NCBI RefSeq assembly: GCF_964355755.1
Contig: NC_092673.1
Span: 10,636,948 to 10,700,947 of the forward strand
Reading direction: 5' to 3'
From: Antedon mediterranea
Taxonomy: Eukaryota > Animalia > Echinodermata
Length of the DNA stretch: 64,000 nucleotides
Each line of letters begins with the position of its first letter. The stretch's first letter is position 1. Shown here piece after piece: positions 1 through 64,000 of the stretch. The notes under the pieces were generated by a model. That model made no database searches. It saw only the letters and a list, made by a program, of their open reading frames with translations, and was not told the DNA's origin. The translations under genes were made by a program, and so were the position numbers.

Positions 1-370
1 AAAATAGATTCAAATCGCATTTGGAGACGTTTTAGACCATTTTGAGCATTTCGATAAAACTTTTTCACACAAAACATCAAAATGTACAATTTAGCTTCAA
101 ATCGCATTTGATGACGTTTTTGATGATTTTGAGCATTTCGATAAAACTTTTTCACACAAAACATCAAATTGTACAACATAGCTTCAAATCGCATTTGGAG
201 ACGTTTTAGACCATTTTGAGCATTGCAATAAAACTTTTCACACTAAAACATCAAAGTGCACAAAATAGATTAATATCGTATTTAGAAACGTTTTAGACCA
301 TTTTGAGAATTTCGAAAAAACTTTTTCACACAAAATATAAAATTGTACAAAATAGCTTCAAATCGAATTT

Positions 371-696
371 TTTGTTTTATTTTGTTTTATCTTTATCTTT
401 ATACTGGGTGACCTCTTCAGTCAAAGACTGATCTCCCAGAAGGCCCAGTTGGTGATCAGTGGCTGTGATGTACTAATACACCGGGGTAACCCCCTCCTCG
501 TCTTGAAAGATGTACTAGGTTCTTTAAAGTGCACACGAGCAAGTTGTGTACACTGGACCTACGGTTTATAGTCCTTATCCGAGAAGACTCGTTCTACCAC
601 CAGAAACATGGAGTGAGTGAGCCTCAAACCCCTGCCGATGTTATGGCTACGTGATTACGGTTCAACTGTCTTAACCGCTCGGCCACTCACTCATTC
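371..696 (-). mobile_element. tRNA-derived SINE, copy 1 (central region resembles Deu/Nin-domain SINEs)
   Basis: Minus strand begins GAATGAGTGAGTGGCCGAGCGGTTAAG (Pol III A-box TGGCCGAGCGG) followed by a B-box-like GGTTTGAGGC. Core CTCGGATAAGGACTATAAACCGTAGGTCC...GCACTTTAAAGAACC...GGGGGTTACCCCGG resembles the Deu/Nin core from memory. A-rich repeat tail. AATTT is duplicated at 366-370 and 697-701, and the empty site AATCGAATTTGGAAATG is seen at ~10296, ~11456 and ~15308. Confidence 0.88.
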
Positions 697-942
697 AATT
701 TGGAAATGTTTTAGACAATTTTGAGCATTTCGATAACACTTTGTCAAACAAAACATCAAAATGTACAAAATATCTTCAAATCTCATTTTGAGCATTTCAA
801 TAAAACTTTTCACACTAAAACATCAAAGTGCACAAAATAGATTAATATCGTGTTTAGAAACGTTTTAGACCATTTTGAGAATTTCGAAAAAACTTTTTCA
901 CACAAAATATAAAATTGTACAAAATAGCTTCAAATCGAATTT

Positions 943-1262
943 TTTGTTTTATTTTGTTTTATCTTTATACTGGGTGACCTCTTCAGTCAAAGACTGATCT
1001 CCCAGAGGGCCCAGTTGGTGATCAGTGGCTGTGATGTACTAATACACCGGGGTAACCCCCTCCTCGTCTCGAAAGATGTACTAGGTTCTTTAAAGTGCAC
1101 ACGAGCAAGTTGTGTACACTGGACCTACGGTTTATAGTCCTTATCCGAGAAGACTCGTTCTACCACCAGAACCATGGAGTGAGTGAGCCTCAAACCCCTG
1201 CCGATGTTATGGCTACGTGATTACGGCTCAACTGTCTTAACCGCTCGGCCACTCACTCATTC
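943..1262 (-). mobile_element. tRNA-derived SINE, copy 2
   Basis: Near-identical to 371-696 (4 substitutions and one 6-bp CTTTAT indel by eye). Same flanking AATTT duplication (938-942, 1263-1267) and same satellite context. Confidence 0.88.
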
Positions 1263-3147
1263 AATTTGGAAATGTTTTAGACAATTTTGAGCATTTCGAT
1301 AACACTTTTTCAAACAAAACATCAAAATGTACAAAATATCTTCAAATCTCATTTAGAGACGTTTTAGACCATTTTGTGCATTTCGATGAAACTTGGTCAC
1401 ATTTGAAACCATTTTAGACGATTTTGAGCATTTCGATAAAACTGTTCACACAAAAACATCAACGTGTACAAAATAGCTTAATATCGTATTTGGAAACGTT
1501 TTAGACCATTTTGAACATTTCGACAAAACTTTTTCACACAAAACATCAAATTGTACAACATAATTTCAAATCGCATTTGGAGACGTTTTAAACCATTTTG
1601 AGCATTTCAATAAAACTTTTCACACTAAAACATCAAAGTGCACAAAATAGCTTAACATCGTATTTGGAAACGTTTTAGACAATTTTGAACATTTCGACAA
1701 AACTTTTTCACACAAAACATCAAATTGTACAAAATAGCTTCAAATCGCATTTGTAGACGTTTTATACCATTTTGAGCATTTCAATAAAACTTTTCACACT
1801 AAAACATCAAAGTGCACAAAATAGATTAATATCGTATTTAGAATCGTTTTAGACCATTTTGAGCATTTCGACAAAACTTTTTCACACAAAATATAAAATT
1901 GTACAAAATAGCTTCAAATCGAATTTGGAGTTGTTTTAGACACTTTTGAGCATTTCGATAAAACTTAATCAAAGAAAACATCAAAATGTACAAAATAGCT
2001 TAATATCGTATTTGGAAACGTTTTAGACCATTTTGAACATTTCGACAAAACTTTTTCACACAAAACATCAAATTGTACAAAATAACTTCAAATCGCATTT
2101 GTAGACGTTTTAGACAATTTTTGAGCATTTCAATAAAACTTTTAACACTAAAACATCAAAGTGCACAAAATAGATTAATATCGTATTTAGAAACGTTTTA
2201 GACCATTTTTGAGCATTTCGATAAAACTTTTCACACAAAAACATAAAAGTGCAAAAAATAGCTTAATATCGTATTTGGAAACGCTTTAGACCATTTTGAA
2301 CATTTCGACAACACTTTTTCACACAAAACATCAAATTGTACAACATAGCTTCAAATCGCATTTGGAGACGTTTTAGACCATTTTGAGCATTTCAAAAAAA
2401 CTTTTCACACTAAAACATCAAAGTGCACAAAATAGATTAATATCGTATTTAGAAATGTTTTAGACCATTTTTAGCATTTCGACTAAACTTTTTCACACAA
2501 AATATAAAATTGTACAAAATAGCTTCAAATCGAATTTGGAGTTGTTTTAGACAATTTTGAGCATTTCGATAAAACTTAAACAAACAAAACATCAAAATGT
2601 ACAAAATATCTTCAAATCTCATTTAGAGACGTTTTAGACCATTTTGTGCATTTCGATAAAACTTTTCACACAAAAACATCAAAGTGCACAAAATAGCTTA
2701 ATATCGTATTTGGAAACGTTTTAGACCATTTTGAACATTTCGACAAAACTTTTTCACACAAAACATCAAATTGTACAAAATAACTTCAAATCGCATTTGG
2801 AGACTTTTTAGACAATTTTTGAGCATTTCAATAAAACTTTTCACACTAAAACATCAAAATGTACAAAATAGCTTAAAATAACATTTGAAACCGTTTTAGA
2901 CCATTTTGAGCATTTCGAAAAAACTTTTCACACAAAAACATCAAAGTGCACACAATAGCTTCAAATCGCATTTGGAGACGTTTTAGACCATTTTGAGCAG
3001 TTCAATAAAACTTTTCACACTAAAACATCAAAGTGCACAAAATTGATTAATATCGTATTTCGAAACGTTTTAGACCATTTTGAGCATTTCGATAAAACTT
3101 TTTCACACAAAACATCAAATTGTACGAAATAGCTTCCAATCGCATTT

Positions 3148-3184
3148 CACACTCACGTCATATTGCGAATTTTGGACAAAAAGT
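3148..3184 (+). repeat. Left bipartite terminal inverted repeat: CACACTC-N21-ACAAAAAGT
   Basis: Read directly: heptamer 3148-3154, spacer 3155-3175, nonamer 3176-3184. Confidence 0.8.
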
Positions 3185-5262
3185 GTTTTGAGAGCGCTTT
3201 TGATTTAAACATTAGCGCGAGCCTATCTTATCGCTGAGAATTGTATTGAGAAACCCGAAGACTTCACGCGAGCGAGACGAACTGACTAAGAACATTATTA
3301 CTATAGATTTTCACTTCATACACGCTTATTATTGAACAATAGTTAGTATAAATAACTGCTAGTTAATTAGAGACATTCGATGTTACTAAGAATACTAAAG
3401 AAATTACTTATAATACAAATTTAAAAGATTTATAACGATTCTAGTTTAGGTAACATTCGCCCATTAACATTGAAAACAAACAAATCCTGCGTAGGAAATC
3501 GCGGAACTCTAAAAAGTTTGTTTTAATATCACGCTAAAATTGTTTCCGAATTTTTAAATACATATTTGTAAATAGCATGTTAAATTTCAATATCTTTACT
3601 TTTAATCCTCAAAAAATCAAAATGTTGATATTTTTTAAAAGAATTTTATGATCATTTGAAATCGGGTATATTTACTATCGATCGCGCTCCGCCGGTGCCC
3701 GAGTAGGTGTGTACGCGTCGCTTTTGCAGGCTCTATTCCCAGTAGCGAGTTTCGGTCGCGCTAACATAAGCAATGTTTTCTACCTTTACATGCATTAGGG
3801 GTAAATTATGTTTAATTGTTTTTACCGCATAACAAAATTCCCAAATTTATTTCTTTTCTTGCCTAACCGTTTCTGTCACCCTAAAATCAAATACTTTAAC
3901 TGCATAATTTTAAGCGACAATAACATACAAATAGGCCTACTATAATTTGATCACTTCTTCGCAATACTTGAAAGTTGTTGTATACAATTATTTTAAGAAT
4001 ATAAATAAAAACACACAGAAAATAATAAAATGGCAACTAATTGAAAAGTCAAACTCATTTATTTCATCAATTAAATATTTGAAAAAAATCAAATCAAGTA
4101 AGGTACTGCTGTGTAGGCCTTAAATATGATTATTGTATTTTTTAGTTTTAAATTGTATAATGGCCTAGGCCTAATAATATAGTACTAACAACATGTTTAT
4201 TTCTAAAGGCAAGAATAACAAACAGCTTTATTTATTTACCTTCAATATTAAATCTATGAGAAACCTCAATTATGAGAATCATTTAAATTTCTGTCACCGT
4301 ACATTTCATTATAATGAACACCTTTAATTTAAAAGACATTTAATTAATAAGAGCTGGTCAAATTTTGTTGAATGTCAACATGCTGTCCATAAATAGCCGC
4401 TTTCAAGTGATACAAATGTTTTCTGGAGTCAGATCCTATAAAAAATATAGAAATATAAAAAGTATCTTAATTTAAATATGTATTTGAAAGATGGGCTAGA
4501 GGTATACTGCATGATAAATTAGGCTGAAAAACCTAACATGTGGTCCTAGGCCTACTACAAGGCCTAGCTTAATGTTTTAAATCCCATAAAACTTTTGAAT
4601 TTAATACAAGTACAAAATATAATTTATATAGAGTTGTAAAGTGTGGTACATTCAGTACATTAATTAAAATAAATGAGAATGGGGCCTACTATTAATAAAT
4701 AAACATGTAAAAAATTGGCCTAAACGACTACGTGTGTATCTATACGCATTGATTAACACACAGTACGCGTTGGACCATCAAGGCTAGGCCCAGCTTCGCA
4801 CAAACCACCGTTATACATGTGATTTGTTTACCTATTTAAATCGCCATTTAAAAAATACCTGAAAATATCAACATGCCCATTTTTTGTCAAACGAATATTT
4901 ACATTACATAGTAACTTTTTATTTAGTCACTCGTTTACTCAAAAATTGAGGAATTTTTTTATGGTCTCGTAAAAATGTACAATATTATTATTGATAAAAA
5001 CCGTATAAAATCTAACAAAAAGAAGAGCAAATTCAATGATTACCTGACACGATCATAACTGCTATCCTGTTCCAAAAACCAAGTCACATGCTTCTTCAAC
5101 CCTTGCTTTAATTATTTTCATGAATTATTCATAAGGAACTATAATTTAAGGCTTTCAATTGGTTAAAAGAGTTTAACCCTATTAAAATTTTAAATTCACA
5201 TCATTTCCGGGTGATGTTGTCGCGCTTCGATGAATCTCAGAAATCACAAATGACCGCTCACT

Positions 5263-5289
5263 ACTTTTTGTCTAGTCTAAATGAATGTG
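5263..5289 (-). repeat. Right bipartite terminal inverted repeat: CACATTC-N11-ACAAAAAGT
   Basis: Reverse complement read directly: heptamer 5289-5283, spacer 5282-5272, nonamer 5271-5263. Confidence 0.8.
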
Positions 5290-8200
5290 ATTTGGAGACG
5301 TTTAAACATCAAATTGTACAAAATAGCTTCAAATCGCATTTGGACACGTTTTAGACCATTTTGAGTATTTCGACAAAACTTTTTTACACAAAACATAGAA
5401 TTGTACAACATAGCTTCAAATCGCATTTGGAGACGTTTTAGACCATTTTGAGCATTTCAATAAAACATTTCACACAAAATATAAAATTGTACAAAATAGC
5501 TTCAAATCTCATTTAGAGACGTTTTAGACCACTTTGAGCATTTCGATGAAACTTGGTTACACAAAAACATCAAAGTGTTTAAAATCACATTTGCAACCGT
5601 TTTAGATCACTTTGAGCATTTCGACAAAACTTTTTCACACAAAATATTAAATTGTACAAAATAACTTCAAATCGCATTTGGAGACGTTTTAGACCATTTT
5701 GAGTATTTCAATAAAACTTTTCACACTAAAACATGAAAGTGCACAAAATATATTAATATCGTATTTAGAAACGTTTTAGACCATTTTGAGCATTTCGATA
5801 ACACTTTTTCAAACAAAACATCAAAATGTACAAAATATCTTCAAATCTCATTTAGAGACGTTTTAGACCATTTTGTGCATTTCGATGAAACTTGGTTACA
5901 CAAAAACATCAAAGTGCTTAAAATCACATTTGAAACCATTTTAGACCATTTTGAGCATTTCGATAAAACTTTTTACACAAAAACATCAAAGTGCACAAAA
6001 TAGCTTCAAATCGCATTTGGAGACCTTTTAGACCATTTTGAGCATTTCAATAAAACTTTTCACACTAAAACGTCAAAGTGCACAAAATAGATTAATATCG
6101 TTTTTGGAAACGTTTTAGACCATTTTGAGCATTTCGACAAAACTTTTTCACACAAAATATAAAATTGTACAAAATAACTTCAAATCGCATTTGGAGACGT
6201 TTTAGACCATTTTGAGTATTTCAATAAAACTTTTCACACTAAAACATGAAAGTGCACAAAATATATTAATATCGTATTTAGAAACGTTTTAGACCATTTT
6301 GAGCATTTCGATAACACTTTTTCAAACAAAACATCAAAATGTACAAAATATCTTCAAATCTCATTTAGAGACGTTTTAGACCATTTTGTGCATTTCGATG
6401 AAACTTGGTTACACAAAAACATCAAAGTGCTTAAAATCACATTTGAAACCATTTTAGACCATTTTGAGCATTTCGATAAAACTTTTTACACAAAAACATC
6501 AAAGTGCACAAAATAGCTTCAAATCGCATTTGGAGACCTTTTAGACCATTTTGAGCATTTCAATAAAACTTTTCACACTAAAACGTCAAAGTGCACAAAA
6601 TAGATTAATATCGTTTTTGGAAACGTTTTAGACCATTTTGAGCATTTCGACAAAACTTTTTCACACAAAATATAAAATTGTACAAAATAGCTTAAAATCG
6701 CATTTGGAGACGTTTTAGACCATTTTGAGCATTGCAATAAAACTTTTTCACAGAAAACATCAAATTGTACAAAATAGCTTCAAATCGCATTTGGAGACGT
6801 TGTAGACCATTTTGAGCATTTCAATAAAACCTTTCACACTAAAACATCAAAGTGCACAAAATAGATTAATATCGTATTAAGAAACGTTTTAGACCATTTT
6901 GAGCATTTCGACAAAACTTTTTCACACAAAATATAAAATTGTACAAAATAGCTTCAAATCGCATTTGGAGACGTTTTAGACCATTTTTGAGCATTTCGAT
7001 AAAACTTTTCACATAAAAACATAAAAGTGCAAAAAATAGCTTAATATCGTATTTGGAAACGTTTTAGACCATTTTGAACATTTTGACAAAACTTTTTCAC
7101 ACAAAACATCAAATTGTACAACATAGCTTCAAATCGCATTTGGAGACGTTTTAGACCATTTTGAGCATTTCAATAAAACTTTTCACACTAAAACATCAAA
7201 GTGCACAAAATAGATTAATATCGTATTTAGAAACGTTTTAGACCATTTTGAGCATTTCGACAAAACTTTTTCACCCAAAATATAAAATTGTACAAAATAG
7301 CTTCAAATCGAATTTGGAGTTGTTTTAGACAATTTTGAGCATTTCGTTAAAACTTAATCAAACAAAACATCAAAAAATACAAAATATCTTCAAATCTCAT
7401 TTAGAGACGTTTTAGACCATTTTGTGCATTTCGATAAAACTTTTCACACTAAAACATCAAAGTGCACAAAATAGCTTAATATCGTATTTGGAAACGTTTT
7501 AGACCATTTTGAACATTTCGACAAAACTTTTTCACACAAAACATCAAATTGTACAAAATAACTTCAAATCGCATTTGGAGACGTTTTAGACAATTTTTGA
7601 GCATTTCAATAAAACTTTTCACACTAAAACATCAAAATGTACAAAATAGCTTAAAATAACATTTGAAACCGTTTTAGACCATTTTGAGCATTTCAAAAAA
7701 ACTTTTCACACAAAAACATCAAAGTGCACAAAATAGCTTCAAATCGCATTTGGAGACGTTTTAGACCATTTTGAGCAGTTCAATAAAACTTTTCACACTA
7801 AAACATCAAAGTCCACAAAATTGATTAATATCGTATTTCGAAACGTTTTAGACCATTTTGAGCATTTCGATAAAACTTTTTCACACAAAACATCAAATTG
7901 TACGAAATAGCTTCCAATCGCATTTGGAGACGTTTAAACATCAAATTGTACAAAATAGCTTCAAATCGCATTTGGACACGTTTTAGACCATTTTGAGTAT
8001 TTCGACAAAACTTTTTTACACAAAACATAGAATTGTACAACATAGCTTCAAATCGCATTTGGAGACGTTTTAGACCATTTTGAGCATTTCAATAAAACAT
8101 TTCACACAAAATATAAAATTGTACAAAATAGCTTCAAATCGCTTTTGGAGACGTTTTAGACCATTTTGAGCATTTCGATAAAACTATTTCACACAAAACA

Positions 8201-11200
8201 TCAAAATGTACAATTTAGCTTCAAATCTCATTTAGAGACGTTTTAGACCACTTTGAGCATTTCGATGAAACTTGGTTACACAAAAACATCAAAGTGTTTA
8301 AAATCACATTTGCAACCGTTTTAGATCACTTTGAGCATTTCGACAAAACTTTTTCACACAAAATATTAAATTGTACAAAATAACTTCAAATCGCATTTGG
8401 AGACGTTTTAGACCATTTTGAGTATTTCAATAAAACTTTTCACACTAAAACATGAAAGTGCACAAAATATATTAATATCGTATTTAGAAACATTTAGACT
8501 ATTTTGAGCATTTCGATAACACTTTTTCAAACAAAACATCAAAATGTACAAAATATCTTCAAATCTCATTTAGAGACGTTTTAGACCAGTTTGTGCATTT
8601 CGATGAAACTTGGTTACACAAAAACATCAAAGTGCTTAAAATCACATTTGAAACCATTTTAGACCATTTTGAGCATTTCGATAAAACTTTTTACACAAAA
8701 ACATCAAAGTGCACAAAATAGCTTCAAATCGCATTTGGAGACCTTTTAGACCATTTTGAGCATTTCAATAAAACTTTTCACACTAAAACGTCAAAGTGCA
8801 CAAAATAGATTAATATCGTATTTGGAAACGTTTTAGACCATTTTGAGCATTTCGACCAAACTTTTTCACACAAAATATAAAATTGTACAAAATAGCTTAA
8901 AATCGCATTTGGAGACGTTTTAGACCATTTTGAGCATTGCGATAAAACTTTTTCACAGAAAACATCAAATTGTACAAAATAGCTTCAAATCGCATTTGGA
9001 GACGTTGTAGACCATTTTGAGCATTTCAATAAAACTTTTCACACTAAAACATCAAAGTGCACAAAATAGATTAATATCGTATTAAGAAACGTTTTAGACC
9101 ATTTTGAGCATTTCGACAAAACTTTTTCACACAAAATATAAAATTGTACAAAATAGCTTCAAATCGCATTTGGAGACGTTTTAGACCATTTTTGAGCATT
9201 TCGATAAAACTTTTCACACAAAAACATAAAAGTGCAAAAAATAGCTTAATATCGTATTTGGAAACGTTTTAGACCATTTTGAACATTTCGACAAAACTTT
9301 TTCACACAAAACATCAAATTGTACAAAATAACTTCAAATGGCATTTGGAAACGCTTTAGACCATTTTGAGCATTTCGACAACACTTTTTCACACAAAACA
9401 TCAAATTGTACAACATAGCTTCAAATCGCATTTGGAGACGTTTTAGACCATTTTGAGCATTTCAATAAAACTTTTCACACTAAAACATCAGAGTGCACAA
9501 AATAGATTAATATCGTATTTAGAAACGTTTTAGACCATTTTGAGCATTTCGACAAAACTTTTTCACACAAAATATAAAATTGTACAAAATAGCTTCAAAT
9601 CGAATTTGGAGTTGTTTTAGACATTTTTGAGCATTTCGATAAAACTTAATCAAACAAAACATCAAAATGTACAAAATATCTTCAAATCTCACTTAGAGAC
9701 GTTTTAGACCATTTTGTGCATTTCGATAAAACTTTTCACACTAAAACATCAAAGTGCACAAAATAGATTAATATCGTATTTTGAAACGTTTTAGACCATT
9801 TTGAGCATTTCGACAAAACTTTTTCACACAAAATATAAAATTGTTCAAAATAGCTTCAAATCGAATTTGGAGTTGTTTTAGACAATTTTGAGCATTTCGA
9901 TAAAACTTAATCAAACAAAACATCAAAATGTACAAAATATCTTCAAATCTCATTTAGAGACGTTTTAGACCATTTTGTGCATTTCGATAAAACTTTTCAC
10001 ACAAAAACATCAAAGTCCACAAAATAGCTTAATATCGTATTTGGAAACGTTTTAGACCATTTTGAACATTTCGACAAAACTTTTTCACACAAAACATCAA
10101 ATTGTACAAAATAACTTCAAATCGCATTTGGAGACGTTTTAGACAATTTTTTTAGCATTTCAATAAAACTTTTCACACTAAAACATCAAAGTGCAAAAAA
10201 TAGATTAATATCGTATTTAGAAACGTTTTAGACCATTTTGAGCATTTCGAAAAAACTTTTTCACACAAAATATAAAATTGTACAAAATAGCTTCAAATCG
10301 AATTTGGAAATGTTTTAGACAATTTTGAGCATTTCGATAACACTTTTTCAAACAAAACATCAAAATGTACAAAATATCTTCAATCTCATTTAGAGACGTT
10401 TTATACCATTTTGTGCATTTCGATGAAACTTGGTTACACAAAAACATCAAAGTGCTTAAAATCACATTTGAAACCATTTTAGACCATTTTGAGCATTTCG
10501 ACAAAACTTTTTCACACAAAACATCAAAATGTACAATTTAGCTTCAAATCGCATTTGATGACGTTTTAGACCATTTTGTGCATTTCGATGAAACTTGGTT
10601 ACACAAAAACATCAAAGTGTTTAAAATCACATTTGAAACCGTTTTAGATCATTTTGAGCATTTCGACAAAACTTTTTCACACAAAATATCAAATTGTACA
10701 AAATAACTTCAAATCGCATTTGGAGACGTTTTAGACCATTTTGAGCATTTCAATAAAACTTTTCACACTAAAACATCAAAGTGCACAAAATAGATTAATA
10801 TCGTATTTAGAAACGTTTTAGACCATTTTGAGCATTTCGACAAAAATTTTTCACACAAAATATAAAATTGTACAAAATAGCTTCAAATCGAATTTGGAGT
10901 TGTTTTAGACAATTTTGAGCATTTCGATCAAACTTTTTCAAACAAAACATCAACTTGTACAAAATATTTTCAAATATCATTTAGAGACGTTTTAGACCAT
11001 TTTGTGCATTTCGATGAAACTTGGTTACACAAAAACATCAAAGTCCATTTTGAGCATTTCGATAAAACTTTTCACACAAAAACATCAAAGTGCAAAAATC
11101 GCTTAGTATCGTATTTGGAAACGTTTTAGACCATTTTGAACATTTCGACAAAAACTTTTTCACACAAAACATGAAATTGTACAAAATAACTTCAAATGGC

Positions 11201-14200
11201 ATTTGGAGACGTTTTAGATCATTTTGAGCATTTCGACAAAACTTTTTCACACAAAATATCAAATTGTACAAAATAACTTCAAATCGCATTTAGAGACGTT
11301 TTAGACCATTTTGAGCATTTCAATCAAACTTTTCACACAAAAACATCAAAGTGCACAAAATAGATTAATATCGTATTTAGAAAGGTTTTAGACCATTTTG
11401 AGCATTTCGAAAAAACATTTTCACACAAAATATAAAATTGTACAAAATAGCTTCAAATCGAATTTGGAAATGTTTTAGACAATTTTGAGCATTTCGATAA
11501 CACTTTTCAAACAAAACATCAAAATGTACAAAATATCTTCAAATCTCATTTAGAGACGTTTTAGACCATTTTGTGCATTTCGATGAAACTTGGTTACACA
11601 AAAACATCAAAGTGCTTAAAATCACATTTGAAACCATTTTAGACCATTTTGAGCATTTCGATAAAACTGTTCACACAAAAACATCAACGTGTACAAAATA
11701 GCTTAATATCGTATTTGGAAACGTTTTAGACCATTTTGAACATTTCGACAAAACTTTTTCACACAAAACATCAAATTGTACAACATAATTTCAAATCGCA
11801 TTTGGAGACGTTTTAAACCATTTTGAGCATTTCAATAAAACTTTTCACACTAAAACATCAAAGTGCACAAAATAGCTTAACATCGTATTTGGAAACGTTT
11901 TAGACAATTTTGAACATTTCGACAAAACTTTTTCACACAAAACATCAAATTGTACAAAATAGCTTCAAATCGCATTTGTAGACGTTTTATACCATTTTGA
12001 GAATTTCAATAAAACTTTTCACACTAAAACATCAAAGTGCACAAAATAGATTAATATCGTATTTAGAATCGTTTTAGACCATTTTGAGCATTTCGACAAA
12101 ACTTTTTCACACAAAATATAAAATTGTACAAAATAGCTTCAAATCGAATTTGGAGTTGTTTTAGACACTTTTGAGCATTTCGATAAAACTTAATCAAACA
12201 AAACATCAAAATTTACAAAATAGCTTAATATCGTATTTGGAAACGTTTTAGACCATTTTGAACATTTCGATAAAACTTTTTCACACAAAACATCAAATTG
12301 TACAAAATAACTTCAAATCGCATTTGTAGACGTTTTAGACAATTTTTGAGCATTTCAATAAAACTTTTAACACTAAAACATCAAAGTGCACAAAATAGAT
12401 TAATATCGTATTTAGAAACGTTTTAGACCATTTTTGAGCATTTCGATAAAACTTTTCACACAAAAACATAAAAGTGCAAAAAATAGCTTAATATCGTATT
12501 TGGAAACGTTTTAGACCATTTTGAACATTTCGACAACACTTTTTCACACAAAACATCAAATTGTACAACATAGCTTCAAATCGCATTTGGAGACGTTTTA
12601 GACCATTTTGAGCATTTCAATAAAACTTTTCACACTAAAACATCAAAGTGCACAAAATAGATTAATATCGTATTTAGAAACGTTTTAGACCATTTTGAGC
12701 ATTTCGACTAAACTTTTTCACACAAAATATAAAATTGTATAAAATAGCTTCAAATCTAATTTGGAGTTGTTTTAGACAATTTTGAGCATTTCGATAAAAC
12801 TTAAACAAACAAAACATCAAAATGTACAAAATATCTTCAAATCTCATTTAGAGACGTTTTAGACCATTTTGTGCATTTCGATAAAACTTTTCACACTAAA
12901 ACATCAAAGTCCACAAAATAGCTTAATATCGTATTTGGAAACGTTTTAGACCATTTTGAACATTTCGATAAAACTTTTTCACACAAAACATCAAATTGTA
13001 CGAAATAGCTTCCAATCGCATTTGGAGACGTTTAAACATCAAATTGTACAAAATAGCTTCAAATCGCATTTGGACACGTTTTAGACCATTTTGAGTATTT
13101 CGACAAAACTTTTTTACACAAAACATAGAATTGTACAACATAGCTTCAAATCGCATTTGGAGACGTTTTAGACCATTTTGAGCATTTCAATAAAACATTT
13201 CACACAAAATATAAAATTGTACAAAATAGCTTCAAATCGCTTTTGGAGACGTTTTAGACCATTTTGAGCATTTCGATAAAACTATTTCACACAAAACATC
13301 AAAATGTACAATTTAGCTTCAAATCTCATTTAGAGACGTTTTAGACCACTTTGAGCATTTCGATGAAACTTGGTTACACAAAAACATCAAAGTGTTTAAA
13401 ATCACATTTGCAACCGTTTTAGATCACTTTGAGCATTTCGACAAAACTTTTTCACACAAAATCTTAAATTGTACAAAATAACTTCAAATCGCATTTGGAG
13501 ACGTTTTAGACCATTTTGAGTATTTCAATAAAACTTTTCACACTAAAACATGAAAGTGCACAAAATATATTAATATCGTATTTAGAAACGTTTTAGACCA
13601 TTTTGAGCATTTCGATAACACTTTTTCAAACAAAACATCAAAATGTACAAAATATCTTCAGATCTGATTTAGAGACGTTTTAGACCATTTTGTGCATTTC
13701 GATGAAACTTGGTTACACAAAAACATCAAAGTGCTTAAAATCACATTTGAAACCATTTTAGACCATTTTGAGCATTTCGATAAAACTTTTTACACAAAAA
13801 CATCAAAGTGCACAAAATAGCTTCAAATCGCATTTGGAGACCTTTTAGACCTTTTTGAGCATTTCAATAAAACTTTTCACACTAAAACGTCAAAGTGCAC
13901 AAAATAGATTAATATCGTATTTGGAAACGTTTTAGACCATTTTGAGCATTTCGACAAAACTTTTTCACACAAAATATAAAATTGTACAAAATAGCTTAAA
14001 ATCGCATTTGGAGACGTTTTAGACCATTTTGAGCATTGCGATAAAACTTTTTCACAGAAAACATCAAATTGTACAAAATAGCTTCAAATCGCATTTGGAG
14101 ACGTTGTAGACCATTTTGAGCATTTCAATAAAACTTTTCACACTAAAACATCAAAGTGCACAAAATAGATTAATATCGTATTAAGAAACGTTTTAGACCA

Positions 14201-17200
14201 TTTTGAGCATTTCGACAAAACTTTTTCACACAAAATATAAAATTGTACAAAATAGCTTCAAATCGCATTTGGAGACGTTTTAGACCATTTTTGAGCATTT
14301 CGATAAAACTTTTCACACAAAAACATAAAAGTGCAAAAAATAGCTTAATATCGTATTTGGAAACGTTTTAGACCATTTTGAACATTTCGACAAAACTTTT
14401 TCACACAAAACATCAAATTGTACAACATAGCTTCAAATCGCATTTGGAGACGTTTTAGACCATTTTGAGCATTTCAATAAAACTTTTCACACTAAAACAT
14501 CAAAGTGCACAAAATAGATTAATATCGTATTTAGAAACGTTTTAGACCATTTTGAGCATTTCGACAAAACTTTTTCACACAAAATATAAAATTGTACAAA
14601 ATTGCTTCAAATCGAATTTGGAGTTGTTTTAGACAATTTTGAGCATTTCGATAAAACTTAATCAAACAAAACATCAAAATGTACAAAATATCTTCAAATC
14701 TCATTTAGAGACGTTTTAGACCATTTTGTGCATTTCGATAAAACTTTTCACACTAAAACATCAAAGTGCACAAAATAGATTAATATCGTATTTAGAAACG
14801 TTTTAGACCATTTTGAGCATTTCGACAAAACTTTTTCACACAAAATATAAAATTGTTCAAAATAGCTTCAAATCGAATTTGGAGTTGTTTTAGACAATTT
14901 TGAGCATTTCGATAAAACTTAATCAAACAAAACATCAAAATGTACAAAATATCTTCAAATCTCATTTAGAGACGTTTTAGACCATTTTGTGCATTTCGAT
15001 AAAACTTTTCACACTAAAACATCAAAGTCCACAAAATAGCTTAATATCGTATTTGGAAACGTTTTAGACCATTTTGAACATTTTGACAAAACTTTTTCAC
15101 ACAAAACATCAAATTGTACAAAATAACTTCAAATCGCATTTGGAGACGTTTTAGACAATTTTTTTAGCATTTCAATAAAACTTTTCACACTAAAACATCA
15201 AAGTGCACAAAATAGATTAATATCGTATTTAGAAACGTTTTAGACCATTTTGAGCATTTCGAAAAAACTTTTTCACACAAAATATAAAATTGTACAAAAT
15301 AGCTTCAAATCGAATTTGGAAATGTTTTAGACAATTTTGAGCATTTCGATAACACTTTTTCAAACAAAACATCAAAATGTACAAAATATCTTCAAATCTC
15401 ATTTAGAGACGTTTTATACCATTTTGTGCATTTCGATGAAACTTGGTTACACAAAAACATCAAAGTGCTTAAAATCACATTTGAAACCATTTTAGACCAT
15501 TTTGAGCATTTCGACAAAACTTTTTCACACAAAACATCAAAATGTACAATTTAGCTTCAAATCGCATTTGATGACGTTTTTGACCATTTTGTGCATTTCG
15601 ATGAAACTTGGTTACACAAAAACATCAAAGTGTTTTAAATCACATTTGAAACCGTTTTAGATCATTTTGAGCATTTCGACAAAACTTTTTCACACAAAAT
15701 ATCAAATTGTACAAAATAACTTCAAATCGCATTTGGAGACGTTTTAGACCATTTTGAGCATTTCAATAAAACTTTTCACACTAAAACATCAAAGTGCACA
15801 AAATAGATTAATATCGTATTTAGAAACGTTTTAGACCATTTATCTCTATTGAAATAGCTTCAAATCGAATTTGGAGTTTTTTTAGACAATTTTGAACATT
15901 TCGATCAAACTTTTTCAAACAAAACATCAACATGTACAAAATATTTTCAAATATCATTTACAGACGTTTTAGACCATTTTGTGCATTTCGATGAAACTTG
16001 GTTACACAAAAACATCAAAGTCCATTTTGAGCATTTCGATAAAACTTTTCACACAAAAACATCAAAGTGCAAAAATCGCTTAGTATCGTATTTGGAAACG
16101 TTTTAGACCATTTTGAACATTTCGACAAAACTTTTTCACACAAAACATGAAATTGTACAAAATAACTTCAAATGGCATTTGGAGACGTTTTAGATCATTT
16201 TGAGCATTTCGACAAAACTTTTTCACACAAAATATCAAATTGTACAAAATAACTTCAAATCGCATTTAGAGACGTTTTAGACCATTTTGAGCATTTCAAT
16301 CAAACTTTTCACACTAAAACATCAAAGTGCACAAAATAGATTAATATCGTATTTAGAAAGGTTTTAGACCATTTTGAGCATTTCGAAAAAAACATTTTCA
16401 CACAAAATATAAAATTGTACAAAATAGCTTCAAATCGAATTTGGAAATGTTTTAGACAATTTTGAGCATTTCGATAACACTTTTCAAACAAAACATCAAA
16501 ATGTACAAAATATCTTCAAATCTCATTTAGAGACGTTTTAGACCATTTTGTGCATTTCGATTAAACTTGGTTACACAAAAACATCAAAGTGCTTAAAATC
16601 ACATTTGAAACCATTTTTGACCATTTTGAGCATTTCGATAAAACTGTTCACACAAAAACATCAAAGTGTACAAAATAACTTCAAATCGCATTTAGAGACG
16701 TTTTAGACCATTTTGAGCATTTCAATGAAACTTTTCACACTAAAACATCAAAGTGTACAAAATAGCTTAATATCGTATTTGGAAACGTTTTAGACCATTT
16801 TGAACATTTCGACAAATCTTTTTCACACAAAACATCAAATTGTACAACATAACTTCAAATCGCATTTGGAGACGTTTTAAACCATTTTGAGCATTTCATT
16901 AAAACTTTTCACACTAAGACTTCAAAGTGCACAAAATAGCTTAACATCGTATTTGGAAACGTTTTAGACAATTTTGAACATTTCGACAAAACTTTTTCAC
17001 ACAAAACATCAAATTGTACAAAATAGCTTCAAATCGCATTTGGAGACGTTTTAGACCATTTTGAGCATTTCAATGAAACTTTTCACACTGAAACATCAAA
17101 GTGCACAAAATAGATTAATATCGTATTTAGAAACGTTTTAGACCATTATGAGCATTTCGATAAAACTTTTTCACGCAAAACATCAAAATGTAGAAAATAG

Positions 17201-18148
17201 CTTAAAATCACATTTGAAACCGTTTTAGACCATTTTGAGCATTTCGATAAAACTTTTCACACAAAAACATCAAAGGGCACAAAATAGCTTAACATCGTAT
17301 TTGGAAACGTTTTAGACCATTTTGAGCATTTCGATAAAACTTTTTCACACAAAACATCAAATTGTACGAAATAGCTTCAAATCGTATTTGGAGACGTTTA
17401 AACGTCAAATTGTACAAATTAGCTTCAAATCGCATTTGGACACGTTTTAGACCATTTTGAGTATTTCGACAAAACTTTTTTACACAAAACATCAAATTGT
17501 CATTACCAGTCTAAGCCTGGCTAACCGTTAGCTTTTAGTACCCCGGCTAGCCCAGGTAGTAGTTGTGTCTTTTTAATTAGGCTGACCATGAGTAATCATT
17601 TTACCATGATATATTAGGTGCAATCACCACCACCGAAAGGCTATTCACTATGCATCAGTAAACACAAGAAATTTGAGAACGCCTCTTTCTCTCAGTGATT
17701 AGATTGTTATTGAGCGCGAAATGTAGTAGGGCATTACAATATACTTATACTATTCCTTCTGTGTGAATTGTTATATTCCACTTTTAATAAAAATGTACAA
17801 TACACCAGAATAAGAAATCTCGCCAGTCCAGGCCAGTGTTATATAGCAACGTAAAATCAAAACGTTTAAATCGGAAAGCAATGAATATTTGTCTCACCCA
17901 CGTTTGGAATATGTATGTCATGTGACCAACCACCAGGCTATCCAACCAATCATGGTATAATTAGCAGGATAGGTACAGTATTGCTTTAATAGTAAGGCAG
18001 CTCTTAATATTGTACCATTCTCAAACACTTCACAATCGGAGAATCCGACTCCCACATTATTTAATCTAATTATTTTCTTTTATTTCAAAGTTAAAGATAA
18101 TAATGTAGTCCCGGTTTATATAATCTTAATCAATCCATTAGTTTAAAC

Positions 18149-18732
18149 ATGGCACTGCAACACACTGGGCATCTTCGATGGCCAATAGATAATATCCCTT
18201 GCATCGAAAGGAATGGTGTTGTATACTTAGAAGTTAGGGAATCGTTTCAATTCCTTGGAATATGGCGTAGAAAAGAAAAGTATGGGTACGGACAAATTGA
18301 TAAATTTATGAATGAGAACGGAATTGTTGTGAGAAATGAAATACTGACCAGCAATACTGGCAAAAGAACACATATAAGAAAAAAACAAACCTATACAGAC
18401 ATTCAAGAATATACACAAAAAATATTTGAGTTACGAGACTTTCTCCTATTAAAAGCCACTACCGCCGCAGTAAACCAAAGGGTTGTTATTGACGAAGATG
18501 ACCCTATTATTATTAATCAAAACACAAGGCAAAAAAAGTCCACTTCCAATCTAGTAAGTGCCCTGGACAGAGCACCTGGAGAGAATGGGTATTTGCAACC
18601 CAAAAGTCCATCCCAAAAGCAATCTGTGTGGCGTTTGAATCGTCGAATCGATACGCAGCGAACTGCCTTAAAGAAACTTGCTTCCGATGTTCATGGGGGC
18701 TCAAAGCAAGACCTACTTCAGGGACTGGTTTG
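18149..18732 (+). pseudogene. Transposase exon 1 (N-terminal region)
   Basis: ATG at 18149, open to donor TG|GTATGT at 18732/18733. Splices in frame to exon 2. Confidence 0.65.
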
Positions 18733-18937
18733 GTATGTATCATAACATTGATATTTAAATTCAAATAATAAATTCGTTAGGCGTCACAGTAAGACTCCTC
18801 TAATAATAATATATTTAATAAATTAAGTTCATACCGGTAATAAGCAAAAGTTAACATTTCTAACATAGCAGTATAATTTGCATAATTGAGTACGAACAAA
18901 CCTAAATAATAATTCAACTCATATAAATTAATTATAG

Positions 18938-19075
18938 GGAGTTATCACGACCGGTGCTTGACAACGAGCCTGACGATTGGAATGGTCGTCTCCGTGCAGA
19001 TGATCTTGTGTGGGTGTTAAAACAGACTAAGTCATCGTGTAACAAAGATCCGTCACTTTTTGATGAGATAGTCAG
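18938..19075 (+). pseudogene. Transposase exon 2 (ELSRPVLDNEPDDWNGRLRADDLVWVLKQ...FDEIV)
   Basis: Acceptor ATTATAG|G and donor AG|GTAAA. Stop-free in the phase-2 frame and absent from the ORF track. Confidence 0.65.
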
Positions 19076-19289
19076 GTAAAATACAAAATAGTTTATTTTA
19101 ATAAGATGTAAATTCTTAAGTAATATACTATGTTTTATTCCATAAAGTGCATATTCCGCAATGTCTATATACCCTGCCTATATGCAACTCCTTGATTTAT
19201 AAAAGCTATATTATAATGTACACTAGCGGTCCTTTTTTATATTGTTTACACATAATAGGCTTAACAAGATAGGTTTTGTGTCTTTACAG

Positions 19290-20097
19290 GAAAGCAGCTG
19301 AGGATAAATACTTTTTAAGCGAAGAAAGAGTGCTCCATCTTGAAGACACATGCAATGTATCAGATGCAATTTCAGAACTAAGGAAATTTCTTCCCTGGTA
19401 TGTTAGCTTCTGGATACAAGGTTAAGAAAGTAAAGGAAAAGCATAACAGAAACTTCCGAAACGTTTGGAAACCAATTGAAACAGCTGGAGGCTGGACCTT
19501 AAACGTACAAGCGTTATATGAAACACTTTGTATACGGTACGATTTCCTTGAAACGTTAAGAGGACTCCAGCTATGGCGATTATATATCGACGGGAGAACA
19601 TACGGACGTCGACCAACGACGGTAGTCTCCATATCAAACATAAATGGCATTCAGGAGCTTAAGGGAAACAAAATTCATAGTCCTTCAATGTTTTGGAGAG
19701 TTGGGCTATTTAATTTTGGGGACGATCGATTCAACTTAGAAGCAAATCTGATATCTGGCACAGAATGTATTTACAATAAATGGATACGGTCTCATACAGC
19801 ACAGGGGAATGAAGTCTTTCTCTCTTTTGATGCCAAGTGCCAGGATGCAATAGTTGGCGGCAAGGTGGGTCCATTGACGCAAGATGGGTTCAATATTTAT
19901 ATGTGCTGCACAAAAGAAAGCAACACAAAGTTTGACGCAACGACTGGACTTCGATCAACAATTCCAAAGGCGATCGACCGAGTGCATTCGGAACGTATCT
20001 CTGATATTAAGCTGGAAAATATGGGGATATGCATTGATCATGCGATCACCAGAACTATGGAGTATGAGCTCGAGAAGTTGGTTAATGATGTTCACAA
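19290..20097 (+). pseudogene. Transposase exon 3: RNase H-like core with the first two catalytic Asp candidates
   Basis: Acceptor TCTTTACAG|G and donor AA|GTATTC. Asp codons at 19589-19591 (YIDGR) and 19829-19831 (SFDAK); His at 20039-20041 (CIDHAITR). Frameshift just before 19400. Confidence 0.75.
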
Positions 20098-20327
20098 GTA
20101 TTCATTCTTTACTTGATCCATGGATAGCATATTGTTTCAAACTATTATTTTGTTGCAATTAGGCTATGTAAAACAACAGGGAATTGTAAAATAAGAAATA
20201 CAATACTGTTGAGGGATACAACTGGTTTGGGGACTGTAATATCAAAGAACAGTACCTTGATAACACATTGTTAATACTGTTAAGTGTTATAAACCAAATC
20301 GACAACTGTTTTTTGTTGTATTTATAG

Positions 20328-21081
20328 GAAAACTTCGTTAATTGCTGGAAGAGAGGGCGTCCGATTTCGTTCTGGAAGGTCAAGAAGGCTCGAAGCCAAC
20401 ATTAAAGCCCGAGGTGTACATCGTGACAAAGACGGCGGATTCCACATCCGCTTTGATGAAAATGATAAGCTTCAAAAAATTTCTTTGAACAAGTCGTCAG
20501 CCCAGCTAATTCTGTACCCTGCCGACAAGACCTTTTTTGCATACGAAAATGATTGTCCATTTACAGATATTTTTGACGGAGAATTTTCAAAACAACTTGC
20601 CCGACGATTTGCAAATTTTGTTAAACGTCAACTATCACTTACAAAAGAGTGCATCAATTGATATTTTACCATCTGGCTATGATGTATAAAATTCTACGAC
20701 AATGCCCACGTAGAGAGCGAGATGAAAATCTTGTTGAAAGCATTAATGAAGACGATTATGAGTGAGGCCTCAGCAATGACACCATCAAAGAATACACAAG
20801 GCACGCCGATTTATTTCATCGTCTTCAGGTGTTTCGGTTCGGCAATAAGTTTTCTCCGTACGAGATGAAGTTAATCGATGTTGTACTAATTTTGCTGAAA
20901 TCGCTTCCGTTTCACAGTTTGATGCCTTTGTCGACTGAAGGGGGTGAACGTTCACATTATGTCGACATGTGTCATTTTTATCAGCACACGATGCGTGGTG
21001 GTGGAAAGGGAAAGGAAGATCCAATACTGAAACTATTTCAGTGGCAGTGGAGAAAACTTGTCCACGAAATATCAGAATGTT
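20328..21081 (+). pseudogene. Transposase exon 4, 5' part: insertion domain and catalytic Glu candidate
   Basis: Acceptor TTTATAG|G. Reads ...RLEANIKARGVHRDKDGGFHIRF...ISLNKSSAQLIL..., frameshift, ...HLAMMYKILRQ...DDYE*GL...FSPYEMKL...STEGGE (Glu at 20946-20948)...WQWRKLVHEISEC. Confidence 0.7.
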
Positions 21082-21294
21082 TTTGATGATGAGGGCGCTC
21101 TGGTCAGGAAACCAAGGTGACAGGCCAAACCAAGCTCTGAGTAAAATAGTTATTTTTACACCATATTTCACTGTAAAACGAGGACTAAGTAAGTAATCCT
21201 GATTTACATAAGGATTCTGAACAAAAAGAAGTTTGTCGTTTGGTATATTACGATAATATACTCAAGTTTAACGTGTAAAATCCAACGTAGCTTA

Positions 21295-22530
21295 ATGGCT
21301 ACATATCAACCGAAATCTCCCGCCGCTTCTACAGAGTCAGCGGGGGCTACGAGCAACCGAGTAAACAAAGCCGGTATGCAAACAACGCAACAACAAGGAG
21401 GTGTGAAGCCGGTGTTTTTAAAAGCAGACCAAATTCCAACCGATAAATCGTTCTTTAGAGATGAAGATCTATGCATTACATTAACAAAAATTATACCCGC
21501 CGATCACATCGTAGGTGTTCAGAAAATCCGGAATCTCTGGAGAATCTATGTCAATGATAGGAAAGACAGAGTGCAACTAATAACGAACGGTATTAACATA
21601 AGAAATTGTAATGTCACAGTGTTCGACATTAATCCATATCTTGCATATAACAAAACGGACAGTACGAGAATCCTCATTAAAGATATTCCGTTGTCTGTAG
21701 CGGACTCCGAGATAGCAAACCGGTTAAAAGCATTGGGTTGCAAACCAGTAAGTGATATAATGAGGCAAAAAATCAGAGTCAACGGACAACTGACAAGTTG
21801 GCTTAATGGTGATAGGGCTGTCTTTGTTGAAAAAATGTCATCCCCCATACCCAGGCAAATCGTTTTAAATGGTTTCAAAGCTCGTGTGTTTCACGAAGGA
21901 CAAGAGATCAAATGTAACAAATGCTTGAAAAATGGACACGAAGCTTATCAATGTAAGGCTAATAGAGTATGCTTTAAATGTCACCAAGAAGGTCATACTA
22001 TGAGCACTTGCAACAATGAAATAGGCCAACAGCAAATATCAGCCAACTCAATGGGATCAACAGGGGCATATATTAACCGTATGTGGGAATCATTTGTGCA
22101 CACTCCAATACCAAAACAAATAACAGATAAAGACTTAAAGATAACAGATAAAGATAAATCACATGATAATGCAAACCCAAATTCAGACACAGAAATAGAT
22201 ATTGATGAAGTGTTCAGCTCACAAGATACTGCAGATGACAGCAGCGGAAGTGAATCTGATGAAGAACAAGAACATGTAAAAGACAAAGATATAATAATTT
22301 TGGACAGTGAGGAAAAGACCATTAGTGAAGCAAGTGAAAGCAAAGAACAGAAGAAGGTAACAGATTTTTTTGTTTCTTCCACTCAAAACTCAAAAAGTAA
22401 CAATGAAAGGAAAGGGGCTACCACTGATGAAAGTAGAACTGAAAAAGATTTAAAGGAAACATCACCAGAAAATCCACCACAGAAAACCAAAAAAAAAATC
22501 AACCTAAGGAAAAGGGTTACAAGGAAGTAA
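21295..22530 (+). CDS. L1/Tx1 ORF1p, gag-like nucleic-acid-binding protein with two CCHC zinc knuckles
   Basis: 411-aa open frame. RRM-like IVGVQKIRNLWRIYV...RILIKDIPLSV; knuckles CNKCLKNGHEAYQC and CFKCHQEGHTMSTC; low-complexity acidic/basic tail. Confidence 0.92.
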   Translation: MATYQPKSPAASTESAGATSNRVNKAGMQTTQQQGGVKPVFLKADQIPTDKSFFRDEDLCITLTKIIPADHIVGVQKIRNLWRIYVNDRKDRVQLITNGINIRNCNVTVFDINPYLAYNKTDSTRILIKDIPLSVADSEIANRLKALGCKPVSDIMRQKIRVNGQLTSWLNGDRAVFVEKMSSPIPRQIVLNGFKARVFHEGQEIKCNKCLKNGHEAYQCKANRVCFKCHQEGHTMSTCNNEIGQQQISANSMGSTGAYINRMWESFVHTPIPKQITDKDLKITDKDKSHDNANPNSDTEIDIDEVFSSQDTADDSSGSESDEEQEHVKDKDIIILDSEEKTISEASESKEQKKVTDFFVSSTQNSKSNNERKGATTDESRTEKDLKETSPENPPQKTKKKINLRKRVTRK

Positions 22531-22650
22531 GTTGCAGAACTACTGTATCATACTGTGCAATATGACTTCAAATGTTTATTATTACAATTTAGTTTTTTTA
22601 TTTAAGATAAATTATAAAGTTTATAAAATGTTTTTATATTTAATAATCAT

Positions 22651-25600
22651 ATGACACCAAACATACACCTTTTATCATTAAATGTTAGAGGATTTAGAGA
22701 AAAACAAAAACAAATTAGTATTTTTAAATGGGTCAAAGACAACAAAGCAGATATCATCTTCATTCAAGAATCACATTTGACAAATGATAAAACCCAGTCA
22801 CTGAATGATATATGGCAAGGTGATTCCTACCACTGCTTTGGCTCATCACACAGTAGAGGAACATCCACATTTATTGCTAGTAAAATTCAACACAGGGTAA
22901 CAAAACAATACAAAGATATTAATGGTAGATTTTTACTTCTAAGAGTTGAAATAGATGACAACTATTTCATTCTTGTCAATTCATATGCCCCAAATTATGT
23001 AAAAGATCGATGTTCTTACTTCAGGACTTTACATAAAACAATTATTGACTTCAAAGAAAGCAAAAATGATAAAATAATTATAGGTGGTGACATGAATTGT
23101 GCTCTAGACAGAAAATTTGACCAAAAAGGTAGTGTCGATAGAGTAGATAATTCTGTTTTTACAATAACACATTTTATGAAAAATCTGAATCTTAATGACA
23201 TCTGGAGAAAAAATAACCCGGATACATGTCAATTCACATGGCGAAGGAAATCCACCCAAACATACAGAAGGTTGGACTATTTTTTTATATCTAACGACTT
23301 ATGTGAATATGTTAACACATGTGATATCAAGCCGTCAATCATGTCTGTAAAGTAAGTTTAACTAATGAAGAAAGAGGCCCAGGATTATGGAAAATGAACA
23401 ATTCTCACTTAGATAATGAAGATTATATAAACAACATCAAAAACATAATAGAAAGAGCTAGATTAGAAGAACTTAACCCAAAGGATAAATGGGAAATGAT
23501 TAAAGTAAAAATAAGGGAATTCTCCATAAAATATGGGAAAATGAAAAATAAAAATAAATGCAAAAGAAAAGAAATACTTCAACAGAAAATTGCTATCATT
23601 AATGATTTAATTATGAAAAAGGATAATACTGATAATAATATCCAGTATGAAACAGAATTAGATCAAAAAAAGAATGAACTTGAGCAAATTTACCTATTGG
23701 AAGCTAAAGGCGCTCAAATTAGGTCAAGAGTAAAGTGGATAGAAGATGGCGAACGAAACACTAAATACTTTCTTGGTTTAGAGAAAAATAATAGTAATAA
23801 AAAACATATTAAAAAATTAAAAAAAACAGGACGGATCCATTATATCAAATTCCACAGAGATATTGAAGGAAGAGGTTAATTTCTTCAAAAAAATATATGC
23901 AAAACAAGATGTTCCTTACAAATCAATTGATAAGTACCTATCTCATGTTAATTTAACTAAACTCACAGAGGCAGAACAAGAGATGTGTGAGGGTCATCTC
24001 TCTCTCTTCGAATGTGAGCAAGCAATAAAGAAAATGAAAAAAAATAAAGCTCCAGGCAGTGACGGTTTAACAGTTGAGTTTTATCAACTCTTCTGGTACC
24101 TTATCTGTGACCTTGTTTGTGATGCACTAAATTATGGTTTTGCCACACAAGAAATGTCTGTGTCACAAAGAAGGGGAATAATCAACCTTATTTACAAAAA
24201 AGGTGATCACAAAGATTTAAATAACTGGCGCCCTATCACTTTACTCAATATTGACTACAAAATAGCTTCTTTTGTTCTTACAACAAGATTACATCGAGTT
24301 GCAAAGTATATAATAAACAATGACCAAAAAGGGTATGTAAAAGGTCGCTTTGGTGGTGACAATATAAGACTAATAGAGGACATAATTACTTACATGGAAA
24401 ATGAACAGCTTGAAGGTATACTTATAAGTTTAGATTTCCAAAAAGCATTTGACAGTGTCAATAGATCATTTTTAATAGAAGCCTTAAATAAATTCAATTT
24501 TGGTATTTCATTTGTGAACTGGGTAAAAGCACTGTATAACAATACAAATTGTATATTCACAAATAATGGTTGGCAATCAGAAAGTTTTGCAATGCACCAA
24601 GGTATTAGACAAGGATGTCCCTTGTCTGCTCTATTGTTTATTTTAGTAGCTGAAGTCCTAGCTACAAAAATAAGAGCATGCGATATGGTCAAAGGCCTGA
24701 TTGTTCCTGCAGGCAATGGTATATTTAAAGATATAAAGATTGCACAGCTAGCAGATGACACTGTGCTTTTTCTAAAGGATATAAATAGTATAGATAACAG
24801 CATAAGTATTATTGAAAAGTTTGGAGAGGTTTCTGGATTAAAATTAAATAAGAATAAAACAAATGCTTTTTGGCTTGGCAGTTTAAGAGACTGCAAGGAC
24901 ACACATGGTAACATTTCTTGGACATCCACACCAATTCGGATATTAGGTATCTATGTTGGACATGATAAGGAATATTGTTATCAAAAGAACTGGAAAGAAA
25001 AAATAGACGCATTAGAAAATACCCTAAAAACATGGGAGAAAAGACACCTCACTTTTTTTGGAAGAATTACTATTGTAAAAACATTAGCGCTTTCAAAAAT
25101 TATATACAATTCCTGCATTTTGCTAGTACCAGAAAAAGTAATAAAAGAGGTGGATAAATTAATTTTTAAATTCATTTGGGAAACTAAGAAAGAGAAAATA
25201 AAAAGAAAAACCATGTGTGCCAATTACAGTCAAGGTGGTCTAAAAATGGTAGAATTCAGATCTCAGGTAATATCTTTCCAAGTTAAATGGTACAGGAGAC
25301 TGTATGAAAACGATGATGCCAAATGGAAATATTTACCTACATTTTATATAGAAAAGATAGGCCCAAAATCATTAACCTCAAATTTATCAAAAGTTCCGTG
25401 TAATATATCCGTACCACCATTTTACCTCTCAGTTATTAAGTCTATAGCAGTAGCTAATGCTTGTAATAATAGATTAAATAAGGAACCAATAAGCTATGAT
25501 GACATTATTAATCAATCATTATGGGGTAATGAGTTTATATGTATTAAAAAGAAGCCGTTATATAACTGTAACTGGATTAGTTCAGGGTTTTTAAAAATAT

Positions 25601-26313
25601 ATGATGTAATAAATAATAATGTGTTTAAGCCTGCGATAGAGATAAAAAGAAGGTTAAGATGTACACAAAATTGGATCAGTGAATATTCATGTATATTGAA
25701 AGCCATTCCAAAAGAATGGAAATGTATTTTAAAATCAACACATGACATTAATGTAAATGATATACCTATTACAAACAATAAGGTCTTAAATATGACGTCT
25801 AGACAATTATATAGATTCATAATAGATGCTCAATATATTACACCTACGGCACAGGTTAAGTGGGAATCCATATTTGGTAATATGCCATGGACAAAAATAT
25901 GGGTTAAGAAAGTTTCTGGTCTTAAAAAAAAAAAACTGGCACATTTTAATTTTAAATTGTTGCACAGAATATTGCCAACAAATGAAAGATTACATAGGTG
26001 GAGACTTGTAAATTCCCCATGTTGTGACACATGCAATGTTATTGAGAATGATAAACATATGTTAGTAGAGTGCATAACAGTAAAATGTTTATGGAGAGAG
26101 ATAAAAGAAATAATTAGAGCAGTAAGCATACATATTCCTGTTTTTTCTTTCAAAAGACTTTTATTTGAAACTGACAATAATTACGTAAATAAATTATACA
26201 CTTTAGGAGCATTTTGTATTTATAAAGTAAAGATATTAAGTTTATTGGAAAAAGAAAAAAAAATCAATCTCCTACAAATGTTTAAATCTGAAAAAAAGAT
26301 AAGAAATATGTAA
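22651..26313 (+). pseudogene. L1/Tx1 ORF2p (AP endonuclease + reverse transcriptase + C-terminal Cys/His finger), frameshifted
   Basis: APE motifs LNVRG, IQESH, YAPN, GGDMN, DIWR, FTW, RLDYFF. RT motifs KAPGSDG, NWRPITLLN, DFQKAFDSV, GIRQGCPLS, LADD. C-terminal CDTC-x8-H-x4-C. A frameshifting deletion at ~23346 removes the expected SDH motif; a +1 frameshift lies in the A8 run at 23819-23826. Confidence 0.93.
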
Positions 26314-26395
26314 ATCTGCAGGTATACTGTATATGCTCAACCAGATTAAGGAAGAAAATATGTAAATGAGATACCATGAATGATGAATCTATTAT

Positions 26396-26430
<35 letters not shown>

Positions 26431-26711
26431 CTACTATACTGTATATTTTGTAAATATGTATACCTTGATGATTTGAAAACAAAAAGACAAAATGTGAAAA
26501 GCTTTTTATAGATTGATGATAAAAAAAATGATGAAGGATAAGAAGGTTTAGGTTTAAGTGGTGAAGTGTTTTCATCAAAGCTTTCATATTATAGGTATAT
26601 ACCGTATATATGTAATTTGCACATTCTTACTGCATGTGGAATTTTGAAATGATAAAATGGTTAAAAAGAAAAAAAAATGTCAAATTTTGTTAATGGATCA
26701 TTAAACACAAA

Positions 26712-27765
26712 TGTTGTTAAATGATAATGTATGTATAAAAAAATAATAGAATAAATAATAAGTAAAAAAAAATAATTGAATGAACCCACATAGGAAAAAA
26801 AAGTTAAATGAAACTTTGATGGGTTATACTGTAGATGCAAAAAAGGATAATCTGTTGGAAATAAATTTTGTAAACATTTAAAGATCAAAAAAAAATCAAT
26901 GTTAAAGGATGAGGAAAATATAATGTTAACAGTAAAAAGTTAGTAAGTAATTAGTATAACTGAGAATATGCATTGTTTTAAATGAAAATATGTTTGCATA
27001 GATAAATCCAAAGAAAAATAGAATGGGACAAACCCATGGGATGGATTTATTAAACATAAACGTATTATAATTGTATGAAATAAATATGCATGTAGATGAA
27101 AAAAAACCAAAAACAACTATGTAAGAAAAAATAAGCTTTGTTATTGAAAATGTGTTATAGATAATATGTATAAAAAGAGGAAACTATGTAATCAATGTGG
27201 TTAAATGATAATGTATGTATAAACAAAATAATATATGGAAATAGTTTTTTTTTTTTTTAAAGAAAATAAGTAAAAAAAAAAAGTGGAATGAATCCACATA
27301 AGAGAAGAAAGTAAAAAAGTTAAATGAAAATTTAAGAAGTTATAGATGCAAAAAAGGATCTGCTGGTTCTGTAAACATTAAAGAACAAAAATATTAATAT
27401 TAATGTTAAAGGATGAGAACAATATTATGTTAACAGCAAACATTTAGTAAGTAATGAGTATAACAGAGAATATGCATTGTTAAATGAAAATGTGGTAGAT
27501 GAAAAAAAATCAAAAACAACTATGTAAGAAAAAAAAAAAATAAGCTTGTTAATGAAAATGTGTTACAGATAATATGTTTAAAAAGAGGAAGCTATGTAAT
27601 CAATGTGATAATATGTAAACAAATGAATAAAACTCTTTAAATAAGTATATGTATACAGATGATTAAACAAACATTGTAAATATAATGATATGTATAGTGT
27701 ATAGTGAAAAATATATGTAAAGAGAACAGTGGTATGGAAATAAAAGTGGGATGAACCCACATAAG
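26712..27765 (+). repeat. Diverged ~490-bp tandem duplication within the retrotransposon 3'UTR
   Basis: GTTAAATGATAATGTATGTATAAA at ~26715 and ~27200; AATGTTAAAGGATGAG at ~26897 and ~27402; TGAA(C/T)CCACATA at ~26781, ~27289 and ~27752. Confidence 0.75.
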
Positions 27766-27790
27766 ATAAAAAAAAAAATATCAGAATGTT

Positions 27791-28355
27791 CGGACACCGT
27801 ACAGGAACGTTTCACTAAATTGGTAAACGACTCAGTAGCAGAGAACAATGAAACAGATAACAATTTAGATGAAACAATAGGCCCGAATGACGTGGAAATA
27901 CACGATCTCACCAACCAACAATTAGATAGTGAAGAAGCAGCTCAACAATCATCGATGTGTGTTCTTAGTTGGAAAACAATCGTTCTTGCCGGTACGCTTT
28001 ACAAATTGCAGAAGGAAATAGCTTCAACGAAACTTATTACGAAATTCGGGGGAACACTCTGGTCTATATCAAAGTCGACTTTGCCATCCCCATACATTCC
28101 ACATCATAACCTAATCGTTGTGTCAACACAAAAAGAGTGCGACAAGGCCCATGGAAAAGTCCCTACTTTGCTTGCGGAGGCAGCACGACGCGGGGTTACA
28201 ATTGTCAGCGATAACTTTTTGAAAGATATTGAGAACGGATGTATCGGAACACGGTCTCATAAGGATTACCTCCTTGATACATCGACATCCGAAAATGCAC
28301 CAACAATGACTTTGCAGAGTTTACCACAGGATACTACACTTCAACAATATAAAAG
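27791..28355 (+). pseudogene. Transposase exon 4, 3' part: acidic linker plus BRCT-like domain (~27961-28278)
   Basis: Continues in frame from ...HEISEC once the L1 and one TSD copy are removed. LSWKTIVLAG...LITKFGG...IVVST...AARRGVTIVSDNFLKD...DYLL follows the BRCT pattern. Donor AG|GTACGT. Confidence 0.7.
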
Positions 28356-28791
28356 GTACGTCAGGCTTCTTTTATAGTAAACAAACTAAATAATTATTTA
28401 ATAATTTTTGTATGAGCCGACATACGCGTTAAAGTAGCAAAATCGTTTAATGCACATTACGTGTTATGTTTAATGTGATATCTAACCACCGGTGATCTAA
28501 CACGATAAACAAATCAAAACTACAATGGTTCGAAATACATAACACTGGGCCCATTAAAGATAACATTTAAATAATAATATATAACAAAATCAGAATCAAA
28601 TTGGTATAGATAATAATAATAATATAATGTTCTTTAGCAAACTTGTGGATAAATATCTATAATGTTTTGCGTTTAAAGTTGATATATACTGTATCCGTGT
28701 CGCAGTACAGTAAAGTAACTTCCAATGCGCATTACAGTACCTAGTTTTAATTGTATTCGGGGTGTAAACGCATTTTAATTCATTTTTAAAG

Positions 28792-28944
28792 GTTCAAGTT
28801 CAAGATGAAAATACACCTATCATAGCACAGAATCGCTTGACTAGTCAAAATCGAAGAGACGTTGAAAGATGGAATAATCTGACAAGGGACGAGAAGGAAG
28901 TGTGGAATACCAGAGCGCGTCTACTTAATGACAACAGACCGTAG
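28792..28944 (+). pseudogene. Probable last exon, HMG-box-like C-terminus (ERWNNLTRDEKEVWNTRAR)
   Basis: Acceptor TTTTAAAG|G. W-x2-L-T-x2-EK-x2-W-x3-A matches the HMG-box helix 2/3 pattern. Stop TAG at 28942-28944. Phase with the previous exon requires a frameshift, so the join is uncertain. Confidence 0.45.
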
Positions 28945-29070
28945 GTAAAGCAGTTATTGAAGATGAAATAATTAAACTAAATTGGTAACAGAAACAAAAA
29001 ACGCAAACTCCTGTATTTATTTATAAAAATATTAATATTTTAATATACGGTATTCACTCAATATTTAATT

Positions 29071-30375
29071 ACCTAATTTAAATAGTGTGCTATCCAATTG
29101 AAGTGTGCTATCCAATTGAAGTAGTGTGCTAATCATTTGGAATGATGTGCTACCCAATTGAAATAGTGTGCTATCCATTTGGAATGATGTGCTACCCAAT
29201 TGAAATAGTTTGTTATCCATTTGGAATGATGTGCTACCCAATTGAAATAGTGTGCTATCCATTTGGAATGATGTGCTACCCAATTGAAATAGTGTGCTAT
29301 CCATTTAGAATGATGTGCTACCCAATTGAAATAGTGTGCTCTCCATTTGGAATGATGTGCTACCCAATTTAAATAGTGTGCTATCCATTTGGAATGATGT
29401 GCTATCCAATTGAAATAGTGTGCTGTCCATTTGGAATGATGTGCTACCCAATTGAAATAGTGTGCTATCCATTTGGAACGATGTGCTACCCAATTGAAAT
29501 AGTGTGCAATCCATTTGGAACGATGTGCTACCCAATTGAAATAGTGTGCAATCCATTTGGAATGATGTGCTACCCAATTGAAATAGTGTGCTATCCATTT
29601 GGAATGATGTGCTACCCAATTGAAATAGTGTGCTCTCCATTTGGAATGATGTGCTATCCAATTGAAATAGTGTGCTATCCAATTGAAGTGTGCTATCCAA
29701 TTGAAATAGTGTGCTATCCATTTGTGATGTGCTACCCAATTGAAATAGTGTGCTATCCATTTGGAATGATGTGCTACCCAATTGAAATAGTGTGCTATCC
29801 ATTTGGAATGATGTGCTACCCAATTTAAATAGTGTGCTATCCATTTGGAATGATGTGCTATCCAATTGAAATAGTGTGCTGTCCATTTGGAATGATGTGC
29901 TACCCAATTGAAATAGTGTGCTATCCATTTGGAACGATGTGCTACCCAATTGAAATAGTGTGCTATCCATTTGGAATGATGTGCTCCCCAATTGAAATAG
30001 TGTGCTATCCATTTGGAATGATGTGCTACCCAATTGAAATAGTGTGCTATCCATTTGGAATGATGTGCTATCCAATTGAAATAGTGTGCTATCCAATTGA
30101 AGTGTGCTATCCAATTGAAATAGTGTGCTATCCATTTGTGATGTGCTACCCAATTGAAATAGTGTGCTATCCATTTGGAATGATGTGCTACCCAATTGAA
30201 ATAGTGTGCTATCCATTTGGAATGATGTGCTACCCAATTTAAATAGTGTGCTATCCATTTGGAATGATGTGCTATCCAATTGAAATAGTGTGCTGTCCAT
30301 TTGGAATGATGTGCTACCCAATTGAAATAGTGTGCTATCCATTTGGAATGATGTGCTATCCAATTGAAGTAGTGT
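29071..30375. repeat. 42-bp minisatellite (dimer of related 21-bp subunits)
   Basis: Unit GTGTGCTATCCATTTGGAATGATGTGCTACCCAATTGAAATA, about 30 copies. It produces the repetitive MMCYPIEIVCYPFG and MDSTLFQLGSTSFQ ORFs. Confidence 0.97.
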
Positions 30376-33300
30376 ATAGAGAGAGAGAGATAGATCAGAA
30401 AGAGAGAGATAGATCAGCGAGAAAGAAAGATAGGTCAGCGAGAGAGAGAGATAGATCAGCGAGAGAGAGATAGATCAGCGAGAGAGAGACAGATCAGCGA
30501 GAGAGAGATAGATAGATCTGCGAGAGAGAGATAGATCAACGAGAGAGAGATAGATCAGCGAGAGAGAGAGATAGATAGATCAGCGAGAGAGAGAGATAGA
30601 TCAGAGAGAGATAGATCAGCGAGAGAGATAGATCAGTGAGAGAGAGATAGATCAGCGAGAGAGAGATAGATCAGCGAGAGAGAGATAGATCAGCGAGAGA
30701 GATAGATCAGCGAGATAGAGATAGATTAGCGAGAGAGAGATAGATAGATCAGCGAGAGAGATAGATCAGCGAGAGAGAGATAGATCAGCGAGAGAGATAG
30801 ATAAGCGAGAGAGAGATAGATCAGCGAGAGAGAGAGAGAGAGAGATCAGCGAGAGAGAGAGAGAGATCAGCGAGAGAGAGATAGATCAGCGAGAGAGAGA
30901 GAGAGATAGATCAGCGAGAGAGAGAGATAGATCAGCGAGAGAGAGAGAGAGAGAGATCAGCGAGAGAGAGATAGATCAGCAAGAGAGAGATAGATCAGCG
31001 AGAGAGAGACAGATCAGCGAGAGAGAGATAGATAGATCTGCGAGAGAGAGATAGATCAACGAGAGAGAGATAGATCAGCGAGAGAGAGAGATAGATAGAT
31101 CAGCGAGAGAGAGAGATAGATCAGAGAGAGATAGATCAGCGAGAGAGATAGATCAGTGAGAGAGAGATAGATCAGCGAGAGAGAGATAGATCAGCGAGAG
31201 AGAGATAGATCAGCGAGAGAGATAGATCAGCGAGATAGAGATAGATTAGCGAGAGAGAGATAGATAGATCAGCGAGAGAGATAGATCAGCGAGAGAGAGA
31301 TAGATCAGCGAAAGAGATAGATAAGCGAGAGAGAGATAGATCAGCGAGAGAGAGAGAGAGAGATCAGCGAGAGAGAGAGAGAGAGAGATCAGCGAGAGAG
31401 AGATAGATCAGCGAGAGAGTGAGAGAGATAGATCAGCGAGAGAGAGAGATAGATCAGCGAGAGAGAGAGAGAGAGATCAGCGAGAGAGAGATAGATCAGC
31501 GAGAGAGAGAGATAGATCAGCGAGAGAGAGAGAGATAGATCAGCGAGAGAGAGATAGATCAGCGAGAGAGAGAGATAGATCAGCGAGAGAGAGATAGATC
31601 AGCGAGAGAGAGATAGATCAGAGAGAGAGAGAGATCTAGATCAGCGAGAGAGAGAGAGAGATAGATCAGCGAGAGAGAGAGAGAGAGATCAGCGAGAGAG
31701 AGATAGAGAGATAGATCAGCAAGAGCGAGATAGATCAGCGAGAGAGAGATAGATCAGGGAGAGAGAGACAGATCAGCGAGAGAGATATAGATCAGCGAGA
31801 GAGAGATAGATCAGCGAGAGAGAGATAGATCAGCGAGAGAGAGATAGATCAGTGAGAGAGAGATAGATCAGCGAGAGAGAGAGATATATCAGCGAGAGAG
31901 AGATAGATCAGCGAGAGAGAGATAGATCAGCAAGAGAGAGATAGATCAGCGAGAGAGAGATAGATCAGCGAGAGAGAGATAGATCAGCGAGAGCGAGATA
32001 GATCAGCGAGAGAGATAGATCAGCGAGAGAGAGAGATAGATCAGCGAGAGAGAGATAGATCAGCGAGAGAGAGAGAGAGAGATCAGCGAGAGAGAGAGAG
32101 AGAGATCAGCGAGAGAGAGATAGATCAGCGAGAGAGATAGAGAAAGATCAGCGAGAGAGATAGATCAGCGAGCGAGAGAGATAGATCAGCGAGAGAGAGA
32201 TAGATCAGCGAGAGAGAGAGAGATAGATCAGCGAGAGAGAGAGAGAGAGATAGATCAGCGAGAGAGAGAGATAGATCAGCGAGAGAGATAGATTAGCGAG
32301 AGAGAGATAGATCAGCGAGAGGGAGAGAGAGAGAGATCAGCGAGAGAGAGATAGATCAGCGAGAGATAGATAAATCAGCGAGAGAGAGATAGATAGATCA
32401 GCGAGAGAGAGATAGATAGATCAGCGAGAGAGAGATAGATAGATAGATCAGCGAGAGAGAGATAGATAGATCAGCGAGAGAGAGAGATAGATAGATCAGC
32501 GAGAGAGAGATAGATCAGCGAGAGAGAGAGAGATAGATCAGCGAGAGAGAGAGATAGATCAGCGAGAGAGAGAGATAGATCAGAAAGAGAGAGATAGATC
32601 AGCGAGAGAGAGAGATAGATCAGCGAGAGAGAGATAGATCAGCGAGAGAGAGAGATAGATCAGCGAGAGTGAGATAGATCAGCGAGAGAGAGATAGATCA
32701 GCGAGAGAGAGATAGATCAGCGAGAGAGAGAGAAAGAGAGAGATAGATCAGCGAGAGAGAGATAGATCAGCGAGAGAGAGAGAGAGAGAGAGATAGATCA
32801 GCGAGAGAGAGAGATAGGTCAGCGAGAGAGAGAGAGATAGATCAGCGAGAGAGAGATAGATAGATCAGCGAGAGAGAGATAGATCAACGAGAGAGAGATA
32901 GATCAGCGAGAGAGAGATAGATAGATCAGCGAGAGAGAGAGATAGATGAGCGAGAGAGAGATAGATAGATCAGCGAGAGATAGATAGATCAGCAAGAGAG
33001 AGATAGATAGATCAGCGAGAGAGGGATAGATAGATCAGCGAGAGAGAGATAGATCAGCGAGAGAGAGATAGATAGATCAGCGACAGAGAGATAGATCAGC
33101 GAGAGAGAGATAGATAGATCAGCGAGAGAGAGATAGATCAGCGAGAGAGAGATAGATAGATCAGCGAGAGAGAGATAGATCAGCGAGAGAGAGATAGATC
33201 AGCGAGAGATAGATAGATCAGCGAGAGAGAGAGATAGATCAGCGAGAGAGAGAGATCAGCGAGAGAGAGATAGATCAGCGAGAGAGAGATAGATCAGCGA

Positions 33301-34367
33301 GAGATAGATAGATCAGCGAGAGAGATAGATCAGCAAGAGAGAGATAGATCAACGAGAGAGAGATAGATCAGCGAGAGATAGATAGATCAGCGAGAGAGAG
33401 ATAGATAGATCAGCGAGAGAAAGATAGATAGATCAGCGAGAGAGAGATAGATAGATCAGCGAGAGAGAGATAGATAGATCAGCGAGAGAGAGATAGGTAG
33501 ATCAGCGAGAGACAGATAGATAGATCAGCGAGAGACAGATAGATAGATCAGCGAGAGACAGATAGATAGATCAGCGAGAGAGAGAGAGAGAGAGAGATAG
33601 ATCAGCGAGAGAGAGAGAGAGAGAGAGAGATAGATCAGCGAGATAGAGAGATAGATCAGCGAGAGTGATAGATCAGCGAGAAAGAGATAGATCAGCGAGA
33701 TAGAGATAGATCAGCGAGAGAGAGATAGATCAGCGAGAGAAAGATAAATCAGCGAGAGAGAGATAGATCAGCGAGAGAGAGATAAATCAGCGAGAGAGAG
33801 ATAGATCAGCGAGAGAGAGATAGATAGATCAGCGAGAGAAAGATAGATCAGCAAAAGATAGATAGATCAGCGAGAGAAAGATAGATCAGCGAGAGAGAGA
33901 TAGATCAGAAGGCGAGAGATAGGTCAGCGAGAGATAGATAGATCAGCGAGAGGGAGAGAGAGAGAGATCAGCGAGAGAGAGATAGATCAGCGAGAGATAG
34001 ATAAATCAGCGAGAGAGAGATAGATAAATCAGCGAGCGAGAGAGATAGATAGATCAGCGAGAGAGAGATAGATAGATCAGCGAGAGAGAGATAGATAGAT
34101 CAGCGAGAGAGAGAGATAGATAGATCAGCGAGAGAGAGAGAGATAGATCAGCGAGAGAGAGAGAGAGATAAATCAGCGAGAGAGAGATAGATCAGCGAGA
34201 GAGAGAGATAGATCAGAAAGAGAGAGATAGATCAGCGAGAGAGAGAGATAGATCAGCGAGAGAGAGATAGATCAGCGAGAGAGAGATAGATCAGCGAGAG
34301 TGAGATAGATCAGCGAGAGAGAGATAGATCAGCGAGAGAGAGATAGATCAGCGAGAGAGAGATAGAT

Positions 34368-34407
<40 letters not shown>

Positions 34408-35302
34408 TCAGCGAGAGAGAGATAGATCAGCGAGAGAGAGAGAGAGAGAGATAGATCAGCGAGAAACAGAGATAGGTCAGCGAGAGAGAGAGAGATAGAT
34501 CAGCGAGAGAGAGATAGATCAGCGAGAGAGAGAGACAGATCAGCGAGAGAGAGATAGATAGATCAGCGAGAGAGAGATAGATCAACGAGAGAGAGATAGA
34601 TCAGCGAGAGAGAGATAGATAGATCAGCGAGAGAGAGATAGATGAGCGAGAGAGAGATAGATAGATCAGCGAGAGATAGATAGATCAGCGAGAGAGAGAT
34701 AGATAGATCAGCGAGAGAAAGATAGATAGATCAGCGAGAGAGATAGATCAGCGAGAGAGAGATAGATCAGCGAGAGAGAGATAGATAGATCAGCGAGAGA
34801 GAGATAGATCAGCGAGGGAGAGATAGATCAGCGAGAGAGAGATAGATAGATCAGCGAGAGAGAGATAGATCAGCGAGAGAGAGATAGATCAGCGAGAGAT
34901 AGATAGATCAGCGAGAGAGAGAGATAGATCAGTGAGAGAGAGATAGATCAGCGAGAGAGAGAGATCAGCGAGAGAGAGATAGATCAGCGAGAGAGAGATA
35001 GATCAGCGAGAGATAGATAGATCAGCGAGAGAGATAGATCAGCGAGAGAGAGATAGATCAACGAGAGAGAGATAGATCAGCGAGAGATAGATAGATCAGC
35101 GAGAGAGAGATAGATAGATCAGCGAGAGAAAGATAGATAGATCAGCGAGAGAGAGATAGATAGATCAGCGAGAGAGAGATAGATAGATCAGCGAGAGAGA
35201 GATAGGTAGATCAGCGAGAGACAGATAGATAGATCAGCGAGAGACAGATAGATAGATCAGCGAGAGACAGATAGATAGATCAGCAAGGGAGAGATAGATA
35301 GA

Positions 35303-35381
<79 letters not shown>

Positions 35382-37526
35382 AGCGAGAGAGAGAGAGAGA
35401 TAGATCAGCGAGATAGAGAGATAGATCAGCGAGAGTGATAGATCAGCGAGAAAGAGATAGATCAGCGAGATAGAGATAGATCAGCGAGAGAGAGATAGAT
35501 CAGCGAGAGAAAGATAAATCAGCGAGAGAGAGATAGATCAGCGAGAGAGAGATAAATCAGCGAGAGAGAGATAGATCAGCGAGAGAGAGATAGATAGATC
35601 AACGAGAGAGAGATAGATCAGCGAGAGATAGATAGATCAGCGAGAGAGAGATAGATCAGCGAGAGAGAGATAGATCAGAAGGCGAGAGATAGGTCAGCGA
35701 GAGAGAGATAGATCAGCGAGAGATAGATCAGCGAGAGATAGATAGATCAGCGAGAGATAGATAGATCAGCGAGAGAGAGATAGATCAGCGAGAGAGAGAT
35801 AGATCAACGAGAGAGAGATAGATCAACGAGAGATAGATAGATCAGCTAGAGAGAGAGATAGATAGATAGATCAGCGAGAGAGAGATAGATAGATAAGCGA
35901 GAGAGAGAGATAGATAAGCGAGAGAAAGAGAGAGATAGATAGATCAGCGAGACAGATAGATAGATCAGCGAGAGAGATAGATAGATCAGCGAGAGAGAGA
36001 TAGATCAGCGAGAGAGATAGATCAGCGAGAGAGAGATAGATCAGCGAGAGAGAGATAGATCAGCGAGAGAGAGATAGATCAGCGAGAGAGAGATAGATCA
36101 GCGAGAGAGAGATAGATCAACGAGAGATAGATAGATCAGCTACAGAGATAGATAGATAGATCAGCGAGAGAGAGATAGATAGATCAGCGAGAGAGATAGA
36201 GAGATAGATAGATCAGTGAGAGAGAGATAGATCAGCGAGAGCGAGATAGATCAGCGAGCGTGATATAGATCAGCGAGAGTGAGATAGATCAGCGAGAGAG
36301 AGATAGATCAGCGAGAGAGAGATAGATCTGCGAGAGAGAGAGAGAGATAGATCAGCGAGAGAGAGATAGATCAGCGAGAGAGAGAAAGAGATAGATCAGC
36401 GAGAAAGAGAGATAGGTCAGCGAGAGAGAGAGATAGATCAGCGAGAGAGAGAGAGATAGATCAGCGAGAGAGAGATAGATCAGCGAGAGAGAGACCGATC
36501 AGCGAGAGAGAGATAGATAGATCAGCGAGAGAGAGATAGATCAACAAGAGAGAGATAGATCAGTGAGAGAGAGATAGATAGATCAGCGAGAGAGAGATAG
36601 ATGAGCGAGAGAGAGATAGATAGATAGATCAGCGAGAGATAGATAGATCAGTGAGAGAGAGATAGATAGATCAGCGGGAGAGAGATAGATAGATCAGCGA
36701 GAGAGAGATAGATGAGCGAGAGAGAGATAGATAGATCAGCGAGAGAGAGATAGATCAGCGAGAGAGAGATAGATAGATCAGCGAGAGAGAGATAGATCAG
36801 CGAGAGAGAGATAGATAGATCAGCGAGAGATAGATAGATCAGCGAGAGAGAGATAGATAGATCAGCGAGAGAGGGATAGATAGATCAGCGAGAGAGAGAT
36901 AGATCAGCGAGAGAGAGAAAGATAGATCAGCGAGAGAGAGATAGATCAGCGAGAGAGAGATAGATAGATCAGCGAGAGAGAGATAGATCAGCGAGAGAGA
37001 GAAAGATAGATCAGCGAGAGAGAGATAGATCAGCGAGAGAGAGATAGATCAGCGAGAGATAGATAGATCAGCGAGAGAGAGATAGATCAGCGAGAGAGAG
37101 ATAGATCAGCTTGAGAGAGAGAGAGATCAGCGAGAGAGAGATAGATCAGCGAGAGAGAGATAGATCTGCGAGAGATAGATAGATCAGCGAGAGAGATAGA
37201 TCAGAGAAAGAGAGATAGATCAACGAGAGAGAGATAGATCAGCGAGAGATAGATAGATCAGCGAGAAAGAGATAGATAGATCAGCGAGAGAAAGATAGAT
37301 AGATCAGCGAGAGAGAGATAGATAGATCAGCGAGAGAGAGATAGATAGATCAGCGAGAGAGAGATAGGTAGATCAGCGAGAGACAGATAGATAGATCAGC
37401 GAGAGACAGATAGATAGATCAGCGAGAGACAGATAGATAGATCAGCGAGGGAGAGATAGATAGATCAGCGAGAGAGAGAGAGAGAGAGATAGATCAGCGA
37501 GAGAGAGAGAGAGAGAGAGAGATAGA

Positions 37527-37563
<37 letters not shown>

Positions 37564-40500
37564 TCAGCGAGAGTGATAGATCAGCGAGAAAGAGATAGAT
37601 CAGCAAGATAGAGATAGATCAGCGAGAGAGAGATAGATCAGCGAGAGAGAGATAAATCAGCGAGAGAGAGATAGATCAGCGAGAGAGAGATAAATCAGCG
37701 ACAGAGAGATAGATCAGCGAGAGAGAGATAGATAGATCAGCGAGAGAGAGATAGATCAGCGAGAGATAGATAGATCAGCGAGAGAGAGATAGATCAGCGA
37801 GAGAGAGATAGATCATCGGGCGAGAGATAGATCAGCGAGAGAGATAGATCAGCGAGAGAGAGATAGATAGATCAACGAGAGAGAGAGATAGATCAGCGAG
37901 AGATAGATAGATCAGCGAGAGAGAGATAGATCAGCGAGAGAGAGATAGATCAGAAGGCGAGAGATAGGTCAGCGAGAGAGAGATAGATCAGCGAGAGATA
38001 GATCAGCGAGAGATAGATAGATCAGCGAGAGATAGATAGATCAGCGAGAGAGAGATAGATCAGCGAGAGAAAGATAGATCAACGAGAGAGAGATAGATCA
38101 ACGAGAGATAGATAGATCAGCTAGAGAGAGAGATAGATAGATCAGCGAGAGAGAGATAGATAGATCAGCGAGAGAGAGAGATAGATAAGCGAGAGAGAGA
38201 GAGAGATAGATAGATCAGCGAGAGAGATAGATAGATCAGCGAGAGAGATAGATAGATCAGCGAGAGAGAGATAGATCAGCGAGAGAGATAGATCAGCGAG
38301 AGAGAGATAGATCAGCGAGAGAGAGATAGATCAGCGAGAGAGAGATAGATCAGCGAGAGAGAGATAGATCAGCGAGAGAGAGAGATAGATCAACGAGAGA
38401 TAGATAGATCAGCTAGAGAGATAGATAGATAGATCAGCGAGAGAGAGATAGATAGATCAGCGAGAGAGATAGAGAGATAGATAGATCAGTGAGAGAGAGA
38501 TAGATCAGCGAGAGAGAGATAGATCAGCGAGAGTGAGATAGATCAGCGAGAGTGAGGTAGATCAGCGAGAGAGAGATAAATCAGCTAGAGAGAAATAGAT
38601 CTGCGAGAAAGAGAGAGAGATAGATCAGCGAGAGAGAGATAGATCAGCGAGAGAGAGAAAGAGATAGATCAGCGAGAAAGAGAGATAGGTCAGCGAGAGA
38701 GAGAGTTAGATCAGCGAGAGAGAGAGAGATAGATCAGCGAGAGAGAGATAGATCAGCGAGAGAGAGACCGATCAGCGAGAGAGAGATAGATAGATCAGCG
38801 AGAGAGAGATAGATCAACAAGAGAGAGATAGATCAGTGAGAGAGAGATAGATAGATCAGCGAGAGAGAGATAGATGAGCGAGAGAGAGATAGATAGATCA
38901 GCGAGAGATAGATAGATCAGTGAGAGAGAGATAGATAGATCAGCGGGAGAGAGATAGATAGATCAGCGAGAGAGAGATAGATCAGCGAGAGAGAGATAGA
39001 TAGATCAGCGAGAGAGAGATAGATCAGCGAGAAAGAGATAGATAGATCAGCGAGAGAGAGATAGATAGATCAGCGAGAGATAAATAGATCAGCGAGAGAG
39101 AGATAGATAGATCAGCGAGAGAGGGATAGATAGATCAGCGAGAGAGAGATAGATCAGCGAGAGAGAGAAAGATAGATCAGCGAGAGAGAGATAGATCAGC
39201 GAGAGAGAGATAGATAGATCAGCGAGAGAGAGATAGATCAGCGAGAGAGAGATAGATAGATAAGCGAGAGAGAGATAGATCAGCGAGAGAGAGATAGATC
39301 AGCGAGAGATAGATAGATCAGCGAGAGAGAGATAGATCAGCGAGAAAGAGATAGATCAGCGAGAGAGAGAGAGATCAGCGAGAGAGAGATAGATCAGCGA
39401 GAGAGAGATAGATCAGCGAGAGATAGATAGATCAGCGAGAGAGATAGATCAGAAAAAGAGAGATAGATCAACGAGAGAGAGATAGATCAGCGAGAGATAG
39501 ATAGATCAGCGAGAGAGAGATAGATAGATCAGCGAGAGAAAGATAGATAGATCAGCGAGAGAGAGATAGATAGATCAGCGAGAGAGAGATAAATAGATCA
39601 GCGAGAGAGAGATAGGTAGATCAGCGAGAGACAGATAGATAGATCAGCGAGAGACAGATAGATAGATCAGCGAGAGACAGATAGATAGATCAGCGAGGGA
39701 GAGATAGATAGATCAGCGAGAGAGAGAGAGAGAGAGATAGATCAGCGAGAGAGAGAGAGAGAGAGATAGATCAGCGAGAGAGAGAGAGAGAGAGAGACAG
39801 ATCAGCGAGAGTGATAGATCAGCGAGAAAGAGATAGATCAGCGAGATAGAGATAGATCAGCGAGAGAGAGATAGATCAGCGAGAGAGAGATAAATCAGCG
39901 AGAGAGAGATAGATCAGCGAGAGAGAGATAAATCAGCGACAGAGAGATAGATCAGCGAGAGAGAGATAGATAGATCAGCGAGAGAGCGATAGATCAGCGA
40001 GAGATAGATAGATCAGCGAGAGAGAGATAGATCAGCGAGAGAGAGAGATAGATCATCGGGCGAGAGATAGATCAGCGAGAGAGATAGATCAGCGAGAGAT
40101 AGATAGATCAGCGAGAGATAGATAGATCAGCGAGAGAGAGATAGATCAGCGAGAGAGAGAAAGATCAGCGAGAGAGAGATAGATCAACGAGAGATAGATA
40201 GATCAGCTAGAGAGAGAGAGATAGATAGATCAGCGAGAGAGAGATGGATAAATCAGCGAGAGAGAGATAGATAAATCAGCGAGATAGAGAGATAGATAAG
40301 CGAGAGAGAGAGATAGATAGATCAGCGAGAGAGATAGATAGATCAGCGAGAGAGATAGATAGATCAGCGAGAGAGAGATAGATCAGCGAGAGAGATAGAT
40401 CAGAGAGAGAAAGATAGATCAACCAGAGAGAGATAGATCAGCGAATGAGAGATAGATCAGCGAGAGAGAGATAGATCAACGAGAGATAGATAGATCAGCT

Positions 40501-40670
40501 AGAGAGAGAGATAGATAGATCAGCGAGAGAGAGATAGATAGATCAGCGACAGAGATAGAGAGATAGATAGATCAACGAGAGAGATAGATAGATCAGCGAG
40601 AGAGAAAGATAGATCAGCGAGAGAGAGATAGATCAGCGAGAGTGAGGTAGATCAGCGAGAGAGAGATAGA

Positions 40671-40711
<41 letters not shown>

Positions 40712-41090
40712 TCAGCGAGAGAGATATAGATCAGCGAGAGAGAGAGAGAGAGATAGATCAGCGAGAAAGAAAGATAGGTCAGCGAGAGAGAGAGATAGAT
40801 CAGCGAGAGAGAGAGAGATAGATCAGCGAGAAAGAGACAGATCAGCGAGAGAGAGATAGATAGATCAGCGAGAGAGAGAAAGATCAACGAGAGAGAGATA
40901 GATCAGTGAGAGAGAGATAGATAGATCAGCGAGAGAGAGATAGATGAGCGAGAGAGAGATAGATAGACCAGCGAGAGATAGATAGATCAGTGAGAGAGAG
41001 ATAGATAGATCAGCAAGAGAGAAATAGATAGATCAGCGAGAGTGAGATAGATCAGCGAGAGAGAGATAGATCAGTGAGAGAGAGTTAGAT

Positions 41091-41128
<38 letters not shown>

Positions 41129-41810
41129 TCAGCGAGAGAGAGATAGATCAGCGAGAGAGAGAGGGAGAGAGAGAGAGAGAGATAGATCAGCGAGAAAGAA
41201 AGATAGGTCAGCGAGAGAGAGAGATAGATCAGCGAGAGAGAGAGAGATAGATCAGCGAGAGAGAAATAGATAGATCAGCGAGAGAGAGATAGATCAACGA
41301 GAGAGAGATAGATCAGTGAGAGAGAGATAGATAGATCAGCGAGAGAGAGATAGATGAGCGAGACAGAGATAGATAGATCAGCGAGAGATAGATAGATCAG
41401 TGAGAGATAGATAAATCAGCGAGAGAGAGAGATAGATAAGCGAGAGAGAGAGATAGATAGATCAGCGAGAGAGATAGATAGATCAGCGAGAGAGATAGAT
41501 AGATCAGCGAGAGAGAGAAAGATCAGCGAGAGAGATAGATCAGCGAGAGAGAGATAGATCAACCAGAGAGAGATAGATCAGCGAATGAGAGATAGATCAG
41601 CGAGAGAGAGATAGATCAACGAGAGATAGATAGATCAGCTAGAGAGAGAGATAGATAGATCAGCGAGAGAGAGATAGATAGATCAGCGACAGAGATAGAG
41701 AGATAGATAGATCAACGAGAGAGATAGATAGATCAGCGAGAGAGAGAGATAGATCAGCGAGAGAGAGATAGATCAGCGAGAGTGAGGTAGATCAGCGAGA
41801 GAGAGATAGA

Positions 41811-41855
<45 letters not shown>

Positions 41856-42215
41856 TCAGCGAGAGAGATATAGATCAGCGAGAGAGAGAGAGAGAGATAG
41901 ATCAGCGAGAAAGAAAGATAGGTCAGCGAGAGAGAGAGATAGATCAGCGAGAGAGAGACAGATCAGCGAGAGAGAGATAGATAGATCAGCGAGAGAGAGA
42001 TAGATCAACGAGAGAGAGATAGATCAGTGAGAGAGAGAGAGATAGATAGATCAGCGAGAGAGAGATAGATGAGCGAGAGAGAGATAGATAGACCAGCGAG
42101 AGATAGATAGATCAGTGAGAGAGAGATAGATAGATCAGCAAGAGAGAAATAGATAGATCAGCGAGAGTGAGATAGATCAGCGAGAGAGAGATAGATCAGT
42201 GAGAGAGAGTTAGAT

Positions 42216-42251
<36 letters not shown>

Positions 42252-42270
42252 TCAGCGAGAGAGAGATAGA

Positions 42271-42307
<37 letters not shown>

Positions 42308-43785
42308 TCAGCGAGAAAGAAAGATAGGTCAGCGAGAGAGAGAGATAGATCAGCGAGAGAGAGAGAGATAGATCAGCGAGAGAGAAATAGATAGATCAGC
42401 GAGAGAGAGATAGATCAACGAGAGAGAGATAGATCAGTGAGAGAGAGATAGATAGATCAGCGAGAGAGAGATAGATGAGCGAGACAGAGATAGATAGATC
42501 AGCGAGAGATAGATAGATCAGTGAGAGAGAGATAGATAGATCAGCAAGAGAGAGATAGATAGATCAGCGAGAGAGAGATAGATCAGCGTGAGAGAGATAG
42601 ATAGATCAGCGAGAGAGAGAGATAGATCAGCGAGAGAGAGATAGATAGATCAGCGAGAGAGAGATAGATCAGCGAGAGAGAGATAGATATATCAGCGAGA
42701 GAGATATAGATAGATCAGCGAGAGAGAGATAGATAGATCAGCGAGAGAGAGAGATAGATAGATCAGCGAGAGAGAGATAGATAGATAGATCAGCGAGAGA
42801 GAGATAGATCAGCGAGAGATAGATAGATCAGCGAGAGAGAGAGAGATAGATCAGCGAGAGAGAGATAGATCAGCGAGAGAGAGATAGATCAGCGAGAGAG
42901 AGATAGATCAGCGAGAGATAGATAGATCAGCGAGAGAGAGATAGATCAGCGAGAGAGAGAGATAGATCAGCGAGAGAGAGAGATCAGCGAGAGAGAGATA
43001 GATCAGCGAGAGAGAGATAGATCAGCGAGAGAGAGAGATAAATCAGCGAGAGAGAGAGATAGATCAGCGAGAGAGAGATAAATCAGCGAGAGAGAGATAG
43101 ATCAGCGAGAGAGAGATAGATAGATAGATCAGCGAGAGAGAGATAGATCAGCGAGAGATAGATAGATCAGCAGGCGAGAGAGAGAGAGATAGATCAGCGA
43201 GAGAGATAGATAGATCAGCGAGAGAGAGAGATAGATCAGCGAGATATAGATAGATCAGCGAGAGAGAGATAGACCAGCGAGAGAGAGATAGAACAGCGGG
43301 TGAGAGATAGATCAGCGAGAGAGAGATAGATCAGCGAGAGATAGATAGATCAGCAAGAGATAGATAGATCAGCGAGAGAGAGAGATAGATCAGCGAGAGA
43401 GAGAGATAGATCAGCGAGAGAGAGATAGATCAACGAGAGATAGATAGATCAGCTAGAGAGAGAGATAGATAGATCAGCGAGAGAGAGATAGATAGATCAG
43501 CGAGAGAGAGAGATAGATAAGCGAGAGAGAGAGATAGATAGATCAGCGAGAGGGATAGATAGATCAGCGAGAGAGATAGATAGATCAGCGAGAGAGAGAT
43601 AGATCAGCGAGAGAGATAGATCAGCGAGAGAGAGATAGATCAGCGAGAGAGAGATAGATGAGCGAGAGAGAGAGATAGATCAGCGAGAGAGAGATAGATC
43701 AACGAGAGATAGATAGATCAGCTAGAGAGAGAGAGATAGATAGATCAGCGAGAGAGAGATAGATAGATCAGCGAGAGAGATAGAT

Positions 43786-43831
<46 letters not shown>

Positions 43832-44913
43832 TAGATCAACGAGAGAGATAGATAGATCAGCGGGAGAGATAGATAGATCAGCGAGAGAGATAGATAGATC
43901 AGCGAGAGAGAGATAGATAAGCGAGAGATAGATAGATCAGCGAGAGAGAGAGATAGATCAGCGGGACAGAGATAGATAGATCAGCGAGAGAGAGATAGAT
44001 CAGCGAGAGAGAGATAGATAGATCAGCGAGAGAGAGATAGATGAGCGAGAGAGAGATAGATAGATCAGCGAGAGATAGATAGATCAGTGAGAGAGAGATA
44101 GATAGATCAGCGAGAGAGAGATAGATAGATCAGCGAGAGAGAGATAGATCAGCGAGAGAGAGATAGATCAGCGGGAGAGAGATAGATAGATCAGCGAGAG
44201 AGAGATAGATCAGCGAGAGAGAGATAGATAGATCAGCGAGAGAGAGATAGATCAGCGAGAGAGAGATAGATAGATCAGCGAGAGATAGATAGATCAGCGA
44301 GAGAGAGATAGATAGATCAGCGAGAGAGGGATAGATAGATCAGCGAGAGAGAGATAGATCAGCGAGAGAGAGATAGATAGATCAGCGAGAGAGAGATAGA
44401 TCAGCGAGAGAGAGATAGATAGATCAGCGAGAGAGAGATAGATCAGCGAGAGAGAGATAGATAGATCAGCAAGAGAGAGATAGATCAGCGAGAGAGAGAT
44501 AGATCAGCGAGAGATAGATAGATCAGCGAGAGAGATAGATCAGCGAGAGAGAGATAGATCAGCGAGAGAGAGAGAGATCAGCGAGAGAGAGATAGATCAG
44601 CGAGAGAAAGATAGATCAGCGAGAGATAGATAGATCAGCGAGAGAGATAGATCAGCGAAAGAGAGATAGATCAACGAGAGAGATAGATCAGCGAGAGATA
44701 GATAGATCAGCGAGAGAGAGATAGATAGATCAGCGAGAGAAAGATAGATAGATCAGCGAGAGAGAGATAGATAGATCAGCGAGAGAGAGATAGATAGATC
44801 AGCGAGAAAGAGATAGGTAGATCAGCGAGAGACAGATAGATAGATCAGCGAGAGACAGATAGATAGATCAGCGAGAGACAGATAGATAGATCAGCGAGGG
44901 AGAGATAGATAGA

Positions 44914-44944
<31 letters not shown>

Positions 44945-45330
44945 TAGATCAGCGAGAGAGAGAGAGAGATAGATCAGCGAGAGAGAGAGAGAGAGATAGA
45001 TCAGCGAGAGAGATAGATAGATCAGCGAGAGAGATAGATAGATCAGCGAGAGAGAGATAGATCAGCGAGAGAGATAGATCAGCGAGAGAGAGATAGATCA
45101 ACCAGAGAGAGATAGATCAGCGAATGAGAGATAGATCAGCGAGAGAGAGATAGATCAACGAGAGATAGATAGATCAGCTAGAGAGAGAGATAGATAGATC
45201 AGCGAGAGAGAGATAGATAGATCAGCGACAGAGATAGAGAGATAGATAGATCAACGAGAGAGATAGATAGATCAGCGAGAGAGAGAGATAGATCAGCGAG
45301 AGTGAGGTAGATCAGCGAGAGAGAGATAGA

Positions 45331-45361
<31 letters not shown>

Positions 45362-45744
45362 TAGATCAGCGAGAGAGATATAGATCAGCGAGAGAGAGAG
45401 AGAGAGATAGATCAGCGAGAAAGAAAGATAGGTCAGCGAGAGAGAGAGATAGATCAGCGAGAGAGAGAGAGATAGATCAGCGAGAGAGAGACAGATCAGC
45501 GAGAGAGAGATAGATAGATCAGCGAGAGAGAGATAGATCAACGAGAGAGAGATAGATCAGTGAGAGAGAGATAGATAGATCAGCGAGAGAGAGATAGATG
45601 AGCGAGAGAGAGATAGATAGACCAGCGAGAGATAGATAGATCAGTGAGAGAGAGATAGATAGATCAGCAAGAGAGAAATAGATAGATCAGCGAGAGTGAG
45701 ATAGATCAGCGAGAGAGAGATAGATCAGTGAGAGAGAGTTAGAT

Positions 45745-45786
<42 letters not shown>

Positions 45787-48185
45787 TCAGCAAGAGAGAG
45801 ATAGATCAGCGAGAGAGAGAGAGAGAGAGAGATAGATCAGCGAGAAAGAAAGATAGGTCAGCGAGAGAGAGAGATAGATCAGCGAGAGAGAGAGAGATAG
45901 ATCAGCGAGAGAGAAATAGATAGATCAGCGAGAGAGAGATAGATCAACGAGAGAGAGATAGATCAGTGAGAGAGAGATAGATAGATCAGCGAGAGAGAGA
46001 TAGATGAGCGAGACAGAGATAGATAGATCAGCGAGAGATAGATAGATCAGTGAGAGAGAGATAGATAGATCAGCAAGAGAGAGATAGATAGATCAGCGAG
46101 AGAGAGATAGATCAGCGAGAGAGAGATAGATAGATCAGCGAGAGAGAGAGATAGATCAGCGAGAGAGAGATAGATAGATCAGCGAGAGAGAGATAGATCA
46201 GCGAGAGAGAGATAGATAGATCAGCGAGAGAGATATAGATAGATCAGCGAGAGAGAGATAGATAGATCAGCGAGAGAGAGAGATAGATAGATCAGCGAGA
46301 GAGAGATAGATAGATAGATCAGCGAGAGAGAGATAGATCAGCGAGAGATAGATAGATCAGCGAGAGAGAGAGAGATAGATCAGCGAGAGAGAGATAGATC
46401 AGCGAGAGAGAGATAGATCAGCGAGAGAGAGATAGATCAGCGAGAGATAGATAGATCAGCGAGAGAGAGATAGATCAGCGAGAGAGAGAGATAGATCAGC
46501 GAGAGAGAGAGATCAGCGAGAGAGAGATAGATCAGCGAGAGAGAGATAGATCAGCGAGAGAGAGAGATAAATCAGCGAGAGAGAGATAGATCAGCGAGAG
46601 AGAGATAAATCAGCGAGAGAGAGATAGATCAGCGAGAGAGAGATAGATAGATAGATCAGCGAGAGAGAGATAGATCAGCGAGAGATAGATAGATCAGCAG
46701 GCGAGAGAGAGAGAGATAGATCAGCGAGAGAGAGATAGATAGATCAGCGAGAGAGAGAGATAGATCAGCGAGATATAGATAGATCAGCGAGAGAGAGATA
46801 GACCAGCGAGAGAGAGATAGAACAGCGGGTGAGAGATAGATCAGCGAGAGAGAGATAGATCAGCGAGAGATAGATAGATCAGCAAGAGATAGATAGATCA
46901 GCGAGAGAGAGAGATAGATCAGCGAGAGAGAGAGATAGATCAGCGAGAGAGAGATAGATCAACGAGAGATAGATAGATCAGCTAGAGAGAGAGATAGATA
47001 GATCAGCGAGAGAGAGATAGATAGATCAGCGAGAGAGAGAGATAGATAAGCGAGAGAGAGAGAGATAGATAGATCAGCGAGAGGGATAGATAGATCAGCG
47101 AGAGAGATAGATAGATCAGCGAGAGAGAGATAGATCAGCGAGAGAGATAGATCAGCGAGAGAGAGATAGATCAGCGAGAGAGAGATAGATGAGCGAGAGA
47201 GAGAGATAGATCAGCGAGAGAGAGATAGATCAACGAGAGATAGATAGATCAGCTAGAGAGAGAGATAGATCAGCGAGAGAGAGATAGATCAGCGAGAGAG
47301 AGATAGATCAGCGAGAGATAGATAGATCAGCGAGAGAGAGATAGATCAGCGAGAGAGAGAGATAGATCAGCGAGAGAGAGAGATCAGCGAGAGAGAGATA
47401 GATCAGCGAGAGAGAGATAGATCAGCGAGAGAGAGAGATAAATCAGCGAGAGAGAGATAGATCAGCGAGAGAGAGATAAATCAGCGAGAGAGAGATAGAT
47501 CAGCGAGAGAGAGATAGATAGATAGATCAGCGAGAGAGAGATAGATCAGCGAGAGATAGATAGATCAGCAGGCGAGAGAGAGAGAGATAGATCAGCGAGA
47601 GAGAGATAGATAGATCAGCGAGAGAGAGAGATAGATCAGCGAGATATAGATAGATCAGCGAGAGAGAGATAGACCAGCGAGAGAGAGATAGAACAGCGGG
47701 TGAGAGATAGATCAGCGAGAGAGAGATAGATCAGCGAGAGATAGATAGATCAGCAAGAGATAGATAGATCAGCGAGAGAGAGAGATAGATCAGCGAGAGA
47801 GAGAGATAGATCAGCGAGAGAGAGATAGATCAACGAGAGATAGATAGATCAGCTAGAGAGAGAGATAGATAGATCAGCGAGAGAGAGATAGATAGATCAG
47901 CGAGAGAGAGAGATAGATAAGCGAGAGAGAGAGAGATAGATAGATCAGCGAGAGGGATAGATAGATCAGCGAGAGAGATAGATAGATCAGCGAGAGAGAG
48001 ATAGATCAGCGAGAGAGATAGATCAGCGAGAGAGAGATAGATCAGCGAGAGAGAGATAGATGAGCGAGAGAGAGAGATAGATCAGCGAGAGAGAGATAGA
48101 TCAACGAGAGATAGATAGATCAGCTAGAGAGAGAGATAGATAGATCAGCGAGAGAGAGATAGATAGATCAGCGAGAGAGATAGAT

Positions 48186-48236
<51 letters not shown>

Positions 48237-48293
48237 AGAGAGCAGCGAGAGAGAGAGAGAGAGAGAGAGAGATCAGCGAGAGAGATAGATCAG

Positions 48294-48336
<43 letters not shown>

Positions 48337-51300
48337 TCAGCGAGAGAGAGAGATAGATCAGCGAGAGAGAGAGAGAGAGAGAGAGATCAGCGAGAGAGAT
48401 AGATCAGCGAGAGAGAGAGATAGATCAGCGAGAGAGAGAGAGATATATCAGCGAGAGAGAGATAGATCAGCGAGAGAGAGATAGATCAGCGAGAGAGAGA
48501 GATAGATCAGCGAGAGAGAGATAGATCAGCGAGAGATAGATAGATCAGCGAGAGAGAGATAGATCAGCGAGAGAGATAGATCAGCGGGCGAGAGATAGAT
48601 CAGCGAGAGAGAGATAGATCAGCGAGAGATAGATAGATCAGCGAGAGATAGATAGATCAGCGAGAGAGAGAGATAGATCAACGAGAGAGAGATAGATCAG
48701 CGAGAGAGAGATAGATCAACGAGAGATAGATAGATCAGCTAGAGAGAGAGATAGATAGATCAGCGAGAGAGAGAGATAGATAGATCAGCGAGAGAGAGAG
48801 ATAGATAAGCGAGAGAGAGAGAGAGATAGATAGATCAGCGAGAGAGATAGATAGATCAGCGAGAGAGATAGATAGATCAGCGAGAGAGAGATAGATCAGA
48901 AAGAGAGATAGATCAGCGACAGAGAGATAGATCAGCGAGAGAGAGATAGATCAGCGAGAGAGAGATAGATCAGCGAGAGAGAGATAGATCAACGAGAGAT
49001 AGATAGATCAGCTAGAAAGAGAGATAGATAGATCAGCGAGAGAGAGATAGATAGATCAACGAGAGAGATAGATAGATCAGCGAGAGAGAGATAGATCAGT
49101 GAGAGAGAGATAGATCAGCGAAAGTGAGATAGATCCGCGAGAGAGAGATAGATCAGCGAGAGAGAGATAGATCAGCGAGAGAGAGAGAGAGAGAGATAGA
49201 GCAGCGAGAGAGAGAGATAGATCAGCGAGAGAGAGAGAGAGATAGATCAGCGAGAAAGAGAGATAGGTCAGCGAGAGAGAGAGATAGATCAGCGAGAGAG
49301 AGAGATAGATCAGCGAGAGAGAGATAGAACAGCGAGAGAGAGAGACAGATCAGCGAGAGAGAGATAGATAGATCAGCTAGAGAGAGATAGATCAACGAGA
49401 GAGAGATAGATAAGCGAGAGAGAGATAGATCGATCAGCGAGAGAGAGATAGATGAGCGAGAGAGAGGTAGATAGATCAGCGAGAGATAGATAGATCAGTG
49501 AGAGAGGGATAGATAGATCAGGGAGAGAGAGATAGATAGATCAGCGAGAGAGAGATAGATCAGCGAGAGAGAGATAGATAGATCAGCGAGAGAGAGATAG
49601 ATCAGCGAGAGAGAGATAGAAAGATCAGCGAGAGAGAGAGATAGATCAGCGAGAGAGAGATAGATAGATCAGCGAGAGAGATATAGATAGATCAGCGAGA
49701 AAGAGATAGATAGATCAGCGAGAGAGAGATAGATAGATCAGCGAGAGAGAGATAGATAGATCAGCGAGAGAGAGATAGATAGATCAGCGAGAGAGAGATA
49801 GATAGATAGATCAGCGAGAGAGAGATAGATAGATCAGCGAGAGAGAGAGATAGATCAGCGAGAGAGAGATAGATCAGCGAGAGAGAGAGATAGATCAGCG
49901 AGAGAGAGATAGATCAGCGAGAGATAGATAGATCAGCGAGAGAGAGATAGATCAGCGAGAGAGAGATAGATCAGCGAGAGAGAGAGAGATCAGCGAGAGA
50001 GAGATAGATCAGCGAGAGATAGATAGATCAGCGAGAGAGAGATAGATCAGCGAGAGAAAGATAGATCAGCGAGAGAGAGAGATCAGCGAGAGAGAGATAG
50101 ATCAGCGAGAGAGAGATAGATCAGCGAGAGATAGATAGATCAGCGAGAGAGATAGATCAGCGAGAGAGAGATAGATCAACGAGAGAGAGATAGATCAGCG
50201 AGAGATAGATAGATCAGCGAGAGAGAGATAGATAGATCAGCGAGAGAAAGATAGATAGATCAGCGAGAGAGAGATAGATAGATCAGCGAGAGAGAGATAG
50301 ATAGATGAGCGAGAGAGAGATAGGTAGATCAGCGAGAGACAGATAGATAGATGAGCGAGAGACAGATAGATAGATCAGCGAGAGACAGATAGATAGATCA
50401 GCGAGGGAGAGATAGATAGATCAGCGAGATAGAGAGAGAGAGATAGATCAGCGAGAGAGAGAGAGATAGATAAACGAGAGAGAGATAGATCAGCGAGAGT
50501 GATAGATCAGCGAGAGAGAGAGATAGATCAGCGAGAGAGAGAGATAGATCAGCGAGAGAGAGATAGATCAGCGAGAGATAGATAGATCAGCGAGAGAGAT
50601 AGATCAGCGAGAGAGAGATAGATCAACGAGAGAGAGATAGATCAGCGAGAGATAGATAGATCAGCGAGAGAGAGATAGATAGATCAGCGAGAGAAAGATA
50701 GATAGATCAGCGAGAGAGAGATAGATAGATCAGCGAGAGAGAGATAGATAGATCAGCGAGAGAGAGATAGGTATATCAGCGAGAGACAGATAGATAGATG
50801 AGCGAGAGACAGATAGATAGATCAGCGAGAGACAGATAGATAGATCAGCGAGGGAGAGATAGATAGATCAGCGAGAGAGAGAGAGAGATAGATCAGCGAG
50901 AGAGAGAGAGATAGATCAGCGAGAGAGAGAGATAGATCAGCGAGAGTGATAGATCAGCGAGAGAGAGAGATAGATCAGAGAGAGAGAGAGATAGATCAGC
51001 GAGAGAGAGATAGATCAGCGAGAGAGATAGATCAGCGAGATAGAGATAGATCAGCAAGAGAGAGGGAGAGAGAGAGAGAGAAATAGATCAGCGAGAGAGA
51101 GAGAGAGAGATAGATCAGCGAGAGAGAGAGATAGATCAGCGAGAGTGATTGATCAGCGAGAAAGAGATAGATCAGCGAGATAGAGATAGATCAGCGAGAG
51201 AGAGATAGATCAGCGAGAGAGAGATAAATCACCGAGAGAGAGATAGATAGATCAGCGAGAGAGAGATAAATCAGCGAGAGAGATATAGATCAGCGAGAGA

Positions 51301-54300
51301 GAGATAGATAGATCAGCGAGAGAGAGATAGATTAGCGAGAGATAGATAGATCAGCGAGAGAGAGAGATAAATCAGCCAGAAAGAGAGAGAGATAGATAAA
51401 CGAGAGAGAGATAGATCAGCGAGAGTGATAGATCAGCGAGAGAGAGAGATAGATCAGCGAGAGAGAGAGATAGATCAGCGAGAGAGAGATAGATCAGCGA
51501 GAGATAGATAGATCAGCGAGAGAGATAGATCAGCGAGAGAGAGATAGATCAACGAGAGAGAGATAGATCAGCGAGAGATAGATAGATCAGCGAGAGAGAG
51601 ATAGATAGATCAGCGAGAGAAAGATAGATAGATCAGCGAGAGAGAGATAGATAGATCAGCGAGAGAGAGATAGATAGATCAGCGAGAGAGAGATAGGTAT
51701 ATCAGCGAGAGACAGATAGATAGATGAGCGAGAGACAGATAGATAGATCAGCGAGAGACAGATAGATAGATCAGCGAGGGAGAGATAGATAGATCAGCGA
51801 GAGAGAGAGAGAGAGATAGATCAGCGAGAGAGAGAGAGATAGATCAGCGAGAGAGAGAGATAGATCAGCGAGAGTGATAGATCAGCGAGAGAGAGAGATA
51901 GATCAGAGAGAGAGAGAGATAGATCAGCGAGAGAGAGATAGATCAGCGAGAGAGATAGATCAGCGAGATAGAGATAGATCAGCAAGAGAGAGGGAGAGAG
52001 AGAGAGAGAAATAGATCAGCGAGAGAGAGAGAGAGATAGATCAGCGAGAGAGAGAGATAGATCAGCGAGAGTGATTGATCAGCGAGAAAGAGATAGATCA
52101 GCGAGATAGAGATAGATCAGCGAGAGAGAGATAGATCAGCGAGAGAGAGATAAATCACCGAGAGAGAGATAGATCAGCGAGAGAGAGATAAATCAGCGAG
52201 AGAGATATAGATCAGCGAGAGAGAGATAGATAGATCAGCGAGAGAGAGATAGATTAGCGAGAGATAGATAGATCAGCGAGAGAGAGATAGATCAGCGAGA
52301 GAAAGATAGATCAGCGGGCGAGAGATAGATCAGCGAGAGAGAGATAGATCAGCGAGAGATAGATAGATCAGCGAGAGATAGATAGATCAGCGAGAGAGAG
52401 ATAGATCAGCGAGAGAGAGATAGATAGATCAGCGAGAGAGAGATAGATCAACGAGAGATAGATAGATCAGCTAGAGAGAGAGATAGATAGATCAGCAAGA
52501 GAGAGATAGATAGATCAGCGAAAGAGAGAGATAGATAAGCGAGAGAGAGAGAGAGAGAGATAGATCAGCGAGAGAGAGATAGATCAGCGAGAGAGAGATA
52601 GATCAGCGAGAGAGATAGATCAACGAGAGATAGATAGATCAGCTAGAGAGAGAGATAGATAGATCAGCGAGAGAGAGATAGATAGATCAGCGAGAGAGAT
52701 ATATATATCAGCGAGAGAGAGAGAGATAGATAGATCAACGAGAGAGATAGATAGATCAGCGAGAGAGAGATAGATCAGCGAGAGAGAGATAGATCAGCGA
52801 GAGTGAGATAGATCAGCGAGAGAGAGATAGATCAGCGAGAGAGAGATAGATCAGCGAGAGAGAGAGAGATAGATCAGCGAGAGAGAGATAGATCAGCGAG
52901 AGAGAGAGAGAGAGAGATAGATCAGCGAGAGAGAGATAGATAGATCAGCGAGAGAGATATAGATAGATCAGCGAGAGAGAGATAGATAGATCAGCGAGAG
53001 AGAGATATAGATAGATCAGCGAGAGAGAGATTGATAGATAGATCAGCGAGAGAGAGATAGATCAGCGAGAGATAGATAGATCAGAGAGAGAGAGAGATAG
53101 ATCAGCGAGAGAGAGATAGATCAGCGAGAGAGAGATAGATCAGCGAGAGAGAGATAGATCAGTGGGAGAGAGAGAGAGAGATAGATCAGCGTGAAAGAGA
53201 GATAGATCAGCGAGAAAGAGAGAGAGAGATCAGCGGGAGAGAGATAGATCAGTGAGAGAGAGAGATAGATCAGTGAGAGAGAGAGATAGATCAGCGAGAG
53301 AGAGATAGATCAGCGAGAGAGAGATAGATCAGCAAGAGAGATAGATCAGCGAGATAGAGATAGATCAGCGAGAGAGAGATAGATAGATCAGCGAGAGAGA
53401 GAGATAGATAGATCAGCGAGAGAGAGATAGATCAGCGAGAGAGAGATAGATCAGCGAGAGAGAGAGAGAGAGAGATCAGCGAGAGAGAGAGAGAGAGAGA
53501 GAGATCAGCGAGAGAGAGATAGATAGATCAGCGAGAGAGAGAGAGAGAGAGAGAGATAGATCAGCGAGAGAGAGAGATAGATCAGCGAGAGAGAGAAAGA
53601 GAGGGAGAGAGAGAGATCAGCGAGAGAGATTGATCAGCGAGAGAGAGAGAGAGATAGATCAGCGAGAGAGAGAGATAGATCAGCGAGAGAGAGATAGATC
53701 AGCGAGAGAGAGAGATAGATCAGCGAGAGAGAGAGATAGATCAGCGAGAGAGAGATAGATCAGCGAGAGATAGATAGATCAGCGAGAGAGAGATAGATCA
53801 GCGAGAGAGAGATAGATCAGCGAGAGAGAGATAGATCAGCGAGAGAGAGATAGATCAGCGAGAGAGATAGATCAGCGAGAGAGAGATAGATCAGCGAGAG
53901 AGAGATAGATCAACGAGAGAGAGATAGATCAACGAGAGATAGATAGATCAGCTAGAGAGAGAGATAGATAGATCAGCGAGAGAGAGATAGATTGATCAGC
54001 GAGAGAGAGAGATAGATAAGCGAGAGAGAGAGATAGATAGATCAGCGAGAGAGATAGATAGATCAGCGAGAGAGATAGATAGATCAGCGAGAGAGAGATA
54101 GATAAGCAAGAGAGATAGATCAGCGAGAGAGAGATAGATCAGCGAGAGAGAGATAGATCAGCGAGAGAGAGATAGATCAGCGAGAGAGAGATAGATCAAC
54201 GAGAGATAGATAGATCAGCTAGAGAGAGAGATAGATAGATCAGTGAGAGAGAGATAGATAGATCAACGAGAGAGATAGATAGATCAGCGAGAGAGAGATA

Positions 54301-54430
54301 GATCAGCGAGAGAGAGATAGATCAGCGAGAGTGAGATAGATCAGCGAGAGAGAGATAGATCAGCGAGAGAGAGATAGATCAGCGAGAGAGAGAGAGAGAG
54401 AGAGAGATAGATCAGCGAGAGAGAGATAGA

Positions 54431-54467
<37 letters not shown>

Positions 54468-56546
54468 TCAGCGAGAAAGAGAGATAGGTCAGCGAGAGAG
54501 AGAGATAGATAAGCGAGAGAGAGAGAGATAGATCAGCGAGAGAGAGATAGATAAGCGAGAGGGAGAGACAGATCAGCGAGAGAGGGATAGATAGATCAGC
54601 GAGAGAGATAGATCAACGAGAGAGAGAGATAGATCAGCGAGAGAGAGATAGATAGATCAGCGAGAGAGAGATAGATGAGCGAGAGAGAGATAGATAGATC
54701 AGCGAGAGATAGATAGATCAGTGAGAGAGAGATAGATAGATCAGCGAGAGAGAGATAGATAGATCAGCAAGAGAGAGATAGATCAGCGAGAGAGAGATAG
54801 ATAGATCAGCGAGAGAGAGATAGATCAGCGAGAGAGAGATAGATAGATCAGCGAGAGAGAGAGATAGATCAACGAGAGAGAGATAGATAGATCAGCGAGA
54901 GAGATATAGATAGATCAGCGAGAGAGAGATAGATAGATCAGCGAGAGAGAGAGATAGATAGATCAGCGAGAGAGAGATAGATAGATAGATCAGCGAGAGA
55001 GAGATAGATCAGCGAGAGATAGATAGATCAGCGAGAGAGAGATAGATCAGCGAGAGAGATAGATCAGCGAGAGAGAGATAGATCAGCGAGAGAGAGATAG
55101 ATCAGCGAGAGATAGATAGATCAGCGAGAAATAGATAGATCAGCGAGAGAAAGATAGATAGATAAGCGAGAGAGAGATAGATAGATCAGCGAGAGAGAGA
55201 TAGATAGATCAGCGAGAGAGAGATAGGTAGATCAGCGAGAGACAGATAGATAGATGAGCGAGAGACAGATAGATAGATCAGCGAGAGACAGATAGATAGA
55301 TCAGCGAGGGAGAGATAGATAGATCAGCGAGAGAGAAAGAGAGAGATAGATCAGCGAGAGAGAGAGAGATAGATCAGTGAGAGAGAGAGATAGATCAGCG
55401 AGAGTGATAGATCAGCGAGAGAGAGATAGATCAGCGAGATAGAGAAAGATCAGCGAGAGAGAGAGATAGATCAGCGAGAAAGAGAGATAAATCAGCGAGA
55501 GAGAGATAGATCAGCGAGAGAGAGATAATTCAGCGAGAGAGAGATAGATCAGCGAGAGAGAGATAGATAGATCAGCGAGAGAGAGATAGATCAGCGAGAG
55601 AGAGATAGATCAGCGAGAAATAGATAGATCAGCGAGAGAGAGAGATAGATCAGCGAGAGAGAGATAGATCAGCGGGCGAGAGATAGATCAGCGAGAGAGA
55701 GATAGATCAGCGAGAGATAGATAGATCAGCGAGAGATAGATAGATCAGCGAGAGAGAGATAGATCAGCGAGAGAGAGAGAGATATATCAGCGAGAGAGAG
55801 ATAGATCAACGAGAGATAGATAGATCAGCTAGAGAGAGAGATAGATAGATCAGCGAGAGAGAGATAGATAGATCAGCGAGAGAGAGAGATAGATAAGCGA
55901 GAGAGAGAGAGAGAGATAGATAGATCAGCGAGATAGAGATAGATCAGCGAAAGAGATAGATCAGCGAGAGAGAGATAGATCAGCGAGAGAGAGATAGATC
56001 AGCGAGAGAGAGATAGATCAGCGAGAGAGAGATATATCAACGAGAGATAGATAGATCAGCTAGAGAGAGAGAGAGAGATAGATCAGCGAGAGAGAGATAG
56101 ATAGATCAGCGAGAGAGATAGATATATCAGAGAGAGAGAGAGAGAGAGAGATAGATAGATCAACGAGAGAGATAGATAGATCAGCGAGAGAGATAGATAG
56201 ATCAGCGAGAGAGATAGATAGATCAGCGAGAGAGAGATAGATAAGCGAGAGATAGATAGATCAGCGAGAGAGAGATAGATCAGCGGGACAGAGATAGATC
56301 AGCAAGAGAGAGATAGATCAGCAAGAGATAGATAGATCAGCGAGAAAGAGATAGATCAGCAAGAGAGAGAGATAGATCAGCGAGAGAGAAATAGATCAGC
56401 GGGGGAGAGAGAGAGAAATATCAGCGAGAGAGATAGATCAGCGAGAGAGAGAGATAGATCAGCAAGAGAGAGATAGATCAGCGAGAGAGAGAGAGATAGA
56501 TCAGCGAGAGAGAGAGATAGATCAGCGAGAGAGAGAGAGAGATAGA

Positions 56547-56589
<43 letters not shown>

Positions 56590-59500
56590 TCAGCGAGAGA
56601 GAGAGAGAGAGATAAGCGAGAGAGAGATAGATCAGCGAGAGAGAGAGAGAGAGATCAGTGAGAAAGAGATAGATCAGCGAGAGAGAGAGAGAGAGATCAG
56701 CGAGAGAGAGATAGATCAGCTAGAGAGAGATAGATCAGCGAGAGAGATAGATAGATCAGCGAGAGAGATAGATAGATCAGCGAGAGAGAGATAGATAAGC
56801 GAGAGATAGATAGATCAGCGAGAGAAAGATAGATCAGCGGGACAGAGATAGACCAGCAAGAGAGAGATAGATCAGCGAGAGATAGATAGATCAGCGAGAA
56901 AGAGATAGATCAGCGAGAGAGAGATAGATCAGCGTGAGAGAGAGATAGATCAGGGAGAGAGAGATAGATCAGCGAGAGAGAGATAGATCAGCGAGAGAGA
57001 GATAGATCAGCGGGGGAGAGAGAGAGAAATATCAGCGAGAGAGATAGATCAGCGAGAGAGAGAGAGATAGATCAGCGAGAGAGAGATAGATCAGCGAGAG
57101 AGATAGATCAGCGAGAGAGAGATAGATCAACGAGAGAGAGATAGATCAGCGAGAGATAGATAGATCAGCGAGAGAGAGATAGATAGATCAGCGAGAGAAA
57201 GATAGATAGATCAGCGAGAGAGAGATAGATAGATCAGCGAGAGAGAGATAGATAGATCAGCGAGAGAGAGATAGGTAGATCAGCGAGAGACAGATAGATA
57301 GATGAGCGAGAGACAGATAGATAGATCAGCGAGAGACAGATAGATAGATCAGCGAGGGAGAGATAGATAGATCAGCGAGAGAGAAAGAGAGAGATAGATC
57401 AGCGAGAGAGAGAGAGATAGATCAGCGAGAGAGAGAGATAGATCAGCGAGAGTGATAGATCAGCGAGAGAGAGAGATAGATCAGCGAGAGAGAGATAGAT
57501 AGATAAGCGAGAGAGATATAGATAGATCAGCGAGAGAGAGATAGATAGATCAGTGAGAGAGAGAGATAGATAGATCAGCGAGAGAGAGATAGATAGATAG
57601 ATCAGCGAGAGAGAGATAGATCAGCGAGAGATAGATAGATCAGCGAGAGAGAGAGATAGATCAGCGAGAGAGAGATAGATCAGCGAGAAAGAGATAGATC
57701 AGCGAGAGAGAGATAGATCCGCGAGAGATAGATAGATCAGCGAGAGAGAGATAGATCAGCGAGAGAGAGATAGATCAGCGAGAGAGAGAGATCAGCGAGA
57801 GAGATAGATCAGCGAGAGAGAGATAGATCAGCGAGAGATAGATAGATCAGCGAGAGAGATAGATCAGCGAGAGAGAGATAGATCAACGAGAGAGAGATAG
57901 ATCAGCGAGAGATAGATAGATCAGCGAGAGAGAGATAGATAGATCAGCGAGAGAAAGATAGATAGATCAGCGAGAGAGAGATAGATAGATCAGCGAGAGA
58001 GAGATAGATAGATCAGCGAGAGAGAGATAGGTAGATCAGCGAGAGACAGATATATAGATGAGCGAGAGACAGATAGATAGATCAGCGAGAGACAGATAGA
58101 TAGATCAGCGAGGGAGAGATAGATAGATCAGCGAGAAAGAAAGAGAGAGATAGATCAGCGAGAGAGAGAGAGAGAAAGATCAGTGAGAGAGAGAGATAGA
58201 TCAGCGAGAGTGATAGATTAGCGAGAGAGAGATAGATCAGCGAGATAGAGATAGATCAGCGAGAGAGAGAGATAGATCAGCGAGAAAGAGAGATAAATCA
58301 GCGAGAGAGAGATAGATCAGCGAGAGAGAGATAATTCAGCGAGAGAGATAGATCAGCGAGAGAGAGATAGATAGATCAGCGAGAGAGAGAGATAGATCAG
58401 AGAGAGAGAGATAGATCAGCGAGAAATAGATAGATCAGCGAGAGAGAGAGATAGATCAGCGAGAGAGAGATAGATCAGCGGGCGAGAGATAGATCAGCGA
58501 GAGAGAGATAGATCAGCGAGAGATAGATAGATCAGCGAGAGATAGATAGATCAGCGAGAGAGAGATAGATCAGCGAGAGAGAGAGAGATATATCAGCGAG
58601 AGAGATAGATCAACGAGAGATAGATAGATCAGCTAGAGAGAGAGATAGATAGATCAGCGAGAGAGAGATAGATAGATCAGCGAGAGAGAGAGATAGATAA
58701 GCGAGAGAGAGAGAGAGAGATAGATAGATCAGCGAGAGGGATAGATAGATCAGCGAGAGAGATAGATAGATCAGCGAGAGAGATAGATCAGCGAAAGAGA
58801 TAGATCAGCGAGAGAGAGATAGATCAGCGAGAGAGAGATAGATCAGCGAAAGAGAGAGATAGATCAGCGAGAGAGAGATAGATCAACGAGAGGTAGATAG
58901 ATCAGCTAGAGAGAGAGAGAGAGAGATAGATCAGCGAGAGAGAGATAGATATATCAGAGAGAGAGAGAGAGAGAGATAGATAGATCAACGAGAGAGATAG
59001 ATAGATCAGCGAGAGAGATAGATAGATCAGCGAGAGAGATAGATAGATCAGCGAGAGAGAGATAGATAAGCGAGAGATAGATAGATAGATCAGCGGGACA
59101 GAGATAGATCAGCAAGAGAGAGATAGATCAGCGAGAGATAGATAGATCAGCGAGTAAGAGATAGATCAGCGAGAGAGAGAGATAGATCAGCGAGAGAGAG
59201 ATAGATCAGCGTGAGAGAGAGATAGATCAGCGAGAGAGAGATAGATCAGCGAGAGAGAGATAGATCAGCGAGAGAGAGATAGATCAGCGGGGGAGAGAGA
59301 GAGAAATATCAGCGAGAGAGATAGATCAGCGAGAGAGAGAGAGATAGATCAGCGAGAGAGAGATAGATCAGCGAGAGAGAGAGAGATAGATCAGCGAGAG
59401 AGAGAGATAGATCAGCGAGAGAGAGAGAGAGAGATAGATCAGCGATAGAGAGAGAGAGAGAGAGAGATAGATCAGCGAGAGAGAGAGAGAGATAAGCAAG

Positions 59501-59732
59501 AGAGAGATAGATCAGCGAGAGAGAGAGAGAGAGATCAGTGAGAAAGAGATAGATCAGCGAGAGAGAGAGAGAGAGATCAGCGAGAGAGAGATAGATCAGC
59601 TAGAGAGAGATAGATCAGCGAGAGAGATAGATAGATCAGCGAGAGAGCTAGATAGATCAGCGAGAGAGAGATAGATAAGCGAGAGATAGATAGATCAGCG
59701 AGAGAGATAGATCAGCGAGAGAGAGAGATAGA

Positions 59733-59763
<31 letters not shown>

Positions 59764-59767
59764 TAGA

Positions 59768-59798
<31 letters not shown>

Positions 59799-60416
59799 TA
59801 GATCAGCGAGAGAGAGAGAGAGAGATAGATCAGCGAGAGAGATAGATCAGCGAGAGAGAGAGAGAGATAGATCAGCGAGAGAGAGAGATAGATCAGCGAG
59901 GAGGAGAGATAGATCAGCGAGAGAGAGATAGATCAGCGACAGAGAGAGAGAGAGAGAGAGATAGATCAGCGACAGAGAGAGATAGATCAGCGACAGAGAG
60001 AGATAGATCAGCAAGAGAGAGAGATAGATCAGCGACAGAGAGCTAGAGATAGATCAGCGAGAGAGATAGATAGATCAACGAGAGAGAGAGATAGAACAGC
60101 GAGAGAGAGAGAGATAGATCAGCGAGAGAGAGAGAGATCAGCGAGAAAGAGATAGATCAGCGAGAGAGAGATAGATCAGCGTGAGAGAGAGATAGATCAG
60201 GGAGAGAGAGATAGATCAGCGAGAGAGAGATAGATCAGCGAGAGAGAGATAGATCAGCGGGGGAGAGAGAGAGAAATATCAGCGAGAGAGATAGATCAGC
60301 GAGAGAGAGAGAGATAGATCAGCGAGAGAGAGATAGATCAGCGAGAGAGAGAGAGAGAGAGATAGATCAGCGAGAGAGAGAGATAGATTAGCGAGAGAGA
60401 GAGAGAGAGAGATAGA

Positions 60417-60447
<31 letters not shown>

Positions 60448-60491
60448 TAGATGAGCCAGAGAGAGAGAGAGATAAGCGAGAGAGAGATAGA

Positions 60492-60522
<31 letters not shown>

Positions 60523-61526
60523 TCAGCGAGAGGGATAGATAGATCAGCGAGAGAGATAGATAGATCAGCGAGAGAGATAGATCAGCGAAAGAGATAGATC
60601 AGCGAGAGAGAGATAGATCAGCGAGAGAGAGATAGATCAGCGAAAGAGAGAGATAGATCAGCGAGAGAGAGATAGATCAACGAGAGGTAGATAGATCAGC
60701 TAGAGAGAGAGAGAGAGAGATAGATCAGCGAGAGAGAGATAGATATATCAGAGAGAGAGAGAGAGAGAGATAGATAGATCAACGAGAGAGATAGATAGAT
60801 CAGCGAGAGAGATAGATAGATCAGCGAGAGAGATAGATAGATCAGCGAGAGAGAGATAGATAAGCGAGAGATAGATAGATAGATCAGCGGGACAGAGATA
60901 GATCAGCAAGAGAGAGATAGATCAGCGAGAGATAGATAGATCAGCGAGTAAGAGATAGATCAGCGAGAGAGAGAGATAGATCAGCGAGAGAGAGATAGAT
61001 CAGCGTGAGAGAGAGATAGATCAGCGAGAGAGAGATAGATCAGCGAGAGAGAGATAGATCAGCGAGAGAGAGATAGATCAGCGGGGGAGAGAGAGAGAAA
61101 TATCAGCGAGAGAGATAGATCAGCGAGAGAGAGAGAGATAGATCAGCGAGAGAGAGATAGATCAGCGAGAGAGAGAGAGATAGATCAGCGAGAGAGAGAG
61201 ATAGATCAGCGAGAGAGAGAGAGAGAGATAGATCAGCGATAGAGAGAGAGAGAGAGAGAGATAGATCAGCGAGAGAGAGAGAGAGATAAGCAAGAGAGAG
61301 ATAGATCAGCGAGAGAGAGAGAGAGAGATCAGTGAGAAAGAGATAGATCAGCGAGAGAGAGAGAGAGAGATCAGCGAGAGAGAGATAGATCAGCTAGAGA
61401 GAGATAGATCAGCGAGAGAGATAGATAGATCAGCGAGAGAGCTAGATAGATCAGCGAGAGAGAGATAGATAAGCGAGAGATAGATAGATCAGCGAGAGAG
61501 ATAGATCAGCGAGAGAGAGAGATAGA

Positions 61527-61557
<31 letters not shown>

Positions 61558-61561
61558 TAGA

Positions 61562-61592
<31 letters not shown>

Positions 61593-62210
61593 TAGATCAG
61601 CGAGAGAGAGAGAGAGAGATAGATCAGCGAGAGAGATAGATCAGCGAGAGAGAGAGAGAGATAGATCAGCGAGAGAGAGAGATAGATCAGCGAGGAGGAG
61701 AGATAGATCAGCGAGAGAGAGATAGATCAGCGACAGAGAGAGAGAGAGAGAGAGATAGATCAGCGACAGAGAGAGATAGATCAGCGACAGAGAGAGATAG
61801 ATCAGCAAGAGAGAGAGATAGATCAGCGACAGAGAGCTAGAGATAGATCAGCGAGAGAGATAGATAGATCAACGAGAGAGAGAGATAGAACAGCGAGAGA
61901 GAGAGAGATAGATCAGCGAGAGAGAGAGAGATCAGCGAGAAAGAGATAGATCAGCGAGAGAGAGATAGATCAGCGTGAGAGAGAGATAGATCAGGGAGAG
62001 AGAGATAGATCAGCGAGAGAGAGATAGATCAGCGAGAGAGAGATAGATCAGCGGGGGAGAGAGAGAGAAATATCAGCGAGAGAGATAGATCAGCGAGAGA
62101 GAGAGAGATAGATCAGCGAGAGAGAGATAGATCAGCGAGAGAGAGAGAGAGAGAGATAGATCAGCGAGAGAGAGAGATAGATTAGCGAGAGAGAGAGAGA
62201 GAGAGATAGA

Positions 62211-62241
<31 letters not shown>

Positions 62242-62285
62242 TAGATGAGCCAGAGAGAGAGAGAGATAAGCGAGAGAGAGATAGA

Positions 62286-62316
<31 letters not shown>

Positions 62317-62781
62317 TCAGTGAGAAAGAGATAGATCAGCGAGAGAGAGAGAGAGAGAGATCAGCGAGAGAGAGATAGATCAGCTAGAGAGAGATAGATC
62401 AGCGAGAGAGATAGATAGATCAGCGAGAGAGATAGATAGATCAGCGAGAGAGAGATAGATAAGCGAGAGATAGATAGATCAGCGAGAGAGAGATAGATCA
62501 GCGGGACAGAGATAGATCAGCAAGAGAGAGATAGATCAGCGAGAGATAGATAGATCAGCGAGAAAGAGATAGATCAGCGAGAGAGAGAGATAGATCAGCG
62601 AGAGAGAGAGATAGATCAGCGTGAGAGAGAGATAGATCAGCGAGAGAAAGATAGATCAGCGAGAGAGAGATAGATCAGCGAGAAAGAGATAGATCAGCGG
62701 GGGAGAGAGAGAGAAATATCAGCGAGAGAGATAGATCAGCGAGAGAGAGAGAGAGAGATAGATCAGCGAGAGAGAGATAGA

Positions 62782-62812
<31 letters not shown>

Positions 62813-64000
62813 TAGATCAGCGAGAGAGAGAGATAGATCAGCGAGAGAGAGAGAGAGATAGATCAGCGAGAGAGAGAGAGAGAGATAGATCAGCGAGAGA
62901 GAGAGATAAGCGAGAGAGAGATAGATCAGCGAGAGAGAGAGAGAGAGATCAGTGAGAAAGAGATAGATCAGCGAGAGAGAGAGAGAGAGATCAGCGAGAG
63001 AGAGATAGATCAGCTAGAGAGAGATAGATCAGCGAGAGAGAGAGAGAGAGATATCAGCGAGAGAGAGAGAGAGAGATATAGATCAGCGAGAGAGAGAGAG
63101 ATAGATCAGCGAGAGAGAGAGAGATCAGCGAGAGAGAGAGAGAGAGATAGATCAGCAAGAGCGAGATAGATCAGCGAGAGAGAGATAGATCAGCGAGAGA
63201 GAGATAGATCAGCGAGAGAGAGATAGATCAGCGAGAGAGATATAGATCAGCGAGAGAGAGATAGATCAGCGAGAGAGAGATAGATCAGCGAGAGAGAGAT
63301 AGATCAGTGAGAGAGAGATAGATCAGCGAGAGAGAGAGATATATCAGCGAGAGAGAGATAGATCAGCGAGAGAGAGATAGATCAGCAAGAGAGAGATAGA
63401 TCAGCGAGAGAGAGATAGATCAGCGAGAGAGAGATAGATCAGCGAGAGATAGATAGATCAGCGAGAAAGAGATAGATCAGCGAGAGAGAGATAGATCAGC
63501 GTGAGAGAGAGATAGATCAGCGAGAGAGAGATAGATCAGCGAGAGAGAGATAGATCAGCGAGAGAGAGATAGATCAGCGGGGGAGAGAGAGAGAAATATC
63601 AGCGAGAGCGATAGATCAGCGAGAGAGAGAGAGATAGATCAGCGAGAGAGAGATAGATCAGCGAGAGAGAGAGAGAGATAGATCAGCGAGAGAGAGAGAT
63701 AGATCAGCGAGAGAGAGAGAGAGAGAGATAGATCAGCGAGAGAGAGAGAGAGATAAGCGAGAGAGAGATAGATCAGCGAGAGAGAGAGAGAGATCAGTGA
63801 GAAAGAGATAGATCAGCGAGAGAGAGAGAGAGATCAGCGAGAGAGAGATAGATCAGCTAGAGAGAGATAGATCAGCGAGAGAGAGAGAGAGAGAGAGATA
63901 TCAGCGAGAGAGAGAGAGAGATATAGATTAGCGAGAGAGAGAGAGATAGATCAGCGAGAGAGAGAGATAGATCAGCAAGAGCGAGATAGATCAGCGAGAG
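30376..64000. repeat. Compound (GA)n/GATA satellite, modal unit ~19 bp GATCAGCGAGAGAGAGATA, extending past the window end
   Basis: Continuous array of GATCAGC followed by a variable (GA)n and (GATA)1-3. Strongly purine-biased plus strand. Confidence 0.98.

Follow-up and report, generated by a model that had tools for sequence, protein, structure and literature searches.

The origin of the 12/23 rule is debated, with a RAGL-A transposon (PMC10629977) and asymmetric Transib elements (PMC8355894) put forward as sources. Transib elements were described by Kapitonov & Jurka (2005) as having RSS-like ends and making 5-bp duplications at GC-rich targets, and five families (Transib5, Transib2_AG and TransibN1-3_AG) have an RSS12-like 5' end together with an RSS23-like 3' end (PMC1131882). 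The duplication length varies within Transib, relatives being described with 3-bp and TA duplications (10.64898/2026.08.26.747230). PflRAGL-A of Ptychodera flava also has ends with a one-turn asymmetry (Martin et al., 2023, PMC10629977; 10.1101/2023.08.20.553239), the 5' TIR being the shorter one as read from the supplement alignment (PMC10629977). The duplications of protostome RAGL elements are reported to be invariably 5 bp (PMC7204232), and ProtoRAG favours its own asymmetric 27/31 ends (PMC8289069). Chapaev elements have CAC..GTG termini and 3-4 bp duplications (PMC4079192), the Chapaev3 subgroup making a 3-bp TWA duplication (PMC4079192, PMC3014272), and the CMCT clade (CACTA, Mirage, Chapaev, Transib) is characterized by CA..TG termini and a duplication of 2-5 bp (PMC12730594, PMC4411706).

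The window, that is, the whole stretch of 64,000 nucleotides of Antedon mediterranea DNA that was analysed, contains an insertion with ends of this general kind, for which an 87-bp satellite array is the host DNA. The insertion, its target duplication and the corresponding empty sites are as follows.

3144..3147, plus strand, left copy of the 4-bp target duplication, ATTT
3148..5289, no strand given, whole non-autonomous element, 2142 bp, non-coding
5290..5293, plus strand, right copy of the 4-bp target duplication, ATTT
7922..7925, plus strand, empty paralogous site, one ATTT
13020..13023, plus strand, second empty paralogous site, one ATTT

The 87-bp satellite (window 1-17500) is organized in higher-order blocks spaced ~5.1 kb, to which the empty sites at 7922 and 13020 belong, and each block has a shortened 48-bp unit where the insertion site lies. 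The satellite is also interrupted at ~370-690 and ~940-1260 of the window by two near-identical ~310-bp inserts with a T-rich start, which look like a short retroposon duplicated together with its flank.

When the filled site was compared with the empty site at 7922-7925, 198/200 bases were identical on the left and 200/200 on the right. As such near-identical empty sites carry a single ATTT, the boundaries and the 4-bp duplication are firm for the window copy (3148-5289), which is the one copy in which the duplication length was measured. A reading made beforehand from the sequence alone (hereafter the sequence-only reading) had based the boundaries on empty sites at ~7911 and ~13008 and proposed a 4-bp TSD; both proposals were upheld, with the single ATTT located at 7922-7925 and 13020-13023 and ATTT present on both sides of the copy measured. 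A T-CACA end with a 2-bp duplication would fit the window copy alone, but it was rejected on the junctions of other copies, the flanks of which vary immediately before 3148. With inverted termini, a target duplication, empty sites and no transposase, the element has the make-up of a non-autonomous TIR DNA transposon. The longest stop-free frame within it is 62 aa, no Pfam domains were found in any of its six frames, read through stops, and window 1-30500, which includes the element, gave no match to an Rfam family.

At each end, a heptamer-like terminus is followed by a spacer, a nonamer-like box and a third block, at these positions.

3148..3154, plus strand, heptamer-like terminus CACACTC of the long end (likely the 3' end); other insertions start at the same C
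3155..3175, plus strand, 21-bp spacer of the long end
3176..3184, plus strand, nonamer-like box ACAAAAAGT of the long end; the shared 10-mer is 3175-3184
3198..3206, plus strand, third block of the long end, matching the other end at 8/9 positions when shifted by the same 10 bp
5283..5289, minus strand, heptamer-like terminus CACATTC of the short end (likely the 5' end); the alignment of a diverged contig also ends at 5289
5272..5282, minus strand, 11-bp spacer of the short end
5263..5271, minus strand, nonamer-like box ACAAAAAGT of the short end
5241..5249, minus strand, third block of the short end, partner of 3198-3206

The long end therefore reads CACACTC, 21 bp and ACAAAAAGT over 3148-3184, and the short end, in reverse complement from 5289, reads CACATTC, 11 bp and ACAAAAAGT, in agreement with the layout and the identical nonamer block that had been proposed. 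Compared with the RSS consensus quoted in the sequence-only reading, both ends scored 5/7 for the heptamer and 7/9 for the nonamer, the same values as given there. At zero shift the two ends are identical at 7/8 of their first bases, and the longest block common to both beyond the heptamer, GACAAAAAGT, is found at a shift of exactly 10; the 10-bp difference in spacer length had been remarked upon in the sequence-only reading. The +10 register runs on into the 8/9 block (3198-3206 vs 5249-5241). The ends have the heptamer, spacer and A-rich nonamer of Transib RSS-like ends, which are sometimes 12/23-like, with heptamer positions 6-7 off the consensus.

It is highly improbable that the A-rich block is shared by coincidence in AT-rich DNA and that the real inverted repeat consists of the terminal 8 bp only. 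Lone RSS-like sites do arise by chance at about 1 per 1-7 kb, by stringency: two more sites with at least 5/7 and at least 7/9 matches were found in 13.6 kb scanned on both strands, and 11 more CAC sites with at least 7/9 matches to the element's own nonamer in 15.2 kb. A lone RSS-like end is thus not rare in the DNA of the window, and the weight rests on the pairing at two true termini. Random 38-mer pairs from the element interior shared a 10-mer in 1075/200,000 cases, and shared one at a shift of 10-11 in 102/200,000, which argues against coincidence, as do the position of a second block in the same register and the GGAC and A-tract retained by the diverged relative described below. In a post hoc test, the 8/9 score of the third block was reached by 956/100,000 random pairs and in 0/25 other registers.

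Part of the element is present in 11 public runs, of which seven were examined and the low-share runs X3, X4, X5 and X7 left out; all family-level data come from one sample (runs X8-X11). In run X8 the whole element is covered at a depth of ~380-450 in few long contigs, with diverged low-copy contigs at 6.7-9.4. The family is young, probably with tens of copies, an estimate given only as tens because depth is not equal to copy number. Relative to the majority sequence in X8, the window copy carries 21 substitutions and 4 indels, none of them in 3148-3226 or 5256-5289, and these differences look private to it, since runs X1, X2 and X6 also carry the majority letters at several covered sites. 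X1 and X6 contain interior pieces alone, at a depth of 2-4, and so no habitat is deduced from them.

Several copies at different sites share the same boundary, the left one being seen in at least six distinct junction contigs and the right one in one other contig. The left flank changes from one contig to the next and is AT-rich in most of them (the last four letters are GATT, ATCT, GTCA and AAAT in unmixed rows, and AATT, CTAA, ACAA and ACCA in mixed ones). A 57-bp contig identical to 3148-3204 has a depth of 494, 1689, 1504 and 1489 in the four runs of the sample, compared to ~7-46 for junction contigs in the same four runs. Among the 32 of 71 pieces listed, 19 reach 3148 and 19/19 align through the 21-bp spacer, three of them with one 1-bp gap and the others with none. 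Within 5256-5289, which covers the 11-bp end, no listed difference reached 5% of depth. As the 21-bp end is the majority form and the 11-bp end has no listed variant, the asymmetry extends beyond the window copy. This disposes of the concern that the 10-bp difference was a private indel, and the mobile non-autonomous family that had been postulated is recovered as many near-identical copies at different sites, without coding capacity. The depth of 3148-3204 is ~2x that of the interior in 3/4 runs, which suggests that other families also carry this long end and that several have kept it.

One contig represents a diverged relative with a different left end. It occurs in 4/4 runs near single-copy depth, is ~86% identical over 3179-3341 (163 bp) and begins with CACACTT, an 11-bp spacer and a box with one A fewer; the CAC terminus is intact, and GGAC plus an A-tract are kept. 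The 11 bp align with the distal portion of the 21-bp spacer and leave a clean gap of 10 bp, the absent segment being the 10 bp adjoining the heptamer. This is the only large spacer change among the listed pieces and, at exactly 10 bp or one helical turn, it fits phased two-part recognition. On the opposite side, a diverged right-end contig stops aligning at 5289 and continues for ~1.2 kb, with no gap letters beyond the 8 that the majority also shows, a count which suggests that the short spacer is kept. Given the 11-bp left relative and the right-end contig without an extra gap, an 11/11 element may exist. There are also low-copy contigs in X8 that are 80-87% identical to subterminal parts only (3195-3341, 3549-3673, 4994-5289) and unrelated beyond that; these may be sister families or older copies, and the autonomous partner may be among them.

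The diverged relative may represent an ancestral symmetric form, an element with its ends swapped or a copy in decay. If it reflects the ancestral state, the ends were once 11/11, and a chance 10-bp insertion on the left was tolerated with the helical phase kept and carried in the latest amplification, in which case the asymmetry is permitted and not required. We regard such a history as possible, though we lean against it. In support of it, the relative has an intact CAC and its left spacer, of 11 bp, is homologous to the distal stretch of the 21-bp one, and the right-end contig, of similar depth, appears from its gap count to keep the short form. However, the relative has also lost one A of the box, so it may be decaying and its deletions its own, the long version could be at its far end, and the long form is common to more copies than the interior (3148-3204, ~2x depth in 3/4 runs). 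This history is compatible with a Chapaev-type or a Transib/RAGL enzyme alike and leaves the 12/23 parallel one of form only. The asymmetry is fixed in the young family and one diverged relative has 11 bp on the left. The sequence-only reading had named symmetric TIRs in other copies, with the 10-bp difference a private indel, as grounds for refutation; the 11/21 family runs counter to this, and the left spacer of the relative bears it out in part. With this one relative, an obligatory 11/21 rule is unproven, and whether 11/21 pairing is obligatory or strongly preferred is nearly an even question, leaning slightly towards no.

The polarity of the element was assessed from a 460-nt cDNA-like contig, the only one of its kind, in run X2 (run type listed as a guess). 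It is on the minus strand, spliced and polyadenylated, with the following parts.

5044..5068, minus strand, first exon of the spliced transcript, 25 nt, donor CAG/GTAAT
4436..5043, minus strand, GT..AG intron, 608 bp, with a canonical donor and a pyrimidine tract plus AG acceptor
4041..4435, minus strand, second exon, ending in poly(A), with AATAAA at 4063-4058

The transcript starts ~220 bp inside the short (11-bp) end, and the contig has a non-matching leader at 5068, which we take to be a template-switch adaptor. The AATAAA sits 17 bases before the transcript end, and within the 420-nt RNA no ATG frame exceeds 34 aa. The RNA is likely to be a leftover of the promoter, first exon and first intron of a transposase and, when read in this way, one contig from one run makes the 11-bp end the likely 5' end.

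A transposase or autonomous partner of the element was not found in the window, the metagenome contigs or the viral loci. The exact 22-base left end had 0 matches in the metagenome contigs. A degenerate short-end pattern was found at 24 viral loci, 0/24 having a partner end and duplication, and at no fewer than 120 metagenome loci (11/64 parts scanned), 119/120 of which were without a partner end and duplication (long flanks for 80/120). Metagenome locus L114, with a 69-bp pairing only, was at chance level and was rejected. Seven metagenome loci with a look-alike motif were rejected, the motif being internal to an unrelated repeat of ~690 bp. This repeat has inverted ends of ~60 bp and is present at L080:9567-10257 and in L067, L082, L084, L115, L137 and L144.

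A transposase gene does occur in the window ~13 kb from the element, with one signal-like site upstream of it.

17646-17672, plus strand, CACTATG-N11-ACAAGAAAT, ~500 bp upstream of the transposase gene
18104-21086, resuming past a LINE, with a BRCT part at 27721-28374 and an HMG-box-like tail at ~28800-28940, broken intron-containing RAG1/Transib-fold transposase gene

The gene is one of a family with at least 100 representatives, and its best match, at 49% identity, comes from a crinoid, Anneissia japonica. The predicted model of a close homologue matches RAG1 (Foldseek E ~1e-10; Atlas score 0.94), and in some homologues further parts, ubiquitin-like and ubiquitin-protease-like, are present at the N terminus. 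Candidates for the catalytic D, D and E appear to be there, and the zinc-binding Cys/His motifs of the clade look reduced. RAG borrows HMGB1, which makes a built-in HMG box striking. In the literature covered, no BRCT/HMG-box transposase family was found, homologues of greater length were looked for without success, and a search for loci of the family with one protein query returned two pattern matches and 0 confirmed relatives. The gene is interrupted by an L1/Tx1-like LINE (21193 to ~27700, plus strand) whose ORF1 has a zinc knuckle and whose ORF2, for an endonuclease-reverse transcriptase, is frameshifted. Beyond the gene lie a 42-bp minisatellite of 31.5 copies (29070-30375), both 21-bp halves of which contain CACA on the minus strand, and a 33.6-kb array of an AG-rich 19-bp repeat with extreme strand skew (30381-64000).

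That the element is moved by this unnamed RAG1-fold family, of which the broken copy lies at 18.1-29 kb, is very unlikely. The RAG1 match of the homologue model, the BRCT and HMG-box parts and the CACTATG site near the gene would be in keeping with such a role. Yet the element has no DNA similarity better than E 0.05 to the rest of 1-30400, and 102 homologues gave no match when run against it by tblastn; with no sequence in common, the neighbouring transposase is probably not the partner. As for the CACTATG site, it is unlike the element's ends and one of 11 sites of similar, chance-level score, no partner end was found for it, and it is possible that it forms the terminus of the neighbouring gene's own element.

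The element is best explained as a copy of a young, gene-less cut-and-paste family that is likely moved in trans by a RAG1-fold enzyme, which would belong to the CACTA-Mirage-Chapaev-Transib clade and most likely be of the Chapaev type, and we consider this account probable. The family itself is real, young and non-autonomous, with family-level 11/21 ends and, likely, the polarity of asymmetric Transib and RAGL-A. A Chapaev-type enzyme would make 4-bp staggered cuts at AT-rich sites, cutting at the terminal CAC while a second DNA-binding module grips the GACAAAAAGT box. The 10-bp difference would keep this box on the same helix face, so that a single enzyme might bind ends of both lengths, much as RAG binds 12 and 23. 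The placement in the clade is likely, judged from the termini and the one measured duplication. Against this account, no transposase is tied to the element's ends, and the ATTT may be a 5-bp duplication minus one base in a window copy with 21 substitutions and 4 indels. The duplication length is also labile inside Transib (10.64898/2026.08.26.747230), and some 4-bp duplications are made by RAG in vitro (PMC1131882).

An unlikely alternative is a non-autonomous Transib/RAGL derivative of the known asymmetric type, in which the 4-bp duplication represents a lineage-specific drift of target spacing or damage to a single copy. The end layout and likely 5'/3' polarity match those of Transib5, Transib2_AG, TransibN1-3_AG and PflRAGL-A, and both Transib relatives with 3-bp and TA duplications (10.64898/2026.08.26.747230) and non-autonomous RAGL elements of 1.5-2.2 kb (PMC7204232 supplement) are described. 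An echinoderm host, likely from the crinoid match of the neighbouring gene, also speaks for it. However, the empty sites are clean and give a duplication of 4 bp, the AT-rich flanks contrast with the GC-rich targets of Transib, the last two heptamer letters are TC where the Transib consensus CACAATG ends in TG, and the element is without the conserved A-rich TR2 block that adjoins the heptamer in RAGL.

The broadest reading is that a lineage outside Transib/RAG, whether Chapaev or an unnamed RAG1-fold family, has enforced 11/21 heptamer-spacer-nonamer ends with a short-5'/long-3' polarity. We hold this to be doubtful; if true, the 12/23 geometry would be older than the Transib/RAG branch or would re-arise repeatedly through single 10-bp spacer indels, and one such 10-bp step may be caught between the 11-bp and 21-bp left-end forms of one genome. 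Both views on the origin of the 12/23 rule draw on the few elements whose ends are asymmetric by one turn, and in those covered here the duplication is 5 bp. A third lineage would be gained if a family with such ends was recently active and duplicates 4 bp, and this would speak for the geometry as a trait of RAG1-fold transposases that is ancient or evolves anew with ease. Test substrates are also at hand in the two forms, 11-bp and 21-bp, of one end. Without the enzyme, the family is one further example of a known design.

Compared with the known systems, the element has the CA..TG termini and a duplication within the 2-5 bp of the CMCT clade, membership of which is defined by a DDE transposase with C(2)C and H(3-4)H motifs, and is itself non-coding. 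It likewise has the CAC...GTG termini of Chapaev, a group defined by a transposase with the Chapa zinc finger, with or without RING; the six frames of the non-coding element gave no Pfam match. Its duplication, 4 bp in the one copy measured, falls within the 3-4 bp of Chapaev and differs, as ATTT, from the 3-bp TWA of Chapaev3. Chapaev is also alike in that RAG1-related enzymes occur there in marine invertebrates (PMC4079192, PMC4411706, PMC12730594). In the Chapaev literature searched, two-part ends with a one-turn asymmetry were not found; Repbase and Dfam entries, which lay outside the search, may show such a layout. One-turn asymmetric ends together with a 4-bp duplication were not found in the literature covered, to which Repbase, Dfam and the N-RAG-TP paper (Panchin and Moroz) did not belong.

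With the V(D)J 12/23 signals the ends share the 5/7 and 7/9 matches, the critical CAC, the central As and a difference of about one turn; they differ in having spacers of 11/21 and not 12/23 and in being transposon ends, for which a pairing rule would be hypothetical. PflRAGL-A is alike in the 10-bp spacer asymmetry, the AT-rich nonamer-like box and the shorter 5' end but has 5-bp duplications, a TR2 block by the heptamer and RAG1L and RAG2L genes, none of which the element has. RAGL elements are recognized by these two genes, or by ends in common with an element that has them; here the element is non-coding, the 5-bp duplication is absent and, in place of an A-rich TR2, the zero-shift agreement of the ends stops at position 8. 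Asymmetric Transib shares the CAC termini, the heptamer, variable spacer and A-rich nonamer, the short 5' and long 3' spacers and the existence of non-autonomous members. Transib differs in its 5-bp GC-rich duplications and CACAATG-type heptamer, in contrast to the 4-bp ATTT with AT-rich left flanks, the CACACTC/CACATTC heptamers and the 11/21 spacers found here. Since heptamer/spacer/nonamer ends with an asymmetry of about one turn have been published for Transib families and PflRAGL-A, the end design is not new; of the 12/23-like asymmetric family put forward in the sequence-only reading, the family-level 11/21 ends stand and the novelty of the design does not. The novel part in relation to Transib and RAGL-A is the 4-bp, AT-rich, Chapaev-like target, measured in one copy, which suggests a different enzyme.

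Follow-up and report, generated by a model that had tools for sequence, protein, structure and literature searches.

The question raised by this locus is whether scattered open reading frames in the window (by which we mean the whole 64-kb stretch of Antedon mediterranea DNA that was analysed) are the remains of a single RAG1/Transib-like transposase gene fused to BRCT and HMG-box domains and, if they are, to what kind of element that gene belongs. The RAG1/Transib-like gene is real, but this copy is dead. The window probably contains an L1-interrupted, inactive copy of a DNA transposon, whose intact relatives encode a DDE enzyme of predicted RAG1 fold, to which a BRCT domain and an HMG box are fused, and likely move by cut-and-paste at ends beginning CATTAC. 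The family is apparently an undescribed lineage of RAG1-fold cut-and-paste transposons, and a literature search found no paper that describes a RAG1-fold core together with BRCT and HMG-box domains, in agreement with an earlier sequence-only reading that had not recognised this architecture among described elements.

A split and decayed transposase gene

That reading proposed that open reading frame fragments and several unlisted exons join through GT-AG introns into one gene, and the features found, all on the forward strand, bear this out. Exon 1 (18149..18732), which aligns at 31% to residues 5-209 of P0001, an intact 1013-aa crinoid protein, encodes one copy of an N-terminal repeat domain of ~95 aa that is peculiar to the family, followed by the beginning of a helical pre-core region; exon 2 (18938..19075; 52% to P0001 207-249) is also helical and lines up with the RAG1 nonamer-binding region in a few of the structural matches only. 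Exon 3 (19290..20097) encodes the RNase H core, including the first Asp (19589-19591), the second Asp (19829-19831) and the His of a C-x-x-H motif (20039-20041). The first part of exon 4 (20328..21081) encodes a helical insertion domain and the catalytic Glu (20946-20948), and the second part (27791..28355) an acidic linker and a single BRCT domain (~27967-28227). Predicted introns 1 (18733..18937, 205 nt), 2 (19076..19289, 214 nt) and 3 (20098..20327, 230 nt) are all GT-AG and phase 2, and the alignment to P0001, which runs along exons 1-4 with the BRCT part included, stops and resumes at each of them. At intron 3, contigs of two runs carry four extra bases that give a GTAAGT donor. One run had been guessed to be RNA; its contigs cross introns 1 and 3 unspliced, and it was treated as DNA.

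The proposed exon chain stands for introns 1-3 and for removal of the L1, and its last junction is weak. Candidate intron 4 (28356..28791) has a strong donor after 28355; splicing from it loses the HMG frame and reaches a stop 11 codons later, and just one weaker donor, after 28359, keeps the phase. Of the family HMG box, the degenerate last exon (28792..28944) retains no more than the third helix (~28864-28920). Besides the L1, the reading frame is broken by one frameshift near 19390, by two near 20580-20625 and by a stop codon at 20763. Downstream, a 42-bp tandem array (29070..30375) is followed by an AG-rich array that starts at 30378. The 64-kb window yielded neither a right end or right terminal repeat nor a partner gene, and a search of Rfam gave no match.

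The insertion that splits exon 4 is a full-length L1-type LINE (21082..27775, forward strand), separate from the DNA transposon and inserted into it, with its 5′ end near 21092, a zinc-knuckle ORF1, an endonuclease/reverse transcriptase ORF2 in three frames and an A-tail. It is flanked by a 15-bp target-site duplication (left copy 21067..21081, right copy 27776..27790) that has no further copy within the window, and none of 20,000 shuffles attained a match of 15. When the 15-mer is counted once, the two sides of the L1 join in frame, as had been anticipated. In all four runs examined, contigs depart from the window at 21082 and resume with the letters of 27792 onward, and an L1-free form therefore exists.

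Catalytic residues and predicted fold

The catalytic residues that had been picked out in the window are conserved in the family alignment. In P0001 numbering, D345 is present in 77 of 79 rows, D425 in 73 of 78, H495 in 58 of 60 and E726 in 31 of 32, and all four occur together in 27 of the 28 rows that span them; in the P0001 model the acidic residues lie on strand 1, where a later strand ends and where a helix begins, an RNase H-like arrangement. Five motifs quoted earlier as RAG1 counterparts were confirmed (at 19583, 19823, 20030, 20850 and 20931), whereas the two histidines of the RAG1 motif HKTLAH have no counterpart. The family motif is C/D-x-x-H (C in 51, D in 8 and H in 58 of 60 rows), as assigned to the P element and Hermes, and the D-D and D-E spacings are about 79 and 292-309, respectively.

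Two zinc motifs, C(2)C and H(3-4)H, are shared across the Transib/RAG1/CMC clade (PMC12730594). Here C(2)C was found between D425 and the C-x-x-H motif in 0 of 58 rows, and H(3-4)H before the catalytic Glu in 1 of 30, where it lies off the motif position. A candidate for what takes the place of the zinc site is D703, which is invariant (32 of 32). Because the zinc motifs of Transib, RAG1 and CMC are absent, the family is not simply a Transib and, judged by the defining motifs of that group, it is not a Transib member.

We evaluated the fold with a model of P0001 (pLDDT 80.4); modelling the window core from its sequence alone gave nothing usable (pLDDT 28.8). Structural searches matched the P0001 model to RAG1 at Z 20-21 overall; in a VIA-align search against 48,161 chains the top RAG1 rows had Z 20.2-20.3, with 419-424 residues aligned at an rmsd of 3.8-4.3, and one pre-reaction RAG1 chain had Z 17.2. 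BbRAGL scored 19.4 and apo HzTransib 13.1 (DNA-bound HzTransib reached 20.0 in another structural search), whereas the solved P-element, Mutator and hAT transposases were not the best match (P element 11.5, ISCth4 7.8, Hermes 7.4, against 20 for RAG1). Foldseek likewise matched the model to RAG1 (E 1.4e-9), so that a RAG1/Transib-type fold was the best match in the structure search that had been suggested as a check. The match covers the entire RAG1 core (459-1008), with 10-12% identity there, and in 4 of the 33 RAG1/RAGL/Transib rows above the weak Transib forms it extends to the nonamer-binding region (model 158-166 versus RAG1 391-408, rmsd 6.5-8.2). Neither single-sequence nor profile searches of PDB sequences and Pfam matched RAG1 or Transib, and the RAG1 clusters found in the ESM Atlas at 0.75-0.77 serve as leads only. 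We predict a RAG1-type core fold for the family enzyme; the label RAG1/Transib-like fits its fold and catalytic residues, and fails for the zinc motifs of Transib, RAG1 and CMC.

As only RAG1, BbRAGL and HzTransib have been solved in the wider clade, the top rank of RAG1 may reflect the set of solved structures, and the family might instead lie in or beside another insertion-domain DDE superfamily without a solved structure, with RAG1 merely the nearest solved fold. The conserved C/D-x-x-H motif and the missing C(2)C and H(3-4)H would suit such a placement, the C/D(2)H group including Kolobok and Novosib. So would the D-E spacing of 292-309, compared to 206-214 in Transib and 253 in RAG1 (PMC1131882). 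We nonetheless regard this placement as rather unlikely, given that the C/D(2)H-type enzymes with solved structures fall far below RAG1 in score (11.5, 7.8 and 7.4, as above), that the whole RAG1 core is matched and that the CA..TG ends described below fit the CMCT clade (PMC12730594).

Element ends and relatives

The left end of the element, absent from the sequence-only reading, lies at 17501..17535 (forward strand), where a candidate 35-bp terminal repeat begins CATTAC. Three different flanks precede 17500/17501 among the contigs, none of them the satellite of the window, and some contigs agree with the window over 17501-17535 only and then diverge; the flanks at this end cannot be paired, and no target duplication is derivable from them. 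L012, a complete 9.3-kb relative, has 33-bp inverted ends that both begin CATTAC; these two ends, and the left end in the window, fit 5′-CA..TG-3′ termini. No target duplication of 1-10 bp was found around L012, the sole complete element; since the right flanks of L012 and L013 differ, the L012 contig may combine flanking DNA from more than one copy. CATTAC also occurs at 5770/5821 of L002 and at the start of L009, where element ends are candidates only.

We found 100 relatives of the window gene, the named members being echinoderm and hemichordate, and the search for intact copies among them succeeded (P0001; L012, complete). Family proteins have lengths of about 950-2100 aa. The ~95-aa N-terminal repeat domain occurs 60 times in 38 sequences, with one to four copies each; it gave nothing useful against PDB sequences, Pfam or PHROGs, and it may resemble Bro-N. 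Many members have an N-terminal cysteine-protease-like domain, and some have ubiquitin or protease-like domains. In a tree of 56 rows (68 short hits dropped), built without a RAG1 or Transib outgroup, the window copy pairs with P0001 (support 100/96). A word-index protein search returned two proteins only with the family profile and nothing with two core pieces. A viral origin is unsupported: viral contigs contained no relative, and at E<=0.001 no viral fold was matched.

In several relatives there is a second, Tudor/chromo-barrel-like gene, which has no counterpart in the window and was thus beyond the view of the earlier reading, which covered the window only. In L012 this gene is Agenet/chromo-barrel-like rather than kelch and faces the transposase gene. 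A partner-gene profile matched no PDB chain, and Agenet/BAH clusters in the ESM Atlas (score at most 0.81) are a lead only.

An alternative is that the intact relatives are domesticated host genes, for a nuclease carrying domains of repair type, of which the window copy would be a pseudogene; the spliced forms speak for it, as do the long intact frames in which BRCT and HMG are joined in some members by ubiquitin or protease-like domains. This is improbable in view of the inverted ends, the flanks that differ from sample to sample, the several divergent copies per species (five different proteins of the family are named from one sea cucumber species) and the intron positions that differ among relatives, all of which argue for a transposon.

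BRCT domain and HMG box

The BRCT-like domain noticed in the window passes the Pfam cut-off (PF00533, E 3.5e-5, 24.4 bits against 21.3), and the corresponding part of the P0001 model (808-910) has a BRCT fold, with Z about 11.5 to the BRCT domains of PARP1 and MDC1. Of 30 long relatives, 16 show a Pfam BRCT match, which exceeds the cut-off in 10. Among the 32 members with a tail of at least 130 aa, family profiles detect BRCT after the core in all 32 and an HMG box in 22, counts that arise partly by construction, and the HMG box went undetected in the other 10. Searched against the PDB, the family HMG profile has HMG-box proteins as the first 48 of its 55 matches (Nhp6A, E 1.2e-6; HMGB1, E 5e-4), while the boxes of single members fall below the Pfam cut-off. 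The HMG-box-like helix reported in the window is the third helix of such a box, and the rest of the box is missing; its exon has E 0.093 in Pfam and 0.007-0.012 with the family profile among six frames, and it had no match at E<0.01 in a profile run over the long-tailed members.

The claim that core, BRCT and HMG box belong to one polypeptide is borne out in intact relatives: the catalytic-Glu region, BRCT and HMG share a single stop-free frame in 6 of 22 loci, and L016, a spliced contig, lacks eight GT-AG introns of L012, those at the core-BRCT-HMG joins among them. That BRCT and HMG came from a neighbouring gene or were carried in with the L1 as an accident of this locus, as the 6.7 kb between core and BRCT and the degenerate HMG exon might suggest, is refuted by the L1-free contigs in four of four runs, by one-frame fusions in many relatives and by the spliced joins of L016, and has a negligible probability.

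Phosphopeptide-binding BRCT domains have a Ser/Thr before the first-loop Gly and form a tandem pair. In this family a Ser/Thr precedes the conserved Gly in 5 of 28 rows, the window has Ala there, and the domain is single. As the phosphopeptide-pocket residue is mostly missing, the suggestion that BRCT serves as a repair-docking module is doubtful, and docking on phosphopeptides is argued against. By analogy alone, we infer that the family HMG box may bend DNA in cis.

Proposed mechanism and significance

In RAG1 and Transib, a dimer pairs the ends, nicks them, opens a flank hairpin and carries out strand transfer, and RAG needs HMGB1 in trans for signal bending and RAG2 to read chromatin. By extension from RAG1/Transib, a dimer of the family enzyme would pair and nick both element ends, open the flank hairpin and perform strand transfer. 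The fused HMG box would bend the end DNA, taking the part that HMGB1 plays in trans for RAG. The BRCT domain, which is single and basic, would more likely grip DNA or protein than a phosphopeptide, and in the several relatives that have one, the Tudor/chromo-barrel-like partner would guide the enzyme towards chromatin that bears marks.

A further step, possible though somewhat doubtful, is that the family represents a zinc-free, superfamily-level sister of RAG1/Transib in marine invertebrates whose own genes supply functions that V(D)J recombination borrowed or evolved apart: a bender like HMGB acting in cis, a BRCT, an N-terminal cysteine-protease-like domain in many members and, as a separate protein, a Tudor/chromo-barrel reader in place of RAG2. 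If this sister-lineage reading is true, the family would be an independent natural experiment in building a RAG-like machine. The family makes it possible to test for repeated recruitment of the RAG helper functions (bender, chromatin reader) and to ask whether a transposase can do without the zinc site, which is regarded as a common feature of the whole Transib/RAG1/CMC clade. Such tests are feasible because intact natural copies exist, the window copy being a fossil.

Comparison with known systems

The P element (6p5a) and the hAT transposase Hermes (8edg) have in common with the family an RNase H core with a helical insertion, and match more weakly (Z 11.5 and 7.4). The CMCT clade, comprising EnSpm/CACTA, Mirage, Chapaev and Transib along with Plavaka, ESTA and Lanisha, has target-site duplications of 2-5 bp (PMC12730594); the family shares its 5′-CA..TG-3′ termini and likeness to RAG1, whereas the C(2)C and H(3-4)H of the clade are missing here. 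With Transib (HzTransib 6pqx/6pqn) it shares the fold, terminal inverted repeats and a DDE triad with a long insertion. Transib elements keep the zinc cysteines and have a single gene of ~700 aa and 5-bp duplications (Kapitonov and Jurka 2005, PMC1131882), whereas the proteins here have about 950-2100 aa, a partner gene is often present and a duplication was not observed; Transib ends have been reported as variable (2026 preprint).

Compared to RAG1, the family is without C2H2 zinc ligands or a RING or ZDD match, and has CAT ends rather than the CAC of RSS and Transib, 10-12% identity, a D-D spacing of about 79 and a D-E spacing of about 300, and a fused BRCT and HMG box; compared to RAGL/ProtoRAG, no RAG2-like kelch (+PHD) partner was seen in it. 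The RAG1 core (6cij, 4wwx, 9jpu) and BbRAG1L (6b40) are nevertheless both its best structural match (Z 19-21 over ~420 residues), the D-D-H-E order and the CA start of the ends are common to all of them, and in some relatives (L012) a second gene faces the transposase, as in RAG systems.

Gene structure and L1 insertion

The window is AT-rich and eukaryotic, with tandem arrays making up most of its sequence, and from 17501 it holds a dead copy of a DNA transposon whose gene (18149-28944, forward strand) had been proposed, from sequence inspection, to be a hidden spliced gene once an L1 is removed. This proposal was borne out by intron phase, by L1-free contigs and by collinearity with a relative. 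The predicted exons (18149-18732, 18938-19075, 19290-20097, 20328-21081 joined to 27791-28355 as exon 4, and a degenerate last exon at 28792-28944) sum to 3002 nt, and introns 1-3 (18733-18937, 19076-19289 and 20098-20327) are all GT-AG and all phase 2. The last junction (candidate intron 28356-28791) is the weakest of the gene model: its strong donor leads to a stop after 11 codons, and the donor that keeps the phase, four bases further along, is weaker. A HMMER search with 19394-20095 against 1.84 billion representative proteins (E ≤ 0.001) returned 100 relatives, the best of which, P0001 (1013 aa, 50% identity, named as a crinoid protein), is collinear with exons 1-4, the BRCT part included, with the alignment breaking and resuming at each intron.

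The window copy carries a frameshift near 19390, two more near 20580-20625 and a stop at 20763. In contigs from other copies, 14 and 8 extra bases stand at the places of the frameshifts and TGG stands for the stop, which agrees with the frame offset of the window; these contigs carry their own 8-base loss at 20861-20869, so that no intact copy was seen among the contigs of the host species. At 18378 a contig from run X5 has 57 more bases, in frame, and those from other runs break within 18378-18418; exon 1 probably varies in length at this place.

The L1 arrived late and landed within a single exon. Its ORF1 bears zinc knuckles, and its ORF2, for endonuclease and RT, is broken (both at 21295-26313). 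An identical 15-mer lies on either side of the L1, at 21067 and 27776, and nowhere else in the window, a length attained in 0 of 20000 shuffles. In four of four runs, from two samples, a contig departs from the window at 21082 and resumes with the letters of 27792 onward. The L1 (21082-27790) is full-length, with ten extra bases preceding the 5′ end common to other copies (21092), and its long 3′ region includes a 34-base T run (26397-26430). Read depth over it is several times that over the DNA transposon.

The element is flanked by an 87-bp satellite (1 to about 17500; array analysis run to 32000), a 42-bp array on the side after the last exon (29070-30375), which may itself be part of the element, and, from 30378, over 33 kb of AG-rich array, with the same composition on to 64000. 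Two non-satellite islands interrupt the satellite (370-1275 and 3147-5304), and no match to the transposase or its partner gene was found in them.

Terminal repeats and host range

The element is a terminal-repeat transposon. Among the contig loose ends listed, three different flanks precede 17500/17501, none of them the window's satellite, and some contigs match 17501-17535 only. A metagenome scan yielded 22 loci with relatives, including a complete 9279-bp element (L012) whose 33-bp inverted ends are identical at 32 of 33 positions and start with CATTAC, as does the left end in the window (chance about 0.0003 per site by composition). L012 and L013 have the element in common and differ in their right flanks; no flanking duplication of 1-10 bp was found around L012, whose contig may combine flanks from different copies, and no right end was found within the window. 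According to the preprint 10.64898/2026.08.26.747230, the ends and duplications of Transib vary.

Species names were present on 6 of 30 proteins checked, plus one cluster member, the named hosts being the crinoid Anneissia, the acorn worm Glandiceps and the sea cucumber Holothuria (five proteins, three of them automatically named "BRCT domain-containing protein").

Predicted fold and catalytic residues

Sequence methods gave no link to RAG1 for the family, and its ESM Atlas scores were all below 0.9. We modelled the relative P0001 with AlphaFold2 from 104 alignment rows (pLDDT 80.4, pTM 0.73). Foldseek placed RAG1 first (E 1.4e-9), followed by HzTransib (3.2e-7), BbRAGL (2.8e-6) and P element (1.8e-4), and VIA-align aligned residues 254-774 of the model with RAG1 459-1008 (Z 17-21) and matched DNA-bound HzTransib at Z 20.0. 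An unbiased search of 48,161 chains ranked RAG1 (Z 20.3) and BbRAGL (19.4) ahead of apo Transib (13.1), P element (11.5), ISCth4 (7.8) and Hermes (7.4), a ranking limited by solved structures that cover few transposase superfamilies; there, model residues 808-911 matched BRCT domains at Z up to 11.6.

Residues D345, D425, H495 and E726 (P0001 numbering) are near invariant in the family and all present in the window copy. Judging by their order, the secondary structure of the model and the end offsets of the structural alignment (E726 + 234 = 960), they are probably equivalent to RAG1 D600, D708, H795 and E962, with the RAG1 motif letters assumed as in the sequence-only reading.

BRCT and HMG box in one polypeptide

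When 30 long relatives were compared with Pfam, 16 showed a BRCT and 10 of these scored above cut-off. Family profiles found the BRCT in 32/32, and an HMG box in 22/32, of the proteins whose tails extend at least 130 residues past the catalytic Glu region, counts that are partly by construction and leave out the 4 of 36 proteins with shorter tails. Scores of single members for the Pfam HMG box fell below cut-off; with a profile built from ten HMG-region stretches of the family, HMG-box proteins fill the first 48 of 55 PDB matches. Only the third helix of the box remains in the window.

Glu region, BRCT and HMG box share one open frame in six of the 22 loci. L016, itself frameshifted, is without eight introns that L012 has, all of them GT-AG and one with a weaker flank match (17/24); among them are those that separate core, BRCT, linker and HMG box in turn. 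Similarly, L005 is without four introns of L018, three of them placed at GT-AG. Fusion of both domains to the transposase, as the sequence-only reading had it, is supported by single frames, spliced joins and profiles. Its suggestion that the BRCT is a repair-docking module fared worse: the BRCT is single, and S or T, the residue of the phosphopeptide-pocket motif, precedes the conserved Gly in 5/28 rows, evidence against such docking. An IQ calmodulin-binding-like motif lies between core and BRCT in 9/59 members and was not seen in the window copy.

N-terminal domains and partner gene

A domain of ~95 aa at 18164-18448, presumably resembling Bro-N, occurs in 37 other sequences, repeated one to four times, and had no library match. 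Long members (P0004, P0010, P0021, P0027, P0028, P0036, P0038, P0045, P0047, P0095, L003, L004 and L009) open with S/T-C-A/S-x-D, a motif conserved among them, and match ubiquitin-protease families of Pfam weakly, so this N-terminus may be a cysteine protease; in P0004 a ubiquitin domain is present as well (E 7.5e-9). This start is missing from the window copy and P0001.

Within its ends L012 carries a partner gene, a 402-aa frame convergent with the transposase (7862-9067, minus strand), whose N-terminus gave a weak Agenet/MSL3 chromo-like match (E 0.002-0.004) and a Pcl Tudor match (E 0.025). Relatives occur in L013, L010 (3632-4873), L004 (3-344) and L003 (10285-10761), and one was fused onto Holothuria P0094 (residues 173-343, E 1.5e-17) by the gene caller. 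The partner was found in 5/22 loci, representing four distinct elements in three arrangements (convergent, downstream or upstream), many loci being too short to show one, and none lies in the window. It combines a Tudor/chromo-barrel-like N-terminus with an unnamed C-terminal domain bearing an L-D-x-L-x-G-x-x-W motif. In L003 a 33-bp inverted repeat (91%; 6997-7029 and 11935-11967), unlike the CATTAC ends, brackets the partner gene alone, and in L018 only, a helicase C-terminal fragment (1745-2260, PF00271, E 1.8e-12) lies ~1.1 kb upstream of the transposase.

Comparison with known systems

Gene structure, mobility, motifs and the fusion were demonstrated here, and the fold is a prediction. 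RAG/Transib chemistry proceeds through a dimer, a nick, a flank hairpin and strand transfer. By analogy, a dimer of this transposase would nick the element ends, open the flank hairpin and perform strand transfer; the HMG box would bend the ends, the BRCT would hold DNA or a protein, and the partner would read methylated histones.

In full-text searches of the openly available literature, we found no paper on a transposase combining a RAG1 fold, BRCT and HMG box. BRCT and HMG have no occurrences in PMC7204232 or 10.1101/2021.09.26.461848, nor do BRCT, HMG or Tudor in PMC10629977; passages of PMC12730594, PMC1131882 and PMC4411706 were covered as well. There is a small chance, which we would put at well under even, that the family already has a catalogue entry.

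Overall, the observation in the sequence-only reading was confirmed and its interpretation partly upheld. A RAG1/Transib-like transposase is favoured by the predicted fold and the conserved D-D-H-E, and the fusion stands; the repair docking is doubtful. The zinc motifs common to the Transib/RAG1/CMC(T) clade (PMC12730594) are missing, with C(2)C in 0/58 and H(3-4)H in 1/30 family rows, so that the family fails the defining motifs of that clade. Judged by model and analogy, it would work like RAG1/Transib yet without those motifs, and its D-E spacing is 292-309, as against 206-214 in Transib and 253 in RAG1 (PMC1131882).
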